A stretch of 64,000 nucleotides of DNA from Gemmatimonadota bacterium (GCA_028875345.1 JAPPEG010000314.1:6505-70504), one strand, 5' to 3'. Positions 1 to 64,000 are shown, numbered from the stretch's first letter. The notes: generated from the letters alone by a model not told the origin. Made by a program: numbers and translations.

Positions 1-1160
1 GGATCCACTTGGCCTTGGGCCAGCCCGAAGAAGCGGTCCAATTCTACGAAATGGCCGTGGCCCTCGAATCCGATCAACCTGAATGGCTCGTCGCTTTGGG
101 CAATGTGCATCTGAAGCTGAGCCGCTACGACGAAGCTCACGCCGCGTTTGCCGCGGCCTTGGCCTTGGACTCGACGTACGCGCCAGCGCGGCGCAACAAA
201 GCGGCGGTGTACAGCAAGCAGGGGCGGTTGGGCGACGCCGCGCACGAATACGAGCGCGCCTTGGCGCTGCGGCCCGAACACCTCCACACCCGCTTCAACC
301 TCGGGCTGGTGTACTCCAGCTTGGGCCGCTATGCAGACGCCAGCGAGGCCCTGCAACAGGTCTTGGTGGCAGCGCCGGAAAACGCGCGTGCGCTCTACGC
401 AATGGGGGAGATCAAACTCCAAGAGGGCGATGACGAGGGGGCCGTCGAGTACTTTGAGCGCACGCTGGCAGCCGACACCACCTATGCGGAGGCACATCTG
501 CAACTGGGGAGGATTCAGATGGGCCAAAACGATCTTGCGGCTGCGACCGAGCGCTTCCGCCAAGCCATTCTAATCGAACCTGGGCTGGCCGAGTCCTTCC
601 GTCTGCTGGGCCAGATTCACCTGCGACAGGGCCGCGAGACAGCCGGAGAAAAATCCTTCGCCGCTTACGAAAAAGTCAAGCAGGTCGAGGGGGATATCCA
701 GCGCTATCGCGAGCGGCTGCGCAGCGATCCAGACGACGCCGACGCCCATTACAGTTTAGGTTTTATGTACAACCGCTTGGGGTTTACCGGCGTGGCTCTG
801 CCGCACTACGCCCAAGCCGTGCGGATCAATCCCGGCCATGTGCAGGCGCTGAACAACATGGGCAACATTTACTTGCGCACTGGACATTTCGATCAAGCGG
901 CAGCGGCATATCAGCAGATCATCGAACAAGACCCCGAGCACGTGGCCGCCTTTGCGGCCCTCGGACAGGTCTATTTGAATCAGCAGCGCACGGATGAGGC
1001 CATCGCCGTGCTCAATCGTGCCCTCGCGCTCGACGAAAACTGGCTCGGTGCTCACCAAGCCTTGGCCGAAGCCTACAAGCGGCTGGGGCAGATTGCCAAA
1101 AGCGAAGAACACAAACGCATGGCCGACGCCTTGCTTAGAAAGCAGAAAGATGATCAATAA
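1..1160 (+). CDS. TPR repeat protein, 5' end outside window
   Basis: The reading frame is open to the window edge. It contains repeated ~34-aa Ala/Leu/Tyr-rich units (e.g. ALALDSTYAPARRNKAAVYSKQGRLGDA, AVRINPGHVQALNNMGNIYLRTGHFDQA) typical of TPR. The stop is at 1158-1160. Confidence 0.8.
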   Translation, partial: IHLALGQPEEAVQFYEMAVALESDQPEWLVALGNVHLKLSRYDEAHAAFAAALALDSTYAPARRNKAAVYSKQGRLGDAAHEYERALALRPEHLHTRFNLGLVYSSLGRYADASEALQQVLVAAPENARALYAMGEIKLQEGDDEGAVEYFERTLAADTTYAEAHLQLGRIQMGQNDLAAATERFRQAILIEPGLAESFRLLGQIHLRQGRETAGEKSFAAYEKVKQVEGDIQRYRERLRSDPDDADAHYSLGFMYNRLGFTGVALPHYAQAVRINPGHVQALNNMGNIYLRTGHFDQAAAAYQQIIEQDPEHVAAFAALGQVYLNQQRTDEAIAVLNRALALDENWLGAHQALAEAYKRLGQIAKSEEHKRMADALLRKQKDDQ

Positions 1161-2892
1161 CGCGAGAAAATGGGTAGGGCTTGCAGTCTGCACATTCCTT
1201 TTTTGTTGTGCCCAAGAGCCAGCGGCCCCGGTCGCCGAGGGTGGTGGTTTAGTGGTGACTGGTACTGCCTTGGCCCAAGTCGGCGACGATCTAATTGACG
1301 AACGCGAATTCCGCCGCTACGAAGCCCGGATCCAACCGCAGCATCGCTCTTTGGCACAAGGCGTGGAAAAGCATCGCGAGCACCTGATGAGTTTGATCGA
1401 CATCAAGCTCATGGTGCGCGAGGCGTACGCACGAGGACTGGACAAAAACCCCGAATGGATCAAGGCTGTGGAACTCGCCCAGCACAAGGCCATGATCGAA
1501 GCCTATCTGCGCGAGCAAGTTGGTCTGCAAATCGAGATTTCCGAAGACGAGTTGCGAGCCAATTTTGCCGCGCATCCAGCCCGCCACGCTGTGCGTGGGG
1601 CGCACATCCTGCTCGACAGTCGCGTTCGCGCCGATTCCATCTACGCGGAGATCGAATCCGGCCGGGCTACTTTTGAGGACATGGCGCGCAAGCACTCGCT
1701 GGACGAGGAGACTGCGGCCGATGGGGGCTGGTTTGATTCGTACTATGCCTTCGACCGGGTCTCAGACCGAGTGTACGAGCGGGTGTTCTCGTTGGACGTA
1801 GGCGAGGTAAGCCAGCCCTTCCGCACACCCCAAGGCTGGGAAATCGCCAAGGTAGTAGATAAGAAATTGGTGCCTTTTGAGAAGTATCGCACGGTGATCC
1901 AGCGGGCGACTTTTCTAGAAAAAATCGAGACCTTGCGCAGCGATCACATCGATAAGCTAGTCGTCGAGAGTGGCTTGCGCCCGGTGGGGGAACAGGTGCG
2001 GCGCTTTGTCGCGGCTTGGAACCAACAGCCTGGTGCGCCGCAGCTAACACCCGAGGAGTGGGCCGCCCCGCTCTACGAATATGATGGCGGCATCATCACC
2101 ATGCAGCAGGGCAGCAACTTGTTGCACAATACGCGGCTGGGCCGCGCCCAAATCGACAGCGCCGTGCTCGACGACCGCGTGCGTCGCCGTGGGGCACCAG
2201 ACCTGCTGTTGGGCTTGGCGGCCGAGCGCGGAGGATACGCCGAGCGGCCCCAGGTGGGGGAGAAGGTGACAGCCGAAAAGGAGCGACTGCTGCTGCAAGG
2301 ACTGTGGGAAGAGCTGCTTGAAGACGCCTTAGAGGTGAGCGAAGAGGAAGCGCGCGCCCACTACGAGGCGCATTCAGAAATGTACTGGGCACCAGAAGAA
2401 ATCGTCGTCCAAGAGATCATGGTTGCCGATGAGTCACTCGCCCAAGAGCTGCTGGAGCAAATTCGCAACGGGGCCGATATGGCCGCGCTGGCAACCAAAC
2501 ACAGCATCCGCCGCGATGCGGATGAAAACGGTGGCCTCTACGCGTTGCGCGCATTTGAAAAGATCATTTACAAGGAGCTGATGGACGCGGCCTTATCCGC
2601 GCCCGAAAGAGAGTTGCAAGGTCCGATTGAACTAGTCGATCCCTTGCCGACTTCTCTGCGCGATCCTCAGCCTTTGGAACGGGCCTTTTCAATCTTCAAG
2701 GTCTTGCAGCGTCAGCCTAAGCGAGTGCAAGAATACGAACCGAGCCAACAGAAGGCCCACTATTTGGCCCGCCAAGAAAAACAACAGCGCGAATTGCGCA
2801 CCCTCAACTTGCAGTTGCGCGACAAATGGCACGATGCATGGGGCATCAACGCCGACGCGCTCGAAAAGTACGCGCTCGCCAAGCCTTTATAA
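1150..2892 (+). CDS. Parvulin-type peptidyl-prolyl isomerase lipoprotein (SurA/PrsA/PpiD-like)
   Basis: The ATG at 1150 overlaps the TPR stop (ATGATCAATAA). It has a lipoprotein-like signal (VGLAVCTFLFCCAQ) and a rotamase block GAHILL..FEDMARKHS..GGW..VGEVSQPFRTPQGWEIAKV, plus a second degenerate copy (VVQEIMV..ATKHS..NGGLYAL). The track ORF start at 994 is an out-of-context extension through the TPR gene. Confidence 0.75.
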   Translation: MINNARKWVGLAVCTFLFCCAQEPAAPVAEGGGLVVTGTALAQVGDDLIDEREFRRYEARIQPQHRSLAQGVEKHREHLMSLIDIKLMVREAYARGLDKNPEWIKAVELAQHKAMIEAYLREQVGLQIEISEDELRANFAAHPARHAVRGAHILLDSRVRADSIYAEIESGRATFEDMARKHSLDEETAADGGWFDSYYAFDRVSDRVYERVFSLDVGEVSQPFRTPQGWEIAKVVDKKLVPFEKYRTVIQRATFLEKIETLRSDHIDKLVVESGLRPVGEQVRRFVAAWNQQPGAPQLTPEEWAAPLYEYDGGIITMQQGSNLLHNTRLGRAQIDSAVLDDRVRRRGAPDLLLGLAAERGGYAERPQVGEKVTAEKERLLLQGLWEELLEDALEVSEEEARAHYEAHSEMYWAPEEIVVQEIMVADESLAQELLEQIRNGADMAALATKHSIRRDADENGGLYALRAFEKIIYKELMDAALSAPERELQGPIELVDPLPTSLRDPQPLERAFSIFKVLQRQPKRVQEYEPSQQKAHYLARQEKQQRELRTLNLQLRDKWHDAWGINADALEKYALAKPL

Positions 2893-2923
2893 AAAGAAAA
2901 CAGTGCCGCTTTCGTAAATTTTT

Positions 2924-2945
2924 TATACTATATCTATCTAGTATA
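2924..2945. promoter_or_regulatory. AT-rich inverted repeat just upstream of the first discoidin/type-B-CTD gene
   Basis: TATACTA-tatctatc-TAGTATA has 7-bp perfect arms and lies 15 nt upstream of the ATG at 2960. It sits in the only AT-rich gap of the 1-15 kb region and contains a TATACT -10-like hexamer. Confidence 0.35.
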
Positions 2946-2959
2946 TCGGGGGTAAAACC

Positions 2960-5005
2960 ATGAAACGTCTATCGAATTTGTGGCTTTGGTTCCTCGCCGC
3001 AGCATCAGCTACGGGCGCGGCGGCGGACATTTCTTTGTGGCAGATCGGCGGCAGCGGCCTTCGCTGGGCCGATAGCGACTCGGCCCAGGTAATGATTGAC
3101 TTTGCAGGAACGAACAACTCGATTCAGCCGGTGCTGGTCAGCTCGGATACGACGGTCTTTCTCCTGCTCGAAAATTGGTCGCCGAAAAAGGCTCCGGACG
3201 AGCTAGGTTTTGTCGATGGCGAGCGGCCCCGAGCCTGGAAGGGTTGCTGCGGCACCTCATCGACGGTTGACAATGCGCTCAACCTCATCGACGGCAGCGG
3301 CAAGACGTACAATCCGGTGACCAGCAACAGCATTAACAGCGAGTACTACACCATTGATTTGGGCGTGCCGGTGCCGTTGTTCCGCTTTGCTATGAGCACG
3401 CCGGACAAGGGATTTTTCCGCTCGGACGGGACCCCGCTAGAGGAAGACGCCATCCCGGCCTTTGAGGTGTCGATCGCCCCAGACACCAACAACGACGTGC
3501 TGAACACGTCCAACCCCATCGGGGAAGTTATCGTCGAGGCGCGCGAAAATGTCGTCCCCAAGATCGCGGCTGATTTTCCCTTGCAATACGTGCGCTACGT
3601 GCGCTATAAGCGCAAGAATTCGATCCTCGACGAGGCGACGAATCAGTCGTCTGGGCATTCGGGCACGGCGCGCAAGGGGACGGTGGCTGAGTTCTTCCTC
3701 TGGGGAGAGGGAATCCCCAAGCGGGCCACGTACAAGACGACTATTTTCGATCTTGGCACAGTCGTCAACTTCGGGCGGCTGTTCTGGAAGGCCACGCCCA
3801 TGCGCCTAGTCAACGGCGTGGCCGAGGAAGCCCCGGACGCCAACGTGCAGATCGAGGTTGAAGCGCGCACCGGAATCGACTCGAATCCAGATGTCTACTA
3901 CGAGTTCACGGATATGGGAACGCGCGTCGTCGTCGAGCAACAACGCTATCAGGGCGTGCTGAAAAACCAGAGCGCGGCCGTTACTAATGCCGACGGGCTG
4001 GGCGGCACTCTGACCCTTTCCACTCGGCCCAAGCCGGGGCTCCGCGCCGGCATTGAGTACGACCAACAAAACTGGACGTTCTGGTCTTTTCCGACCACTG
4101 AGTCCGACCGACCCCTCAACCTCAACCGGGGGTCGCATCTGCAGATCAAAGTGGTGCTGCACAGCGAGCGATTCGACGAATTCGTGCGCCTCGATTCTCT
4201 GTGGATTGAGACCTCGCCGATCTTGGCCAGCCGCGTCGTAGCTGAAGTGGCCGAACTCGGCCAGCCCAATCCAGCGCGCGGCGTGGCCGAGGTGGCCTTG
4301 GGCGAAAGGACGGACTTCACCTACGACATCAAGGCGGAATTCGCGGCCGGTGAGGTGGGTTTTGACGCCCTGCGGATTAGCACGGGCAGCGCACAAAACG
4401 AGTTCAAATCGCTGGAAATGGATGGGGTTACAACCGACCCGGCTGGAGTCGCGGTTGAGGACGACGGCTTTGTCGTGCAGTTGCCGCAGCGCATAAGCAG
4501 TGCCCACAATCCGGATTTGCGGGTGACCTTTGCCGCCGAAGTCTTCGACTTTGCACGAACTTTTGAGGGCGAGGTTTTCAACACCGACAGTGCCGATCTG
4601 CCGCAGCCAGTGGAGGGTGGGGACGTCAGCAATGCGATCGGTACCAATAGCCTGCGAGTCTTGGCTGCGAGCGCAGCCAATCCGCAATTAGTGCAAGATG
4701 TGCAGTTTTCCAGCGGCGTGATCACCCCCAACGGCGATGGGGTCAACGACGAGTTGGTCATTTCCTACTCGCTCTTCGCGTTGCCGCAATCGGTGCCGGT
4801 ACAGTTGCAAGTGTTTTCGCTGGCCGGTCGTCAGGTGGCGCAAGTCCAGCGCGGCCAGCAGGGGTCCGGGCCTCAGCAATTGCACTGGGATGGTCGCGAC
4901 CAGCGCGGTGAGACGCTCGTTCCGGGCCTTTACCTTTTGGGCATCGGCATCGAAGCCGAAGACAAGAGTGCCCTACAATTGCGGCCCATTAACATCGCTT
5001 ACTGA
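2960..5005 (+). CDS. Secreted discoidin-like protein with T9SS type-B-like C-terminal domain (paralog A, most divergent)
   Basis: Signal peptide MKRLSNLWLWFLAAASATGAAA. Discoidin-like block NLIDGSGKTYNP..YYTIDLGVPVPLFRF..YVRYVRY. The C-terminus is VITPNGDGVNDELVISY..VFSLAGRQV..WDGRDQRGETLVPGLYLL..INIAY. Confidence 0.8.
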   Translation: MKRLSNLWLWFLAAASATGAAADISLWQIGGSGLRWADSDSAQVMIDFAGTNNSIQPVLVSSDTTVFLLLENWSPKKAPDELGFVDGERPRAWKGCCGTSSTVDNALNLIDGSGKTYNPVTSNSINSEYYTIDLGVPVPLFRFAMSTPDKGFFRSDGTPLEEDAIPAFEVSIAPDTNNDVLNTSNPIGEVIVEARENVVPKIAADFPLQYVRYVRYKRKNSILDEATNQSSGHSGTARKGTVAEFFLWGEGIPKRATYKTTIFDLGTVVNFGRLFWKATPMRLVNGVAEEAPDANVQIEVEARTGIDSNPDVYYEFTDMGTRVVVEQQRYQGVLKNQSAAVTNADGLGGTLTLSTRPKPGLRAGIEYDQQNWTFWSFPTTESDRPLNLNRGSHLQIKVVLHSERFDEFVRLDSLWIETSPILASRVVAEVAELGQPNPARGVAEVALGERTDFTYDIKAEFAAGEVGFDALRISTGSAQNEFKSLEMDGVTTDPAGVAVEDDGFVVQLPQRISSAHNPDLRVTFAAEVFDFARTFEGEVFNTDSADLPQPVEGGDVSNAIGTNSLRVLAASAANPQLVQDVQFSSGVITPNGDGVNDELVISYSLFALPQSVPVQLQVFSLAGRQVAQVQRGQQGSGPQQLHWDGRDQRGETLVPGLYLLGIGIEAEDKSALQLRPINIAY

Positions 5006-5016
5006 GGAAATCACTC

Positions 5017-7473
5017 ATGTCCAATCGCGCCATCGCCTTAGTGATGATACTCGCCTGCTACGCGCACGCCGAGTTTCTCACCTTTGACCGCCAAGAGGCT
5101 TGGGAGGCCAACTGGTCGCTCAAGCCGCAGTTAAACATCTTCACTCCAGAGGGGCACTTGGGGCTGCTCAAGTTCCGCAAGGACATCAACGCCGCGCTCG
5201 ATGCCCATCTCTTCGTCCACCCGACCAATGAGCGTGGGGATGTGGCCGGTGGCATTTGGTCTGCGCTGAGTAACCCGAACGACGCTCCTCGAATCATCGA
5301 CGGGGATGACGTCACCTTTTGGCAGCCAGCCGGCAGCGATCCGCTCGACAAGTGGATCGTGCAAATCGACTTGGGCCGCGCGGTACTGGCCAAAGAGATC
5401 CGCATCCACTTTCCCGATGAAGAGGGGGCCAAACCCTTCCGCCAGTTCAGCGTCTTCGCCTCTACAGGTGCCCACGTGGCGGCTTTAGAGGATGTATATC
5501 GCTTCGCGCCGGTCTATCGCACAACTAAACCCAACTTGGATACGTATATCAGCTTTGGGTTCAAGCCGGCCGTGGAGGATACCACCCGTGCTGTGGAACA
5601 ACTAAGCGGTGCCGGAGGCAGCGCGGACTTTACCGCTCCAGAGTTTACTGGTGATGCCAATACCGCCACCACGGGAGGACGCAACAAGGTAGTGGCTACC
5701 GGCCAAGCGGATTCGCGGGTGGCCGTTAACTCTAGGTGGCAGATGATCCAGTTCATCCGCTTCCTCGTCGATGAGCACCAGCTCGACGGCGCGCTTGCCG
5801 AGATCGAGGTCATTGCCGTTGGTGACAACATCAGCCTTGGGGTCGAGGAAAAGGGTGGCACATACGTCAATGGATCGCGGGCGACCGATCCCTTCTTTTG
5901 GCTCGACGGAGATCTTAATACGTACGGGGTCATCGAGGTGCATCAGCAGTTTACCGAGTCGCGCGGCACGGCCCTTGAAGGGGGTTTGTGGTGGCAGGTG
6001 GATCTGGGAGCGACCTACTGGGTGGATGACGCGTTCGTCTATTGGCAAAAGGCTGGTGAGCGTCTGGCCGATTTCCGCTTGGGTACCAATAATGCCGGCA
6101 CAGGGTACACTTTCTTCTCTTCTGACGGCACCAAGACCCTGTCTGGCGACATCGACTTTAATACGTGGATTTTTGAACCGGAGTGGACCAATGCTCGCGA
6201 GCAATACAAGCGGCACTACCGGTATTTGTTCAATCCGCGCAAGGTGCGGCACATCTTCTGGCTGGCCCTGCACGACTTGGGCTGGCGCGCCCATCCCATG
6301 GAGCTACAGATGTTCTCCCCAGGCCACCCGGCCGAAGTCGTGATCCAATCCAATTTTTTAGATCTGAGCGCGCTCGCTGGCGATGGGCAGCCCAAGGTGA
6401 TCAAGGCCATCCACTACGACGCTGACCTGCCGCCCAATACTCAGATCGAACTGCGTTCCCGCTCGGGCAACGAGATGGGCGAGGTGTACACCTTTCACAA
6501 CAAGATCGGCGAGGTAGTAACTGAGGAGAAGTGGAACAGCTCGCCCAAGGTACTGCGGGGCCGAGTGGATACCTCGGTCGTTGTCGGGGAGGCTTGGAGC
6601 GAGTGGAGCAACGTGTACAAGCTGTCGGGCGAGCCTTTTAAGTCGGATTCGCCGCGCAAATTCGTGCAATTAGAGCTGGTTATGAGCACGGAAGATCCCG
6701 AGGTGGCTCCCACGGTACGCGCGGTCGAGTTGGAATTCGTCGATGCGCTGGTCAACGAGGCACGCGGGTCGATTCTGCCCCGCCAAGCTAAGCCCAACGA
6801 GGATACCCGTTTCACCTATATGCTGTGGCCGTCCGTGACCGCGGAGAACACAGGTTTTGATCGCCTGCGCTTGGTCGTGCCCGACTTGGTGCGGGCCGAT
6901 GAAGTCGAGGTGACAGTCGCTGGTCAGATGGTTGCGCCGACGGCTATGGGCATTGCCGCGGATTCGCTGTTGATCGACTTGCCACAGGTGGTTCAAGGGG
7001 ACTCCGTGCAGGTCGCCTTCACCACGCGGTTAGTGCGGAACGCCGCAGTTGTAGATGCCGATCTGGGTCTGAGCGACGCGCCCGGCCTGTGGCAAGACGT
7101 CGAGCCGGCCGAGCGCCGGTCCAACGTAGTGCTCTTGCCCGAACTGGCCGACAGCGACCGCTTGATTGGCGACTTACAGCTTTCGAGCCGCGTACTCACG
7201 CCCAATGGCGATGGAGTCAACGACGCTGTGGAGTTGAGCTTTGTCGTCTTCAAGGCCCAAGATGCGGTGCCCATAGTCGAGGTGAGTGACTTGGTCGGCC
7301 GGCCCGTGGCCCAATTGACGCCGGTCACAGAGGGGCCGACCCGCCGCTTTACGTGGAATGGTCAAGATGCGGGCGGTGCCACTGTGCCCCCGGGCATCTA
7401 TCTCTGGCGCATAGACGTAAACGCAGACTCAGGCGACGCCATTGAGCTGCGCGTCGTCGAGGTGGCGTACTGA
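5017..7473 (+). CDS. Secreted double discoidin-like protein with T9SS type-B-like CTD (paralog B)
   Basis: Signal MSNRAIALVMILACYAHA. Discoidin-like blocks IIDGDDVTFWQP..WIVQIDLGRAVLAKEIRIHFPDEEGAKPFRQFSVF and WWQVDLGATYWVDDAFVYW. The C-terminus is LTPNGDGVNDAVELSF..WNGQDAGGATVPPGIYLWRI..VEVAY. GAGGAA lies upstream of the ATG. Confidence 0.8.
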   Translation: MSNRAIALVMILACYAHAEFLTFDRQEAWEANWSLKPQLNIFTPEGHLGLLKFRKDINAALDAHLFVHPTNERGDVAGGIWSALSNPNDAPRIIDGDDVTFWQPAGSDPLDKWIVQIDLGRAVLAKEIRIHFPDEEGAKPFRQFSVFASTGAHVAALEDVYRFAPVYRTTKPNLDTYISFGFKPAVEDTTRAVEQLSGAGGSADFTAPEFTGDANTATTGGRNKVVATGQADSRVAVNSRWQMIQFIRFLVDEHQLDGALAEIEVIAVGDNISLGVEEKGGTYVNGSRATDPFFWLDGDLNTYGVIEVHQQFTESRGTALEGGLWWQVDLGATYWVDDAFVYWQKAGERLADFRLGTNNAGTGYTFFSSDGTKTLSGDIDFNTWIFEPEWTNAREQYKRHYRYLFNPRKVRHIFWLALHDLGWRAHPMELQMFSPGHPAEVVIQSNFLDLSALAGDGQPKVIKAIHYDADLPPNTQIELRSRSGNEMGEVYTFHNKIGEVVTEEKWNSSPKVLRGRVDTSVVVGEAWSEWSNVYKLSGEPFKSDSPRKFVQLELVMSTEDPEVAPTVRAVELEFVDALVNEARGSILPRQAKPNEDTRFTYMLWPSVTAENTGFDRLRLVVPDLVRADEVEVTVAGQMVAPTAMGIAADSLLIDLPQVVQGDSVQVAFTTRLVRNAAVVDADLGLSDAPGLWQDVEPAERRSNVVLLPELADSDRLIGDLQLSSRVLTPNGDGVNDAVELSFVVFKAQDAVPIVEVSDLVGRPVAQLTPVTEGPTRRFTWNGQDAGGATVPPGIYLWRIDVNADSGDAIELRVVEVAY

Positions 7474-7508
7474 ACGAATCTGCAACGGCCCGATGGAGTT
7501 TGCTTGCC

Positions 7509-8171
7509 ATGTTGAACATTGTGAGAATTTCCTCGCTAGTTGTATTCACCATCCTCACAGCTTGCGCCCAAGGATCGGGCATGACCACCAAGCGCCAGTT
7601 GAACTTATCTGAGCGTGGGGTATCAGCGATTCCTCCCAGCATTACCGAGGGACAGGTCGGGCCTTTGCTGATACGGGGCCGCAGTGCATATCAGGCCGAA
7701 GTTGAAAGGACGATAGAGCGGGCCCAATCCGTGCCTATGGAAAATTCTGGTCTATTCGCCTTTTTCGGCACTGTTAATAAAAGCTATCTCCGATCGCAGG
7801 TGACAGACCTCCATCTGGAGATCATCCCCCGTATCATCAGGGAATTGCAAAGTCAAGGAGATGCCTTTGCGAACAAAAATGTATCGCCTGAGTTCGCGGT
7901 CTCATTTGTGGTAACAGACCTCCATTTCTGGCAAAAAATAACCCCGTCCCAAGTAATCACTATGAACCATCGGGCGGGCCACGGCCACATGCACTTGGAG
8001 CTAGAAATAAGGCGCTTGGCAACCAACGAGGTGGAAGCGACGCATGTTCTGATCGGGCAGGTGGAAAAACCCGAGGCAGCCGGCGTGTACACTGTGGATG
8101 ACCTACTCGATGAGGTCGCACAGCAGACGGGTGAGACTGTCGTAGAATTCATGAGGTCGTTGGAACTGTAA
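7509..8171 (+). CDS. Small lipoprotein of unknown function, low-GC gene inside the paralog array
   Basis: Lipobox LTAC in MLNIVRISSLVVFTILTACAQGSG. There is an alternative TTG start at 7500. Local 60-nt stretches are about 42-45% GC against about 60% in the flanks, counted by hand on two lines. Confidence 0.6.
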   Translation: MLNIVRISSLVVFTILTACAQGSGMTTKRQLNLSERGVSAIPPSITEGQVGPLLIRGRSAYQAEVERTIERAQSVPMENSGLFAFFGTVNKSYLRSQVTDLHLEIIPRIIRELQSQGDAFANKNVSPEFAVSFVVTDLHFWQKITPSQVITMNHRAGHGHMHLELEIRRLATNEVEATHVLIGQVEKPEAAGVYTVDDLLDEVAQQTGETVVEFMRSLEL

Positions 8172-8228
8172 AACCTTCTGGTGATGGGAAGTTTTACTTC
8201 AATATCAACGGGGCTTGCAGTAGCATGC

Positions 8229-10577
8229 ATGATCGAGAGACGCGGGATTTGCTGCGTGCTCACGGCCCTGTTCATCTGCGGTGTTAGCCATGCCGAAGAA
8301 ATCCGCTTTGACTCCCCGGCCGAGTGGGCGACTTGGGAGGTTCCGGTTGATATCGTCCAGTTTGCAGACGACGGCCCGCTGGAACTGAGGAAATTCCGCA
8401 AGGAGATCAACGCCACCCTCGATGCCCATCTTTTCACCCAGCCTACCCAGACTCGTGGCAAGGTCCAAGGGGGAATCTGGCAGGCCGGCTCCAATCCGAC
8501 GGCGGCCCGACGCATCATGGACGGCGATCTGGAGACGGTGTGGCGGCCTAGCCAAGCCGACGATTTGGTCGATTGGGTGGTGACCATTGACTTGGGGCGG
8601 CCCGTGCTAGCCGAGCGCATTCGCTTGGTGTTTCCCGACCGCGCAGGAGCGCGTCCTTTGCGGCAATTCAGCGTTTTCACGGCCAACGGTGCGCGCATCC
8701 AATCCACGGATGACGTCTTCAAATTCAACCAAGCCTTTCAGACAACCCAGCCCAACCAAGAGCAGGTCGTCGATATTGATCTAGTCGGCGAGCGCGACGT
8801 AACGCGGGTCATCGACGAAAACCTCGGGCTGGACCCAACCGCGCTAAATACCTTCCGCATGGTGCGCTTTGTGCGCGTGCGCGCCGACGAAAAAAGTGCG
8901 GATGCAGCTTTGGCCGAAGTGGAGGTGGTCGCCGCAGGCGACAACATAAGTCTCGGGGTTTTGGCGCGCGGCGGCAGCTTCGACAATGGACTTTTGGCGC
9001 GCGAGCCGCAGAATATGTTCGACGGCATCACCGATACGTACGGCAATATATTCACCGTCCAGAGCAAGGGCGGCTGGCGCGAGAGTGGGGTGTGGTGGTC
9101 GGTGGATTTAGGGGCGCTGTTCTGGCTCGACGAGGCATTCATCTACTGGCAGGATCGCGGCGAGGGCCTGTCGAGCTTCCTGTTCGAGGGATTGCAGGCT
9201 GGTTCTGGATACCAAATTCTCTTTTCCGATGGGCGGCGAACCATTGCCGGCGATATCGACTACACGCCGCTGATCTTCGAGCCAAGGCCAGTCGGCGCAG
9301 AGTGGAACTTGCGCCACCATCGCTACGCGTTTGCGCCGCGCAAAATTCGCTACTTATTCTGGCATTCGCTGACCGACACAGGCTGGTTTTCTCACCCCAT
9401 GGAGTTGATGCTTTTCTCGCCGGGCTACCCCGCGCAAGTGGTGTTGCTCTCGGACTTTATCAACCTCGGCCAACTCGCTGGCGATGGCCGCGCCAAGGCC
9501 ATCAAGCGCTTGCGCTGGGAGGCAACCACGCCGGATCAGACGCGGTTGCAGGTGCGCTCGCGGTCGGGCAATACTCTGCAAGAGTTCTATACTTTCTACG
9601 ACAAAAAGGGTGAGGAAGTCACCGAGACGCGCTACGGGAGCCTGCCCAAAGTCATCCGTGGCCCCATTGACACCACGGTCGTCGTAGGAGCCGATTGGGG
9701 TCCATGGAGCAATTTCTACCAGTTTTCGGGCGAGGCGTTTAAGTCGGAGACGCCGCGCCGTTTTATCCAGTTGGAACTGATTCTCTCCACCGAGGCTCCG
9801 GCGGTCGCGCCGGTGTTGCACGCGCTGGCGCTGGATTTTGAGGATGCGCTGGTCTCCCAGGCAGCCGGACAGATTGCGCCGCGCCACGCCGTTCCTAACG
9901 AGGCGATGCAGTTTACGTATGTGCTGCGGACGAGCACTACCGAAGGCGATACGGGCTTTGACCGGCTGCGCTTTTCCACGCCGAGCGCAGTGGATGCCGC
10001 AAATGTGCGGCTGTGGATCAGCGGCGTGGAACGCGAGGCGAGCGCGGTGCGCGTGGTGGGGGATTCGCTATTATTCGTCGATTTGCCGGAGGTGGTGCGG
10101 ACGGACTCTGTCGCCGTGGAGTTTACCACGAAGGTATTGCACAATGCCACGGTTTTTGCCGCTGACTTAGGTCAGGAAGCTCGTCCAGATCTGTGGCAGT
10201 CGGTCGAGGCGGCTGAGCGGCAAGCGAACTTGGTATTTTTGCCGGACCTACCCGGCAGTGAGCGGCTGATTGGCGATTTGCAGATTGCGCCGTTGGTATT
10301 TTCGCCCAACGGCGATGGGATCAACGACCACGTGCAGATACGCTTTGCGCTGTTCAAGGCGGTGGATGTGTCTCCAAGCGTGCGCATTTTCGACTTGGCG
10401 GGTCGAGAAGTGATGGCTCTTGCTTCGTCGGGAGGGGATGTGTTGCAGTCGTTTAGTTGGGGCGGATTGGATGCGTCGGGTGAGCGGGTGGTGCCTGGGG
10501 TTTACGTGTGCCGCATAGACGCGGGAGCCGACGCTGGACAGGGAGAAGTAATGCGCACCCTAGCCGTAGCCTATTGA
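8229..10577 (+). CDS. Secreted double discoidin-like protein with T9SS type-B-like CTD (paralog C)
   Basis: I chose the start at 8229 (MIERRGICCVLTALFICGVSHAEE) by alignment with the paralog D signal peptide; the track ORF begins at 8181. It has the same discoidin blocks. The C-terminus is FSPNGDGINDHVQIRF..WGGLDASGERVVPGVYVCRI..LAVAY. Confidence 0.8.
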   Translation: MIERRGICCVLTALFICGVSHAEEIRFDSPAEWATWEVPVDIVQFADDGPLELRKFRKEINATLDAHLFTQPTQTRGKVQGGIWQAGSNPTAARRIMDGDLETVWRPSQADDLVDWVVTIDLGRPVLAERIRLVFPDRAGARPLRQFSVFTANGARIQSTDDVFKFNQAFQTTQPNQEQVVDIDLVGERDVTRVIDENLGLDPTALNTFRMVRFVRVRADEKSADAALAEVEVVAAGDNISLGVLARGGSFDNGLLAREPQNMFDGITDTYGNIFTVQSKGGWRESGVWWSVDLGALFWLDEAFIYWQDRGEGLSSFLFEGLQAGSGYQILFSDGRRTIAGDIDYTPLIFEPRPVGAEWNLRHHRYAFAPRKIRYLFWHSLTDTGWFSHPMELMLFSPGYPAQVVLLSDFINLGQLAGDGRAKAIKRLRWEATTPDQTRLQVRSRSGNTLQEFYTFYDKKGEEVTETRYGSLPKVIRGPIDTTVVVGADWGPWSNFYQFSGEAFKSETPRRFIQLELILSTEAPAVAPVLHALALDFEDALVSQAAGQIAPRHAVPNEAMQFTYVLRTSTTEGDTGFDRLRFSTPSAVDAANVRLWISGVEREASAVRVVGDSLLFVDLPEVVRTDSVAVEFTTKVLHNATVFAADLGQEARPDLWQSVEAAERQANLVFLPDLPGSERLIGDLQIAPLVFSPNGDGINDHVQIRFALFKAVDVSPSVRIFDLAGREVMALASSGGDVLQSFSWGGLDASGERVVPGVYVCRIDAGADAGQGEVMRTLAVAY

Positions 10578-10579
10578 GG
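9381..10579 (+). repeat. Direct repeat copy 1 (3' half of paralog C)
   Basis: Collinear and indel-free with 11767-12965. Spot-checked stretches (e.g. 9467-9570 against 11853-11956) differ at only a few positions per 100 nt. Confidence 0.85.
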
Positions 10580-10593
10580 TAGGTTAGAGCGGT

Positions 10594-12963
10594 ATGATGC
10601 AGAGAAAACACAGGGTTTGCCATTTGCTCTTGGGGCTGTTCATCTGCGGTGTGAGCCGGGCCGAGGAGGTCCGCTTCGACACCCCTTCCGAGTGGGCGAC
10701 TTGGGAATTTCCGGTGGACATAGTCCAATTTGCAGACGACGGTTCGCTGAAGTTGAAGAAATTCCGCAAGCAGATCAACGCGACCCTCGACGCCCACCTC
10801 TTCACCCATCCTTCTAAGAAGCGCGGCGAGGTCGAAGGCGGAATATGGCGCGCCGGCAGCAATGAGGCGGACGCACCCAAGCTCATGGATGGCGATCCGG
10901 CGACCTATTGGCAGCCCGATGTAGCAGACCAGCTCGTTGATTGGTCGGTCGATATCGACTTGGGTCGGCCGGTGCTGGCGCGGGAGATCAAGCTGATATT
11001 CCCCGACCAAGAGGGCGCTCGGCCTTTGCGGCAATTTAGCGTCTTTATCACGCAGGGTGCCCGGATCCAAGCGCAAGACGACGTGTTCCGCTATCGCAAG
11101 ATCTTCCAGACGACCAAGCCCAATACCGAGACTACCATTGCGATTCCGCTGCTAGGTAGTGCGCTGGATACTACGCGGGTGCTCGACGCGGATAGAAGCG
11201 TTGATTTGAATGCCGAGCAGGACTTCCAAATGGTGCGGCTGATCCGCATCGTCGCCGATGAAAAGAGTCGTGATGCAGCCTTAGCCGAAATAGAGATCCT
11301 TTCCCAAGGGGACAACGTTAGCTTGGGGACCTTGGAACGAGGTGGGCGCTTTGAACACGGCCTGCTGGCGCGTGAGCCGCAGAACATGTTCGACGGCAAT
11401 ATGGACACCTTCGGCAATATTCTCACCTCGGGGGGGACCAAGGGCGGCTGGCGCGAGGGCGGGCTGTGGTGGCAGGTGGATTTGGGGGCGCTGTTCTGGA
11501 TCGATGAGCTATTTATATATTTTAAAACTCGGGGTGAGGGCACGTCGAGTTTCTTGTTTGAACGCCTGCATCACGGGCGCGGCTACAACATCTTGTTCTC
11601 GGACGGACGGCTCACTACCGGCGGGGATTTGGACTTGACCTTCCTGCTGCGCGAGGACATGGCCATTGACGCGGCGTTAGCATCCGCGCGGCTAGTCCGC
11701 CACATTCGCTATCTTTTTGAACCGCGCAAGATGCGCTACATCTTCTGGCACGGCCACGAGGACCAAGGTTGGTTTTCGCATCCAATGGAATTTATGCTCT
11801 TTTCGCCGGGCTATCCGGCGCAGGTGATGTTGCGCTCGGACTTTATCGATCTCGGCCAACTCGCTGGCGATGGCCGCGCCAAAGCCATCAAGCGCTTGCG
11901 CTGGGAGGCGACCACGCCGGATCAGACGCAGTTGCAGGTGCGCTCGCGGTCGGGCAACGTCCTGCAAGAGCTATACACGTTCTACGACAAAAAGGGCGAG
12001 GAAGTCACCGAGACGCGCTACAACAGTTTGCCCAAAGTCATCCGCGGCCCCATTGACACCATGGTCGTCGTGGGAGCCGATTGGGGTGCGTGGAGCAACT
12101 TCTACCAGTTTTCCGGCGAGGCGTTTAAGTCGGAGACACCGCGCCGTTTTATCCAATTGGAGCTGATTCTCTCCACCGAGGATCCGGCTGTCGCGCCGGT
12201 GTTGCACGCGCTGGCGCTGGATTTTGAGGACGCGCTGGTGGCGCAAGCGGCTGGGCAAGTTATGCCGCGTCATGCTGCACCTAACGAGGCGACACAGTTC
12301 ACATACACGTTGTGGACGAACGCGGCCGAAGGCGACTCGGGCTTTGACCGGCTGCGCTTTTCCTCGCCGAGCGCGGTGGATGTAGCGGATGTGCGATTGT
12401 CGATCGGCGGCGTGGAACGCGAGGCGAGTGGGGTGCACGTGGAGGGGGATTCGCTGCTGTTCGTAGATTTACCGGAGACGCTGGGGACGGATTCCGTCGC
12501 TGTGGAGTTCACCACTAAAGTGCTGCGCAACGCCACGGTCTTTGCTGCGGATTTGGGGCAAGAAGCTCGTCCCGATCTGTGGCAGTCAGTGGAAGCGACC
12601 GAGCGGCAAGCGAACTTGGTGTTTCTGCCGGACTTACCCGGCAGTGAGCGGCTGATCGGCGATTTGCAGGTTGTACCGCCGGTGTTTTCGCCCAATGGCG
12701 ATGGGATCAACGACCACGTGCAGATACGCTTTGCGCTGTTCAAGGCGGTGGATGCGTCTCCGAGCGTGCGCATTTTCGACTTAGCGGGGAGGGAAGTGGC
12801 AGCGCTGATGTTGTCTGGTGGAGATGTGTTGCGGTCGTTTAGTTGGAATGGATTGGATGGGTCGGGTGAGCGGGTGGCACCGGGCGTATATGTGTGCCGG
12901 ATTGACGCGGGTGCCGACGCCGGTCAGGGAGAAGTAATACGCACCATAGCCGTAGCCTATTGA
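10594..12963 (+). CDS. Secreted double discoidin-like protein with T9SS type-B-like CTD (paralog D)
   Basis: Signal MMQRKHRVCHLLLGLFICGVSRAEE. The C-terminal ~400 aa are about 90% identical to paralog C, while the N-terminal half is much more diverged. Confidence 0.8.
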   Translation: MMQRKHRVCHLLLGLFICGVSRAEEVRFDTPSEWATWEFPVDIVQFADDGSLKLKKFRKQINATLDAHLFTHPSKKRGEVEGGIWRAGSNEADAPKLMDGDPATYWQPDVADQLVDWSVDIDLGRPVLAREIKLIFPDQEGARPLRQFSVFITQGARIQAQDDVFRYRKIFQTTKPNTETTIAIPLLGSALDTTRVLDADRSVDLNAEQDFQMVRLIRIVADEKSRDAALAEIEILSQGDNVSLGTLERGGRFEHGLLAREPQNMFDGNMDTFGNILTSGGTKGGWREGGLWWQVDLGALFWIDELFIYFKTRGEGTSSFLFERLHHGRGYNILFSDGRLTTGGDLDLTFLLREDMAIDAALASARLVRHIRYLFEPRKMRYIFWHGHEDQGWFSHPMEFMLFSPGYPAQVMLRSDFIDLGQLAGDGRAKAIKRLRWEATTPDQTQLQVRSRSGNVLQELYTFYDKKGEEVTETRYNSLPKVIRGPIDTMVVVGADWGAWSNFYQFSGEAFKSETPRRFIQLELILSTEDPAVAPVLHALALDFEDALVAQAAGQVMPRHAAPNEATQFTYTLWTNAAEGDSGFDRLRFSSPSAVDVADVRLSIGGVEREASGVHVEGDSLLFVDLPETLGTDSVAVEFTTKVLRNATVFAADLGQEARPDLWQSVEATERQANLVFLPDLPGSERLIGDLQVVPPVFSPNGDGINDHVQIRFALFKAVDASPSVRIFDLAGREVAALMLSGGDVLRSFSWNGLDGSGERVAPGVYVCRIDAGADAGQGEVIRTIAVAY

Positions 12964-12965
12964 GG
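11767..12965 (+). repeat. Direct repeat copy 2 (3' half of paralog D)
   Basis: Same as copy 1, at an offset of exactly 2386 nt. Identity extends 2 nt past both stop codons (TATTGAGG). Confidence 0.85.
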
Positions 12966-12971
12966 AATGCC

Positions 12972-14855
12972 ATGACTGTCGCTCCAGCCGTGTACCGCGA
13001 TCAGAAGTGGATCATCTCGCCCTTTGGCGACCTGTTCTTTTTTATAGGTACGCCACTTTTGTGCTTGGTGACCATGCTGCCATTGCGAGCCGTGTTCGAC
13101 TCGCAGACTATCGCCTTCTACGCGCTGGCACTGTTTGCCACCGGCCATCACTTGCCGGGCTTTATGCGCGCATACGGCGACCCAGATCTATTCAGCACCT
13201 TCAAGGAGAAGTTCCTCGTCGCGCCTATCGTCGTGCTCATCGTGACGGCGCTGGCGCAATTCAATACCCTGCACGGGCTTTTCCTAATGGTGCTAGTGTG
13301 GGAGATCTGGCACCTGTTTATGCAGCACTACGGCATCATGCGGATCTACGATGCTAAAAACAAGATCTTCTCCAAGCTCGACGCCCGGCTCGACTGGCTG
13401 TTGACCTTGTGTGCCTTTGCAACGGTGGTCATCTATAGCCCCGAATACTTCCATCGCATCCTCGACCACAACCAGCGGGTCGGCGTGCCCTTCCTGTCGG
13501 CCGAATTGACGTTCCTGCTCAAAAAAGTGCTGTTCTATGTTACTATGGCCGTGCTGGCGGCGTACTTGGCCAACATCGTCCGGCGGGCGATTACCGGTCA
13601 GAAGATAAGCCTGCCAAAAATCGCGGTGATGGCGACCACGGTGTTTATCATTTACTACGGCTGGATACACATCAACGACCTAGTCATCGGCTACGCGGCC
13701 TTTGCCGTTTTTCACGATATCCAGTACTTCGCCATCGTCTGGGTCTACAACAACAACCTCGTCAAAAGGCAGGAGCGCACTACCAAGCTCCTGCGCACCT
13801 TCTTTACTACGCGCACCTTGCCGATACTGGTCGCGTACGTGCTGGTGTGCTTCGCCTACGGCAGCATCAACATGATGGAGGGCTTCCTCAAGTCCGAGCA
13901 GGCGATCAAAATGGTCGAGATCTTCGTCATCACCTCGACGCTTTTGCACTACTATTTCGATGGGTTTATCTGGAAAATCCGCGACCGCAAAAACCAAGCC
14001 AATCTGGGGATCAACGCCGAGGAAGGGTCCAACCGCATTGGATTGCAGACATTGCCGAGCGGCTTGGTCTCGTACTTCCGCGAAACGGGCCGACAGTTGG
14101 CCTATTTCGCAGTGCCGGTGGTGGCACTCTCGCTTTTCCAATTTTACTGGACGGCCGACGAGGCCGAGGCGCGGGAAAAGATGGTCGAATTGTTCCCGGA
14201 CTTGGCTGGTGCCCACAACAACCTCGGCGTCTTCTATGCGCGGCAGGGTGACTGGGAAAGGGCTGCTGGCGAGTATCAGCGGGCGCTAGAGCTAGATGCG
14301 GGGGCCTATGAGGCACACAAAAACCTCGGTTTACTCTACGCGCGACGGGGGCGACGGGGCGATTGGGAAAAGGCGCATATGCACTACCAGCAGGCGATTG
14401 ACCACAAGCCGCGCTACGTCGAAGCGCTCAACGCGCAGGGATTGATCTTTTTGCAGCGGGGCGAGTTCACGAGGGCAGAAGAACGCTTCCGCGAGGCCCT
14501 TGATGAGTTCGACTACGCCCCAGCGTACAACAACCTCGGTACGGCCTATTTGCATATGGAGAACTTGCCGGCGGCGATCGACGCCTACCAAAAAGCCGTC
14601 GCGCTCGACCGGGCCGACGCCTCGCACCACTTCAACTTGGGGTTGGCCTTGCAGAAGGCCGGAGAGAACGAGCAGGCGGTCGCCGCGTTTGCCTCGGCGC
14701 TCTCTTTGGAGCCTCGCCACGTCAAAGCTTATTTGAGCATGGCGCTTTCTTACCAGCGATTGGGCCACATTGCCGAGGCGCGGCAGGCGTTGCAGCAGTT
14801 ATTGGCGGTGGACCCGAACCATGCCACGGCGGCGCGGCTATTGGCCCGGTTGTAA
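12972..14855 (+). CDS. Polytopic membrane protein with conserved His motifs fused to a C-terminal TPR domain, function unknown
   Basis: The ATG at 12972 lies 5 nt after GAGGAA, which overlaps the stop of paralog D. About 9-10 hydrophobic segments carry the motifs GHHLPGFMRAYGD, WEIWHLFMQHYG, FHDIQYFAIVW and HYYFDGFIWKIR. These are followed by TPR units (AHNNLGVFYARQGDWERA, AYNNLGTAYLHMENLPAA, etc.). Confidence 0.7.
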   Translation: MTVAPAVYRDQKWIISPFGDLFFFIGTPLLCLVTMLPLRAVFDSQTIAFYALALFATGHHLPGFMRAYGDPDLFSTFKEKFLVAPIVVLIVTALAQFNTLHGLFLMVLVWEIWHLFMQHYGIMRIYDAKNKIFSKLDARLDWLLTLCAFATVVIYSPEYFHRILDHNQRVGVPFLSAELTFLLKKVLFYVTMAVLAAYLANIVRRAITGQKISLPKIAVMATTVFIIYYGWIHINDLVIGYAAFAVFHDIQYFAIVWVYNNNLVKRQERTTKLLRTFFTTRTLPILVAYVLVCFAYGSINMMEGFLKSEQAIKMVEIFVITSTLLHYYFDGFIWKIRDRKNQANLGINAEEGSNRIGLQTLPSGLVSYFRETGRQLAYFAVPVVALSLFQFYWTADEAEAREKMVELFPDLAGAHNNLGVFYARQGDWERAAGEYQRALELDAGAYEAHKNLGLLYARRGRRGDWEKAHMHYQQAIDHKPRYVEALNAQGLIFLQRGEFTRAEERFREALDEFDYAPAYNNLGTAYLHMENLPAAIDAYQKAVALDRADASHHFNLGLALQKAGENEQAVAAFASALSLEPRHVKAYLSMALSYQRLGHIAEARQALQQLLAVDPNHATAARLLARL

Positions 14856-14868
14856 GCGGTGGTCCTGC

Positions 14869-17043
14869 CTAATGACGATGCGCTTGGTGGCCTTCGGTCG
14901 CTAGCGCGAGGGGATAGACGTCCAAACGTTCTAGGGCCGTAGCATCTTCGCGAATCCGGTACACCCCATTGACCGGCACGTTTGTAAAGGTCTGCACCGT
15001 GCCCGACGGCCAGTGCAAAGTCAGCTCGTCGAGTACTTCAGCTTCCCCCAATCCGATCTCCTGTTGTAAGGTCGAAGCCCCAAAACTCGCGCCCGTGCCG
15101 ACGAGGATGTGAATCGTCCGCGTCCCAGCGTGGGCTTGAATCCGCGTCCCAATCCCGGCTCGATTCGACTTGGTCCCCTCTAGTTTGAGGGTGATCCAAT
15201 GGTTGCCGTGCCCGGGGTTTTCAAAGAGCACGTTGGTGTACACGTCTCCCGAATAGGCTCCACCGACCACCGCATAGATGTCCTGATCGCCGTCGTTGTC
15301 GATATCGCCGAAGGCTACGCCGTGCCCTTTTTGCAGGTGTCCGAAGCCACCGGAGGTAGTTACATCTTCAAAGCGCTGACCCGAGGCGTTGCGGAACATG
15401 CGGTTGGGCATCAGCGAACGGTAGTCGGGGTCGCCGGTGCCAGCGTAGAAATCGAGCCAGCCGTCGTTGTCGAGGTCGCCGAAGTTGCAGCCCATCGTAT
15501 AGAGGACCTTGTCACTGTGGGTCTGTCGGGCCATGTCGGCGAAGGTGCCGTCGCCTTGGTTGCGATAGAGGCGAGGCGGCTCGCCTTTGTGTGGTAGGCC
15601 CATGTAGTCGGCGGCGACATCGCCAGCGTCGGCCTTGTAGCCGGAGACGAACAGGTCCAGCCAGCCGTCGTTGTCGTAGTCCCAAAACCACACCGGAAAG
15701 CTGAACGTCGGCTGACCCACGCCAGCGCGGGCGGTTATATCGGAGAAACGCCAGCGGCCATTGGCGTCTGGCCCATCGTTGTGGAAAAGTAGATTGGGCT
15801 GTCCGAGGCGGGAGATGTAGAGGTCGGGCCGGCGGTCGTTGTCGATGTCTCCCCAAGCCACCCCTTTGACGAAGCCATCGACGTCTAAGCCGACTTCTGC
15901 TGCCACATCAATAAAGGTTCCGTCGCCTTGATTGCGGAACAATTCGCAGGGATGTTGCTCTTGGGCGGAGGATTCGTTGCCCACGAATAGGTCGAGCCAA
16001 CCGTCGTTGTCAAAGTCGGCCCAAGCCGCGGTCTGCGTTGGGTGCAACGTGAGCAGCCCAGCCGCCTCGGTTACATCGGCGAAGGTACCGTCGCCTTGGT
16101 TGCGCAATAGCGAGTTGGGATGGAGGCCGTCGGCACCAAACCAGCCACCGCGCAAGACCAGTACATCGGCAAAGCCGTCGTTGTCAAAGTCCGTCTGCAC
16201 GGCGTTGAGACCGCCGACTAGGCCGGTCAAACCAGCGGCGGCGGTGCGCTCGGCGAAGGTGCCGTCGCCTTGGTTGCGGAAGTAGCGCAGTGGATCGTCG
16301 AGACCCCAAGAAGTGGCGATGATGTCGAGGAAGCCGTCGTTGTCAAAGTCTTCCATAATGCCGCCTCCGGCCAAGCCGAGGACATTCAATCCTAGGGCAT
16401 CAGCTCGGTCGGGGAAGTGGCCAATATCGGCGTCAGCGACGAAGACCTCTGGGGGAATGAGATGGGCGGCTGGCACTTGGTGTGGATACTCACCCACGGT
16501 CATGTAGGCGATGTTGAGCAACCAGCGCGAGGTCAGGTCGTAGGGCGTTTTTTCCAAGATTGTGCGGTAGTAAGCGATGGCCGCCCGCGATCCCTCCTGC
16601 GCCTTATGGACTCCCTCGGCTGCGATGGGCAGCAGGCAAGAGGCGAGGTTGTGATCGTCGATGCAGTTTTGCTGCTCGCCGAGCCGCAAATAGGCGAGCG
16701 CGATCATCTCTTCAAGGCTCGGTCGGGTGCGGAAGCGGTGGACGGCAGCTTGCTCGCGCACCTGCTCGAACAGGGTGGCTGCCTCGGCGGATGCACCGGA
16801 GCGCAACAACTCTTTGGCCAGTTCGACCTGTCGGCTGAGCTGTTGCACGGGATCGTCTGGCTCGGACTGGCGGCGCAGCCAGTCAACGCGGCGCTGGCTC
16901 AAATAGATGTTGTCCTCGGCGTTGGCCTGAGCAGCGAGGGCGTCGAGTTGCTCAGCCATGCGCTGAGTGCCGGGAGCCTGATAGGGATCGGCAGTGCAAC
17001 TCGCTAGCGCGAGGGCCAAGAAGGCGATGGCGCAGGGGTTCAT
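14869..17043 (-). CDS. CRTAC1-family lipoprotein (N-terminal TPR-like region, FG-GAP/VCBS repeats, ASPIC/UnbV C-terminus)
   Basis: Lipobox LALASC. Seven repeats of the type FDNDGFLDI, FDNDGFADV, FDNDGWLDLFVGN, DIDNDRRPDLY, DYDNDGWLDLFVSG, DLDNDGWLDFY, DIDNDGDQDIY. The C-terminus GHGNHWITLKLEGTKSNRAGIGTRI..LHWPSGTVQ is typical of UnbV_ASPIC. Confidence 0.8.
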   Translation of the reverse strand: MNPCAIAFLALALASCTADPYQAPGTQRMAEQLDALAAQANAEDNIYLSQRRVDWLRRQSEPDDPVQQLSRQVELAKELLRSGASAEAATLFEQVREQAAVHRFRTRPSLEEMIALAYLRLGEQQNCIDDHNLASCLLPIAAEGVHKAQEGSRAAIAYYRTILEKTPYDLTSRWLLNIAYMTVGEYPHQVPAAHLIPPEVFVADADIGHFPDRADALGLNVLGLAGGGIMEDFDNDGFLDIIATSWGLDDPLRYFRNQGDGTFAERTAAAGLTGLVGGLNAVQTDFDNDGFADVLVLRGGWFGADGLHPNSLLRNQGDGTFADVTEAAGLLTLHPTQTAAWADFDNDGWLDLFVGNESSAQEQHPCELFRNQGDGTFIDVAAEVGLDVDGFVKGVAWGDIDNDRRPDLYISRLGQPNLLFHNDGPDANGRWRFSDITARAGVGQPTFSFPVWFWDYDNDGWLDLFVSGYKADAGDVAADYMGLPHKGEPPRLYRNQGDGTFADMARQTHSDKVLYTMGCNFGDLDNDGWLDFYAGTGDPDYRSLMPNRMFRNASGQRFEDVTTSGGFGHLQKGHGVAFGDIDNDGDQDIYAVVGGAYSGDVYTNVLFENPGHGNHWITLKLEGTKSNRAGIGTRIQAHAGTRTIHILVGTGASFGASTLQQEIGLGEAEVLDELTLHWPSGTVQTFTNVPVNGVYRIREDATALERLDVYPLALATEGHQAHRH

Positions 17044-17073
17044 AAGGGTATAGGTCGGAAGATTAGACGATTT

Positions 17074-19995
17074 TTATTTGAGCAAGGTTAGTTGTTTGGT
17101 GGCTAAATAGCCTCCGGCTCGCAATCTGTAGAAATAGATGCCGCTGGCGACTGTGTATCCGGCGTCGTTGCGCCCATTCCACTGGGTGCGATAGTATCCA
17201 GCGGCGAGATGCCGTGCGACCAAGGTGCGGATCTTTTGGCCTATCGCGTCGTACAGGGTCAATTCGACGGCAGCGGGGGTCGCTAGCTGGAATTCGATGG
17301 TCGTGGCTGCATTGAAGGGATTGGGGTAGTTCTGGGTAAGGGCAAAGGCGGCCGGTGTGGTCCCTTTGGCTGCGACGGGGTCTAGACTGGCGATCCATTC
17401 CGCGATGAGATCGGCTCCGCGCTCGTCGATGATTGAGGAAGCTAGCGGAGGCATGCGAAAGGTGCCCATCGTCAGTAGCCGCAGGTATAGCGTGGAAAGC
17501 TGCGGTTCTCCGGGGGAGAGGATGAGGGCCTCTGGCTCGCCTATATCGCCAAGTGTGGGAAAAGCCCCGATAGTATTGGTTTCGGTCAAGGGCGTGTCGT
17601 AGCGCAGGTCGATGATGGTGCGTCCGACGCTCTCGGGCCGATGGCACGGTGCGCAGTTGACATCCAGGTACGAGCGGGCGCGCTGGTCGAGCGGGACGCT
17701 GGGGTCGAAGGGATTGGGCAGACGGGGCAGGGAAGACAGGTCGGCTGGCAACTCTTCGGTGAAAAGGCCCTGTTGGGCGAGGGAGTGCAACTGGTTTTGC
17801 TCCGCGCCCGCGTGGAGTTGGGCTGTGTGGACGCCGAGGACGTAGCCCGCGCCCTTGGTGTGGCAGACTTCGCAGTCTTGGCGCGCGGGAAAGTAGTACT
17901 CCTGCAAGAAAAAGCCCACCGGATCTTGGGGGTCGTCAATCACGTATGCAACGGTCGTGCTGTCGGCGAGCAAGGAGGCGTCGGTGCCTGCTTCGTTCCA
18001 CAGGTAGCTGTAACCATCCCATCCCGGATCATCCACGCGCTTGACGAGGAAGCGCGTTTCGATGATGCGCCGGCTGGCCGGATCGCCGCGCACCAAGTCG
18101 AGGTAAAAGTTTTTGATCAGAAGGGTCTCGTCGGGAAAGCTCCAAGGCCCGCTGCTGGCAAAGTCAATGCGCTCGCCGGGCGGCAGGCGAATGAACCGAG
18201 TCTTTGTGGTTCCGTCCGACCAAAACGGCGCATTGACTTCGTACGGCACTACACTGGCTGCGGGCGTTTGCGTGGGTAGGTCGCTGAAAACCTGCGCATC
18301 GGCCAAGCTCGCAGGTGGGAATTCCTCAGCGGGCGGCAGGACGATTTCCCACAGCCCGCGCTTGCCGCTCCATTCGATCACATAGAGGCGGTTGCCGATA
18401 ATTTCCGCGTCAATGGGATTGGAAAATCCGCCGACGATGCGAGTGACGCGCGCTTCGTAATTGTCGCCGACTTTGGCCAAATCGAGATGCAGCAGGTCCT
18501 GGCTGGGGTCGTTGAACGGCCCGTTGACGCTGTCCCCGTCGGGATCGCCGCGAGTCCAACTGAGCGTGAAGCCGTCGCCTTGGAACGGCTCGGCAAGGGC
18601 ACGGTCCGCGTCGAATACCAATCCGAGCGGCGAGCGGTGTGCGGTGAAGGTGCCAAAGCGCACGCCTTCCTCACTGGCGTCCTTGATGCGGCCGTCGGCG
18701 GGATCGCGGTAGGCGTCGGCGTCTGGTCCGAGATTGATCACCGGGTCGGTGAAATCGCGCGGTGGCGGTGGGTATGTGGGATCGTTGTGGTAGTAGCCTT
18801 CGCGCACGGCCGTGGAGCGAGGGGAGAGGAGGAAGTCGGTGGCTGGGTCGTAGTCGGGAAATTGCTGGGGGGTGTCGTCGAGACCCATGCGCCAGGGGAA
18901 TCCGTAGTGATGCCCTTGACGCAGCCAATTGAGTTCCTCGGGCATGTCGCGGCCGGGTCCGTTTTCCGTGGTGAAAAGGTCGCCGTTGGGCGCGAAGGCG
19001 AAGTCGTAGGCATTGCGCAAGCCCTCGGCAAAGAGGAATCCTTGGTCGAGGAGCTCATAGCGGCTGTTGGGCAGTACGAGGTCGCGGGCATCGGTCGGAA
19101 CGCGCAAGATGATAGCTGTGAGCGTGGTTTCGCGCAGCCCGGGGAAGTGCCCGTCGCCGTCTTGGATTTCGCCGTGATCGGTGCGCGAGCCGCTGTTGAT
19201 AAAGAGCGAGCGGTTGTCAGGGCTGACGATTAGTGCATTGACTTCGTGGTTGTAGATGCAGTCGCACCGCTCATAAGGTTCGGTCTCCGCGAGGGTGAAC
19301 CAGGTGCGCTCGCCGCTGCTCGGATCGACTTCGCCCTTGGTGATGGTGGCGATGTTGTAGATGGACAGGTCAATGCGTTTGAGGACGTAAAAGGTGCTGG
19401 CTTCGTCGATAAATAGTGCGCTCGGGCGGATGAAACCGTGGTCGGCGACCGTGTACACTGTGCCCTCAGGCAAGAGGGTGATGTCGCCATTGGTTGTCTT
19501 GAGGACGTAGCGGTTGTTGGTCGTGGGGTCGCGGCCAAAAATGGAGGCGGTGAGGATGTCGTCGATGGGAACGTCGGCGGGTAGGTTGTCCGGGTCGAGC
19601 TGTTCCCACTGCCGCTCGCCGGTGTCGGCGTCGAGCAAAATGCCTCGGGCGAGGGCAAATTGGCCGCTGTCGCGAGGGCCGTGGCGATTGGAGGCTAAGT
19701 AGAATGAGCCATCCGGCCCGATGGCAAAGCCCGTGAAGCCGGCGCTGATGCCGTGGTCGCGGTGGGAGTATGTTGGGACGAGCCTAGCCGCTGTTAGGTC
19801 TATGCGTTCAATCGCGCCGTCCTGCCGCAAGATATAGAGCGCGTCGTCGCGTGGATCCTTGGCGATGCGGATGGTGCCCTGGGAGACGCTGAGGATGCGG
19901 CGGATTTCAATGTCGTCTCGGGTAGCTTGAGGGTCGGCATAGGCGGTGGAGCAAAGGGCAGCGAGCGCGGCGAGCGAGAAGCAACGGACCAGCAT
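17074..19995 (-). CDS. Secreted PQQ-dependent sugar dehydrogenase-like beta-propeller protein with inserted two-CxxCH heme module and T9SS type-A CTD
   Basis: Signal MLVRCFSLAALAALCSTAYA. Glucose/sorbosone dehydrogenase-type motifs are EGLRNAYDFAFAPNGDLFTTENGPGRD..ELNWLRQGHHYGFPW. CEVCH lies at about 17859-17875 and CAPCH at about 17641-17657. The C-terminus is FALTQNYPNPFNAATTIEF..ASGIYFYRL..KQLTLLK. Confidence 0.8.
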   Translation of the reverse strand: MLVRCFSLAALAALCSTAYADPQATRDDIEIRRILSVSQGTIRIAKDPRDDALYILRQDGAIERIDLTAARLVPTYSHRDHGISAGFTGFAIGPDGSFYLASNRHGPRDSGQFALARGILLDADTGERQWEQLDPDNLPADVPIDDILTASIFGRDPTTNNRYVLKTTNGDITLLPEGTVYTVADHGFIRPSALFIDEASTFYVLKRIDLSIYNIATITKGEVDPSSGERTWFTLAETEPYERCDCIYNHEVNALIVSPDNRSLFINSGSRTDHGEIQDGDGHFPGLRETTLTAIILRVPTDARDLVLPNSRYELLDQGFLFAEGLRNAYDFAFAPNGDLFTTENGPGRDMPEELNWLRQGHHYGFPWRMGLDDTPQQFPDYDPATDFLLSPRSTAVREGYYHNDPTYPPPPRDFTDPVINLGPDADAYRDPADGRIKDASEEGVRFGTFTAHRSPLGLVFDADRALAEPFQGDGFTLSWTRGDPDGDSVNGPFNDPSQDLLHLDLAKVGDNYEARVTRIVGGFSNPIDAEIIGNRLYVIEWSGKRGLWEIVLPPAEEFPPASLADAQVFSDLPTQTPAASVVPYEVNAPFWSDGTTKTRFIRLPPGERIDFASSGPWSFPDETLLIKNFYLDLVRGDPASRRIIETRFLVKRVDDPGWDGYSYLWNEAGTDASLLADSTTVAYVIDDPQDPVGFFLQEYYFPARQDCEVCHTKGAGYVLGVHTAQLHAGAEQNQLHSLAQQGLFTEELPADLSSLPRLPNPFDPSVPLDQRARSYLDVNCAPCHRPESVGRTIIDLRYDTPLTETNTIGAFPTLGDIGEPEALILSPGEPQLSTLYLRLLTMGTFRMPPLASSIIDERGADLIAEWIASLDPVAAKGTTPAAFALTQNYPNPFNAATTIEFQLATPAAVELTLYDAIGQKIRTLVARHLAAGYYRTQWNGRNDAGYTVASGIYFYRLRAGGYLATKQLTLLK
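18330..19995 (-). repeat. Tandem duplicated segment (propeller-coding part of the heme-containing paralog)
   Basis: It encodes about 555 aa that align nearly residue-for-residue with the product of 20340-21999. Confidence 0.75.
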
Positions 19996-20013
19996 GAGGT
20001 TCTTTAGAAATGC

Positions 20014-21999
20014 TCACTTGAGCAGCGTGAGTTGGCGGGTGGCGACAAAGTCATCGGCCGATAGCTGGTATAGATACGCGCCGCTGGCTACTGGCTCGTC
20101 GCGGTCGTTGCGGCCGTCCCATTGCAGGCGGTGATGCCCAGCGGGCAGGGAACCGCTGATGAGGGTGCGCACGCGCTGGCCGTTGATGCTGTAAATGACC
20201 AGCTCGACTTGGGACGCGAGGGCGAGTTGGAAGGTAATGGTGGTGCTTGCGTTAAAGGGGTTGGGGAAGTTTTGCGCTAGCGCAAACTCTGCGGGCACAA
20301 TGCCTTCGGCCTCGGCAACAGCCGTCTCGGTTGCAGCCTGTGGCAGAGTGATTTCCCACAGGCCGCGCCCGCCGCCCCATTCGATCACATAGAGGCGGTT
20401 GCCGATGATTTCCGCGTCAATGGGGTTGGAAAACCCGCCTACGATGCGGGTGACGCGCGCCTCGTAGTTGTCGCCGACTTTGGCCAAATCGAGGTGTAGC
20501 AGGTCTTGGCTGGGGTCGTTGAATGGACCGGCAACATCATCGCCGTCGGGATCGCCTTCGGTCCAGCTAAGCACGAAGCCATCGCCTTGGAATGGTTCGG
20601 CGAGAGCATTATCTGCGTCGAAGACCAACCCTAAAGGGGAACGATGCGCGGTGAAGGTGCCGAAGCGCATGTCCTCTTCGCTGGCGTCCTTGATTTGGCC
20701 ATCGGCTGGATCGCGGTAGGCATCGGCGTCCGGTCCGAGGTTGATCACTGGCTCGGTGAAGTCGCGCGGCGGCGGTGGATACGTGGGATCGTTGTGGTAG
20801 TAGCCTTCGCGCACAGCCGTGAATCTAGCGGGAAGGAGAAAGTCGTTGGCGGGGTCGTAGTCGGGAAATTGCTGCGGGGTGTCTTCGAGCCCCATGCGCC
20901 AGGGGAAGCCGTAGTGATGCCCTTCGCGCAGCCAGTTGAGTTCCTCGGCCATGTCGCGGTCCGGTCCGTTTTCCGTGGCGAAGAGGTCGCCGTTGGGCGC
21001 GAAGGCGAGGTCGTAGGCATTGCGCAGGCCCTCGGCAAAGAGGAAGCCTTGGGCGCGCAGGGCGTCGCGGTCGTTGGGCAGCACGAGATCTCGGGCATCG
21101 GTCGGAACGCGCAAGACGATAGCTGTGAGCGCGGTTTCGCGCAGGTCGGAAAACTGCCTGTTGCCGTCTTGTATCTCGCCGTGATCGGTGCGCGAGCCGC
21201 TGTTAATAAAGAGCGAGCGATTGTCGGGGCTGACGACTAGCCCATTGACCTCGTGGTTGAAGATGCAGTCGCACCGCTCATAGGGTGCGGTTTCCGCGAG
21301 TGTAAACCAAGTGCGCTCTCCATTGCTCGGATCGATCTCGCCCTTGGTGATCGTGGCGATGTTGTAGCTGGATAGGTCGATGCGTTTGAGGACGTAAAAG
21401 GTGCCGTCGGCGTCGATAAACAGGGCACTCGGGCGGCTGAATCCGTGGTCGGTGGCCGTGTACACCGTGCCCGATGGTACGAGGGTGATGTCGCCGTTGG
21501 TCTTGAGTGCGTAGCGGATATCGGTCGTGGGATCGCGGCCGAGGCTGGTGGCGGCGAGGATGTCGTCGATGGGAACGTCAACGGGCAGGTTGTCTGGGTC
21601 GAGCTGTTCCCACCTTCGCTCGCCGGTGTCGGCGTCGAGCAAAATGCCGCGGGTGAGGGCAAAGTGGCCGCTGTCGCGCGGACCACGGCGGTTCGATGCA
21701 AGGTAAAACGAGCCATCTGGCCCAATGGCAAAGCCCGTAAATCCGCTGCGGATGCCGTGATCGTCTCTGGAGTATGTCGGCGTGTGTATGGCTGCTGCTA
21801 GATCGATGAGACCAATCGAACCGTCTTGTCGCAAGGTGTAGAGCGCATTGTTGCGCGGATCCTTGGCGATGCGAACTGTGCCTCGGGGGACGTTGAGGAT
21901 GCGGCTAATTTCGATGTCGTCGCGGGTGGCTTGCGGGTCGGCATAGGCGGTGGAGCAAAGAGCAGCGAGTACAGCGAATGAGAGGTAATGGGCGAACAT
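20014..21999 (-). CDS. Secreted PQQ-dependent sugar dehydrogenase-like protein with T9SS type-A CTD (paralog lacking the heme module)
   Basis: It is highly similar to the first ~555 aa of the 17074-19995 product. It proceeds directly from ..RGLWEITLPQ into FALAQNFPNPFNASTTITF..ASGAYLYQL..RQLTLLK. Confidence 0.8.
   Translation of the reverse strand: MFAHYLSFAVLAALCSTAYADPQATRDDIEISRILNVPRGTVRIAKDPRNNALYTLRQDGSIGLIDLAAAIHTPTYSRDDHGIRSGFTGFAIGPDGSFYLASNRRGPRDSGHFALTRGILLDADTGERRWEQLDPDNLPVDVPIDDILAATSLGRDPTTDIRYALKTNGDITLVPSGTVYTATDHGFSRPSALFIDADGTFYVLKRIDLSSYNIATITKGEIDPSNGERTWFTLAETAPYERCDCIFNHEVNGLVVSPDNRSLFINSGSRTDHGEIQDGNRQFSDLRETALTAIVLRVPTDARDLVLPNDRDALRAQGFLFAEGLRNAYDLAFAPNGDLFATENGPDRDMAEELNWLREGHHYGFPWRMGLEDTPQQFPDYDPANDFLLPARFTAVREGYYHNDPTYPPPPRDFTEPVINLGPDADAYRDPADGQIKDASEEDMRFGTFTAHRSPLGLVFDADNALAEPFQGDGFVLSWTEGDPDGDDVAGPFNDPSQDLLHLDLAKVGDNYEARVTRIVGGFSNPIDAEIIGNRLYVIEWGGGRGLWEITLPQAATETAVAEAEGIVPAEFALAQNFPNPFNASTTITFQLALASQVELVIYSINGQRVRTLISGSLPAGHHRLQWDGRNDRDEPVASGAYLYQLSADDFVATRQLTLLK
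20340..21999 (-). repeat. Tandem duplicated segment (propeller-coding part of the short paralog)
   Basis: See 18330-19995. Confidence 0.75.
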
Positions 22000-22045
22000 G
22001 GGGTCCTTTCAGAGGAAGAATGGGGTAAGGGTCAATACAGTGGGG

Positions 22046-22423
22046 TCAGGGCCGAAAGATTTTTAGATTGAGTTCGTTGATTTCGCGGTAGTGTTTTCTA
22101 TTGGCTGTACAAAGTGTTAAATGATGTTCAATAGCGGTTGCGGCAATCAAGGCATCAGCTAGATACAGCGCTGTCTTAAGGGTGTATTCCTCCATATATA
22201 CAGACGCTCGGTGGCCGATATTTTCAGTGAGAGGTACGGTCTGAAAGGCGTGATCTGTGAGAAAATTCTTGATCTTTTTTAACTCCTGTCGGTTTCTTGC
22301 ACCCTGGATAAATTCCATATACGTAACAATTGATATCTGACGATCAGCGATACGGTCAACGAGATTTGCCGCCCCTTCATGGCCTCTGAAAACCCATATC
22401 ACAACATCGGTATCAAAAATCAT
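22046..22423 (-). CDS. vapC: PIN-domain toxin (VapC-type) of a type II toxin-antitoxin pair
   Basis: It is 125 aa. The N-terminus MIFDTDVVIW carries the first PIN acidic residues, and ..ADALIAATAIEH.. is typical of VapC. It overlaps the upstream antitoxin gene by 11 nt and sits in a low-GC patch. Confidence 0.75.
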   Translation of the reverse strand: MIFDTDVVIWVFRGHEGAANLVDRIADRQISIVTYMEFIQGARNRQELKKIKNFLTDHAFQTVPLTENIGHRASVYMEEYTLKTALYLADALIAATAIEHHLTLCTANRKHYREINELNLKIFRP

Positions 22424-22658
22424 TCAAGCGGCCTTTGCGCAAACTGCGGACGTAAGCATCGACATCGGTCATGTCTTTTCTGTCTCGCCACAGACCAAAA
22501 GCCTCGTGGTCTTTTACCGATTTGTCTGTTCGCTGTCGGCTGGGAGACAGGATGGCTTTTTCCTTGCCGCGATAAAAAATAGTGACCGATTCGTTGCGGT
22601 CGAGAGCGAGCAAAACATCTTTCATGCGTCGTCTTAAATCGAGAATAGATGCTTTCAT
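22413..22658 (-). CDS. Phd/YefM-type antitoxin
   Basis: It is 81 aa. The fold signature MKASILDLRRRMKDVLLALDRNESVTIFYRGKEKAILSP matches Phd/YefM. AAGGAG (rc of 22664-22669) lies 5 nt upstream of the ATG. Confidence 0.7.
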   Translation of the reverse strand: MKASILDLRRRMKDVLLALDRNESVTIFYRGKEKAILSPSRQRTDKSVKDHEAFGLWRDRKDMTDVDAYVRSLRKGRLNDF

Positions 22659-22676
22659 AATTTCTCCTTAAAGTGG

Positions 22677-22710
22677 ACACATAATGTGTGCAATTAAAAA
22701 TAAATGTCAA
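22677..22710 (-). promoter_or_regulatory. Toxin-antitoxin promoter with overlapping palindromic operator
   Basis: On the minus strand, TTGACA (22710-22705)-N18-CATTAT (22686-22681). The perfect 13-nt palindrome ACACATAATGTGT (22677-22689) covers the -10 element. Confidence 0.5.
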
Positions 22711-22909
22711 GCGGTGAATTGGGTTCAAGCCGAATCTGGATAGCGATGTGAAAAGTCTATTCGGTCGTAGATGACACAGGCGCTTTGACTTTTCGGCGGG
22801 CGTGGATTTCCCGTTTGAATGCTTACAACCGGAAGGCAAGTCGCGGAACTATTCGACCTAGGAACGGAGCCAATAACTCTTTGCCTAACAGGTTATTAGC
22901 ACGTTTATA

Positions 22910-24288
<1,379 letters not shown>

Positions 24289-24292
<4 letters not shown>

Positions 24293-25608
24293 TGGCGCGC
24301 TCCAAAAGCTAGCTCTTCGCGGGCTTGCTCGATTTGCACGTCCACAAACTCGTTGGGCCGGGCTGGACCGGCGAAGAGTACCTTAATGTAGTTGTCGCTC
24401 AAGCCGATCTGCAAACCGGTGGCCGGGTCTGAACGTCCTTCAGCGAGGACTTGGAGAGAGCGGTCGACAAAGCGCTGGTGGAACGCGAGTCGCTTGGTTG
24501 CGCCGAGGGCGATGAGCGCTTGGGCGCGCTCCTTTTTGACCGCGGCGTCTTGGTGATCGGGCAGGTGCTCGGCCGGAGTTCCTTCGCGCTGGGAGTACGA
24601 AAAGACGTGGAGATACGTCAGCGGCAGGTCGGCCAACAGGGCGCGAGTCTGGGCAAAATGCGCGTTGGTTTCCCCGGGGAAGCCGACCATGACGTCGGCG
24701 CCAATGGCGCAATCGGGAATGCGGCTGGCGATTCGCTCGATCCGCTCGGCGTAATAGGCGCGAGTGTAGCGCCGTCCCATGCGCTTGAGAATGTGGTCGT
24801 CGCCGCTTTGCAAAGGCACGTGGAAATGGCGGCAGATCGCCGGGGAAGCTGCGGCTTGGTCAATCAGCGCGTCGGTGACGTAACCCGGCTCAATGGAATT
24901 GAGGCGAATGCGCTCCAAGCCGGCGATCTGCTCCAACGCGGCGAGCAGTTCGACGAGGGCCTCGGGCTGGCCTTGGTCGAATCCGTAGCGGCCCGTATGG
25001 ACGCCGGTCAGGGCGAGCTCTCGGTAGCCGGCCGAGACCATACGCTGGGCTTGGACGATGACTTCGGCGGCTGGACGGCTGGCGCTGTGCCCACGCACCG
25101 CTGGGATAATGCAATAGGTGCAGTGTTCGTCGCAGCCGTCTTGGATTTGCAGGCTGCCGCGCGTGCGGCCTTGGGGCACTGCGCCGTCAATGGCGAGAAA
25201 TTGCTCCGTGCGCGGCCTCGTTGCCGAGGGCGCAGGAGTCTCGGTGCCCGCTAGATGCGCTTCGATCAGTTCGACGAGTTGGGCCTTCTGGCCATTGCCT
25301 ACGACCAAGTCGGCACCGGCCGCGGTGAGGTCTGCTGGCCGCCGCTGGGCATAGCAGCCAGTGGCGACGATCTCCGCGCTTGGATTGCGACGCCGGGCGC
25401 GACGCACGGCCTTGCGCGAGTCCGCATCGCCTGCGCCGGTGACCGTGCAGGTATTGACCACGTACACGTCGGCCTCAGTGCCGAAGGGCACGACTGAATA
25501 GCCGCGCTCGGTCAGACGGTGAGCAAGGGCTTCTACTTCGTAGGCATTGAGCTTGCAGCCCACGTTTTGTAGGGCCACGCGCGCGTTTTTGGATGTTTGA
25601 GTGCCCAT
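24289..25608 (-). CDS. mtaB: MiaB-like methylthiotransferase (MtaB family)
   Basis: VALQNVGCKLNAYEVEAL..VVNTCTVTG. Radical-SAM motif GCDEHCTYCIIP. Its stop overlaps the miaB start. Confidence 0.7.
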
Positions 25609-25677
25609 AAGTCGCGAAAGGGAAACGAGATAAACAATAAAAGTTAAAGATCGACCCTCTCTTGGGCAATGGGCCGC

Positions 25678-27894
25678 TCAGGCGGGTTCAAGCTGGGCGT
25701 AGGCGACGGCGATGCGTTTGGTCCGCGTCCCAAAGCGGATGGAGAGCTTCATCTTTTCGCCCTGCCCCTCGCGGCTGACGATTTGGCCGCGCCCCCATTG
25801 GGGGTGGCGCACCCACTGGCCAACGGCGAGGAAGTCGTCTTGATCGACAAACTCGTCGAAGCCGGGCGACTGCTCGGCGTCCCACTCGTAGTGGACGCCT
25901 TGGGGAGCTGGAGCCTTTTTGCGGGCCGGCGGGCCGACGCGCCGTCGCGAGCGGTCAAAGCCGCGGTCCAACTCGTAGTTCTGAGTCGTCAGCTCGGCGG
26001 GGACTTCGCTTAAAAACCGCGAGGGTTCGGTTGCCAGTAGCGAGCCGTACGCATAGCGGCGCAGGGCATAGGTGAGGTTGAGCTGCTCTTGCGCACGGGT
26101 CATGCCCACGTAGCAGAGCCGGCGCTCCTCTTCAATGGCTTGGGGATCGTCGATGGCCCGCGCCGTGGGAAAGAGGTTTTCTTCGAGACCGCAGACAAAG
26201 ACCAAGGGGAACTCTAAGCCCTTGGCACTGTGCAGGGTCATCAAAGTAATGGCGTTGCCATTGTTGTCGCTTTCGTCCGCCGAGGTCAGCAGCGACTTTT
26301 CTTCGAGATAGGTCGCTAAAGCCGAGTCTGGGTTCGCGTCTGCGTATTCGGTCATTTCGGCCAACAGCTGGTCGAGGTTCTGCAAGCGCGCCTCGGCTTC
26401 CGGGGTGTTTTCCGCTGCGAGCATGGCGCGGTACCCACTCTTTTCGACGACGGCAAAGCCCAGTTCAGGCAGGGAGAGTGCATCGGTAGCTGCCGTTAGT
26501 TCTCCGATCAACTCGGCGAAGGCAGCGAGGCTTTTTTGCGCGCGGCCGCTGAGGTTGGGTACATCGTCGAGGTGTTCAAGTGCAATGGAAAGGCTCCAGC
26601 CCTGGGCTTGGGCAAAAGCCTGCAAGCGGTCGAGGGAGGTATCGCCAATGCCGCGACGGGGCGTATTGACGATGCGGCGTAGGGCAATGTCGTCGGCCGG
26701 GTTGACCAACAGGCGCAAATAGGACAGCACATCGCGGATTTCGCGGCGGTCGTAAAAGCGGATGCCCCCGACGATTACGTAAGGGAGACGGGCGCGTTGC
26801 AATTCCTCTTCAAAGGGCCGCGACTGGGCGTTGGTGCGGTAGAGCACCGCCGCGTCCCCAAGCCCGTAGCGGCCCAAGCGGTCGTAGCGCTGGATGGCAT
26901 CGACGACGTGGCGGGCCTCGCGGCGGTCCGAGTCGCATTCGACGACCGCGACCGGGTCGCCCTCGGGGCCGTTCGTCCACAGCTCTTTGCCCTTGCGACC
27001 TTGGTTGTGGCTGATGACGGCATTGGCCGCGGCGAGGATGCGGCCGGTGGAGCGGTAATTTTGCTCTAATCGCACTATGCAGGTGTCTGGATAGTCGCGC
27101 TCAAAGTCGAGGATATTGCGGATGTCGGCACCGCGAAATTGGTAGATCGACTGGTCGTCATCCCCGACCACGCAGATGTTGCGGTGGAGCGCCGCTAGCT
27201 GGCGACAGAGCAAGTATTGGGGCCGGTTCGTGTCCTGGTATTCATCGACGAGCAGGTGCTCAAAGCGCTCTTGGTAGGTTTGCAGAATGTCTGGGTGGCG
27301 GTCGAACTGGCGCACGACCTCGATGAGCAAGTCGTCGAAATCAAGAGCTTGGTTGCGGCGCAGTTCGCGCTCGTAATCGGCGTAGAGTTCGGCAATTTGC
27401 CGTTGGTGTTCGTTCGCTTGGTGTGCGAATTCCAACGGGTCGAGCATGGCGTTCTTGGCGCGGCTGATCTGGCTGACGACAGCGCGCGGCGCGAGTTCGC
27501 GCTCGTCGATTTGGTGGGCATTGAGGACGCGGCGGATGGTGGCGCGGCGGTCGTCTTCGTCGTAGATGGAGAAGTTGGGATCTAAACCAAACCCTTCGGC
27601 TTGGCGGCGCAGGATGCGCGCACAGATCGAGTGGAAGGTGCCGATCCATAGTTCGGTGGCCGCCGGTCCGACTAGCTGCTCGATGCGCTCGCGCATTTCG
27701 CCCGCCGCCTTGTTGGTAAAGGTCGCGGCGAGAATGCGCCACGGGGGCACACCGACTTCTTTGATGAGGAAAGCGATGCGATGGGTGAGTACGCGGGTCT
27801 TGCCCGAGCCGGCCCCGGCGAGGATCAACAGCGGCCCGCCCGAGGTCTCGGCTGCGCTGCGCTGCGCTGGATTGAGGGCGTCTAGTATGGACAT
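25678..27894 (-). CDS. pcrA: ATP-dependent DNA helicase PcrA/UvrD
   Basis: LNPAQRSAAE..LILAGAGSGKTRVLTHRIAFLI (Walker A), VDEYQDTN, the helicase motifs that follow, and a C-terminal Tudor-like tail. Confidence 0.9.
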   Translation of the reverse strand: MSILDALNPAQRSAAETSGGPLLILAGAGSGKTRVLTHRIAFLIKEVGVPPWRILAATFTNKAAGEMRERIEQLVGPAATELWIGTFHSICARILRRQAEGFGLDPNFSIYDEDDRRATIRRVLNAHQIDERELAPRAVVSQISRAKNAMLDPLEFAHQANEHQRQIAELYADYERELRRNQALDFDDLLIEVVRQFDRHPDILQTYQERFEHLLVDEYQDTNRPQYLLCRQLAALHRNICVVGDDDQSIYQFRGADIRNILDFERDYPDTCIVRLEQNYRSTGRILAAANAVISHNQGRKGKELWTNGPEGDPVAVVECDSDRREARHVVDAIQRYDRLGRYGLGDAAVLYRTNAQSRPFEEELQRARLPYVIVGGIRFYDRREIRDVLSYLRLLVNPADDIALRRIVNTPRRGIGDTSLDRLQAFAQAQGWSLSIALEHLDDVPNLSGRAQKSLAAFAELIGELTAATDALSLPELGFAVVEKSGYRAMLAAENTPEAEARLQNLDQLLAEMTEYADANPDSALATYLEEKSLLTSADESDNNGNAITLMTLHSAKGLEFPLVFVCGLEENLFPTARAIDDPQAIEEERRLCYVGMTRAQEQLNLTYALRRYAYGSLLATEPSRFLSEVPAELTTQNYELDRGFDRSRRRVGPPARKKAPAPQGVHYEWDAEQSPGFDEFVDQDDFLAVGQWVRHPQWGRGQIVSREGQGEKMKLSIRFGTRTKRIAVAYAQLEPA

Positions 27895-27896
27895 CC

Positions 27897-28982
27897 TCAG
27901 TTCGTCTGCATGCGTTGGGCTAGCTTGACCTGGCGCTTGGCGCGCTCGTGTTCCCTGTTGGTGCGGCTGAAGATGTGGGTGCCGTCGCCGCGGGCGACGA
28001 AGTAGAGATACTCGGTTTCCTCGGGATAGAGCACGGAGAGGAGAGCCGTGCGGCCGGGATTGCTGATGGGGCCGGGGGGCAGACCTTGGTAGCGATACGT
28101 ATTGAAGGGCGAATCCACCTCCAAGTCGGCATAAGTCAGCCGCTTCTTGTTCGTGCCGAGAGCATAGTTGACCGTCGCGCAGGATTCGAGGCGGCGGTTG
28201 AGCTTGAGGCGGCGTTGGAAGACGCCGGAGATAATGGGCTGCTCCTCAACGGCCACAGCTTCGCGCTCGACGATTGAGGCCAGCGTCACAGCTTCGTGCA
28301 GCGAGAGGCCGATTTCCTTGAGCCGCTGGTGCAGAGAGTCGGCGAATACGCGGTGGAATTGGTCAACCATGAGAGAGGCGATGGTATGTTCATCGGTGTT
28401 TAGGTCGAAGAAGTACGTCTCGGGGAAGAGGTAGCCTTCGAGACTAGGCGCAACTACGCCGAGTTGGCGGATGAGGTGCGGGTCTTCGGTGGCAGCAATA
28501 AAGCGCGCTGAATCCGCTACACCTGCGGCCTGTAGGTGGGCCGCGATCTGGTGGCGATTCAGGCCCTCGGGGATTGTCGCCGGCTGAGTTTGGATAGGGG
28601 CCTTGAGCAGGGATTGGACAATGGCGGCTGTCGTGCCATTGCCGTCGAGTTGATAGGTGCCCGCCTTGAGCTGATGACCGAGACCTTTGAGTCGGACGGT
28701 CCAGACAAAGACGTGCGCGTTGCGGATTAGGTTTTCCCGCTCTAGCAACTGGCCGATCCAGCGGGCGTTCGCACCTTGGGGGATGTGAATTTGCCGTGCT
28801 GGGTATTCGTAGGTCGGTTGGTTCAAATACCACAGCGCCCCAAGCGGCAACGCCGCTCCCACCAATGCGATGGCCGCGACGAGTAAGAGCGCACGGAACC
28901 AATATGCAGACTTGGCTTGAGTTGACATACTGTCGGCCTTACCTAAAAAAAGTGATTCGGGTGTGCCGAGCTTCGCACCCAT
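27897..28982 (-). CDS. mltG: Endolytic murein transglycosylase MltG (YceG-like)
   Basis: An N-terminal TM segment (FRALLLVAAIALVGAAL) and the signature LEGYLFPETYFF. An alternative ATG at 28928 (MSTQAKS..) is at least as plausible as the GTG at 28982. Confidence 0.8.
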   Translation of the reverse strand: MGAKLGTPESLFLGKADSMSTQAKSAYWFRALLLVAAIALVGAALPLGALWYLNQPTYEYPARQIHIPQGANARWIGQLLERENLIRNAHVFVWTVRLKGLGHQLKAGTYQLDGNGTTAAIVQSLLKAPIQTQPATIPEGLNRHQIAAHLQAAGVADSARFIAATEDPHLIRQLGVVAPSLEGYLFPETYFFDLNTDEHTIASLMVDQFHRVFADSLHQRLKEIGLSLHEAVTLASIVEREAVAVEEQPIISGVFQRRLKLNRRLESCATVNYALGTNKKRLTYADLEVDSPFNTYRYQGLPPGPISNPGRTALLSVLYPEETEYLYFVARGDGTHIFSRTNREHERAKRQVKLAQRMQTN

Positions 28983-29112
28983 CCATACAGAGGACGGGAG
29001 CTGTGGACTTGAAATTTAGCGCAAAACTTATGGTTCGGGAATTTTTTTACAACCGAGACTGAAATCGCAAATCTATAAGAAAAGACAGCCAGTGTCAATC
29101 TGCATCGCTTTC

Positions 29113-29140
29113 TTGACGCTAGCTGGGAATCGGTTAATTT
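29113..29140 (+). promoter_or_regulatory. Sigma-70-type promoter of the ABC-2 transporter operon
   Basis: TTGACG-N16-TAATTT. Confidence 0.45.
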
Positions 29141-29211
29141 TTCAACTTTTTGTCTTATTGCCTCAACGCGCCCGGCCTTGCGGCTACAGGAGATTTCCGT
29201 TGGACCCCCAA

Positions 29212-30153
29212 GTGCTCATCAGTATCTCGCAGCTTTCCCACGTCTACGCAGATAGGCGCAAGAAGGCGGATCATCGCGCACTCCATGAGATCAATCTCGA
29301 TATCCACTATGGGGAGACAATGGCCCTGTTGGGGCCTAATGGCAGTGGTAAATCTACCCTTCTGCGCGTGCTGACCACCGCGCTGGTACCCACCTCAGGA
29401 GCGGTACGAGTCGGCGGCGTACTCTTGGGGCATGATCCGTCGGCAGTGCGCCGTCAGTTGGGAGTCGTCTTTCAAAATCCCGCGCTCGACGGGAAAATGA
29501 CGGTTGGCGAAAACTTGCGGATGGCGGGTTTGCTCTACGGCATGGGCCGTCGCGCCGTGAACCAGCGCAGCCAACAGTTGCTAGAGGTTGTCGGCTTGTG
29601 GGAGCGGCGCAACGAGCGGGTGGAGAAGTTGTCTGGGGGCATGCGGCGGCGCGTCGAATTGGCCAAGGCGCTGCTGCCAACGCCAGCTATTCTCGTACTC
29701 GACGAGCCGACGACCGGGTTGGATCCAGTGGCGCGCCAGGATTTTTGGAACCAAGTGGAGGAACTCAAAGCGGACGAACAACTCACGGTCGTGGTCTCGA
29801 CCCACCTCTTGGACGAGGCCGAGCGTGCGGACCGAGTCGCTATTTTGCACAAAGGACAGCTACTCGTCTGTGATCCCCCAAGGGTCTTGCAGCGCCAATT
29901 GGGGCGCGAAATTCTCACGTTGTGCAGCGACGATGCAGCCGCGCTGCAAGCCGCACTGCGCAGCGACATGGGCCTAGAGGGACAAGTCGTCGATCAAGAC
30001 CTGCGCGTTCCGCTCAAAAGCGACATCAGTCTCGACGAGGTATTCCAGCGCTTCGGCTCCCAGATCCGCTCGCTGTCTTTGGCCCCTCCCTCGCTCGACG
30101 ATGTGTTCGTGCGCCACACTGGCCAGCATCTCGAGGAAGGGAACGCCGCTTGA
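29212..30153 (+). CDS. ABC transporter ATP-binding protein (ABC-2 exporter type)
   Basis: Walker A GPNGSGKST, signature LSGGMRRRV, Walker B ILVLDEPT. I prefer the GTG at 29212 because a TTGACG-N16-TAATTT promoter at 29113-29140 lies inside the longer track ORF (29092). Confidence 0.8.
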   Translation: MLISISQLSHVYADRRKKADHRALHEINLDIHYGETMALLGPNGSGKSTLLRVLTTALVPTSGAVRVGGVLLGHDPSAVRRQLGVVFQNPALDGKMTVGENLRMAGLLYGMGRRAVNQRSQQLLEVVGLWERRNERVEKLSGGMRRRVELAKALLPTPAILVLDEPTTGLDPVARQDFWNQVEELKADEQLTVVVSTHLLDEAERADRVAILHKGQLLVCDPPRVLQRQLGREILTLCSDDAAALQAALRSDMGLEGQVVDQDLRVPLKSDISLDEVFQRFGSQIRSLSLAPPSLDDVFVRHTGQHLEEGNAA

Positions 30154-30914
30154 ACGGCGTCTGGATTCTAGCCCAGCGCGAAGTGCTGCGCTTTTTGCGC
30201 CAGCCTTCGCGGCTTTTGGGGAGCTTGGTGCAGCCGCTGATGCTGTGGTTTTTCATGGGCTCGGGTTTTGCCGATAGCTTCATCAGCAGAAGCAGCGAGC
30301 TGAGCTACGGAGAATTCTTCTATCCGGGCATCGTGCTGATGCTCCTGCTCTTCGCGGCGATTTTTTCCACCATTACTCTCATCGAAGACCGCAGCGTCGG
30401 CTTTTTGCAAGGCGTGCTAGTAGCCCCAGTGCCGCGCCTGAGTATAGCGCTAGGCAAGCTGGTCGGCGGTACGCTTATCGCCCTCTCACAGGTGCTTGTA
30501 TTTTTGCTGCTGGCACCAGTGGCTGGCATTGCCTTGGCAGTGGAGATGGTCCTGGCGCTCTTGGCCCTCTGCACGCTGATTGGCATGGGCTTCACGGGCT
30601 TGGGCTTCATGGTCGCATGGAAGCTGGATTCAGTGGCAGGCTACCATTCGGTGATGAGCGTCGTTCTCATCCCCTTGTGGTTTCTTTCTGGCGCACTCTT
30701 TCCCATTGAAGGAGCTGCTCCTTGGCTCGAGTGGGTGATGCAGTGCAATCCCGTGACTTACGCACTGGTAGTTTTGCGGAAGGCTTTCTACTTGGTGCCG
30801 GCTCAACTGATAGCCGACGCGGCGTTTATGCATGCCCTGCTGATCACCGGCGGCTGGACGGTGCTGACGACCGCAGGGGCCGCTTGGATGGTGGCCCGCA
30901 GTCGCAGTTCCTGA
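30150..30914 (+). CDS. ABC-2 type transporter permease
   Basis: The TTG at 30150 overlaps the ATPase stop (TTGA). It has six hydrophobic segments and an N-terminus ILAQREVLRFLRQPSRL typical of ABC-2 permeases. The upstream part of the track ORF is Arg-rich out-of-frame overlap. Confidence 0.75.
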   Translation: MNGVWILAQREVLRFLRQPSRLLGSLVQPLMLWFFMGSGFADSFISRSSELSYGEFFYPGIVLMLLLFAAIFSTITLIEDRSVGFLQGVLVAPVPRLSIALGKLVGGTLIALSQVLVFLLLAPVAGIALAVEMVLALLALCTLIGMGFTGLGFMVAWKLDSVAGYHSVMSVVLIPLWFLSGALFPIEGAAPWLEWVMQCNPVTYALVVLRKAFYLVPAQLIADAAFMHALLITGGWTVLTTAGAAWMVARSRSS

Positions 30915-30916
30915 TT

Positions 30917-31330
30917 TTAGAGCCGGTAGAGCATCAGATAGACCACCACGCCGCTAACCGAGACAAAGATCCACACCGGCCAGACCCAGCGGGCCAACCG
31001 ACGGTGGCGGGCGAAATCTTGGTTGTAAGCGCGCCAGACGACGAGAGCTACAAAAGGGGCCATTATTGCCGCGAGGATGATGTGGGGTATGAGCACGGCG
31101 AAGTACAGGAGTCGGGTCCAGTCGTGGTGGGGATAGGGTACCGAACCTACCTGAACGTGGTAAACCAAATACGAACATAGGAAGAGCGCGGAGCAGGTGA
31201 GGGCGGCTAGCATGGACTTTTGGTGGGCTTGGCGCGCACCGCGACGGATCTGCAGGTAGCCACGCATGAGCAGGAATACGCACAAGATGTTGAGGCCGGC
31301 GTTTAGCGTGGGAAGATCTGTAACAGACAC
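30917..31330 (-). CDS. DUF420-family membrane protein (CtaM-like)
   Basis: It is 137 aa with four TM segments. The pattern LNAGLNILCVFLLMRGYLQIRRG..HQKSMLAAL..FLCSYLVYH..HRRLARWVWPVWIFVSVSGVVVYLMLY matches my recollection of DUF420. Confidence 0.55.
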   Translation of the reverse strand: MSVTDLPTLNAGLNILCVFLLMRGYLQIRRGARQAHQKSMLAALTCSALFLCSYLVYHVQVGSVPYPHHDWTRLLYFAVLIPHIILAAIMAPFVALVVWRAYNQDFARHRRLARWVWPVWIFVSVSGVVVYLMLYRL

Positions 31331-31399
31331 AGGCTAGCAGGGAGGGGACCAATGCATAAACGCGAGCTGACGACTAGTGCGCAAGCCCGCGTTGTGTCG

Positions 31400-31475
31400 T
31401 GGAGCCGCCACCCGGACTCGAACCGGGGACCTACTCATTACGAGTGAGTTGCTCTACCAGCTGAGCTATGGCGGC
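31400..31475 (-). tRNA. tRNA-Thr (anticodon CGU), CCA encoded
   Basis: The reverse complement folds as a canonical cloverleaf. Acceptor GCCGCCA/TGGCGGC, D-stem GCTC/GAGC, anticodon stem ACTCA/TGAGT with loop CTCGTAA, T-stem CCCGG/CCGGG with loop TTCGAGT, discriminator T and CCA. Confidence 0.9.
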
Positions 31476-31543
31476 TATGCTGTGCAATAGAAACTAGGTG
31501 GAGCTAGTTACGGTGTCAAGAACAGCTTCGGTTTGCGTCGCTA

Positions 31544-32758
31544 TTAAAAGAAATTGAACAGCTTGCCCAGCGCATGGGCAAAGCCATTGCGAGGCCGGTC
31601 GGCCTCGTGCGACTCGACGGGAGCACTGTGTTCGTTGGCGACAAAGCGCAACAGGCCGATCGCGGTAGCATAGCTTGGGTCACTGACCTCGGTGGGGGCG
31701 ATTGCGTTTTGGGGGACGCCAATGCGGACTTGGTGGCCGAGCACCTCCTCGGCGAGTGGCGCGACCTGGTCGAGCAAGGCCCCGCCGCCGGTGAGGACGA
31801 TGCCAGCGGCTAAGCGGTCGTTGTAGGAACTGTTGATGAGGGCTTGGCGCACGTATTCAAAAATCTCGCGCTGTCGCGCTTCAATGACCGCGCTGACCTG
31901 CTGCTTAGTTAAGGTACAGGTGCGGCCGGCGGTCGTGTGGTACGTGACAGTCTCGTCGCCGTCTTCCCCGGGACAGCTAACGCTGCCAAAGCGGGATTTG
32001 AGCTTCTCGGCTTCGCGGATGGGGATGCTTAAGACGACCGAGAGATCGCGCGTTATATCGTCGCCCCCCAGCGGAATTTCCTCTAGGTGCCGCATCGGAC
32101 CTAGGAACACGGCGAGATCGCAGGTGCCAGCGCCGAGATCGAGCAAGGCCACACCCATGTCGCGCTCGTCTTGGGACAAGGTAGCATGGGCCACGCCCAC
32201 GCTTTCGAGGACGACGCCGACGATTTCAACGCCGGCTTTGGAAGCCGCGTGGCGGAAGGCCGTGCATAGATGCTCGGCCACGGAAACGGTCAATAACTCG
32301 ATTGATAGGCGATTGCCGTGCAGCCAGAGCGGGTTTTGTACTGGCTCGCCATCGACGGCATAGCTTTGGACGAAGCGGTGCATCACCATCTGGTCCTCGG
32401 CGACTTGTTCCTGCGCGACGGCAAGTAGAGCGCGGTCCCGATCCTCTTCGGAGATAGGGTTGGAGGCACCCGAGATGCCCACTGTGCTGTAATTCGTCTG
32501 GGTGTTGATGCCTTCGCCGGCCATGCCGAGATAGGCTCCAGCGATTTTGAGGCCAGTCGAGCGTTCAGCTTCAGTGAGGGCCGCGTGGATGGACTCTGCT
32601 ACTTGGGGCATGTCGATGACGGCGCTGCGGCGCAGACCCGTGCAGGGGCTTTGCCCCAAGCCCAAAATTTTGACTTGGGAATTGTTTTGCACCTCGCCGA
32701 CTAGGCATAGAACTTTTGAGGCACCAACATCGAGAACGACGATGGGGGATCCAGCCAT
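31544..32758 (-). CDS. ftsA: Cell division protein FtsA
   Basis: An actin-like ATPase. N-terminus IVVLDVGASKVLCLVGEV..ILGLGQSPCTGLRRSAVIDM, nucleotide-binding block LDLGAGTCDLAVF, and a C-terminal amphipathic helix GFAHALGKLFNFF. Confidence 0.8.
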   Translation of the reverse strand: MAGSPIVVLDVGASKVLCLVGEVQNNSQVKILGLGQSPCTGLRRSAVIDMPQVAESIHAALTEAERSTGLKIAGAYLGMAGEGINTQTNYSTVGISGASNPISEEDRDRALLAVAQEQVAEDQMVMHRFVQSYAVDGEPVQNPLWLHGNRLSIELLTVSVAEHLCTAFRHAASKAGVEIVGVVLESVGVAHATLSQDERDMGVALLDLGAGTCDLAVFLGPMRHLEEIPLGGDDITRDLSVVLSIPIREAEKLKSRFGSVSCPGEDGDETVTYHTTAGRTCTLTKQQVSAVIEARQREIFEYVRQALINSSYNDRLAAGIVLTGGGALLDQVAPLAEEVLGHQVRIGVPQNAIAPTEVSDPSYATAIGLLRFVANEHSAPVESHEADRPRNGFAHALGKLFNFF

Positions 32759-33017
32759 GGTTGGCGTCCCTTCTTTCTAAGCGCAGCCGCAAAATGCAGC
32801 GCAATAGGAGCAAGACGAGGACGTATTGGGAGGGGGAAAAAGCTACCGCCTAGCGGTAAAGATGCGACGGGTTGGGGTACCCGACCCCTAAGTACCAGTG
32901 TTTACAACGCCAGACAAAGGGGGAAGTCGGTCTGCCGTAAACACTTTAATAGTTAAGGATATGGAAGAATAGGAAAGCCGCCGGAGAAAGTCAAGCCCGA
33001 CGGGGGCTAGGCTGGCC

Positions 33018-33046
33018 TTGACTGGGCTAAGGCTTACGCCTAAGAT
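33018..33046 (+). promoter_or_regulatory. Sigma-70-type promoter of ssb
   Basis: TTGACT-N17-TAAGAT, about 68 nt upstream of the ssb ATG. Confidence 0.5.
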
Positions 33047-33113
33047 AAGCAAAATTGCGAACATTAATGAGTGCGCTCGCGCTTGCGACGCGCTCGCAGA
33101 AAGGAGCGAATAT

Positions 33114-33590
33114 ATGGCTCGTGGGGTAAACAAAGTAATCTTGATCGGCAATTTGGGCAGCGACCCCGAAGTGCGCTACACGCCGGACGGAGTGCCCGTA
33201 GCCAATTTTAACTTGGCCACCTCTGAAAGCTGGAACGACCGCAATACGGGCGAGCGCCAGGAACGAACCGAATGGCATCGGCTCGTGCTCTGGCGCAAGC
33301 TGGCCGAGATCGCCGGACAGTACCTCAAAAAGGGTGCTAGGATCTATGTCGAGGGCAAGCTACAAACGCGATCTTGGGACGACCAGAGTGGCCAGAAGCG
33401 CTATACGACTGAGATTGTGGTCAACGACATGCAGATGCTCGATTCTCGCGGCGAGGGAGGCGGTAGTGGCAGTGGCGGTAGAGATGCGGACTACTCCGAC
33501 CGGCCAGCTAGCGGGCAAAACTTTGGTCCGGCCGCCCAGCCGGCTGCGCCCCCGCCGCCGGCTGGCGACGACGACGATCTGCCGTTCTAA
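33114..33590 (+). CDS. ssb: Single-stranded DNA-binding protein
   Basis: AAGGAG at 33101-33106 lies 7 nt before the ATG. The OB-fold is [49 protein letters not shown]. It has a Gly-rich linker and an acidic tip DDDDLPF. Confidence 0.9.
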
Positions 33591-33592
33591 GT

Positions 33593-34439
33593 TTGGCGGG
33601 CAGCTTCTTTCACTTGTGGCTGGCCGAGCGGGTCTTTCCCCTAGTTTTTGGCGATTGCGCGGACGAAGGAAAGATGCAGGCGGCCTTTGCTGCCGGGTCT
33701 GTAGGCCCGGATATCGGTTTTTTTCCCGGTGGTCCGGCGGCCTTATCGCACCGCGCACATCTGGAGCGCTGCGGCGATTTTTTGCGCGCCCTTATTCAAG
33801 GGGCCGCCAGCGCTAACGAGCGGGCGTTTGCTGCGGGTTGGGGACTGCACGTCTATGCGGATATGGCCGTACATCCTTGGGTCGAAGCCCGCGTAGCCGC
33901 CTTGATCCGCGAGGGGACCCGGCCTGCCGTGCCTGATTTGTGGCACATGCGCTTGGAATGGGGGATTGATTGCCGCTTGCTGGCTAGCGCGGGAATGGAC
34001 GGGTTGTGGAGTGCGTGCTTGCACTTTCCCCGCCGCGCTGATGGCCGCAGCTTGCTAGGGGAAGTGGGGAAGGCTTTCTATGGTCGAGATGCCGATGAGA
34101 GCCTGCTGGAACTAGGGGAGGAGGCCACCGCCCTGTGGCTGCAGCGAATTCCCAAAATTCTCTGGTGGGGAGGACACATCCGCGTGGCCGGACGCCGCCC
34201 TAATCCCCTGTGTACATTGGCATTTGCCCATCTGGGGCGCAAGATCCTCGGAGATTGGCTCCAGCACTGGGTGCGCTTTAAGGATGGCGCGGCCCTAGCC
34301 CGTCCGCTGTTGCCTTCAGACCAAACCTACGAGCAGGTCGTCAAGCTGGGCGAGTCGGCAGTGGAACAGTTTTGTCGCGGGTTTGACGAGGGCTTCGCCC
34401 AGTTGGGCAATCCCGATTTATACACGGGCGAAACAGGCT

Positions 34440-34447
<8 letters not shown>
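33593..34447 (+). CDS. Hypothetical protein (possibly zinc-dependent phospholipase C-like fold)
   Basis: The TTG start lies 2 nt after the ssb stop. The N-terminal FFHLWLAE..GSVGPDIGFFPG..H pattern is reminiscent of the PLC/P1-nuclease-like family. The functional call is weak. Confidence 0.4.
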
Positions 34448-38702
<4,255 letters not shown>

Positions 38703-38711
38703 GGCCGCCTT

Positions 38712-39821
38712 ATGGAGCTTATGGATCTGCAAAAGTCAGGTTTGCTCTTGAGCGGTGCAATCTATGTGGGCAGCGTTCTCTGGCTGTGGCGCGGCTTGAG
38801 CGGGCGGCCTAGCCCGGCTTTAGTTAGTGATCAGCCCTCGGTCAGCGCCATCGTTGCCGCGCGCGACGAGGAGGAGACCTTGCCGCACTGCTTGGACGCG
38901 CTCGCGCGGCAGGACTATCAAGGCGCGTTTGAAGTGATCGTCGTAGATGACCGCTCGCGCGATCGAACTTGGGACATCATTGCCGCAAAGGCGGAGACTT
39001 GGCCGGCCCTCAAGGGCGTGCAGGCCACGCCAGACGGGTGGTTTAAGTGTCCGAAGAAAAGCGCTCTAGCCGAAGGGATTGCGGCGAGCACTGGGGAGAT
39101 CTTGCTCTTTACCGATGCGGATTGTCGCCCACCGGCAGATTGGGTACGCTCGATGGTGGCGCACTTTGCGCCGGAGGTTGGTTTAGTCGCCGGATATGCG
39201 CGGCCCGATCCGGTCTCTGGCGTGCTGGCCAAGGTTTTGGCCGTGGACAATATCGGAGTTGGGGCGCTGGGAGCGGGCAGCTTTGGCATGGGGCACCCGC
39301 TGTCGTGTACGGGCCGCAATTTGGGCTACCGCCGCCAAGTGTACGACGAACTGGACGGCTTCGCGCAAATCGGGCATCTGATCGGGGGCGATGATGTGTA
39401 CTTCATGCGTCTGTTGGGTGCCCAGAGCAAGTGGGCTATGGCGTTTAACCGCCAGACTGTCGTCCTTTCGCAGCAGCCGCCAGCTAAGTTCGCGGATGCG
39501 ATCCAGCAGAAGCTGCGGCACGCGTCCAAAGGAGGCCACTACAAGGGCCAAGCATTTTATTTGGCCGTAGGCGTCTATTTGTTCCACGGCTTTCTCGCTT
39601 GGGGGCTGGTGCAGATGCTCTGGACCCAAAGCTGGAATAGCTGGGTCGCGGGTGTGTGGTTTATGCGCTGGGCCGTTGACCTTTTGCTGCTCAAGCGGAT
39701 GGCCACGCCCGAGGAGGGTGCGCTCCTGCGCTATTTGCCACTAGCGGAAGTTTTATATATTCCCTATGTGCTAATTTTTACGGTCGTTGGCCGTTGGGGA
39801 TGGTTTCGCTGGAAAACCTGA
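38712..39821 (+). CDS. Membrane-embedded family-2 glycosyltransferase (variant QxxRH motif)
   Basis: N-terminal TM segment, VSAIVAARDEEETL..VIVVDDRSRDRT, TDADCRPP, GGDD. QKLRH replaces QxxRW. It has C-terminal TM segments. Confidence 0.75.
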   Translation: MELMDLQKSGLLLSGAIYVGSVLWLWRGLSGRPSPALVSDQPSVSAIVAARDEEETLPHCLDALARQDYQGAFEVIVVDDRSRDRTWDIIAAKAETWPALKGVQATPDGWFKCPKKSALAEGIAASTGEILLFTDADCRPPADWVRSMVAHFAPEVGLVAGYARPDPVSGVLAKVLAVDNIGVGALGAGSFGMGHPLSCTGRNLGYRRQVYDELDGFAQIGHLIGGDDVYFMRLLGAQSKWAMAFNRQTVVLSQQPPAKFADAIQQKLRHASKGGHYKGQAFYLAVGVYLFHGFLAWGLVQMLWTQSWNSWVAGVWFMRWAVDLLLLKRMATPEEGALLRYLPLAEVLYIPYVLIFTVVGRWGWFRWKT

Positions 39822-39834
39822 TAAAGGAGCTGAT

Positions 39835-40902
39835 TTGGCCTACCTAATCACGCCTAAAGCACTGCCGCGCTACGTTCGGCGCTACGCCCGCGCATTTTCC
39901 TGGAAGCGGCTGGGCAATTTTCTCGCTGTTTTGGCGTCCATGGGGCTGTCTTGGATGACCCGCCGACCTATCGTGTGGGGCCGTCCTTTTATGCTCATGG
40001 TCGAGCCGACCAACTTTTGCAACCTCAAGTGTCCCTTGTGTCCTTCAGGCAATGGCGAGATGCGTCGCCCCCGAGGCACTATGGGTTTGGAGGACTTCAA
40101 AAAGCTGGTTGACGAACTCGGCAGTGAGGTCTTTATGATGATGCTGTGGAACCAAGGCGAGCCATATATCAACAAGTGCTTCAACCAGATGGTGCGCTAC
40201 GCCAGCGACCGCGGCATCTTCACCTTCACCAGCACCAATGGCCACTTTGTTCGCAACCCAGAGCAGGCGCAGGACATTGTCGAGTCCGGGCTGGATGAGA
40301 TGATTGTCTCGCTGGACGGGGTTGACCAAGCCACGTACGAAAAATATCGAGTCGGCGGTCAGATTGAGCGCGTCTTTTCCGGGGTCCGCCTGCTGGTCGC
40401 AGCCAAAGAGGCGCTGGGGTCGCAGACGCCGCTGATCAACTTGCAATTCATCGTTATGAAACACAACGAGCGCGATCTGACCACGGCCGAAGCGCTGGCC
40501 AAGGACCTGCGCGTTGACAAGTTTTTGGTCAAGACCGCCCAGATTTACACGGATGCGGACGCCGAAGAGTTCTTACCTGAGAATGAACAGTACAGCCGCT
40601 ACGAGCGTGCGGAGGACGAACTGGTGGTCAAGGGGCAGCCTACGCGGGGTTGCAAGGTGCTGTGGTACAGCTCGATGGTCAATTGGAACGGAGCGGTCGC
40701 GCCCTGCTGTTTCGACAAGGACGTCGACTTTGGCATGGGGCAGGCCTTCAATGGCCGTTCTTTTGACGAGATCTGGCGCAGCCGGGCCTATATGGATTTT
40801 CGCCGTCAGGTTCTCGCCGACCGCAATAGCTTCGATATGTGCCGCAACTGTTCCGAAGGCTATCGCGGCATGTTCTCGCTGATCAAGGAAATTAAGGGCT
40901 AA
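39835..40902 (+). CDS. Radical SAM / SPASM-domain enzyme
   Basis: AAGGAG at 39824-39829 lies 5 nt before the TTG at 39835. CxxxCxxC cluster EPTNFCNLKCPLC. C-terminal SPASM-type cysteines CKVLW..NGAVAPCCFDKD..CRNC. Confidence 0.8.
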   Translation: MAYLITPKALPRYVRRYARAFSWKRLGNFLAVLASMGLSWMTRRPIVWGRPFMLMVEPTNFCNLKCPLCPSGNGEMRRPRGTMGLEDFKKLVDELGSEVFMMMLWNQGEPYINKCFNQMVRYASDRGIFTFTSTNGHFVRNPEQAQDIVESGLDEMIVSLDGVDQATYEKYRVGGQIERVFSGVRLLVAAKEALGSQTPLINLQFIVMKHNERDLTTAEALAKDLRVDKFLVKTAQIYTDADAEEFLPENEQYSRYERAEDELVVKGQPTRGCKVLWYSSMVNWNGAVAPCCFDKDVDFGMGQAFNGRSFDEIWRSRAYMDFRRQVLADRNSFDMCRNCSEGYRGMFSLIKEIKG

Positions 40903-42098
40903 TGCCCGGGCTGTCCGCGCCCGAATACCTCTTGGCGTTTTGTGCGCTGACCTACTTGCTCGGGGCTTGTTGGTTCGTCATCGGAATGCGCTGCCATCGC
41001 GGCCATGCCAATGCCGAGCGCGTCCAGTTAGTCTCGGTCGTCGTCGCCGCCCGCGACGAAGCCGCGCACATCGCATCCTGTCTGCGCGCCCTGCTGGCGC
41101 AGGATTATCCCCAAGATAGCTACGAAATCATCATTGTTGACGACGGCTCCACCGATGGCACTGGCCACATCGTGCGCGAGTTCAACGAGGAAACTGTGTT
41201 CGTGCAATTGCTGCGCACCGAAGGGTCGGGTTCCAAGAAGGCCGCGCTGAGCTTAGGGATCGCCGAAGCGCGGGGGGAGGTGATTCTCACCACGGACGCC
41301 GATTGCCAAGTCGCTCCGGGATGGATCCGCGGCATGTTGTCGCACTTTGCCGACGGGGTAGGCATGGTCATCGGCTTTTCGCAAATCGGTTCGCCGTCCG
41401 AGATCAAGGGTTGGCGTCAGGGATACGAGGCCGTTGACTTCACTTGCTTAATGGCTTGCATATGGGGCAGCGCCGGTTGGGGTCATCCCATGGCGGCTTC
41501 CGGGCAGAATTTGGCCTTTTTGCGGGAGGCGTTTTTCGACGTTGGCGGTTATGAAAAGATCATGCACCGGGCTTCTGGAGACGATGTGCTGCTCATGCAG
41601 GCCATGCGCCGCTCGGGTCGGTGGTCTATTGTCTTTGCCGATCAGCCAGCGACCTTTGTGCGGCATCCAGTGGCAGGATCTTGGGGTGGGTTATTCGGCC
41701 AGCGCAGCCGCTGGGCTTCCAATGCCCCGGTCCTCGCCCGCCTAGATCCGCTTTTTTTCGGCTATATGCTGCTCACATACGCTTTGAACTGGGCGACGCT
41801 CATGGCTCCCTTGCTGTGTTTGGCCAGCTTGCTGGATCCCCTGTGGACTTTAGGCGCGGTGGGGGCAAAAGTGTGGGGCGAGTGGAATGTATTTAATGGC
41901 GGAATATTGCTATCGGGCCGGCGCGAATTGCGCCGCTATTTTCCTCTTTGGGCCTTGTTGCAACCCCTGCACGTAGTTTTAGTCGGCAGCGTTGGCTGCT
42001 TGGGGATTTTCCGCTGGAAGGGCCGCGTCCATTTATGGGGTCGGCGCGTGCGCAGGGCTGGTACCAACGTCGAGCTATCCCAACCGTCCCGACGCTGA
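40902..42098 (+). CDS. Membrane-embedded family-2 glycosyltransferase (canonical QxxRW)
   Basis: The start overlaps the rSAM stop (TAATG). VSVVVAARDEAAHI..IIIVDDGSTDGT, TDADCQV, SGDD, QRSRW. It has N- and C-terminal TM segments. Confidence 0.8.
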   Translation: MPGLSAPEYLLAFCALTYLLGACWFVIGMRCHRGHANAERVQLVSVVVAARDEAAHIASCLRALLAQDYPQDSYEIIIVDDGSTDGTGHIVREFNEETVFVQLLRTEGSGSKKAALSLGIAEARGEVILTTDADCQVAPGWIRGMLSHFADGVGMVIGFSQIGSPSEIKGWRQGYEAVDFTCLMACIWGSAGWGHPMAASGQNLAFLREAFFDVGGYEKIMHRASGDDVLLMQAMRRSGRWSIVFADQPATFVRHPVAGSWGGLFGQRSRWASNAPVLARLDPLFFGYMLLTYALNWATLMAPLLCLASLLDPLWTLGAVGAKVWGEWNVFNGGILLSGRRELRRYFPLWALLQPLHVVLVGSVGCLGIFRWKGRVHLWGRRVRRAGTNVELSQPSRR

Positions 42099-42112
42099 AG
42101 AAGGAAGTCGAA

Positions 42113-42763
42113 GTGGGGGAACGAGAAGTCGAGCGGGCACAGATCGTCTGTAAAGAACTAAAAAAAACCATTCCCGCAGCGAGGGTGGAGCTCAACTACA
42201 GCAATCCTTTGGAACTGATGGTGGCCACTGTGCTCGCGGCGCAGAGCACGGATGTCAAGGTCAACGAAGTTACCGCAGTGCTATTCAAAAAATACCAGTG
42301 CGCAGCCGACTACGTGGCGGTGGAAGCCGAGGAGTTGGAGGAAGATATCCGCTCGACTGGTTTCTATCGGCAAAAGGCCAAAAACATCCGCGCGGCTATG
42401 GCCATGCTCATTGACGAGCACGATGGCCAAGTCCCCGGGCACATGGACGCCTTGACTCGCTTGCCTGGCATTGGTCGCAAAAGTGCCAATGTCATCCTCG
42501 GTAACGTATATGGGGTGCCCGGCATCGTGGTAGATACGCACGTAGGTCGGGTGAGTCGGCGCTTGGGACTGACCGCAGAAAGGGATCCAGGCAAGGTCGA
42601 AATGGCCTTGGCCCAACTACTGCCGGACGAGGAGTGGACGGCTTTTGGACAGCGCGTGGTTTTGCACGGTCGCTACGTGTGTAAGGCGCGCAAGCCCCTG
42701 TGCAACGAATGCACACTCATGCCGCATTGCGATTATTTTGCCAGCCAGATCGAGAGGACTTAG
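42113..42763 (+). CDS. nth: Endonuclease III
   Basis: The GTG at 42113 lies 6 nt after GAAGGAAG. LNYSNPLELMVATVLAAQSTDVKVN, HhH-GPD LPGIGRKSANVIL, and 4Fe-4S cysteines CKARKPLCNECTLMPHC. Confidence 0.85.
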   Translation: MGEREVERAQIVCKELKKTIPAARVELNYSNPLELMVATVLAAQSTDVKVNEVTAVLFKKYQCAADYVAVEAEELEEDIRSTGFYRQKAKNIRAAMAMLIDEHDGQVPGHMDALTRLPGIGRKSANVILGNVYGVPGIVVDTHVGRVSRRLGLTAERDPGKVEMALAQLLPDEEWTAFGQRVVLHGRYVCKARKPLCNECTLMPHCDYFASQIERT

Positions 42764-44040
42764 CGGCGCGGTTGCGGCAGGCGTTTGAGGACGGCTGTTA
42801 CTTCTGCAGGCGTCTGCGAGGCGAGCATGTCGCGATGGGTAGTATCGGTATGCATCAAGGTCGCGATCTGGGCGAGGATTGGGATGTAACTGCGGTAGTT
42901 TTGTTCCGGGGTCAGCAGCAGGAAGATGAAGTGCACCGGCTCCGGGGTGGGACCTTCAAAGTCGATGCCTTGCCGGCAAATCCCCAAGCAGCCGATGATC
43001 CCATCCAGATCGGGGATGGGCGCATGGGGGATGGCCGTACTGTGCCCTAGCGAGGTTGAGCCTTTGCGCTCGCGGTCGAGTGCTGCCGCGAGCACGGTCT
43101 GGCGTTCGCTGGCGGGGATTTGCTTTTCTTCTATTAACGCATCGACCATCTGGGCGATGGCATCCCACTTGTCTTTGGGGGTGAGGTTCAAGCGGATAGT
43201 ATGCTCCCAGAAAATGCGACTTAGCTGAAGGTCGTTGGCCGCGGCTGAGCGGACCATTAGTACCGAACAGGGCACCTGATAGGCAATCTCGTCCGGGATG
43301 GAGCCAGCGAGGTGTTCCTCTTGACGCCAGTCGTTTGAAGCACCGAGCACGATCAAATCGTGGCTTTGCGCTCTTTCGACGATGGCCGGGACTACATTGA
43401 CGGCCGGGATTACAGTCAACGGCACATCTATTTTCAGCAATTCCAGCTGCAAGCGTGTGTCTGCGGCTAGCTGCGAACAGTAGCGCTGGAGAATCGGGTC
43501 GGAGGGGTCGCGGGAGTCGCGGACGATGCGGAGAATTTCCAGTTCGGCTCCCCAGTTCTGGGCCAGATCGTAGGCGATCTGCACGCCGACCAACGCGTGA
43601 TTGCCGCCGCCGAAAGGTACGAGAATCCGGTGTACCGGCCCGCGCTTTTTTTCTTTGAAGATCAGGGTGTCGACGTCGGTGTCCTTGGTGAGGGCACGAT
43701 TGGGCGCAGAAAGGATGGCGGCGCGCTCGACATCGCCTTTCCAGGCCATGAGCATCATGTTGCAACTCCAGCGGCGGATGGCCTGCTGAATGGCACTCGT
43801 TACGTCTGCGCCCTCTTCGAGATGCGCAATTGCGCCAATATTGCGGGTCATGGCCCGGTCGGCCAAAGCAGCAAGTGCTTGGTCTATATCGGGTATAGGC
43901 TCGGCGTCGGGAGTGAGGATGTGGGTCAGGTGCAGTTCACCCCAAGGAGGAACGGCCAAGCTCGTGGCCAGATCGACGAGATTGTGCTCTTGGTGCGGAT
44001 TTTCGAGAGGGACCAGGATGCGAAGTTGAGCAGGTGACAT
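42760..44040 (-). CDS. Fusion protein: tandem universal-stress-protein (Usp) domains plus PTS EIIA(Ntr/Fru)-type domain
   Basis: Two Usp-like units (ILVPLENP.., ILVPFGGGNH..VLGASN..VLMVR). They are followed by an EIIA type-2 block KDKWDAIAQMVDAL..RERKGSTSLGHSTAIPHAP..FIFLLL with the phosphorylatable His. Confidence 0.7.
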   Translation of the reverse strand: MSPAQLRILVPLENPHQEHNLVDLATSLAVPPWGELHLTHILTPDAEPIPDIDQALAALADRAMTRNIGAIAHLEEGADVTSAIQQAIRRWSCNMMLMAWKGDVERAAILSAPNRALTKDTDVDTLIFKEKKRGPVHRILVPFGGGNHALVGVQIAYDLAQNWGAELEILRIVRDSRDPSDPILQRYCSQLAADTRLQLELLKIDVPLTVIPAVNVVPAIVERAQSHDLIVLGASNDWRQEEHLAGSIPDEIAYQVPCSVLMVRSAAANDLQLSRIFWEHTIRLNLTPKDKWDAIAQMVDALIEEKQIPASERQTVLAAALDRERKGSTSLGHSTAIPHAPIPDLDGIIGCLGICRQGIDFEGPTPEPVHFIFLLLTPEQNYRSYIPILAQIATLMHTDTTHRDMLASQTPAEVTAVLKRLPQPRR

Positions 44041-44205
44041 CTTCGTTGTAAAGCTGCAAACCAAGGACTAGTCCAAGCAACACATTACTTGTAGAATTAA
44101 ATATAAGACAGACCGCCATCTTTTCCAGCCTTCTTTCTACTAAGGTGGGGTTGCTAGTGGTCGGGCAGTGCGGTTTGTTGTTGACAATTCAACTGGGAGG
44201 TTTGT

Positions 44206-45183
44206 GTGAGAATATTGATTACTGGCATTACCGGCCGCATTGGTGCCAACTTAGCCACCCAACTCGTCGAGCGCGGACACCAACTCCGCGGGTTGGTCTG
44301 GCCTCGAGACCCGAGGGTGGAAAATCTCAAAAAGATGCAGATCGAACTCGTCAAGGGGAGTTTGACTGATCCGGCCGCAGTCGAGCAGGCGGTCGATGGG
44401 GTCGAGGCCGTCTATCACTTAGGGGCGGCCTTTCAGGGCGGTGGCCCCTTTACCGACGAGGAGTTTTTTGAGATTAACGTGCGCGGCACCTTCAACATGT
44501 TGGAGGCCGTGCGCCGGGTGAAGGGGATAGGCCAATTCCTGTTCGCCAGTTCGGACGCGCTCTACGACAAATACGTCCCCGGCGGCATGAGCGTGCCCAT
44601 TGATGAACAGACGCTGCGCGTGCCCAAGGGAGCGTATGCCTTGACTAAGGCGCTGGGCGAGGAATTGTGCAACGGCTATTGGCAGGGCTACCAAGTGCCG
44701 ACGACTATTTTGCGTTTCGCCATGGTCTGGGCGGCCGACGAAATGTTGCAGTTTCCGCAGTTCTATTTGAGCAAGATGAAGGAGGTACACCCGGAACTAG
44801 CGGCCCTGTGGCAGGGTGAGGAATGCGCGGTGCTGCTAAAAGACCAGCAGGATCGTCCCTTCAAAAAGCACATCGCCGATGTGCGCGACATCGTACATGG
44901 CTGCCTCTGCGCCTTGGGTAAAGAAAGGGCGTTGGGCGAGACCTTCCAGCTAGCGGGCCCGCGCCCTTTCACTTGGGACGAGGTTAGTTACCGACTCGCC
45001 GAATTGCGCGGCATACCCCACGTCGAAGCGGCTGTACAGGCCACTCCTACCTTTTACGAGTTCAACCTGCACAAGGCTGAGGAATACCTAGGATTTAGCC
45101 CTAGTTACGACATCGTGCGGATGATGGTCGATGCGCTTAACTACCAGCGCGGCGAAGACATTGGGGTGTTGCCGCACGGCTGA
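44206..45183 (+). CDS. NAD-dependent epimerase/dehydratase family protein
   Basis: The GTG start follows GGGAGG. Rossmann motif ILITGITGRIGANL and catalytic YALTK. Confidence 0.8.
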   Translation: MRILITGITGRIGANLATQLVERGHQLRGLVWPRDPRVENLKKMQIELVKGSLTDPAAVEQAVDGVEAVYHLGAAFQGGGPFTDEEFFEINVRGTFNMLEAVRRVKGIGQFLFASSDALYDKYVPGGMSVPIDEQTLRVPKGAYALTKALGEELCNGYWQGYQVPTTILRFAMVWAADEMLQFPQFYLSKMKEVHPELAALWQGEECAVLLKDQQDRPFKKHIADVRDIVHGCLCALGKERALGETFQLAGPRPFTWDEVSYRLAELRGIPHVEAAVQATPTFYEFNLHKAEEYLGFSPSYDIVRMMVDALNYQRGEDIGVLPHG

Positions 45184-45335
45184 GGCTCAGGTCTCGTGCG
45201 GCACCAAATATGGGATTGCGGTCGATGACAAGAATTTTGTACAATGCAATGGCTCTGGACGAGTTTGAGGCTGGGCAAAGGCTTACGGCCTTAAAAATTA
45301 AGGGTGTGCTATACCTGCGCTAGCTAGGGAATTGC

Positions 45336-45365
45336 TTGACAATCCCAGCGACGCTGGCTTATACT
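45336..45365 (+). promoter_or_regulatory. Sigma-70-type promoter of the M20 amidohydrolase operon
   Basis: TTGACA-N18-TATACT, about 25 nt upstream of the ATG at 45391. Confidence 0.6.
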
Positions 45366-45390
45366 GGCCGACCTAAAAAGACGGGGATTT

Positions 45391-46746
45391 ATGCGGAGCA
45401 AAGAGGAATTAAAGGCCGCTGTGTGTGCGGCCATTGATCAACAGAGCGAGCAAATCATCGGGTTGGGAGAGGCCATCATGGACCAACCTGAATTGGGCTT
45501 TAAAGAAGAGCAGACGGCCCGCCGCGTCCGCGAAAGTTTTGCCGATCTCGGATTGCAGTACGAGCGGGAACTGGCACTGACCGGCGTGAAGGCTCGGCTT
45601 AAGGGGAAACAATTAGGTCCGACCGTGGCCCTGATGGGCGAGCTCGACGCGCTCATCGTGCCTGATCACCCGCGTGCCGACCCAGCAACTGGGGCGGCAC
45701 ACGCTTGTGGTCACAACGCCCAGATCGCCGGGATGGTAGGGGCCGCTTATGGGCTAGTCGAGGCCGGCGTCAGCGAGGAACTGGCCGGAGAAATCGCGTT
45801 TTTCGCTGTCCCCGCCGAAGAATATGTCGAGATAGACTACCGTTTAGGACTGGTCGAGGAAGGCAAGATCGCGTTTCTCGGGGGCAAGCCCGAACTGGTC
45901 GAATTGGGCCACTTCGACGACGTAGATATGGCCGTGATGATCCACACCAAGAGTTCGGTCCAGAACGAGGGGGCGGTGGGGATCGCCCGTTCGTCCAATG
46001 GCTTCTTGGCCAAGAATGTGCGTTTCATTGGCCGGGCCGCCCACGCCGGGGGCGCGCCGGAGAAAGGCATCAACGCGCTCAGCGCAGCGACGCTCGCTCT
46101 CAGTGCGATTGACGCTCAGCGCGAGACCTTCCGCGACCAGGATTGCGTGCGGGTGCATCCGATCATTACGAAGGGGGGCGATCTGGTCAATATCATTCCG
46201 GCTGAGGTACGGCTGGAGACCTATGTCCGCGCCCGCACCACCGAGGCGATGCTGGATGCATCTCACAAGGTTGATCGGGCGCTGCGGGGAGCGGCGGTTG
46301 CCCTCGGCTGCTCGGTTGAAATCGAAACTGTGCCTGGATACCTGCCGCTGTGCAATGATCCCGATTTAGGGGAACTTTTCAAGGACAATGCCGCGCGAAT
46401 TTTTGGCCCGGATCAGTACCGGGATTATCCTCACGGCGGCGGCTCCACCGACGCGGGCGACCTCAGTCAGATCATGCCCGTGCTGCACCCGGCTATGACC
46501 GGAGCCAGCGGCGTAATCCACGGGCCTGATTGGGGCATCGCCGACCCTGCCGCTGGGTACCTCGCCCCGGCCAAGGTCTTGGCCATGATGGCTATTGATC
46601 TATTGTACGGCGATGCATCCACAGCCCAAGATATCCTGCAGAATCATGCGCCCAACATGAGCAAGGGCGAGTATCTCCAACAGCAAAAGGCACTCTTTCA
46701 CCGGGAGCTCTTCGCCGGTGATCAGACAGGGAGGAATGCAACGTGA
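45391..46746 (+). CDS. M20-family amidohydrolase/peptidase
   Basis: Metal-ligand block AHACGHNAQIAG. Overall length and dimerisation-domain pattern fit the M20D family. Confidence 0.65.
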   Translation: MRSKEELKAAVCAAIDQQSEQIIGLGEAIMDQPELGFKEEQTARRVRESFADLGLQYERELALTGVKARLKGKQLGPTVALMGELDALIVPDHPRADPATGAAHACGHNAQIAGMVGAAYGLVEAGVSEELAGEIAFFAVPAEEYVEIDYRLGLVEEGKIAFLGGKPELVELGHFDDVDMAVMIHTKSSVQNEGAVGIARSSNGFLAKNVRFIGRAAHAGGAPEKGINALSAATLALSAIDAQRETFRDQDCVRVHPIITKGGDLVNIIPAEVRLETYVRARTTEAMLDASHKVDRALRGAAVALGCSVEIETVPGYLPLCNDPDLGELFKDNAARIFGPDQYRDYPHGGGSTDAGDLSQIMPVLHPAMTGASGVIHGPDWGIADPAAGYLAPAKVLAMMAIDLLYGDASTAQDILQNHAPNMSKGEYLQQQKALFHRELFAGDQTGRNAT

Positions 46747-47507
46747 AGCTCGGCATGGTGACCTACAACTTGGGCCGCGATTGGGATTTAGAGACGCTGA
46801 TCACCCATTGCGAAGAAGCTGGTTTTGCTGGAGTTGAACTGCGGACGACGCATGCCCACGGGGTGGAAGTGGCGCTCAGTGCAGCTAAGCGGGCCGAGGT
46901 CAAGAGGCGTTTTGTCAACTCGGCGGTCGAACTGGTAGGGTTGGGCAGCGCTTTTGAATACGACGCTGTCGATCCACAGGTCCTGCGAAGTCACATCGAC
47001 GGGACCAAAGAATACGTGCGCTTGGCCCATGATCTCGGAGTCGGCGGGGTCAAGGTGCGTCCCAACAACGTCCACGTAGATGAGGGGATTCCCATCGAAC
47101 AGACCTTGGAGCAGATCGGCGTTAGTTTGCGCGAGTGCGGTGAATTTGCCCGTGACTTAGAGGTGCAGATTCGCTTGGAGGTCCACGGCCGCACGACTTC
47201 GGACCCAGCCAACATACGCAAAATCCTCGACTACGCCGACCACGACAACGTCTTCGTCTGCTGGAACTCCAATGCAACGGACCTAGTCAATGGCTCCATT
47301 GACGGCAGTTTCGCCTCCTTGCAGGACGCCATTGCCTTGGTCCACATTACCGAGTTGTGGAGCGATTACCCGTGGGAGCGGCTCTTTACCCTACTGCGGC
47401 AGAGTGGCTATGCCGGTTATTGCCTCGCCGAAATTCCCGAAAGTCCAGACCCCCTGCGCCTGATGCGCTATTATCGAGCCTTGTGGCAGGCCCTCGCCAA
47501 AGGCTAG
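46743..47507 (+). CDS. Xylose-isomerase-like TIM-barrel protein (sugar phosphate isomerase/epimerase family)
   Basis: The GTG overlaps the upstream stop (GTGA). The pattern FAGVELR..HG.. ..LEVH.. ..H..E matches AP-endonuclease-2/TIM-barrel family members. Confidence 0.6.
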   Translation: MKLGMVTYNLGRDWDLETLITHCEEAGFAGVELRTTHAHGVEVALSAAKRAEVKRRFVNSAVELVGLGSAFEYDAVDPQVLRSHIDGTKEYVRLAHDLGVGGVKVRPNNVHVDEGIPIEQTLEQIGVSLRECGEFARDLEVQIRLEVHGRTTSDPANIRKILDYADHDNVFVCWNSNATDLVNGSIDGSFASLQDAIALVHITELWSDYPWERLFTLLRQSGYAGYCLAEIPESPDPLRLMRYYRALWQALAKG

Positions 47508-47516
47508 CGATGGGCG

Positions 47517-48368
47517 ATGCCTGAGATCTCGTATGTCAACGGCCGCTTTTGTCCATTGGCCGAAGCCGTGGTGTCGGTCGAGGATCGGGGCTATCAGTTC
47601 GCCGATGGGGTCTATGAGGTCGTTGGGACCTATGGAGGGCGTCCTTATGCCTTAGAGCCGCATTTGGCGCGCCTCCAGGGCAACCTAACAGCACTGCACT
47701 TGCCGTTGGATATCCGCGAATATGGCCTTAAGGCCAAGCTGATGGAGGGCATTGAGCGGAGCGGTTTTGGCGAGACCTTGGTCTATATCCAAGTCACGCG
47801 GGGAGTCGCCCCTAGGCAGCACGAGTTTCCCGCTGTCCCGATTGATCCCACTGTCGTAATGACGTTTAAGGAATTGCGGCGTCATTCACGGGACCTCTAC
47901 GACCGTGGCGTCGAAATCATTAGCACCGAAGACTTGCGCTGGAAGCGCTGCAATATCAAAAGCATCGCCTTACTGCCCAATATCTTGGCCAAACAGGCGG
48001 CGACGCAAGTGGGGGCTTTTGAGGCGCTGCTGGTCGATGCAGAAGGCCGGGTCACCGAAGGAGCTTCGACCAGTGCCTTCTGCGTCCAAGAAGGACGATT
48101 GTGTACTGCGCCTATTGGTCCCCACATTCTGCCAAGTATTACTAGAGAGATTCTTCTCAATTTAGCTCGCAAGCTCGGCATACCCATCAACGAAGAGTTT
48201 TGCACGCTCGATCAATTTAAGGAAGCCGACGAAGTCTTTCTCGCTGGTACTACTACCGAGGCGATGCCGGTGATACAGATCGATGATGTCGTTATCGGCG
48301 ATGGTATGCCGGGGCTGATTACGCAGCAGATCCGCGCCGCGTTTCTAGCGTCACTGGATTTGACCTGA
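47517..48368 (+). CDS. dat: Class IV (D-amino-acid / branched-chain) aminotransferase
   Basis: VNGRF..VSVEDRGYQFADGVYEV.. and the catalytic-Lys region RCNIKSIALLPNILA. This fits D-alanine aminotransferase best. Confidence 0.7.
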   Translation: MPEISYVNGRFCPLAEAVVSVEDRGYQFADGVYEVVGTYGGRPYALEPHLARLQGNLTALHLPLDIREYGLKAKLMEGIERSGFGETLVYIQVTRGVAPRQHEFPAVPIDPTVVMTFKELRRHSRDLYDRGVEIISTEDLRWKRCNIKSIALLPNILAKQAATQVGAFEALLVDAEGRVTEGASTSAFCVQEGRLCTAPIGPHILPSITREILLNLARKLGIPINEEFCTLDQFKEADEVFLAGTTTEAMPVIQIDDVVIGDGMPGLITQQIRAAFLASLDLT

Positions 48369-48391
48369 GCTAAAGAACAGTAACGGCATAC

Positions 48392-48425
48392 AAAAAGGGG
48401 GACGCTTCGGCTGCGTCCCCCTTTT
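48392..48425. terminator. Bidirectional rho-independent terminator between convergent dat and aldehyde dehydrogenase genes
   Basis: AAAAA-GGGGGACGC-ttcggct-GCGTCCCCC-TTTT. It has a 9-bp GC-rich stem, a 7-nt loop, and A/T runs on both sides. Confidence 0.85.
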
Positions 48426-48444
48426 GTGTTGTTGTCAGAGATTT

Positions 48445-49860
48445 TTAATGGATGACGACCATTTTGGTTTCGGTCATTTCCTCTACCGCGTATCGGGGCC
48501 CCTCTTTGCCCATGCCGCTTTCCTTGAGGCCGCCGTAGGGCATCAGATCGGCGCGCCACTGAGTGCCCCAGTTGATGTGGATGTTGCCCGATTCCACCTG
48601 CTGGGCAAACTGGAGGGCCCAGTTGAGGTTCTCGGTGAAGATTGCGGCGCTGAGACCATAGTTGGTGTCGTTGGCCATGGCGATGGCTTGGTCGATATCG
48701 TCGATCCGGCTGATGCCGAGCGCTGGGCCGAAAATCTCGTCACAGGAGACCTTCATCTCTGGTGCCACGTCGGCTAGGATGGTCGGAGCGTGCATCGTGC
48801 CCTCGCGGGTGCCGCCCGTGACGACGCTGGCCCCAGCCCCAACGGCTTCTTGGACCCAAGCCTCAACGCGTTCGGCGTCTTGGACGCGGATCATAGGCCC
48901 CATCTTGACGTCGTCGTCGAGGGGATTGCCGATCGTCAGGGCCTCGACTGCGGGTTTGAGGGCATCGATAAAATCCCCGTACACCTCGCTGCTGGCGAAT
49001 ACCCGCTGAGTCGAGATGCAGACTTGGCCAGCGTTGGCAAAGCCGGTATTGGCGGTGGCGGCGGCGACCTTTTCGAGATCGGCGTCCGGCATGACAATCA
49101 GCGGGGAATTGGAACCCAGTTCCATGGTCACTTTCTTTAGGCCAGCGACCTGACAGATGTGTTCGCCGACATCGCGGCTGCCCGTGAAGCTGATTTTGCG
49201 GACCTTGGGATTGGAACTGATCGCATCGCCAATGACGCCGCCCGAACCCGTGACGCATTGAATGGCTTCCGCTGGCAGGCCCGCGTCGACAAAAATCTCG
49301 GTAAGTTTGAGGGCCGAAAGCGGGGTGTCGCTGGCGGGCTTGACGATGATAGAATTACCGGCGGCTAGCGCGGGCCCGACTTTGTGGCAGACGAGGTTGA
49401 GCGGGAAGTTAAAGGGCGTAATCGCGGCTACCACGCCGCAGGGGACCCGCAGCGTAAAGCCGAATTTGCCCGCCCCATTAGAGGCCCCGCTCAGGTCGAG
49501 CGTTTCGCCAGTCAGGCGCTTGGCTTCCTCGGCAGACAGGACGATGGTCTCTTGGGCTCGGGACGCCTCGCCCATGCCCTCGGCGAGGATTTTGCCTTCT
49601 TCGAGGGTAATCGTGCGCCCTAGGTCGTCGAGCCGCTCTAGCATTAGATCGGCCGCGCGATGGATGATCTCGTAGCGCTCATGGGCGCTCATTGCGGCCA
49701 TGACCTTGGCACCGCGCTCAGCCGAGTCAATGGCGCGGTTGATGTCTGCGGCGTCGCCTCTTGGGACGGTGTCGACGACTGAGCCATCGTAGGGGTTGAC
49801 GACGTCCATGGTTTCGGCTTTGTCAACCCATTCTCCGGCGATGTACATCTTCATAGTCAA
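48445..49860 (-). CDS. NAD(P)-dependent aldehyde dehydrogenase
   Basis: FTGSRDVG, MELGSNSP (catalytic Glu) and GQVCISTQR (catalytic Cys). Confidence 0.85.
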   Translation of the reverse strand: MTMKMYIAGEWVDKAETMDVVNPYDGSVVDTVPRGDAADINRAIDSAERGAKVMAAMSAHERYEIIHRAADLMLERLDDLGRTITLEEGKILAEGMGEASRAQETIVLSAEEAKRLTGETLDLSGASNGAGKFGFTLRVPCGVVAAITPFNFPLNLVCHKVGPALAAGNSIIVKPASDTPLSALKLTEIFVDAGLPAEAIQCVTGSGGVIGDAISSNPKVRKISFTGSRDVGEHICQVAGLKKVTMELGSNSPLIVMPDADLEKVAAATANTGFANAGQVCISTQRVFASSEVYGDFIDALKPAVEALTIGNPLDDDVKMGPMIRVQDAERVEAWVQEAVGAGASVVTGGTREGTMHAPTILADVAPEMKVSCDEIFGPALGISRIDDIDQAIAMANDTNYGLSAAIFTENLNWALQFAQQVESGNIHINWGTQWRADLMPYGGLKESGMGKEGPRYAVEEMTETKMVVIH

Positions 49861-49927
49861 CTTCCTTTTTAAAGTGGATGGTAAGTAATCAACAAGTTAA
49901 GTACGCGCTTTTACCTGTCAAGCGAGC

Positions 49928-51376
49928 TTAGGGTGAAATACCTAAGCGATTTTCATAATCCAGGGGGCGTCCCTCGGCATCGAGTAAGGGCTGCGGCGGG
50001 GCCTTCTTTTGGGTTAGCAAGCTGACGATTACCAAGGCGAGGGCGGAAAAGGGCACGGCCAAAAGATCGGCTGGCAAATCCACGGGGATTATCCGCAACA
50101 CCTGCCATGCGCACAGGCCAACCCCTATGGAAGCTAGGGCCCCAGGGCCGTTGCTCTTGGACCACCACAAGCCAGCGGTTAGCGGGACGAATAGCGCGGC
50201 GAGGAGTACAGACCAAGAGTCAACCATCAAGTCGTACACCGAAGCAGTCCGGAGGGCCAACAGCAGAGATAGCGCGCCCAAGAAGAGGACGGACAAGCGC
50301 GTCACGCGCAGCGACGACCGCTCTTCGGCATCGGGCTTGAAGTAGCGCAGGAGATCCCAGCCAATGACGCTCGCTGGAGCAAGGAGGGCACTGTCGGCGC
50401 TGGATAGGAGGGCCGAGACGAGGGCACCCGTAAAGAGGACCAAGGCTATATCTGGAAGGTACTTTAGGGCGAGGGACATCATAACTAGGTCGGGATCGGC
50501 CAAATCCGGGAGGATGATTGCACCCGCCATGCCGAGAAAAACGGGCAATAGCCCGACTGTTATATAAAGTAGCCCAGCGAGGTAAGCACTGCGGTAGGCC
50601 ACCTTTTCGTCGCGGCTTGAAAGACTGCGCTGAATTAGGTCTTGTCCCGCTAGGTTACCAAGGCCGATAACCAGCCAGTCGCGCGCGTAGGCCAGCCAAC
50701 TGGCTGCGTCGCCGCGAGGATAGAAATCAAAGCGGGAAGACGGAATTTGGGCGACGAGGGCTTTCCAGCCGCCCATGTCGCCGAGGAGGATCGGCGTCAA
50801 AATAAACAGGCCGAGCACGAGGATGGTCACTTGGACGAAATCGGTTAGTGTGACGGCCCACATGCCGCCGGCCCAAGTGTAGATCAGCACGATGACTGCG
50901 GCTGCGCAGATGCCGATAGCGGGATCGATGCCGGTCAGGATTTGCAGAATCCGCCCAAATGCCAACAAGAGCGAGCCGGTCCAGCCAACATAGGCGGGAA
51001 TAGTGCAAAGGCTGGCCAGCAGGCCCGCCCGTGGGCCAAAGCGGCGAGTAAAAAAGGATGCGATCGTCATCAAGCCCATGCGCCGCATCAGTCTCACGTA
51101 AAAGAGGCCAGCGATGAACAGGCACAAAGCCGCGCCAAAAGGGTCGGCAATGACCGCGAGGATGCCGCCCTTATATGCAGCACTTGCAGCGCCAATGCAG
51201 ATTCCACCGCCAAACCACGTCGCCGCGAGCGTTGCGGTGCAGAGTAACAGGGGCAGGCGTTGACCGGCGAGGATGAAGTCAGTCGAGTTGCGGACGCGGC
51301 GACCAGCGTATAGGCCGACGCCGAGCATCGCCGCGAGATAGACACCCAAGCCGATCAAGACCAATGGATTGGCCAT
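49928..51376 (-). CDS. Sodium:solute symporter (SSS family)
   Basis: About 13 TM segments and the N-terminal family pattern VYLAAMLGVGLYAGRRVRNSTDFILAGQRL. I prefer the ATG at 51376 (MANPLVL..). The longer track ORF (to 51466) would swallow the putative enhancer site of the divergent psp promoter. Confidence 0.8.
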   Translation of the reverse strand: MANPLVLIGLGVYLAAMLGVGLYAGRRVRNSTDFILAGQRLPLLLCTATLAATWFGGGICIGAASAAYKGGILAVIADPFGAALCLFIAGLFYVRLMRRMGLMTIASFFTRRFGPRAGLLASLCTIPAYVGWTGSLLLAFGRILQILTGIDPAIGICAAAVIVLIYTWAGGMWAVTLTDFVQVTILVLGLFILTPILLGDMGGWKALVAQIPSSRFDFYPRGDAASWLAYARDWLVIGLGNLAGQDLIQRSLSSRDEKVAYRSAYLAGLLYITVGLLPVFLGMAGAIILPDLADPDLVMMSLALKYLPDIALVLFTGALVSALLSSADSALLAPASVIGWDLLRYFKPDAEERSSLRVTRLSVLFLGALSLLLALRTASVYDLMVDSWSVLLAALFVPLTAGLWWSKSNGPGALASIGVGLCAWQVLRIIPVDLPADLLAVPFSALALVIVSLLTQKKAPPQPLLDAEGRPLDYENRLGISP

Positions 51377-51429
51377 GGCAAGATCCTTTGCGAAGAGAAG
51401 ATTTGTTATAATAACTAAAGGAGTGAAAA

Positions 51430-51465
51430 TGGCCAATGACGCCAGCCAAGTGGCGAATCTGGCCA
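51430..51465. promoter_or_regulatory. Candidate enhancer (UAS) inverted repeat for the sigma-54 activator
   Basis: TGGCCAatgaCGCCAgccaagTGGCGaatcTGGCCA has nested inverted arms and is centred about 100 bp upstream of the -24 element. An AT-rich tract (51466-51540) lies between the two. Confidence 0.4.
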
Positions 51466-51542
51466 TTAAAAAGTAATAATTTGATCTATATTTTTCCTGT
51501 AATATATTGGGCTATAATCAGTTATGGATATGACAATGATTT

Positions 51543-51558
51543 TGGCATGGTCCTTGCA
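51543..51558 (+). promoter_or_regulatory. Sigma-54 (-24/-12) promoter of pspA
   Basis: TGGCATGgtccTTGCA against the consensus TGGCACG-N4-TTGCW, with one mismatch and correct GG-N10-GC spacing. It lies about 50 nt upstream of the pspA ATG, and a sigma-54 activator is encoded in the same cluster. Confidence 0.8.
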
Positions 51559-51607
51559 GGTTAGAAACAACGCATGATAAGCTTCACTCAATCAAGGAAG
51601 GTGTGCG

Positions 51608-52282
51608 ATGGCTAAGGGAGCCTTTTCGAGGATAAGCGATATCCTCAAGTCCAATATTAACGAGATGCTCGACCGGGCTGAAGAGCCAGATAAGATGATC
51701 CGCCAGATGGTACGGGACATGGAAGAGGCAGTAGGCAAGGCCACGGCCTCGGTAGGGACCGCGGTGGCCAACCACAAGCGGCTCGAGCGCCAGTTCAACG
51801 ACAAGCAAAGCCAGGTCGCCGAATGGCAGGGCAAGGCCGAACGGGCGGTGGAAGCGGGCGAAGATGCGCTGGCGAGACGGGCGTTGGAGCGCAAGGCAGT
51901 GTTTGCCAAAGCTGCCGAGGATCTGGCTCCGGCTGTGGAGGAGAGTCGGCAGACGGCCGAGCAGTTGCGCGAGCAGCTGCGCGAGCTGAAGACCAAGCTC
52001 GAAGAAGCGCGGACCCGACAGGGCACGTTGATTGCTCGCCACCAAGCTGCCCAGGCCCGCAAGCGTCTGGCCCAGAGTATTTCCGGGTTGGGTGAGGATG
52101 CCTTTTCCAGCTTTGAACGCTTTGAGCAGAAAGTCGAAGAGAGCGAGGCAGAGGCGGCCGCCCACACGGAGATTTCGGGCGAGATGGAAAACATTGAGAA
52201 AGAGATCCGCCAAATCGAAGTCGATCACAGCGTTGACGACGAGTTGAAGGCTCTAAAGGACAAGATGAATAAAGACAAGTAA
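51608..52282 (+). CDS. pspA: PspA/IM30 family protein
   Basis: AGGAAGG lies upstream. MAKGAFSRISDILKSNINEMLDRAEEPDKMIRQMVRDMEEAV.. is followed by long coiled-coil sequence. Confidence 0.88.
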   Translation: MAKGAFSRISDILKSNINEMLDRAEEPDKMIRQMVRDMEEAVGKATASVGTAVANHKRLERQFNDKQSQVAEWQGKAERAVEAGEDALARRALERKAVFAKAAEDLAPAVEESRQTAEQLREQLRELKTKLEEARTRQGTLIARHQAAQARKRLAQSISGLGEDAFSSFERFEQKVEESEAEAAAHTEISGEMENIEKEIRQIEVDHSVDDELKALKDKMNKDK

Positions 52283-52330
52283 TCCTTTGTTCCGCAGCAT
52301 GTTGTGCAATTTGCTGAATTCGAGGAACTA

Positions 52331-52855
52331 ATGGCTGTGACGATGAGACCGTCCAATGCGGCAAAAAGCGAGGTACGAAGTGCTATGGAAGGGGGATTCA
52401 AGCGCCTAGGCGCTCTTTTTCTCAAGGTAATGGCCGTGCCGATGGTGCCGATAGGGCTAGGGTTTATGCTCTACGGCCTTTTTCAAATTCTCCATGCCGA
52501 TGGTCCAGATTCACATTTCGAGTTTTTCGCCATTGGCGTCACCCAGACCATTTTCGGCAGCTTGCTCTGGATACTGGCCAAAAAGCTCGATGCGGCCGCG
52601 CACTTGGTGCGCTACCGACGGCAGCAGAACCGCGTGGTGCGGCTGGCCCAGAAGAGAAATGGCCGCCTGACGGTGACCGAAACTGCGGCCGATACCGGGC
52701 TGACAGTCGAGGAAGCCTCGGAGATTCTCAAGCGCTTGGCCGATGGGGGATTCGTCGAGGTCGAAATAACCGATTCGGGCCTGATCGTCTATCGCTTTCC
52801 AGAGGTGCTTTTCGCGCACGAGAAACACTGGAGCCAAGGCGTCGAAAGCGCCTGA
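52331..52855 (+). CDS. Two-TM protein with C-terminal winged-helix-like domain, unknown function (Psp-module member by position)
   Basis: TM segments VMAVPMVPIGLGFMLYGLF and FFAIGVTQTIFGSLLWILA. These are followed by RLAQKRNGRLTVTETAADTGLTVEEASEILKRLADGGFVEVE. A GTG at 52304 is an alternative start. Confidence 0.55.
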   Translation: MAVTMRPSNAAKSEVRSAMEGGFKRLGALFLKVMAVPMVPIGLGFMLYGLFQILHADGPDSHFEFFAIGVTQTIFGSLLWILAKKLDAAAHLVRYRRQQNRVVRLAQKRNGRLTVTETAADTGLTVEEASEILKRLADGGFVEVEITDSGLIVYRFPEVLFAHEKHWSQGVESA

Positions 52856-52891
52856 TACAAACGAACTGTAGCTTGGACAGGGAGGGAGCAA

Positions 52892-53167
52892 ATGAGTGGG
52901 GTTTTGCAGGTCGCCATCGGCGTATGTCTCATCATCCTGTGCAGTGGATTGGTCAATTGGGGAAACAAGTATTATTCGAGCCGCAAGCGACGAGACAAAA
53001 AGGCCAAAGAGGAAGAGGATTTGATCGTCAAACGACTAGAGCAAGTTGAGCAGCGGCTGACCGAGGTACAGGACGTGATGATCGCCCTCAGCGAGAAGAT
53101 CGACTACATGGATGGAGTAGGGACTAAACCTAAAGCACAAAAAGAGCAAATGGGAACGGAGAGTTGA
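52892..53167 (+). CDS. PspB-like single-TM mini-protein (copy 1)
   Basis: It is 91 aa with one N-terminal TM segment (VAIGVCLIILCSGLV), then a charged stretch and the heptad motif LEQVEQRLTEVQDVMIALSEKIDYMD. The architecture resembles PspB. Confidence 0.55.
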   Translation: MSGVLQVAIGVCLIILCSGLVNWGNKYYSSRKRRDKKAKEEEDLIVKRLEQVEQRLTEVQDVMIALSEKIDYMDGVGTKPKAQKEQMGTES

Positions 53168-53202
53168 CTGGAAGAGTTGTTTCCATAGAGAGGAGCTCAA
53201 GT

Positions 53203-53571
53203 ATGGACAAGAATAGGGGGCCCGCCTTCGGGTTTTTCTGCGGTATCGCGCTGTGCGTGCTTTTTTACTTGGCGTTTGCCATTACCCCAAGCCCCTACGG
53301 TTTGATAGGGCCCGTCGTTCTGACGCCACTCTTGTTGGCTGTTGTGGCGATTTTCGGCATCGCTAAAGTTGCCGAATACCTCAAGCTCAAGGCGACTGTA
53401 TCCGAGGACAAGGGCATTGAGCCTGATGAACTGCGGGAACGGCTAGCCGGAATGGAACAGCGGCTAACTGAGGTGCAGGACGTGATGATCGCTCTCAGCG
53501 AAAAGATTGACCACATGGACGAAGCAGGATCTAAGTCTTGGGAGCGTCAAGAACCGCGAGAGCAAGGCTAG
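53203..53571 (+). CDS. PspB-like mini-protein (copy 2, two TM segments)
   Basis: AGGAG at 53191-53195 lies 7 nt before the ATG at 53203. It has two TM segments, then MEQRLTEVQDVMIALSEKIDHMD, nearly identical to the copy 1 motif. Confidence 0.55.
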   Translation: MDKNRGPAFGFFCGIALCVLFYLAFAITPSPYGLIGPVVLTPLLLAVVAIFGIAKVAEYLKLKATVSEDKGIEPDELRERLAGMEQRLTEVQDVMIALSEKIDHMDEAGSKSWERQEPREQG

Positions 53572-53574
53572 GCT

Positions 53575-54930
53575 GTGAATTGGCTCGACCGCGCTGTAGA
53601 GGCTTGTGAAGGTGCGCGTTGGGCCGAGGCGTTGGAGTGGTGCGAGCGCGGCCTAGCGCAGGTGCCCGACAACTTAGAACTCCAGCATCGCAAAGGGCTT
53701 TGCCTCTTGGAACTGGGGGACGAACAAGCGGCCATCGCCGCACTGGAAGCGACCGCGACGCGTGGGCATCTAGAAAGTCACTATCAACTCGGTTTGCTCG
53801 CAATGCGTCAAGGGCGGCGGAACGCTCGGTTCCGCGAGCGGTCGCTGGCGCACTTTGAAGCCATTGTGCGCGCGACTGAGGAAGGACGCGAATACCCAAT
53901 TCTCGATCGCGTCTTTTTCGCTCTCGGTAGCCAGTACAACGAAGATCCACAGTGCCGCGAGGAAGCCATCCGAGCGTTTCGCCAAGGGTTGACCCTCAAC
54001 CCGCTTTCCGCGGCTGGCCACAACAGTTTGGGCCAGCTCTTGCTGCAAGGCGGCCAGGTGTTGGGGGCGATGGGGGAATTCAAAGTCGCCATCCAACTCG
54101 ACCCTAAGCTCAGTCAGCCGTACGCGAATTTGGCTCGTTTGTTTTTTCGCCATGTAAAACCCCCTGAATTAGAACAAGAATACCAGCACATCTGCGAGGA
54201 ATTCAAGCAAAGTGCTCCGCAGGTCCTCGCACGTCTGTCGCTGGAAATGGTCGAGTTGGGGAAAGAACAGGTGTACGAGGGGTTTTACACAAAAGGGCAT
54301 CGCATCAAAAACCTGATGGGGATCATCGGCAGCCGCTTGCGGGGGCTAGGGCGCAAGGCCGAAGGGAAGCAACAGGGGGAGTTGAATCGCTTAGGGGGTG
54401 AATACGAGGCCCTGTACGACGAATGGGTGGGGTTCTTGGAAGTGATGAAAACGGATGAAATCCACCCGGCGGTGATCGATCTCGGGCGCTTGGTGCGCCG
54501 GGTGGTCGCTGGATTTGACCGGCAAACTTGGAAGGCCGCGATCCAGACGCGGATTCAAGAGGGCTTGCCGCGCGTAGAGGCCGATGAGCGAATGCTGCGC
54601 GAGGCCACTACCAACCTCTGCCTCAACGCTTTGGAAATTCTCGAAGGAAATAGCGGCGGTCGGGTGGTGCTGGGTGCTGGCTACGACGAGGATCAGTCGC
54701 TGGCTTTCATTGAGGTCGAGGACGATGGGCCGGGCATTGAGGAAGAGCATTTGGAGTTGATATTCGAGCCTGGATTTACCACTAGGGAGCGGGGCAATGG
54801 CTATGGCTTGAGTATTGCGCGCCGCATTGCCCAGGCCCATCAGGGTGTGCTGCGAGTCAAGAGTAGAAAGGGACACGGGACCGTTTTTCGGCTCGATCTG
54901 CCGCTCAATTTCTCGGGCGGCGAGACTTAG
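53575..54930 (+). CDS. Soluble TPR-sensor histidine kinase
   Basis: GTG start and no TM segment. N-terminal TPR units, H-box GHRIKNLMGII, and HATPase_c blocks NLCLNALE.., VEDDGPGI, GNGYGLSIARRI. Confidence 0.8.
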   Translation: MNWLDRAVEACEGARWAEALEWCERGLAQVPDNLELQHRKGLCLLELGDEQAAIAALEATATRGHLESHYQLGLLAMRQGRRNARFRERSLAHFEAIVRATEEGREYPILDRVFFALGSQYNEDPQCREEAIRAFRQGLTLNPLSAAGHNSLGQLLLQGGQVLGAMGEFKVAIQLDPKLSQPYANLARLFFRHVKPPELEQEYQHICEEFKQSAPQVLARLSLEMVELGKEQVYEGFYTKGHRIKNLMGIIGSRLRGLGRKAEGKQQGELNRLGGEYEALYDEWVGFLEVMKTDEIHPAVIDLGRLVRRVVAGFDRQTWKAAIQTRIQEGLPRVEADERMLREATTNLCLNALEILEGNSGGRVVLGAGYDEDQSLAFIEVEDDGPGIEEEHLELIFEPGFTTRERGNGYGLSIARRIAQAHQGVLRVKSRKGHGTVFRLDLPLNFSGGET

Positions 54931-54957
54931 CCTTTCAGGGATTGAACGAGGACGGGC

Positions 54958-56376
54958 ATGGTAGGCAAAAAACAGAAAGCCGTCTTAATCGCCGATGACC
55001 AGCAGGAATTGCGCGAGATGTTGGCGGAGAAACTGCGCAGCTTGGGCAAGGAGGTCATCTCGTTTTCCAACGGCCAGCGGCTGCTCGGACATCTGGCAGC
55101 TAGGCCGACGGACGTCGAACTCGTGGTGCTGGACTTTGACTTTGGCATTGGCCAGCCCAATGGCCTCGAAGTGCTGAAAGAGATCAAAAAGCACTGGGTC
55201 GAGTTGCCGGTTATTATTCTCACAGGCAAGGGGAGCGTTGACTTGGCGGTTGAAGCGGTGCAGGCCGGGGCAGCGGACTTTATCGAGAAGGACCTGTACG
55301 TCGAAGACAAGCTCGAAGTGGAGATGGAAAAGGTCGAGCGGATGTTGGCGGTATTGCGCGAAAACGCCCGTCTTAAAGCCGAGAACGAAGCCCTCGACCG
55401 CGATAACACCTTCTATCGGACCCAGCTAGGTCAGCGCTATCAGATCGTCAGCCGCAGCCTTCTGATTCAGAACCTGCTAAAGCAAGTTGAACAGATCGCC
55501 TCCATACCGCGGCCCGTGTTGATCTGCGGCGAGCGCGGCACTGGCAAGGAGCTGATCGCCGCCGCCTTGCACTACGGGAGCAATCGCCGCGAGCGGGCCT
55601 TTGTCAAGATGAACTGCGCGGCACTGTCGGATACCCTACTCGAAAGCGAGCTATTTGGCCACGAGAAGGGAGCCTTTACGGGTGCGACCGAAATGCGCCA
55701 CGGCCGCTTTGAAACCGCCGATGGCGGCACGCTCTTTCTCGACGAGATCGGCAACACTTCGCTGGAATTTCAAAAAAACGTATTGCGCGTCATAGAATAC
55801 CAAGAATTTGAACGCACGGGCGGGACGCAGACGATCCACGTTGACGTGCGCGTAGTGGCGGCGACCAACGCAGATCTAGAGCGAGAAATAGCCAACGGGC
55901 AATTCCGCGCCGACCTCTACGACCGCCTGCGGTTTAGCGTGCTCCAACTACCGCCCTTGCGGGAGCGGCCCGAGGATATCCAGCCCTTGGTTACTTACTT
56001 TACTCAGCAGCTATGCGACGAAGTGCCGGCGATTGAACGACGCCCGTTTGCCGAAGGCGTTTTGGCCACGCTAGAGACCTACGCTTGGCCGGGCAATGTA
56101 CGCGAACTCAAGTTTGCCATTGAGCGCGCCCTTTGCGTCGCGCAGGGGGACGAAGTGGGCGTGGAGGATTTGCCCCCGGAAGTGCGCGGCGGCAGTGGCG
56201 TTGAACTTCCTGAGGGAGGCAGTTTCGACGAACAAATCGAGCGTGTCGAGCGAGGCTTGCTCGACGGCGCGCTCTCCCAGGCGGGCGGGCGGCAGAAAGA
56301 CGCGGCACAGCATTTGGGCTTGACCTACGACCGCTTCCGACACTTGCTCCGCAAATACCAAATCACGGCCAAATGA
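54958..56376 (+). CDS. Sigma-54-dependent response regulator (receiver + AAA+ + Fis-type HTH)
   Basis: Receiver domain (VLIADDQ..VVLDFDF..ILTGKG). Walker A GERGTGKE. Sigma-54 contact loop GAFTGA within EKGAFTGATE. GGTLFLDEIG. C-terminal HTH QKDAAQHLGLTYDRFRHLLRKY. Confidence 0.88.
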   Translation: MVGKKQKAVLIADDQQELREMLAEKLRSLGKEVISFSNGQRLLGHLAARPTDVELVVLDFDFGIGQPNGLEVLKEIKKHWVELPVIILTGKGSVDLAVEAVQAGAADFIEKDLYVEDKLEVEMEKVERMLAVLRENARLKAENEALDRDNTFYRTQLGQRYQIVSRSLLIQNLLKQVEQIASIPRPVLICGERGTGKELIAAALHYGSNRRERAFVKMNCAALSDTLLESELFGHEKGAFTGATEMRHGRFETADGGTLFLDEIGNTSLEFQKNVLRVIEYQEFERTGGTQTIHVDVRVVAATNADLEREIANGQFRADLYDRLRFSVLQLPPLRERPEDIQPLVTYFTQQLCDEVPAIERRPFAEGVLATLETYAWPGNVRELKFAIERALCVAQGDEVGVEDLPPEVRGGSGVELPEGGSFDEQIERVERGLLDGALSQAGGRQKDAAQHLGLTYDRFRHLLRKYQITAK

Positions 56377-56403
56377 CTCACTGTGTCCTCTGGCCGAGCC
56401 TTG

Positions 56404-56431
56404 TTGACAGTGGGAACGCGCCGGGTATATT
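56404..56431 (+). promoter_or_regulatory. Sigma-70-type promoter
   Basis: TTGACA-N16-TATATT upstream of ORF 56464. Confidence 0.55.
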
Positions 56432-56463
56432 AACCGCAAGGCTCCCACACGGGCGAGAGGCGC

Positions 56464-56787
56464 ATGGAAAAAGTTTACAAAGTCGAGACCACACTTTCTC
56501 ACAGCTTGGCCGAACTCTATGCTGGCCTTGAAGAAGAGTTCGCCAACAAAAGCAGTATCCCCCTCTCGGACATGAATCGCACGTTGTTGCAAACGGGCTT
56601 AATCCACCATCTGACGATGATGAGCGGATTAGGGCTGATCGAGCCTGAGAAAGCCGAGCGGCTGCACGAGTTGATTGACCAAGTAGCAAAGGATACCATA
56701 CTTTGGGACATCTTGCAGATGGTGCGGACCTATTGGCGGGATTGCGGTTCTGGTGGTCCGGGCGGTGCTGGTGGCCTCAAAGTCTGA
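56464..56787 (+). CDS. Hypothetical 107-aa protein with Gly-rich tail
   Basis: The ORF has its own TTGACA-N16-TATATT promoter (56404-56431). I recognise no family. Confidence 0.45.
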   Translation: MEKVYKVETTLSHSLAELYAGLEEEFANKSSIPLSDMNRTLLQTGLIHHLTMMSGLGLIEPEKAERLHELIDQVAKDTILWDILQMVRTYWRDCGSGGPGGAGGLKV

Positions 56788-56837
56788 TGCGGTGGCTCTA
56801 ACTCGTTGTACAGATTGCAGTTCAGGGGGATGTACAG

Positions 56838-56866
56838 TTGACAACTTCCGTGGCCACAAGTATTAT
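56838..56866 (+). promoter_or_regulatory. Sigma-70-type promoter of nifU-sod-prx
   Basis: TTGACA-N17-TATTAT, about 45 nt upstream of the ATG at 56913. Confidence 0.6.
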
Positions 56867-56912
56867 ACAACCCGTTTCTTGAACCTCTTTACTAGGCTGT
56901 TGAAGCGAGCAG

Positions 56913-57290
56913 ATGAACTCCTTTAGCGCAGCGGTTTTTGACCACTATCGGCATCCCCGCAACGCGGGGCAAATCGATGATGCCAATGCCTCGGGGCAAG
57001 CTGAAAATCAGGCCTGCGGCGATGCGATGCAGCTTTTTGCTCGCGTCGAAGACGGCCGCATCGTTCGCGCTAGCTGCAAGACCTTTGGATGTGCCCCTTC
57101 GGTCGCGGCTGGCTCGGTGCTCACCGAGTTGCTGGCAGACTCGCTGCTAGTGGATGCAGCACAGCTAAAGCCGGCAGCTATTGAAGAGGCGCTAGGGGGA
57201 TTGCCGCCAATGAAGCGCCACGCCGCTCAACTAGCTGCTGACGCGGCTCGGGCCCTAGTGAAAAATTACCAAGCCAATACGGCCTCCTAA
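56913..57290 (+). CDS. IscU/NifU-like Fe-S cluster scaffold protein
   Basis: [35 protein letters not shown], giving three conserved Cys. Confidence 0.75.
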
Positions 57291-57324
57291 CCCATTTTTA
57301 ACCTCAAGCCGAAAGGATTGCACC

Positions 57325-57945
57325 ATGGCTCACTCTCTTCCCGATCTCCCCTATGCCTATGACGCGCTGGAACCGATCATAGATGCCCGCACCATGGAGA
57401 TTCACCACACCAAGCATCACAACACCTATGTGACCAGCCTCAACACCGCGCTCGAAGGACACGACGACTTAGCTGCCAAAAGCGTCGAAGATCTCATCAG
57501 CGACCTCGACGCCGTCCCCGCGGACATCAGCACGGCGGTGCGCAACCACGGCGGCGGCCATGCCAACCACAGCCTATTTTGGCAGATCATGGCTCCAGCC
57601 GGGGAGCGCGGCGAGCCTTCGGCTGAGCTCATCGCCGCAGCCGAAGCCAAATTTGGCAGTCAAGATGCAGCCCGCGAGGCCTTCGTGGATGCGGCAACCA
57701 AGCGATTCGGCAGCGGCTGGGCTTGGGTTGTAGTCAAGGATGGAGGGCTCGACATCCTCAGTACTGCCAATCAGGATAATCCCCTAATGGACGGCAGCGG
57801 AGTTCCCATCCTTGGCATCGACGTCTGGGAACACGCCTATTATCTCAACTATCAAAACCGTCGTCCCGACTACATCGCCGCTTGGATTGAGACTGTCAAC
57901 TGGAACGAAGTCAATCGCCGCTTTGCCGAGGCGATGGGGAGTTAG
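57325..57945 (+). CDS. Fe/Mn superoxide dismutase
   Basis: [28 protein letters not shown] and DVWEHAYYL. Confidence 0.92.
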
Positions 57946-57948
57946 CAG

Positions 57949-58416
57949 ATGGCGATTCAAGTAGGAGATACAGCGCCCGCGTTCACTCTCAGGAATGCGG
58001 ATATGGAGGACGTAAGTCTCGGCGATTTCGCTGGTAAAAATGTCGTCTTGCTCTTCGTGCCGCTGGCCTTCACCGGCGTTTGTACGCAGGAGTTGTGCGA
58101 GATTTCCGCTGGAATCAACGCGTACAATGATCTCGATGCCGAGGTTTTGGGAATTAGCGTCGATAGTCCGTTTAGCCTCAGCGCATGGGCTGAAAAGGAA
58201 GGTATTGAGATCCCACTGCTCAGCGATTTCAACAAGGAAGTCTCCGCTGGGTACGGTGCCCAGCACGAAGACCTGTTGGGCTTCAAAGGCGTCGCCAAGC
58301 GCTCGGCCTTTGTCGTCGATGGTCAAGGCATCGTCCGCTACGCTTGGGTATCCGACAACCCCAAGGTCCTGCCGGATTTCGCGGCCATTAGGGCTTGTTT
58401 GCAATCGCTCAACTGA
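57949..58416 (+). CDS. Peroxiredoxin (AhpC/TSA family, 1-Cys/AhpE-like)
   Basis: GDTAPAFTL..GKNVVLLFVPLAFTGVCTQELC. Confidence 0.85.
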   Translation: MAIQVGDTAPAFTLRNADMEDVSLGDFAGKNVVLLFVPLAFTGVCTQELCEISAGINAYNDLDAEVLGISVDSPFSLSAWAEKEGIEIPLLSDFNKEVSAGYGAQHEDLLGFKGVAKRSAFVVDGQGIVRYAWVSDNPKVLPDFAAIRACLQSLN

Positions 58417-58437
58417 AGCACTTCGTTTTCGCAGCAA

Positions 58438-58476
58438 AGTGGGGCAAGGCACAGACGGCTTTGCCCCACTGTTTAT
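58438..58476 (+). terminator. Hairpin downstream of peroxiredoxin (probable terminator)
   Basis: AGTGGGGCAA-13 nt-TTGCCCCACT followed by GTTTAT. The U-tract is weak. Confidence 0.45.
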
Positions 58477-58500
58477 AGAGCCCGCAAAGGAAGGTGCGCA

Positions 58501-59127
58501 ATGGAAGATGTGACGGCAGGGTCGCTCGGCGAGCGAGATACTCCGAGTTGGCTCCAGGGCCAGAACAAGGCCAAGGCCGCCGAAATAGCCGGTCATTTCG
58601 CCCAAATTATGCAGGTTTTGGGGCTCGACTTGAGCGACCCGCACTTGCGGGGAACTCCGGACCGCGTCGGGCGGATGTACATGGAGATCTTTCGGGAACT
58701 GGACGACCAAGGCGAACCGGAGATTACCTGCTTTCCCAATAGCGATGGCTATGACAACATGGTGATCGTCAAGGACATCGAGTTTTTTTCGGTTTGTTCC
58801 CACCACCTGATCCCGTTCTTCGGCAAGGCACACATAGCCTACATACCTAGGGATTCGATCGTTGGTCTGAGCAAAATCGTGCGCATTGTCGAATTCTACG
58901 CCCGCCGGCCCCAGCTCCAAGAGCGTCTCACTCAGCAAATTGTGGACTTTCTCGAAGCCAAGCTGGCCCCCAAAGGATCCATCGTCGTAATGGAGGCTCG
59001 GCATTTGTGTATGGAGATGCGGGGGGTGGAAAGGCCTGGGGCGGTGACGACCACTTCGGCACTCCGGGGCCGTTTTGCCGAGCCGATAGTGCGCGAGGAA
59101 TTTTTCAACTTAATCAAGAAAAATTGA
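58501..59127 (+). CDS. folE: GTP cyclohydrolase I
   Basis: FFSVCSHHLIPFFGKAHIAYIP and RPQLQERLT. Confidence 0.9.
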   Translation: MEDVTAGSLGERDTPSWLQGQNKAKAAEIAGHFAQIMQVLGLDLSDPHLRGTPDRVGRMYMEIFRELDDQGEPEITCFPNSDGYDNMVIVKDIEFFSVCSHHLIPFFGKAHIAYIPRDSIVGLSKIVRIVEFYARRPQLQERLTQQIVDFLEAKLAPKGSIVVMEARHLCMEMRGVERPGAVTTTSALRGRFAEPIVREEFFNLIKKN

Positions 59128-59146
59128 AGCAGCACGGGACAAACCC

Positions 59147-60508
59147 ATGTCTGAGATTCAAGAACAGGTATTGACGCCGCCTACCAGCGCGCTAGTCGAT
59201 ATTTCCCACCGGGACCTGCGCGATGACGAGTATTGGCGTGCCATTCCCGCCTATGCCGATTTGCGCGCCGATGAGTTCCACGAGCACCGCTTTCAGAGCC
59301 GCAATAGCGTGACGAGCCTGAAGAAGCTGCGGGAGGTGCTCGGCGGCCTCGTTTCAGAGGCGTTTTATCGCGATGTCGAGCAAGGGCTTTTGCGCTCGCC
59401 GATGAGTCTGCGGATTTCTCCGTATCTATTGAGCTTGATCGACTGGTCGGAACCCGCTGAGGATCCACTGCGCATTCAGTTTTTGCCCATGGGGTCGCGG
59501 ATGCGACCCGACCACCCAGAACTCGCCCTAGATTCGCTGCACGAGCAAGTAGATTCCCCCGTGCCGGGACTGACGCATCGCTATGCCGACCGGGCGCTGT
59601 TTCTGACGCTCGACACCTGTCCGGTGTACTGTCGTTTCTGCACCCGCTCCTATGCGGTAGGGTTGGATACCGAGGACGTGGAGAAAGTGCATTTTGGAGC
59701 CATTGCCCAGCGATGGGAGCAGGTTTTTGCCTATATCGCTTCACGGCCCGAGTTAGAAGACATCGTCATCAGCGGCGGCGATGTGGCCAACCTCAAGGCC
59801 GAACACATCGAATACATCGGCACTCGCTTGCTCGACATTGAACACGTGCGACGGATGCGCTACGCGACAAAAGCGCCAGCGATCATGCCGCAGAAGCTCG
59901 TCACAGACCGCGAGTGGGTTGATGCCCTTACGCGGGTTGTCGAAGCGGGACGCAAGATCCACAAGGAAGTCGCGTTACACACGCATTTCAACCACCCGCG
60001 CGAAATCACGGCCATCAGCGGCCGCGCACTTGACGAATTGATGGAGCGCGGCATCTGCGTGCGCAACCAAACCGTCTTGCAAAGGGGTGTCAACGACGAC
60101 GTCAATACCATGCAGCATCTCGTGCGGCAGCTCAGCTACCTCAACGTGCATCCGTACTACACCTTTGTTCACGATATGGTGCGCGGGGTCGAAGAGTTGC
60201 GCACGACTTTGGCGACGGCCATTTCCCTAGAGAAGGCGGTGCGCGGGCGGACCGCGGGCTTCAATACGCCGGCCTTTGTACTCGACACCATGGGAGGCGG
60301 GGGGAAGCGCGATGTCCACTCTTACGAACACTACGATCGCCAGACGGGTATCGCTGTATTTACTAGCCCAGCCGTGCGGCCCGGCGAGTTCTTCTTTTAC
60401 TACGATCCCTTAGATGCACTCGACCCGCTGATCGTCCAGCGCTGGAGCGATCCGGCCGAGCGTGCGGCTATGCGGCAAGCGGTGTTAGAAGCCGCCTGCC
60501 AGACGTAG
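59147..60508 (+). CDS. kamA: Lysine 2,3-aminomutase (KamA family radical SAM)
   Basis: CPVYCRFCTRSY cluster motif. The length (453 aa) fits KamA/AblA rather than the short EpmB. Confidence 0.8.
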   Translation: MSEIQEQVLTPPTSALVDISHRDLRDDEYWRAIPAYADLRADEFHEHRFQSRNSVTSLKKLREVLGGLVSEAFYRDVEQGLLRSPMSLRISPYLLSLIDWSEPAEDPLRIQFLPMGSRMRPDHPELALDSLHEQVDSPVPGLTHRYADRALFLTLDTCPVYCRFCTRSYAVGLDTEDVEKVHFGAIAQRWEQVFAYIASRPELEDIVISGGDVANLKAEHIEYIGTRLLDIEHVRRMRYATKAPAIMPQKLVTDREWVDALTRVVEAGRKIHKEVALHTHFNHPREITAISGRALDELMERGICVRNQTVLQRGVNDDVNTMQHLVRQLSYLNVHPYYTFVHDMVRGVEELRTTLATAISLEKAVRGRTAGFNTPAFVLDTMGGGGKRDVHSYEHYDRQTGIAVFTSPAVRPGEFFFYYDPLDALDPLIVQRWSDPAERAAMRQAVLEAACQT

Positions 60509-60605
60509 CGAGCGGGCAGTCACAAGGACTGGCATTTGCCCTTGTGGACTCGTATGTCTTATCTATTAGCAACATTAAACCTTAAGACCATCAGGGTGTA
60601 CAGCA

Positions 60606-62264
60606 ATGGAATATCCAGATATGATCCAAGCATTAGTGGGCTTGGGTCTGCTAGCTTTGGGCGGTGGTCTGGGTTTTCTGCTGAGTTATCAATTAAAAAG
60701 GGGCATCCTACCCCAAGTGGAGAAAGAGGCAGAAGACCGAGTACGGCAGCAGCTAGCCGAAGAGGAGCGTGCAGTGCGGCTGAGCTTGCTCGAAGAACGG
60801 GATGACTGGTATGAAACCAAAGCCCGCCAAGAGGCTGAGTTAGAAGATCAGTTAGCCGATCTGAACCGCCGCGATAAGAGCTTAGCGCAGTTCGTGCGCG
60901 ACCTTAATAGCCAGAAAGAAGAGCAAAACCGGGCGTGGAATCGCCTTAAAAATCAGGAGCAGCGGATTGGCCAGCGCGAACGGACCTTAAAAGGAGAAGA
61001 AGAAGAACTAGGTCAAATACGCGCCGATTACCAGCAACGTCTAGAATTGGCTAGCGGGCTGCCTGCGGACGAGGCGCGAGAACAGATGATGGAGCATCTG
61101 GCCAGCGAGGTCCGCGGGCGAGCGGCGGCCATGATCCGCAGCGAGCGCACCAAGGCTAAGGAAGAGTCGGATCGAGAAGCTAAAAAAATCATCGCCCAAG
61201 CTATTCAGCGCTGTGCAGTTGAAGAGACCGTCCACTTAGTCACCTCGACCGTACCCTTGCCCAACGAGGGAATCAAAAGTCGCATCATCGGCAAGGAAGG
61301 ACGCAACGTACGTGCATTTGAGACGGCGACCGGAGTCAAGGTCGTGGTCGATGATACGCCCGACGCCGTGTTGCTTTCGTCCTACGATCCAGCGCGGCGC
61401 GAAGTGGCTAGCCGTGCCATGCAGCAGCTAATCAGCAGCGGCGGTTTCACTCCAACCAAGATTGAGGAAGTAGTAGAGGAGTGCCGCAAGACCCTAGACC
61501 AAGATATGGTCGAAGTTGGCAAGAGCGCCCTCAGTGAGATTGGGGCTAGCCAGTACCACGCTGATTTGCCCTATTATGTAGGCATGCTCAAATATCGCGC
61601 TAGCTTTGGACAAAACCTTTTACAGCACTGCCTAGAAGTCGCCCATTTGGCCGGCGGGATGGCTGCCGAGGTCGGATTGGATGTGCCGTTGGCCAAGCGG
61701 GCAGGCCTCTTGCACGATATCGGTAAGACCGTCAGTAAGGAGCTAGAAGGGGGCCACGTCGAATTGGGTATCAAGCTAGGCGAACAATTCGACGAGCATC
61801 TGACCGTCAAGGAAGTCATCGCCGAGCACCACGAGGACCACGATCGCCTTTCGCCGATCTGCTTCTTGGTCAAGGCGGCCGATACTATATCGTCGATACG
61901 GCCCGGAGGACGGCGCGAGGACCTTGAAGGTTATACCCGCCGCATTATGCGTTTAGAAGAAATCGCGACTTCGTTTGCGGGCGTCACAGACGTGTACGCC
62001 ATCAACGCCGGCCGCGAGATCCGCGTCATGGTCTGTGGCGAACAGATCGGGGATGAAGACGCCGAGATGCTGGCATTCGACATAGCCGAGCGAGTCAAGA
62101 CCGAGTTGACTTTTGCCGGCCAAGTTAAGGTCGTGGTCGTGCGTCAGACGCAGGTGGTGCGTCATACCGAGCGGGGACGTGGAGATCGGCGCAATGGCGA
62201 TGCTCGCAATAGGAGCGGTCGTCGGCCGCGCAACGGAGGCCATAGAGGGAGTGCCGAGAGCTAA
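60606..62264 (+). CDS. rny: Ribonuclease Y with C-terminal Arg/Gly-rich tail
   Basis: N-terminal TM segment, long coiled coil, KH domain (IIGKEGRNVRAFE), HD domain (LLHDIGK). An extra ~30-aa tail, RGRGDRRNGDARNRSGRRPRNGGHRG, follows. Confidence 0.88.
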   Translation: MEYPDMIQALVGLGLLALGGGLGFLLSYQLKRGILPQVEKEAEDRVRQQLAEEERAVRLSLLEERDDWYETKARQEAELEDQLADLNRRDKSLAQFVRDLNSQKEEQNRAWNRLKNQEQRIGQRERTLKGEEEELGQIRADYQQRLELASGLPADEAREQMMEHLASEVRGRAAAMIRSERTKAKEESDREAKKIIAQAIQRCAVEETVHLVTSTVPLPNEGIKSRIIGKEGRNVRAFETATGVKVVVDDTPDAVLLSSYDPARREVASRAMQQLISSGGFTPTKIEEVVEECRKTLDQDMVEVGKSALSEIGASQYHADLPYYVGMLKYRASFGQNLLQHCLEVAHLAGGMAAEVGLDVPLAKRAGLLHDIGKTVSKELEGGHVELGIKLGEQFDEHLTVKEVIAEHHEDHDRLSPICFLVKAADTISSIRPGGRREDLEGYTRRIMRLEEIATSFAGVTDVYAINAGREIRVMVCGEQIGDEDAEMLAFDIAERVKTELTFAGQVKVVVVRQTQVVRHTERGRGDRRNGDARNRSGRRPRNGGHRGSAES

Positions 62265-62280
62265 ATTCGCCTCAACTGAA

Positions 62281-63447
62281 ATGGCTGACGACCCTAAAAA
62301 AATCGTCGTTCTCGGCTGCACCGGGTCCATTGGCGACACGTGTTTCAAAGTCCTCGAAAACTTGGGAAATGGGTACGAGATCGTGGGATTGGCAGGTGGG
62401 TCCAAGGTCGAGAAGCTGATTGCGCGCGCGCGTTGTTGGCAGCCGCAAAAAATTTGCGTTATAGACACCGAGGCCAGAAAGTGGGTGCAGAGCGCAATAC
62501 CGCAGGTCGAAGTGGTTTGTGGTGCAGAGGGGCTGTGTGAACTGGCCACCATGCCGGAAGCAGATCTGGTGCTCAACGGGCTTGTCGGCGCTGTCGGCCT
62601 CGCTCCGACGCTGGCGGCGTTGGCACAGGGCAAGACCGTGGCCATGGCCAACAAAGAACCCCTAGTTATGGCGGGCGGTTTAATTTTGCAGCAAGCCGAG
62701 CGCGGCGGGGGGGCCGTGCTGCCATTGGATAGTGAGCCTAACGCCATTTGGCAGTGCCTGAAAGGCGAAGGTCGCAAAAGCCTGAAGCGGATAATTCTCA
62801 CGGCCTCTGGAGGGCCGTTTTGGGGGCGCAGTCGCGAACAGATGCGCGACATTACCCCGGAGCAGGCCATTGATCACCCCACTTGGAAAATGGGTCCCAA
62901 GATCAGCGTGGATTCGGCAACCCTGATGAACAAAGGCTTTGAAGTCATCGAGGCGGCTTGGCTCTTTGGCTTGGCGGTCGAACAAGTGGATGTGGTCGTC
63001 CACCGACAATCGGTTGTGCATGCGCTGGTTGAATTCGTCGATGGATCGCTGTTGGCGCACATGGGCAAGACCGATATGATGCTGCCGATCCAATATGCGC
63101 TGACTCACCCAGAGCGGCGGGAGGTTCATCTCGACAATCTCGATCTCAATCAAGTAGGTCAACTGAGTTTTGCCGCGCCAGACAGAGCGAATTTTCCCTG
63201 TTTGGATTTGTGCTACGAAGCAGGCCGGAGTGGTGGGACCTTTCCAGCCGTCCTCAACGCGGCCAACGAGGAGGCGGTGAGGGCTTTTTTGGCGCGGAAA
63301 ATCGGATTTCTCGCTATCGCCGACCTGAATCGCGACGTGTTGGCACACTGCGGCACACAGGAGGCGGTTTCGCTCGAATCTATACTAGACGAGGATCGCT
63401 GCGCACGGCGGCTGGCCCGGGAGTGGGTCGCCGGGCGGGCGGGGTAA
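62281..63447 (+). CDS. dxr: 1-deoxy-D-xylulose-5-phosphate reductoisomerase
   Basis: The ATG at 62281 gives MADDPKKIVVLGCTGSIGDTCFKVL. Also LANKE.., SGGPF and HPTWKMG. Confidence 0.9.
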   Translation: MADDPKKIVVLGCTGSIGDTCFKVLENLGNGYEIVGLAGGSKVEKLIARARCWQPQKICVIDTEARKWVQSAIPQVEVVCGAEGLCELATMPEADLVLNGLVGAVGLAPTLAALAQGKTVAMANKEPLVMAGGLILQQAERGGGAVLPLDSEPNAIWQCLKGEGRKSLKRIILTASGGPFWGRSREQMRDITPEQAIDHPTWKMGPKISVDSATLMNKGFEVIEAAWLFGLAVEQVDVVVHRQSVVHALVEFVDGSLLAHMGKTDMMLPIQYALTHPERREVHLDNLDLNQVGQLSFAAPDRANFPCLDLCYEAGRSGGTFPAVLNAANEEAVRAFLARKIGFLAIADLNRDVLAHCGTQEAVSLESILDEDRCARRLAREWVAGRAG

Positions 63448-63451
63448 ATTT

Positions 63452-63724
63452 ATGGCGGAAGACACCAACGCAGCACGGTACAAAACCTTGGCGTTATGCC
63501 AGAAGATACTCCGCATCAACACTGGGGTCATACTTGCGGCTTTCGCGCTCATCATAATTCTTACCACGATCTCAACTGCGGAATGGGTGCGAGCGACCGG
63601 CAAGGTACTCTACTACGCCATTGTGTTGGAGGCTCTCGGATCGGTAGGGACTTGGTACTGCCGCACCCGTTTGGAGAAAGCGCTGGCAAGGGTCGAGGGG
63701 GATAGCCCGCATGGAGACCATTAA
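63452..63724 (+). CDS. Small two-TM hypothetical protein
   Basis: It is 90 aa with hydrophobic segments GVILAAFALIIILTTI and VLYYAIVLEALGSVG. It overlaps the queD start by 14 nt. Confidence 0.4.
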   Translation: MAEDTNAARYKTLALCQKILRINTGVILAAFALIIILTTISTAEWVRATGKVLYYAIVLEALGSVGTWYCRTRLEKALARVEGDSPHGDH

Positions 63725-64000
63725 GGCGCGGGGTAAATTCCACGCCGCACATCGGCAGCTAGACTACGACGGCAAATGTGCCTATGTCCACGGGCATACT
63801 TGGCGCGGCGCATTCGTCATCCGCACCGAGCGTTTTCCGCGGCTGGAAAAACTGGATATGTCTGTTGACTTCGGCGCGCTCAAGGACATCTTCAAATTCT
63901 TGGATCACAAGATGTTGGTTTCCGCGCGGGATGCGACCTTTCTAGACGCCAAGCTCTTCGATTCACAAGGCGTCGTGGTCATGCCAGGTGAAAATCCGAG
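63711..64000 (+). CDS. queD: 6-carboxytetrahydropterin synthase / PTPS family (QueD), 3' end outside window
   Basis: This gene is not in the ORF track because it has no stop in the window. My own translation from the ATG at 63711 is METIKARGKFHAAHRQLDYDGKCAYVHGHTWRGAFVI..DFGALKDIFKFLDHKML, which carries the PTPS/QueD signatures (AAH..C..HGH, DF..LK..LDH). Confidence 0.75.
   Translation, partial: METIKARGKFHAAHRQLDYDGKCAYVHGHTWRGAFVIRTERFPRLEKLDMSVDFGALKDIFKFLDHKMLVSARDATFLDAKLFDSQGVVVMPGENP

Follow-up and report, generated by a model that had tools for sequence, protein, structure and literature searches.

An envelope-protein cluster of Latescibacterota encoding exported proteins with a tyrosine-terminated, type-B-like C-terminal domain and a membrane/TPR protein of no recognised family

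Gene content of the locus

The window, the whole 64,000-nucleotide stretch of DNA analysed here, comes from an uncultured, sponge-associated Latescibacterota bacterium. It contains the right-hand part of an envelope-protein cluster that is conserved, spans ~27 kb in all and extends ~12 kb past the window's left edge in related and near-identical contigs. Seven genes lie in one direction at tight spacing, encoding a parvulin PPIase and the products that we call A, B, C, D, E and F (Table 1). From A to F the spacers measure 11, 26, 9-57, 16 and 8 nt, in keeping with the 8-60 nt given by an earlier sequence-only reading of this DNA, and a GAGGA Shine-Dalgarno overlaps the TGA stop of E, 5 nt before the ATG of F, as that reading had also remarked. 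The "six-gene operon" that it drew stands as a tight, co-directional gene group but not in its membership, given that gene C is an indel and that the PPIase gene and the DNA upstream of it also belong to the cluster. The ORF of D opens at 8181 (798 aa from there vs 782 aa from 8229), and F has an alternative start at 12960 (631 aa vs 627 aa from 12972). A promoter is possible in the spacer upstream of A, where the + strand (2893-2959) holds no consensus sigma-70 match.

Table 1. Features at the left end of the window and the evidence for each
Feature	Position	Strand	Evidence
Soluble TPR protein gene, 3' part	1..1160	+	TPR Pfam matches; cut by the window's left edge
SurA/PrsA-like parvulin PPIase, 580 aa	1150..2892	+	Rotamase 75.6 bits; exact 580-aa product recorded
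AT-rich intergenic region upstream of A, putative promoter	2893..2959	+	Read from sequence
A, A-type exported protein, 681 aa, Tyr-terminated CTD	2960..5005	+	CHU_C 29.4 bits, FlgD_ig 28.0 bits
B, B-type exported protein, 818 aa, two discoidin/F5-8-C domains, beta-rich middle, Tyr-terminated CTD	5017..7473	+	F5_F8_type_C_2 50.3 bits
767-bp insertion with lipoprotein gene C	7476..8242	+	31 bp instead in L243
Gene C, 223 aa, lipobox LTAC	7500-8171	+	Sits in the 767-bp insertion
D, B-type paralog, 782 aa from likely ATG	8229..10577	+	F5_F8_type_C_2 32.6 bits; 782-aa call in L243
E, B-type paralog, 789 aa	10594..12963	+	F5_F8_type_C_2 30.7 bits; 75% identity to D
F, 11-helix membrane domain then TPR array, 627 aa	12972..14855	+	Structure model, conserved residues
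FG-GAP/ASPIC-UnbV (CRTAC1-like) secreted protein	14869..17043	-	Pfam

The upstream DNA of the window's strain was read from a reference contig, L243, that is 99.8-99.9% identical to the window. There the truncated TPR gene is whole (6276-7664, 462 aa), and the order leading into the cluster is X, TPR, ASPIC, ASPIC, TPR, PPIase, where X is a gene type described below. The TPR protein and the PPIase that the sequence-only reading had offered as helpers are thus both present. The PPIase has a signal- or lipoprotein-like N-terminus and is a conserved member of the module, as had been guessed, and it also flanks a second module. The ASPIC-UnbV protein is likewise a recurrent neighbour whose gene differs in orientation between genomes, lying on the + strand in L001, twice upstream in L243 and L201, and at some loci of the second module. 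Two further neighbours (17074-19995 and 20014-21999) encode secreted proteins that pass the type-A model TIGR04183 (31.5 and 33.5 bits vs 23), and therefore the lineage uses CTD-type tails. A literature search found no report of a T9SS in Latescibacteria.

Gene C does not belong with the rest. It sits in an insertion of lower GC content (52% vs 60%), which in L243 is replaced by the 31 bp noted in Table 1; it occurs in 4 of about 35 related loci, and its product matches no Pfam or NCBIfam family. C is a strain-variable accessory lipoprotein, not a core component, and its inclusion in the operon has to be dropped, as it is lacking in the near-identical contig and in most related genomes.

The exported proteins A, B, D and E

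A, B, D and E (681-818 aa) had been called signal-peptide proteins, and all four indeed begin with Sec-type signal peptides, with hydrophobic N-termini and AxA-type cleavage sites read from the sequence. B, D and E are paralogous over their whole length, at 47-75% identity (B-D 47%, D-E 75%), the D/E pair being a recent tandem duplication. The alignment of A with B is confined to the last ~280 aa (30% identity, E 2e-26). All three B-type proteins exceed the Pfam cut-off of F5_F8_type_C_2 (PF22633, 27.8 bits), B over two stretches and with 35.1 bits on PF00754 in addition, whereas A has no significant F5/8-C match in Pfam and carries a degenerate copy at most. Of the proposed four paralogs with two discoidin blocks each, the discoidin assignment therefore holds for B, D and E, and A is related to them over its C-terminal part only. 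We divide the set, predicted to be exported by Sec and rich in beta structure, into two related families, the A-type without significant discoidin and the B-type with two discoidin domains, which are of a carbohydrate-binding type. Searches of the four revealed neither glycoside hydrolase nor lyase domains. In related loci, orthologs of A stand upstream of B-type genes. CBM9-like domains also occur in the cluster, beside discoidin.

A shared tyrosine-ended C-terminal domain

All four proteins terminate in one common Ig-like domain of ~95 aa with the pattern PNGDG[VI]ND ... W.G.D..G....PG.Y ... [VI]AY. Against the gathering cut-off of Pfam CHU_C (PF13585, 27 bits) they score 29.4 (A), 28.9 (E), 27.0 (D) and 25.1 (B), with similar FlgD_ig scores and E-values of 1e-5 to 1e-7; an upstream A-type paralog in L201 reaches 35.1 bits. 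The type-B model TIGR04131 (cut-off 35 bits) is not reached (B 15.4, D 15.4, E 17.1; no match for A), its scores for second-module paralogs being 21-22 bits, and neither is TIGR04183 (A 13.2, D 13.6, E 14.8; no match for B). Identity with the FlgD hook-capping protein was rejected, as the Ig-like part alone matches (12-22 bits vs cut-offs of 230-383).

The domain aligns end to end, at 31-41% identity, with 10 Bacteroidota type-B tails, which were picked by similarity and by their ...L[IVL]R ends rather than by HMM. PNGDG.ND, WDG and G.Y are common to both; "RWG" is replaced by "LAGR", the first loop is 6-8 residues longer, and the end is [VL]AY instead of the [LIV][RK] of Bacteroidota type-B sorting domains, so that Tyr takes the place of the terminal [RK]. 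This Tyr is found in 113 of 117 B-type homologs and in 116 of the 120 best matches to the domain. Beyond Latescibacterota, the genomic sequences closest to the domain profile are again Bacteroidota type-B-like tails. On sequence grounds, it forms a Tyr-terminated class of its own, divergent from but related to the T9SS type-B sorting domain of Bacteroidota. The earlier assignment to CHU_C/TIGR04131-like tails is supported as homology by CHU_C scores on either side of the cut-off and by the end-to-end alignment with part of the motifs replaced, but not by TIGR04131 or by the terminal residue.

Membrane protein F

F consists of a predicted 11-TM domain (residues ~1-400) followed by a C-terminal TPR array. 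Its structure model (pLDDT 88.5-91.6) has 11 membrane helices with 15 K+R inside vs 4 outside, which places the TPR array, by prediction, in the periplasm. Twelve residues are invariant (H63, H64, R70, H118, Q122, R128, K133, D145, H252, Q255, H330 and D334), and the model puts the conserved residues near the cytoplasmic face; no invariant Cys/Ser nucleophile of the sortase-like type is among them. No Pfam or NCBIfam family covers the first 400 aa. Pfam searches at E<=10 with seven diverse family members gave no consistent match (two unrelated noise matches, E 0.15-0.56), a profile search against PDB sequences matched the TPR part alone, and Foldseek of the model with pLDDT 88.5 against the PDB returned no solved membrane protein (best E 0.2, TM<=0.25). 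The earlier remark that the membrane partner belongs to no recognised family is thereby upheld. Exosortase identity was rejected, as F matches no exosortase (Xrt) model and has no invariant Cys.

The F family is large and spans several phyla, among them Planctomycetota, Verrucomicrobiota and Acidobacteriota, in which its genes have no A-, B- or X-type gene within 10 kb. The basic activity of F is therefore not specific to A/B cargo, and the description of F as a dedicated membrane factor does not survive this distribution.

Synteny, a second module and X-type genes

In every Latescibacterota locus for which upstream DNA is available, A and one to three B-type genes lie directly 5' of F (F identity 57-99%). 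The housekeeping neighbours MiaB-like, UvrD and YceG are also syntenic within the phylum, and synteny at this F locus alone is therefore weak evidence. The set of PPIase, A-type, B-type and F-type genes, however, is present twice per genome as diverged paralogous modules, the second in the order PPIase, A-like, X, X, F2, two or three A-like and one or two B-like genes on the same chromosomes. F2, at 33-37% identity to F, retains every one of the 23 conserved residues that were checked; the two PPIases are 25-28% identical. Because the set has been kept in two modules of different order at 25-37% identity, inertia fails as an explanation. The co-occurrence that the sequence-only reading had put forward for checking is thus found in every related genome examined, with the second module besides, and no characterised locus or family corresponds to the whole, as it had also surmised.

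Many further A/B-type genes are scattered on the chromosome, often directly beside an X-type gene, while an F gene stands at only two of the many A/B loci per genome. X encodes a conserved, secreted protein of ~950 aa that has no Pfam match at E<=10, to PorP_SprF or any other family. An X-type gene lies within <=160 nt of ~20 of 45 sampled Tyr-CTD genes (about 45%), and in related strains one such pair of an X-type gene and a paralog is found shortly before the window's left edge. The statement that a PorP/SprF-like partner is missing is right to the extent that the window genes and the annotated loci (L001-L007, L243) contain no PorP_SprF match; the absence of any partner is true inside the window only.

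Discussion

We infer that the cluster sorts surface proteins in a type-B-like manner, in a variant particular to this lineage and with partner families that are new. Taken as a whole, our preferred reading, to which we would give about an even chance, is that the window carries the right end of an envelope cluster for CTD-sorted, glycan-binding surface proteins, with F and X as factors of the pathway. The A/B proteins would be exported by Sec, held export-competent in the periplasm by the parvulin PPIase and the TPR proteins, delivered through or onto the outer membrane along a T9SS-like route that depends on the CTD, and displayed as glycan-binding proteins on the surface. F would act in this pathway as an inner-membrane factor, with the TPR array on the periplasmic side as a likely dock for cargo and possibly for its invariant ...AY end. 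The cluster of His, Asp, Gln, Arg and Lys near the cytoplasmic face of F looks like a metal/catalytic or ion-coupling site, and we therefore propose that F may be more than a passive scaffold, namely an enzyme or an assembly factor coupled to energy or ions, although a cytoplasmic position, as predicted, sits poorly with action on cargo in the periplasm. For an outer-membrane partner in the role of PorP/SprF in Bacteroidota, the X-type proteins are the leading candidates, their putative outer-membrane location being guessed from sequence.

Other interpretations can be offered. That the locus is an ordinary T9SS cargo array of adhesins or binding proteins with divergent type-B CTDs, beside which the PPIase and F persist by inertia as housekeeping proteins (F in a general role unrelated to the cargo, such as lipid or glycan metabolism), seems to us unlikely. 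Such an array would agree with the homology of the tails, with the type-A CTD proteins next door, with an F family widespread without A/B neighbours and missing from most A/B loci, and with housekeeping genes that are just as syntenic. It is at odds with the retention of the PPIase, A, B and F set in two diverged, reordered modules, with the overlap of F's RBS and E's stop codon, with annotated loci free of PorP/SprF genes and with TIGR04131 scores below threshold. Rather improbable, in our judgement, is a self-contained, undescribed sorting system independent of the classical T9SS, in which the Tyr-CTD is the tag, F is the membrane enzyme that recognises it via TPR and processes, modifies or anchors it by exosortase/PEP-CTERM logic, and X is a dedicated outer-membrane exporter or anchor. 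F homologs in other phyla have no such targets nearby, F's conserved residues are predicted to be cytoplasmic, away from the exported tag, F has no sortase-like nucleophile, and the CTD resembles T9SS signals in being a folded Ig, where a short peptide with a TM anchor would be expected. In favour of such a system are the near-invariant [VL]AY across a multigene family, the placement of F with its invariant polar residues beside its targets and together with PPIase and TPR genes, as in PEP-CTERM loci, the X-type genes adjoining cargo genes, and the lack of a known family or fold for both F and X.

We attach little probability to a further reading, in which the proteins bind or process glycans in the periplasm or in association with the outer membrane, as components of a polysaccharide-use apparatus, and the C-terminal Ig is merely structural and sorts nothing. 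Ig domains of the FlgD_ig/CHU_C type also serve as plain structural modules and the scores here are borderline, discoidin and CBM9-like domains suggest carbohydrate binding, and Latescibacteria have been described as saccharolytic (PMC4454575). Yet the domain always occupies the extreme C-terminus with an invariant terminal residue and aligns over its full length with secretion tails, and A, B, D and E are devoid of detectable hydrolase or lyase domains.

Several known systems resemble the cluster in part. One is T9SS type-B CTD cargo with a cognate PorP/SprF-like shuttle or anchor, as in SprB-SprF of Flavobacterium johnsoniae and PG1035-PorP of Porphyromonas gingivalis. As in type-B cargo, a Sec signal peptide is combined with a ~90-100-aa Ig-like CTD bearing [ST]PNGDG[VI]ND, WDG and G.Y, and the cargo forms a multigene family. 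A cargo gene is often directly followed by one partner gene, which in Bacteroidota encodes the cognate PorP/SprF-like protein to which type-B cargo is genetically linked and by which it is anchored (PMC9143113, PMC12618676). In contrast, the adjoining partner here is the unrelated ~950-aa X protein, conserved PPIase and F-type membrane/TPR partners are added, and the host is a member of the Latescibacterota, not of the Bacteroidota. Type-A tails (TIGR04183, Por_Secre_tail) have the Ig-like framework W.G....G......G.Y in common with the domain and occur on neighbours in the same genome; A, B, D and E, however, have PNGDG.ND instead of NYPNPFN and end in AY instead of LLK.

The likeness to PEP-CTERM/exosortase loci lies in many paralogous exported proteins with a C-terminal signature, whose genes accompany those for a polytopic membrane protein, an EpsD-like PPIase and PrsT-like TPR proteins, the EpsD-type and PrsT-type models giving weak matches below cut-off. 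The targets here differ in having no PEP motif, TM anchor or basic tail, the tag being a folded, soluble Ig domain. Like eukaryotic TMTC, bacterial PMT-like GT-C and O-antigen-ligase-like proteins with TPR, F joins a multi-helix membrane domain to an extracytoplasmic TPR array, which in membrane-plus-TPR enzymes presumably selects protein substrates. Unlike in GT-C-type enzymes, the conserved residues of F are predicted near the cytoplasmic face and not in a periplasmic loop, and F has no Pfam match to PMT_2, DUF1736 or Wzy_C even at E<=10. B, D and E, finally, resemble discoidin/F5-8 type C proteins (NedA-like, galactose-binding) above Pfam gathering thresholds, in a multi-domain context that is new for such domains.

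Composition and extent of the gene array

The plus-strand run of genes spans window positions 1-14855, with spacers of 8-57 nt; a 67-nt AT-rich gap lies upstream of A, and the ATG of F is closely preceded by a GAGGA that overlaps the TGA stop of E. Consensus promoter and terminator scans gave no more matches than shuffled sequence. A GC-rich hairpin of 25 nt followed by TGGATTTTGA, identical in D and E and inside both, was rejected as a terminator, being duplicated coding sequence of these paralogs. The sequence-only reading had described a six-gene operon of four discoidin-like paralogs with type-B C-terminal domains (CTDs), a lipoprotein and a His-motif membrane/TPR protein; the description holds in outline, but A is no full paralog carrying two discoidin blocks. 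The B-type proteins are related over their full length (B-D 47% and D-E 75% identity) and lie above threshold for Pfam F5_F8_type_C_2 (B 50.3 bits in two stretches, D 32.6, E 30.7), whereas A matches B only in the last ~280 residues (30% identity, E 2e-26) and has no F5_F8_type_C_2 match above the Pfam threshold.

Coordinates of the genes, loci and segments discussed (window positions unless a locus is named)
Feature	Position	Strand	Basis
TPR gene, 3' part	to 1160	+	
Parvulin PPIase, 580 aa	1150-2892	+	exact product on record
A, 681 aa	2960-5005	+	
B, 818 aa	5017-7473	+	
C, 223 aa, lipobox LTAC	7500-8171	+	
D	ORF opens 8181, likely start 8229, end 10577	+	
E, 789 aa	10594-12963	+	
F, 627 aa, start ATG	12972-14855	+	
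Indel carrying C	7476-8242		
Hairpin copies in D and E	9807-9831, 12193-12217		
FG-GAP/ASPIC-UnbV gene	14869-17043	-	
FG-GAP/ASPIC-UnbV copies, other loci	L243 2966-6279; L201 14319-17653		
GSDH-like genes	17074-19995, 20014-21999	-	
Wzi-like, GT2, radical-SAM/SPASM, GT2 genes	36909-42098		
X-type genes	L091 4164-6986 and 6985-9966; L201 10303-12996; L243 3-1622		
Second module	L091 (OZ220721.1:6111231-6132937), L090, L007 and about 40 further loci		
F-type pair	L118 10106-11602, 14785-16656		
Planctomycete F homolog and flanking genes	L005/L043 (JAXMBY010000004.1) 9151-12852		

Gene order in L243, a contig 99.8-99.9% identical to the window, runs from an X-type gene (cut at the contig end) through a TPR protein of 423 aa, two ASPIC/FG-GAP proteins of 559 and 545 aa, a second TPR protein of 462 aa and the PPIase to A, B, D, E and F. 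In L201, a close relative, the array reaches further upstream, where it opens with genes for a CBM9-like protein, a protein of 269 aa and a further A-type protein, its CTD at 35 bits on CHU_C, followed by a complete X-type gene of 897 aa. What the window contains is therefore the right-hand end of a co-directional cluster of roughly 27 kb. The lipoprotein gene C is an accessory gene, subject to strain-level gain or loss inside the operon: it sits on a 767-bp indel that is replaced by 31 bp at the same place in L243, its segment has a GC content of 52% against ~60% in the flanks, and it is present in only four other related loci. No family match was found for C, and its status as a strain-level indel rules it out as a PorP-like or assembly partner.

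A Tyr-terminated relative of the type-B sorting domain

The same ~95-aa domain closes all four proteins A, B, D and E. These CTDs score 25.1-29.4 bits on Pfam CHU_C (cut-off 27) and 16-28 bits on FlgD_ig, but fall below the NCBIfam cut-offs for both TIGR04131, the type-B model (15-17 bits against 35), and TIGR04183, the type-A model (13-15 bits against 23). Two convergent neighbours, secreted paralogs resembling glucose/sorbosone dehydrogenase (GSDH) beta-propellers, do pass TIGR04183 with 31.5 and 33.5 bits and carry canonical tails (NYPNPFN ... LLK), so the lineage uses CTD-type tails. The SO2930-family diheme cytochrome c model gives the longer of the two 231 bits as well, short of its cut-off of 313.

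A profile built from eight of the Tyr-terminated CTDs was run against species-representative genomes. It picked up many further copies in chromosomes of Latescibacterota and, as the next-best among the matches listed, Bacteroidota proteins of 600-3400 aa whose tails are type-B-like (31-41% identity). The two groups align end to end and have the motifs [ST]PNGDG[VI]ND, WDG and G.Y in common, yet the Latescibacterota domain has a longer first loop, reads LAGR where Bacteroidota have RWG, and ends in [VL][AV]Y rather than [LIV][LIV][RK]. Of 117 B-type homologs, 113 end in Tyr, as do 116 of the 120 best CTD matches. The separate homolog search with the CTD profile returned mostly gene fragments, usable for counting terminal residues and not for judging passenger diversity, which was settled by the genome scan instead. 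From these scores and alignments, the CTD appears to form a class of its own, Tyr-terminated and related to the type-B sorting domain but outside the curated type-B family; it is a novel variant within a known kind of signal. Literature searches found no publications on T9SS in Latescibacteria or Latescibacterota.

Among the 40-odd full-length Tyr-CTD proteins found elsewhere in Latescibacterota genomes, every passenger is A-type or B-type, and none is unrelated. Each chromosome has at least several separate Tyr-CTD loci among the matches listed in the genome scan, and a rough count of the loci seen gives a dozen or more tagged discoidin-type proteins in each genome.

X-type proteins

For about 45% of the sampled Tyr-CTD genes (~20 of 45), an X-type gene lies at most 160 nt downstream or 16 nt upstream. 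The X proteins span ~900-1000 aa, with a signal peptide, a conserved amphipathic C-terminal strand and the invariant Asp/Asn-rich motifs VDDNDDQDR.PDW, FPGYDEN.DFISDFNQNDN and IDMNNNGWIDRFENDDLPDYPYK. No relative of X was found in Pfam (five X proteins, E<=10), NCBIfam or PDB sequences, and when F, A, E and X were compared with PDB sequences by phmmer and profiles, only TPR repeats and one weak FlgD Ig match came up. The pairing of X with Tyr-CTD genes has a published parallel, in that type-B cargo genes are linked to genes for cognate PorP/SprF-like shuttles or anchors (PMC9143113; PMC12618676). X has no detectable homology to PorP/SprF.

The membrane protein F

Queried with its first 400 residues, F has 255 homologs in a word-indexed search, 473 cluster representatives in an exhaustive search (E<=1e-30) and 502 loci among GTDB species-representative genomes, ranging over Latescibacterota, Planctomycetota, Bryobacterales and other Acidobacteriota, and Verrucomicrobiota (Udaeobacter, Chthoniobacterales). 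The membrane domain is nearly always fused C-terminally to 1-10 TPRs. Seven diverse F membrane domains gave nothing meaningful in Pfam at E<=10 (two noise matches, E 0.15-0.56), NCBIfam gave no match to F, and phmmer and profile searches against PDB sequences matched the TPR part alone. AlphaFold2 models were confident for full-length F (pLDDT 91.6) and for residues 1-400 (pLDDT 88.5, pTM 0.88). Foldseek with the full-length model returned only TPR proteins; rerun against PDB with the membrane domain alone, it found no match (best E 0.2, TM<=0.25).

The 11 membrane helices and a Lys+Arg bias of 15:4 suggest a cytoplasmic N-terminus and a periplasmic TPR array. Most of the invariant residues (H63, (H64), R70, W114, W117, H118, Q122, Y124, R128, Y130, K133, D145, H252, Q255, Y256, H330, D334, W338) lie toward predicted cytoplasmic helix ends, and the pairs spaced i/i+3-4 among them (H118/Q122, H252/Q255, H330/D334) suggest a predicted metal, catalytic or ion-coupling site.

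Outside Latescibacterota, F homologs have no A-, B- or X-type gene within 10 kb. Their neighbours depend on the clade: in Udaeobacter they are an arginase-family gene and an iron permease gene, in one planctomycete FGE and a sulfatase, and in another genome amidohydrolases with a GDSL lipase; having no common theme, these clade-specific genes were dropped as a functional clue. With foreign homologs so placed, the core activity of F would be general, and its pairing with A/B proteins a Latescibacterota speciality. The planctomycete homolog (495 aa, TPR-poor) is flanked by an FGE-sulfatase-domain gene on one side and a sulfatase gene on the other, its start and stop codons overlapping with theirs, and this placement hints at a possible role of F-family proteins for other exported enzymes.

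A second module

Every Latescibacterota locus with upstream DNA has A and one to three B-type genes immediately upstream of F, with F itself 57-99% identical across these loci. Housekeeping neighbours (two MiaB-like genes, UvrD and YceG) are equally syntenic, however, and synteny at the F locus alone is thus weak evidence. Stronger evidence comes from a second module of the same chromosomes, in which F2, a paralog 33-37% identical to F, retains 23 of 23 checked conserved residues. The order there is PPIase (25-28% identical to that of the window), A-like, two X genes, F2, a 308-aa protein related to the CBM9-like one, two to three A-like genes and one to two B-like genes. The combination of PPIase, A-type, B-type and F-type genes has outlived duplication, deep divergence and re-ordering, which argues for functional coupling.

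An HTTM/vitamin-K-carboxylase-like (HTTM/VKGC) gene inserted between the two B-like genes of the module in L007 was ruled out as a member, not being conserved in L091. A Latescibacterota MAG contig, L118, has two F-type genes ~3 kb apart, one F2-like and the other 54% identical to the F of the window. Secreted FG-GAP/ASPIC-UnbV (CRTAC1-like) proteins recur near both modules, with three copies in varying orientation around the cluster of the window, and may be further components or substrates.

A possible sorting route and its alternatives

What is known of T9SS-type sorting comes almost entirely from Bacteroidota. We propose that Sec exports the A/B proteins, that the PPIase and TPR proteins would chaperone them in the periplasm, and that a T9SS-like route would then take them across or onto the outer membrane via the Tyr-terminated CTD, to be shown on the surface as putative glycan-binding proteins. 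X would be the candidate cognate outer-membrane partner, and F an inner-membrane enzyme or coupling factor engaging cargo via its periplasmic TPR array. We give the mechanism as a whole about even odds. Function remains inferred because the phylum is uncultured and offers no experimental handle.

The CHU_C scores and the TIGR04183-positive neighbours would also suit a plain T9SS cargo array whose neighbours are unrelated, but the PPIase, A-type, B-type and F-type genes stay together in the second module, and we consider that reading unlikely. A new, independent sorting system in which F is the enzyme that recognises the tag would give the invariant residues of F a role and must be set beside the F homologs of other phyla, near which no A- or B-type gene is found; we think it distinctly unlikely. 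That A/B are periplasmic binding proteins whose Ig domain is merely structural would accord with the FlgD_ig scores, and has to account for the near-universal terminal Tyr; we judge this improbable.

A bolder reading is that the Tyr-terminated CTD, X and F make up a previously undescribed surface-protein sorting/anchoring pathway of Latescibacterota, in which X would replace PorP/SprF as cognate outer-membrane partner and F would be the founding member of a new class of integral-membrane proteins, His-rich enzymes or coupling factors that in Planctomycetota, Verrucomicrobiota and Acidobacteriota would serve other exported substrates too; this we offer as a speculative proposal that is unlikely to be correct as it stands. 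No characterised locus matches any component, and F and X are orphan families. The cluster indicates how a sister FCB phylum without cultured members may have rewired T9SS-type sorting, with a distinct and easily recognised tag (PNGDG.ND ... [VL]AY-COOH), X where PorP/SprF genes sit, and PPIase and F as conserved helper types. F and X, two sizeable families that are confidently conserved and unassigned, make concrete objects for structure prediction and biochemical work, and with the tag as a simple rule one can list the surface proteins predicted for sponge-associated and free-living Latescibacterota.

Organism assignment and a neighbouring locus

In the F region, identity is 97-99% to loci of 'Candidatus Latescibacterota' chromosomes (e.g. 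OZ220721.1) and of a MAG, SB0661_bin_36, that is labelled Gemmatimonadetes. Several public MAG records bearing the cluster, among them L008 (VXML01000019.1), go under the names Gemmatimonadetes/Gemmatimonadota, Planctomycetota or Dehalococcoidia; the near-identity of their loci to those of Latescibacterota chromosomes points to a probable mislabelling of the bins or contigs. Elsewhere in the window lies a gene for an outer-membrane protein of Wzi-like capsule-assembly type, with GT2 glycosyltransferase, radical-SAM/SPASM and GT2 genes after it, and the group may be a small exopolysaccharide or modified-glycan locus.
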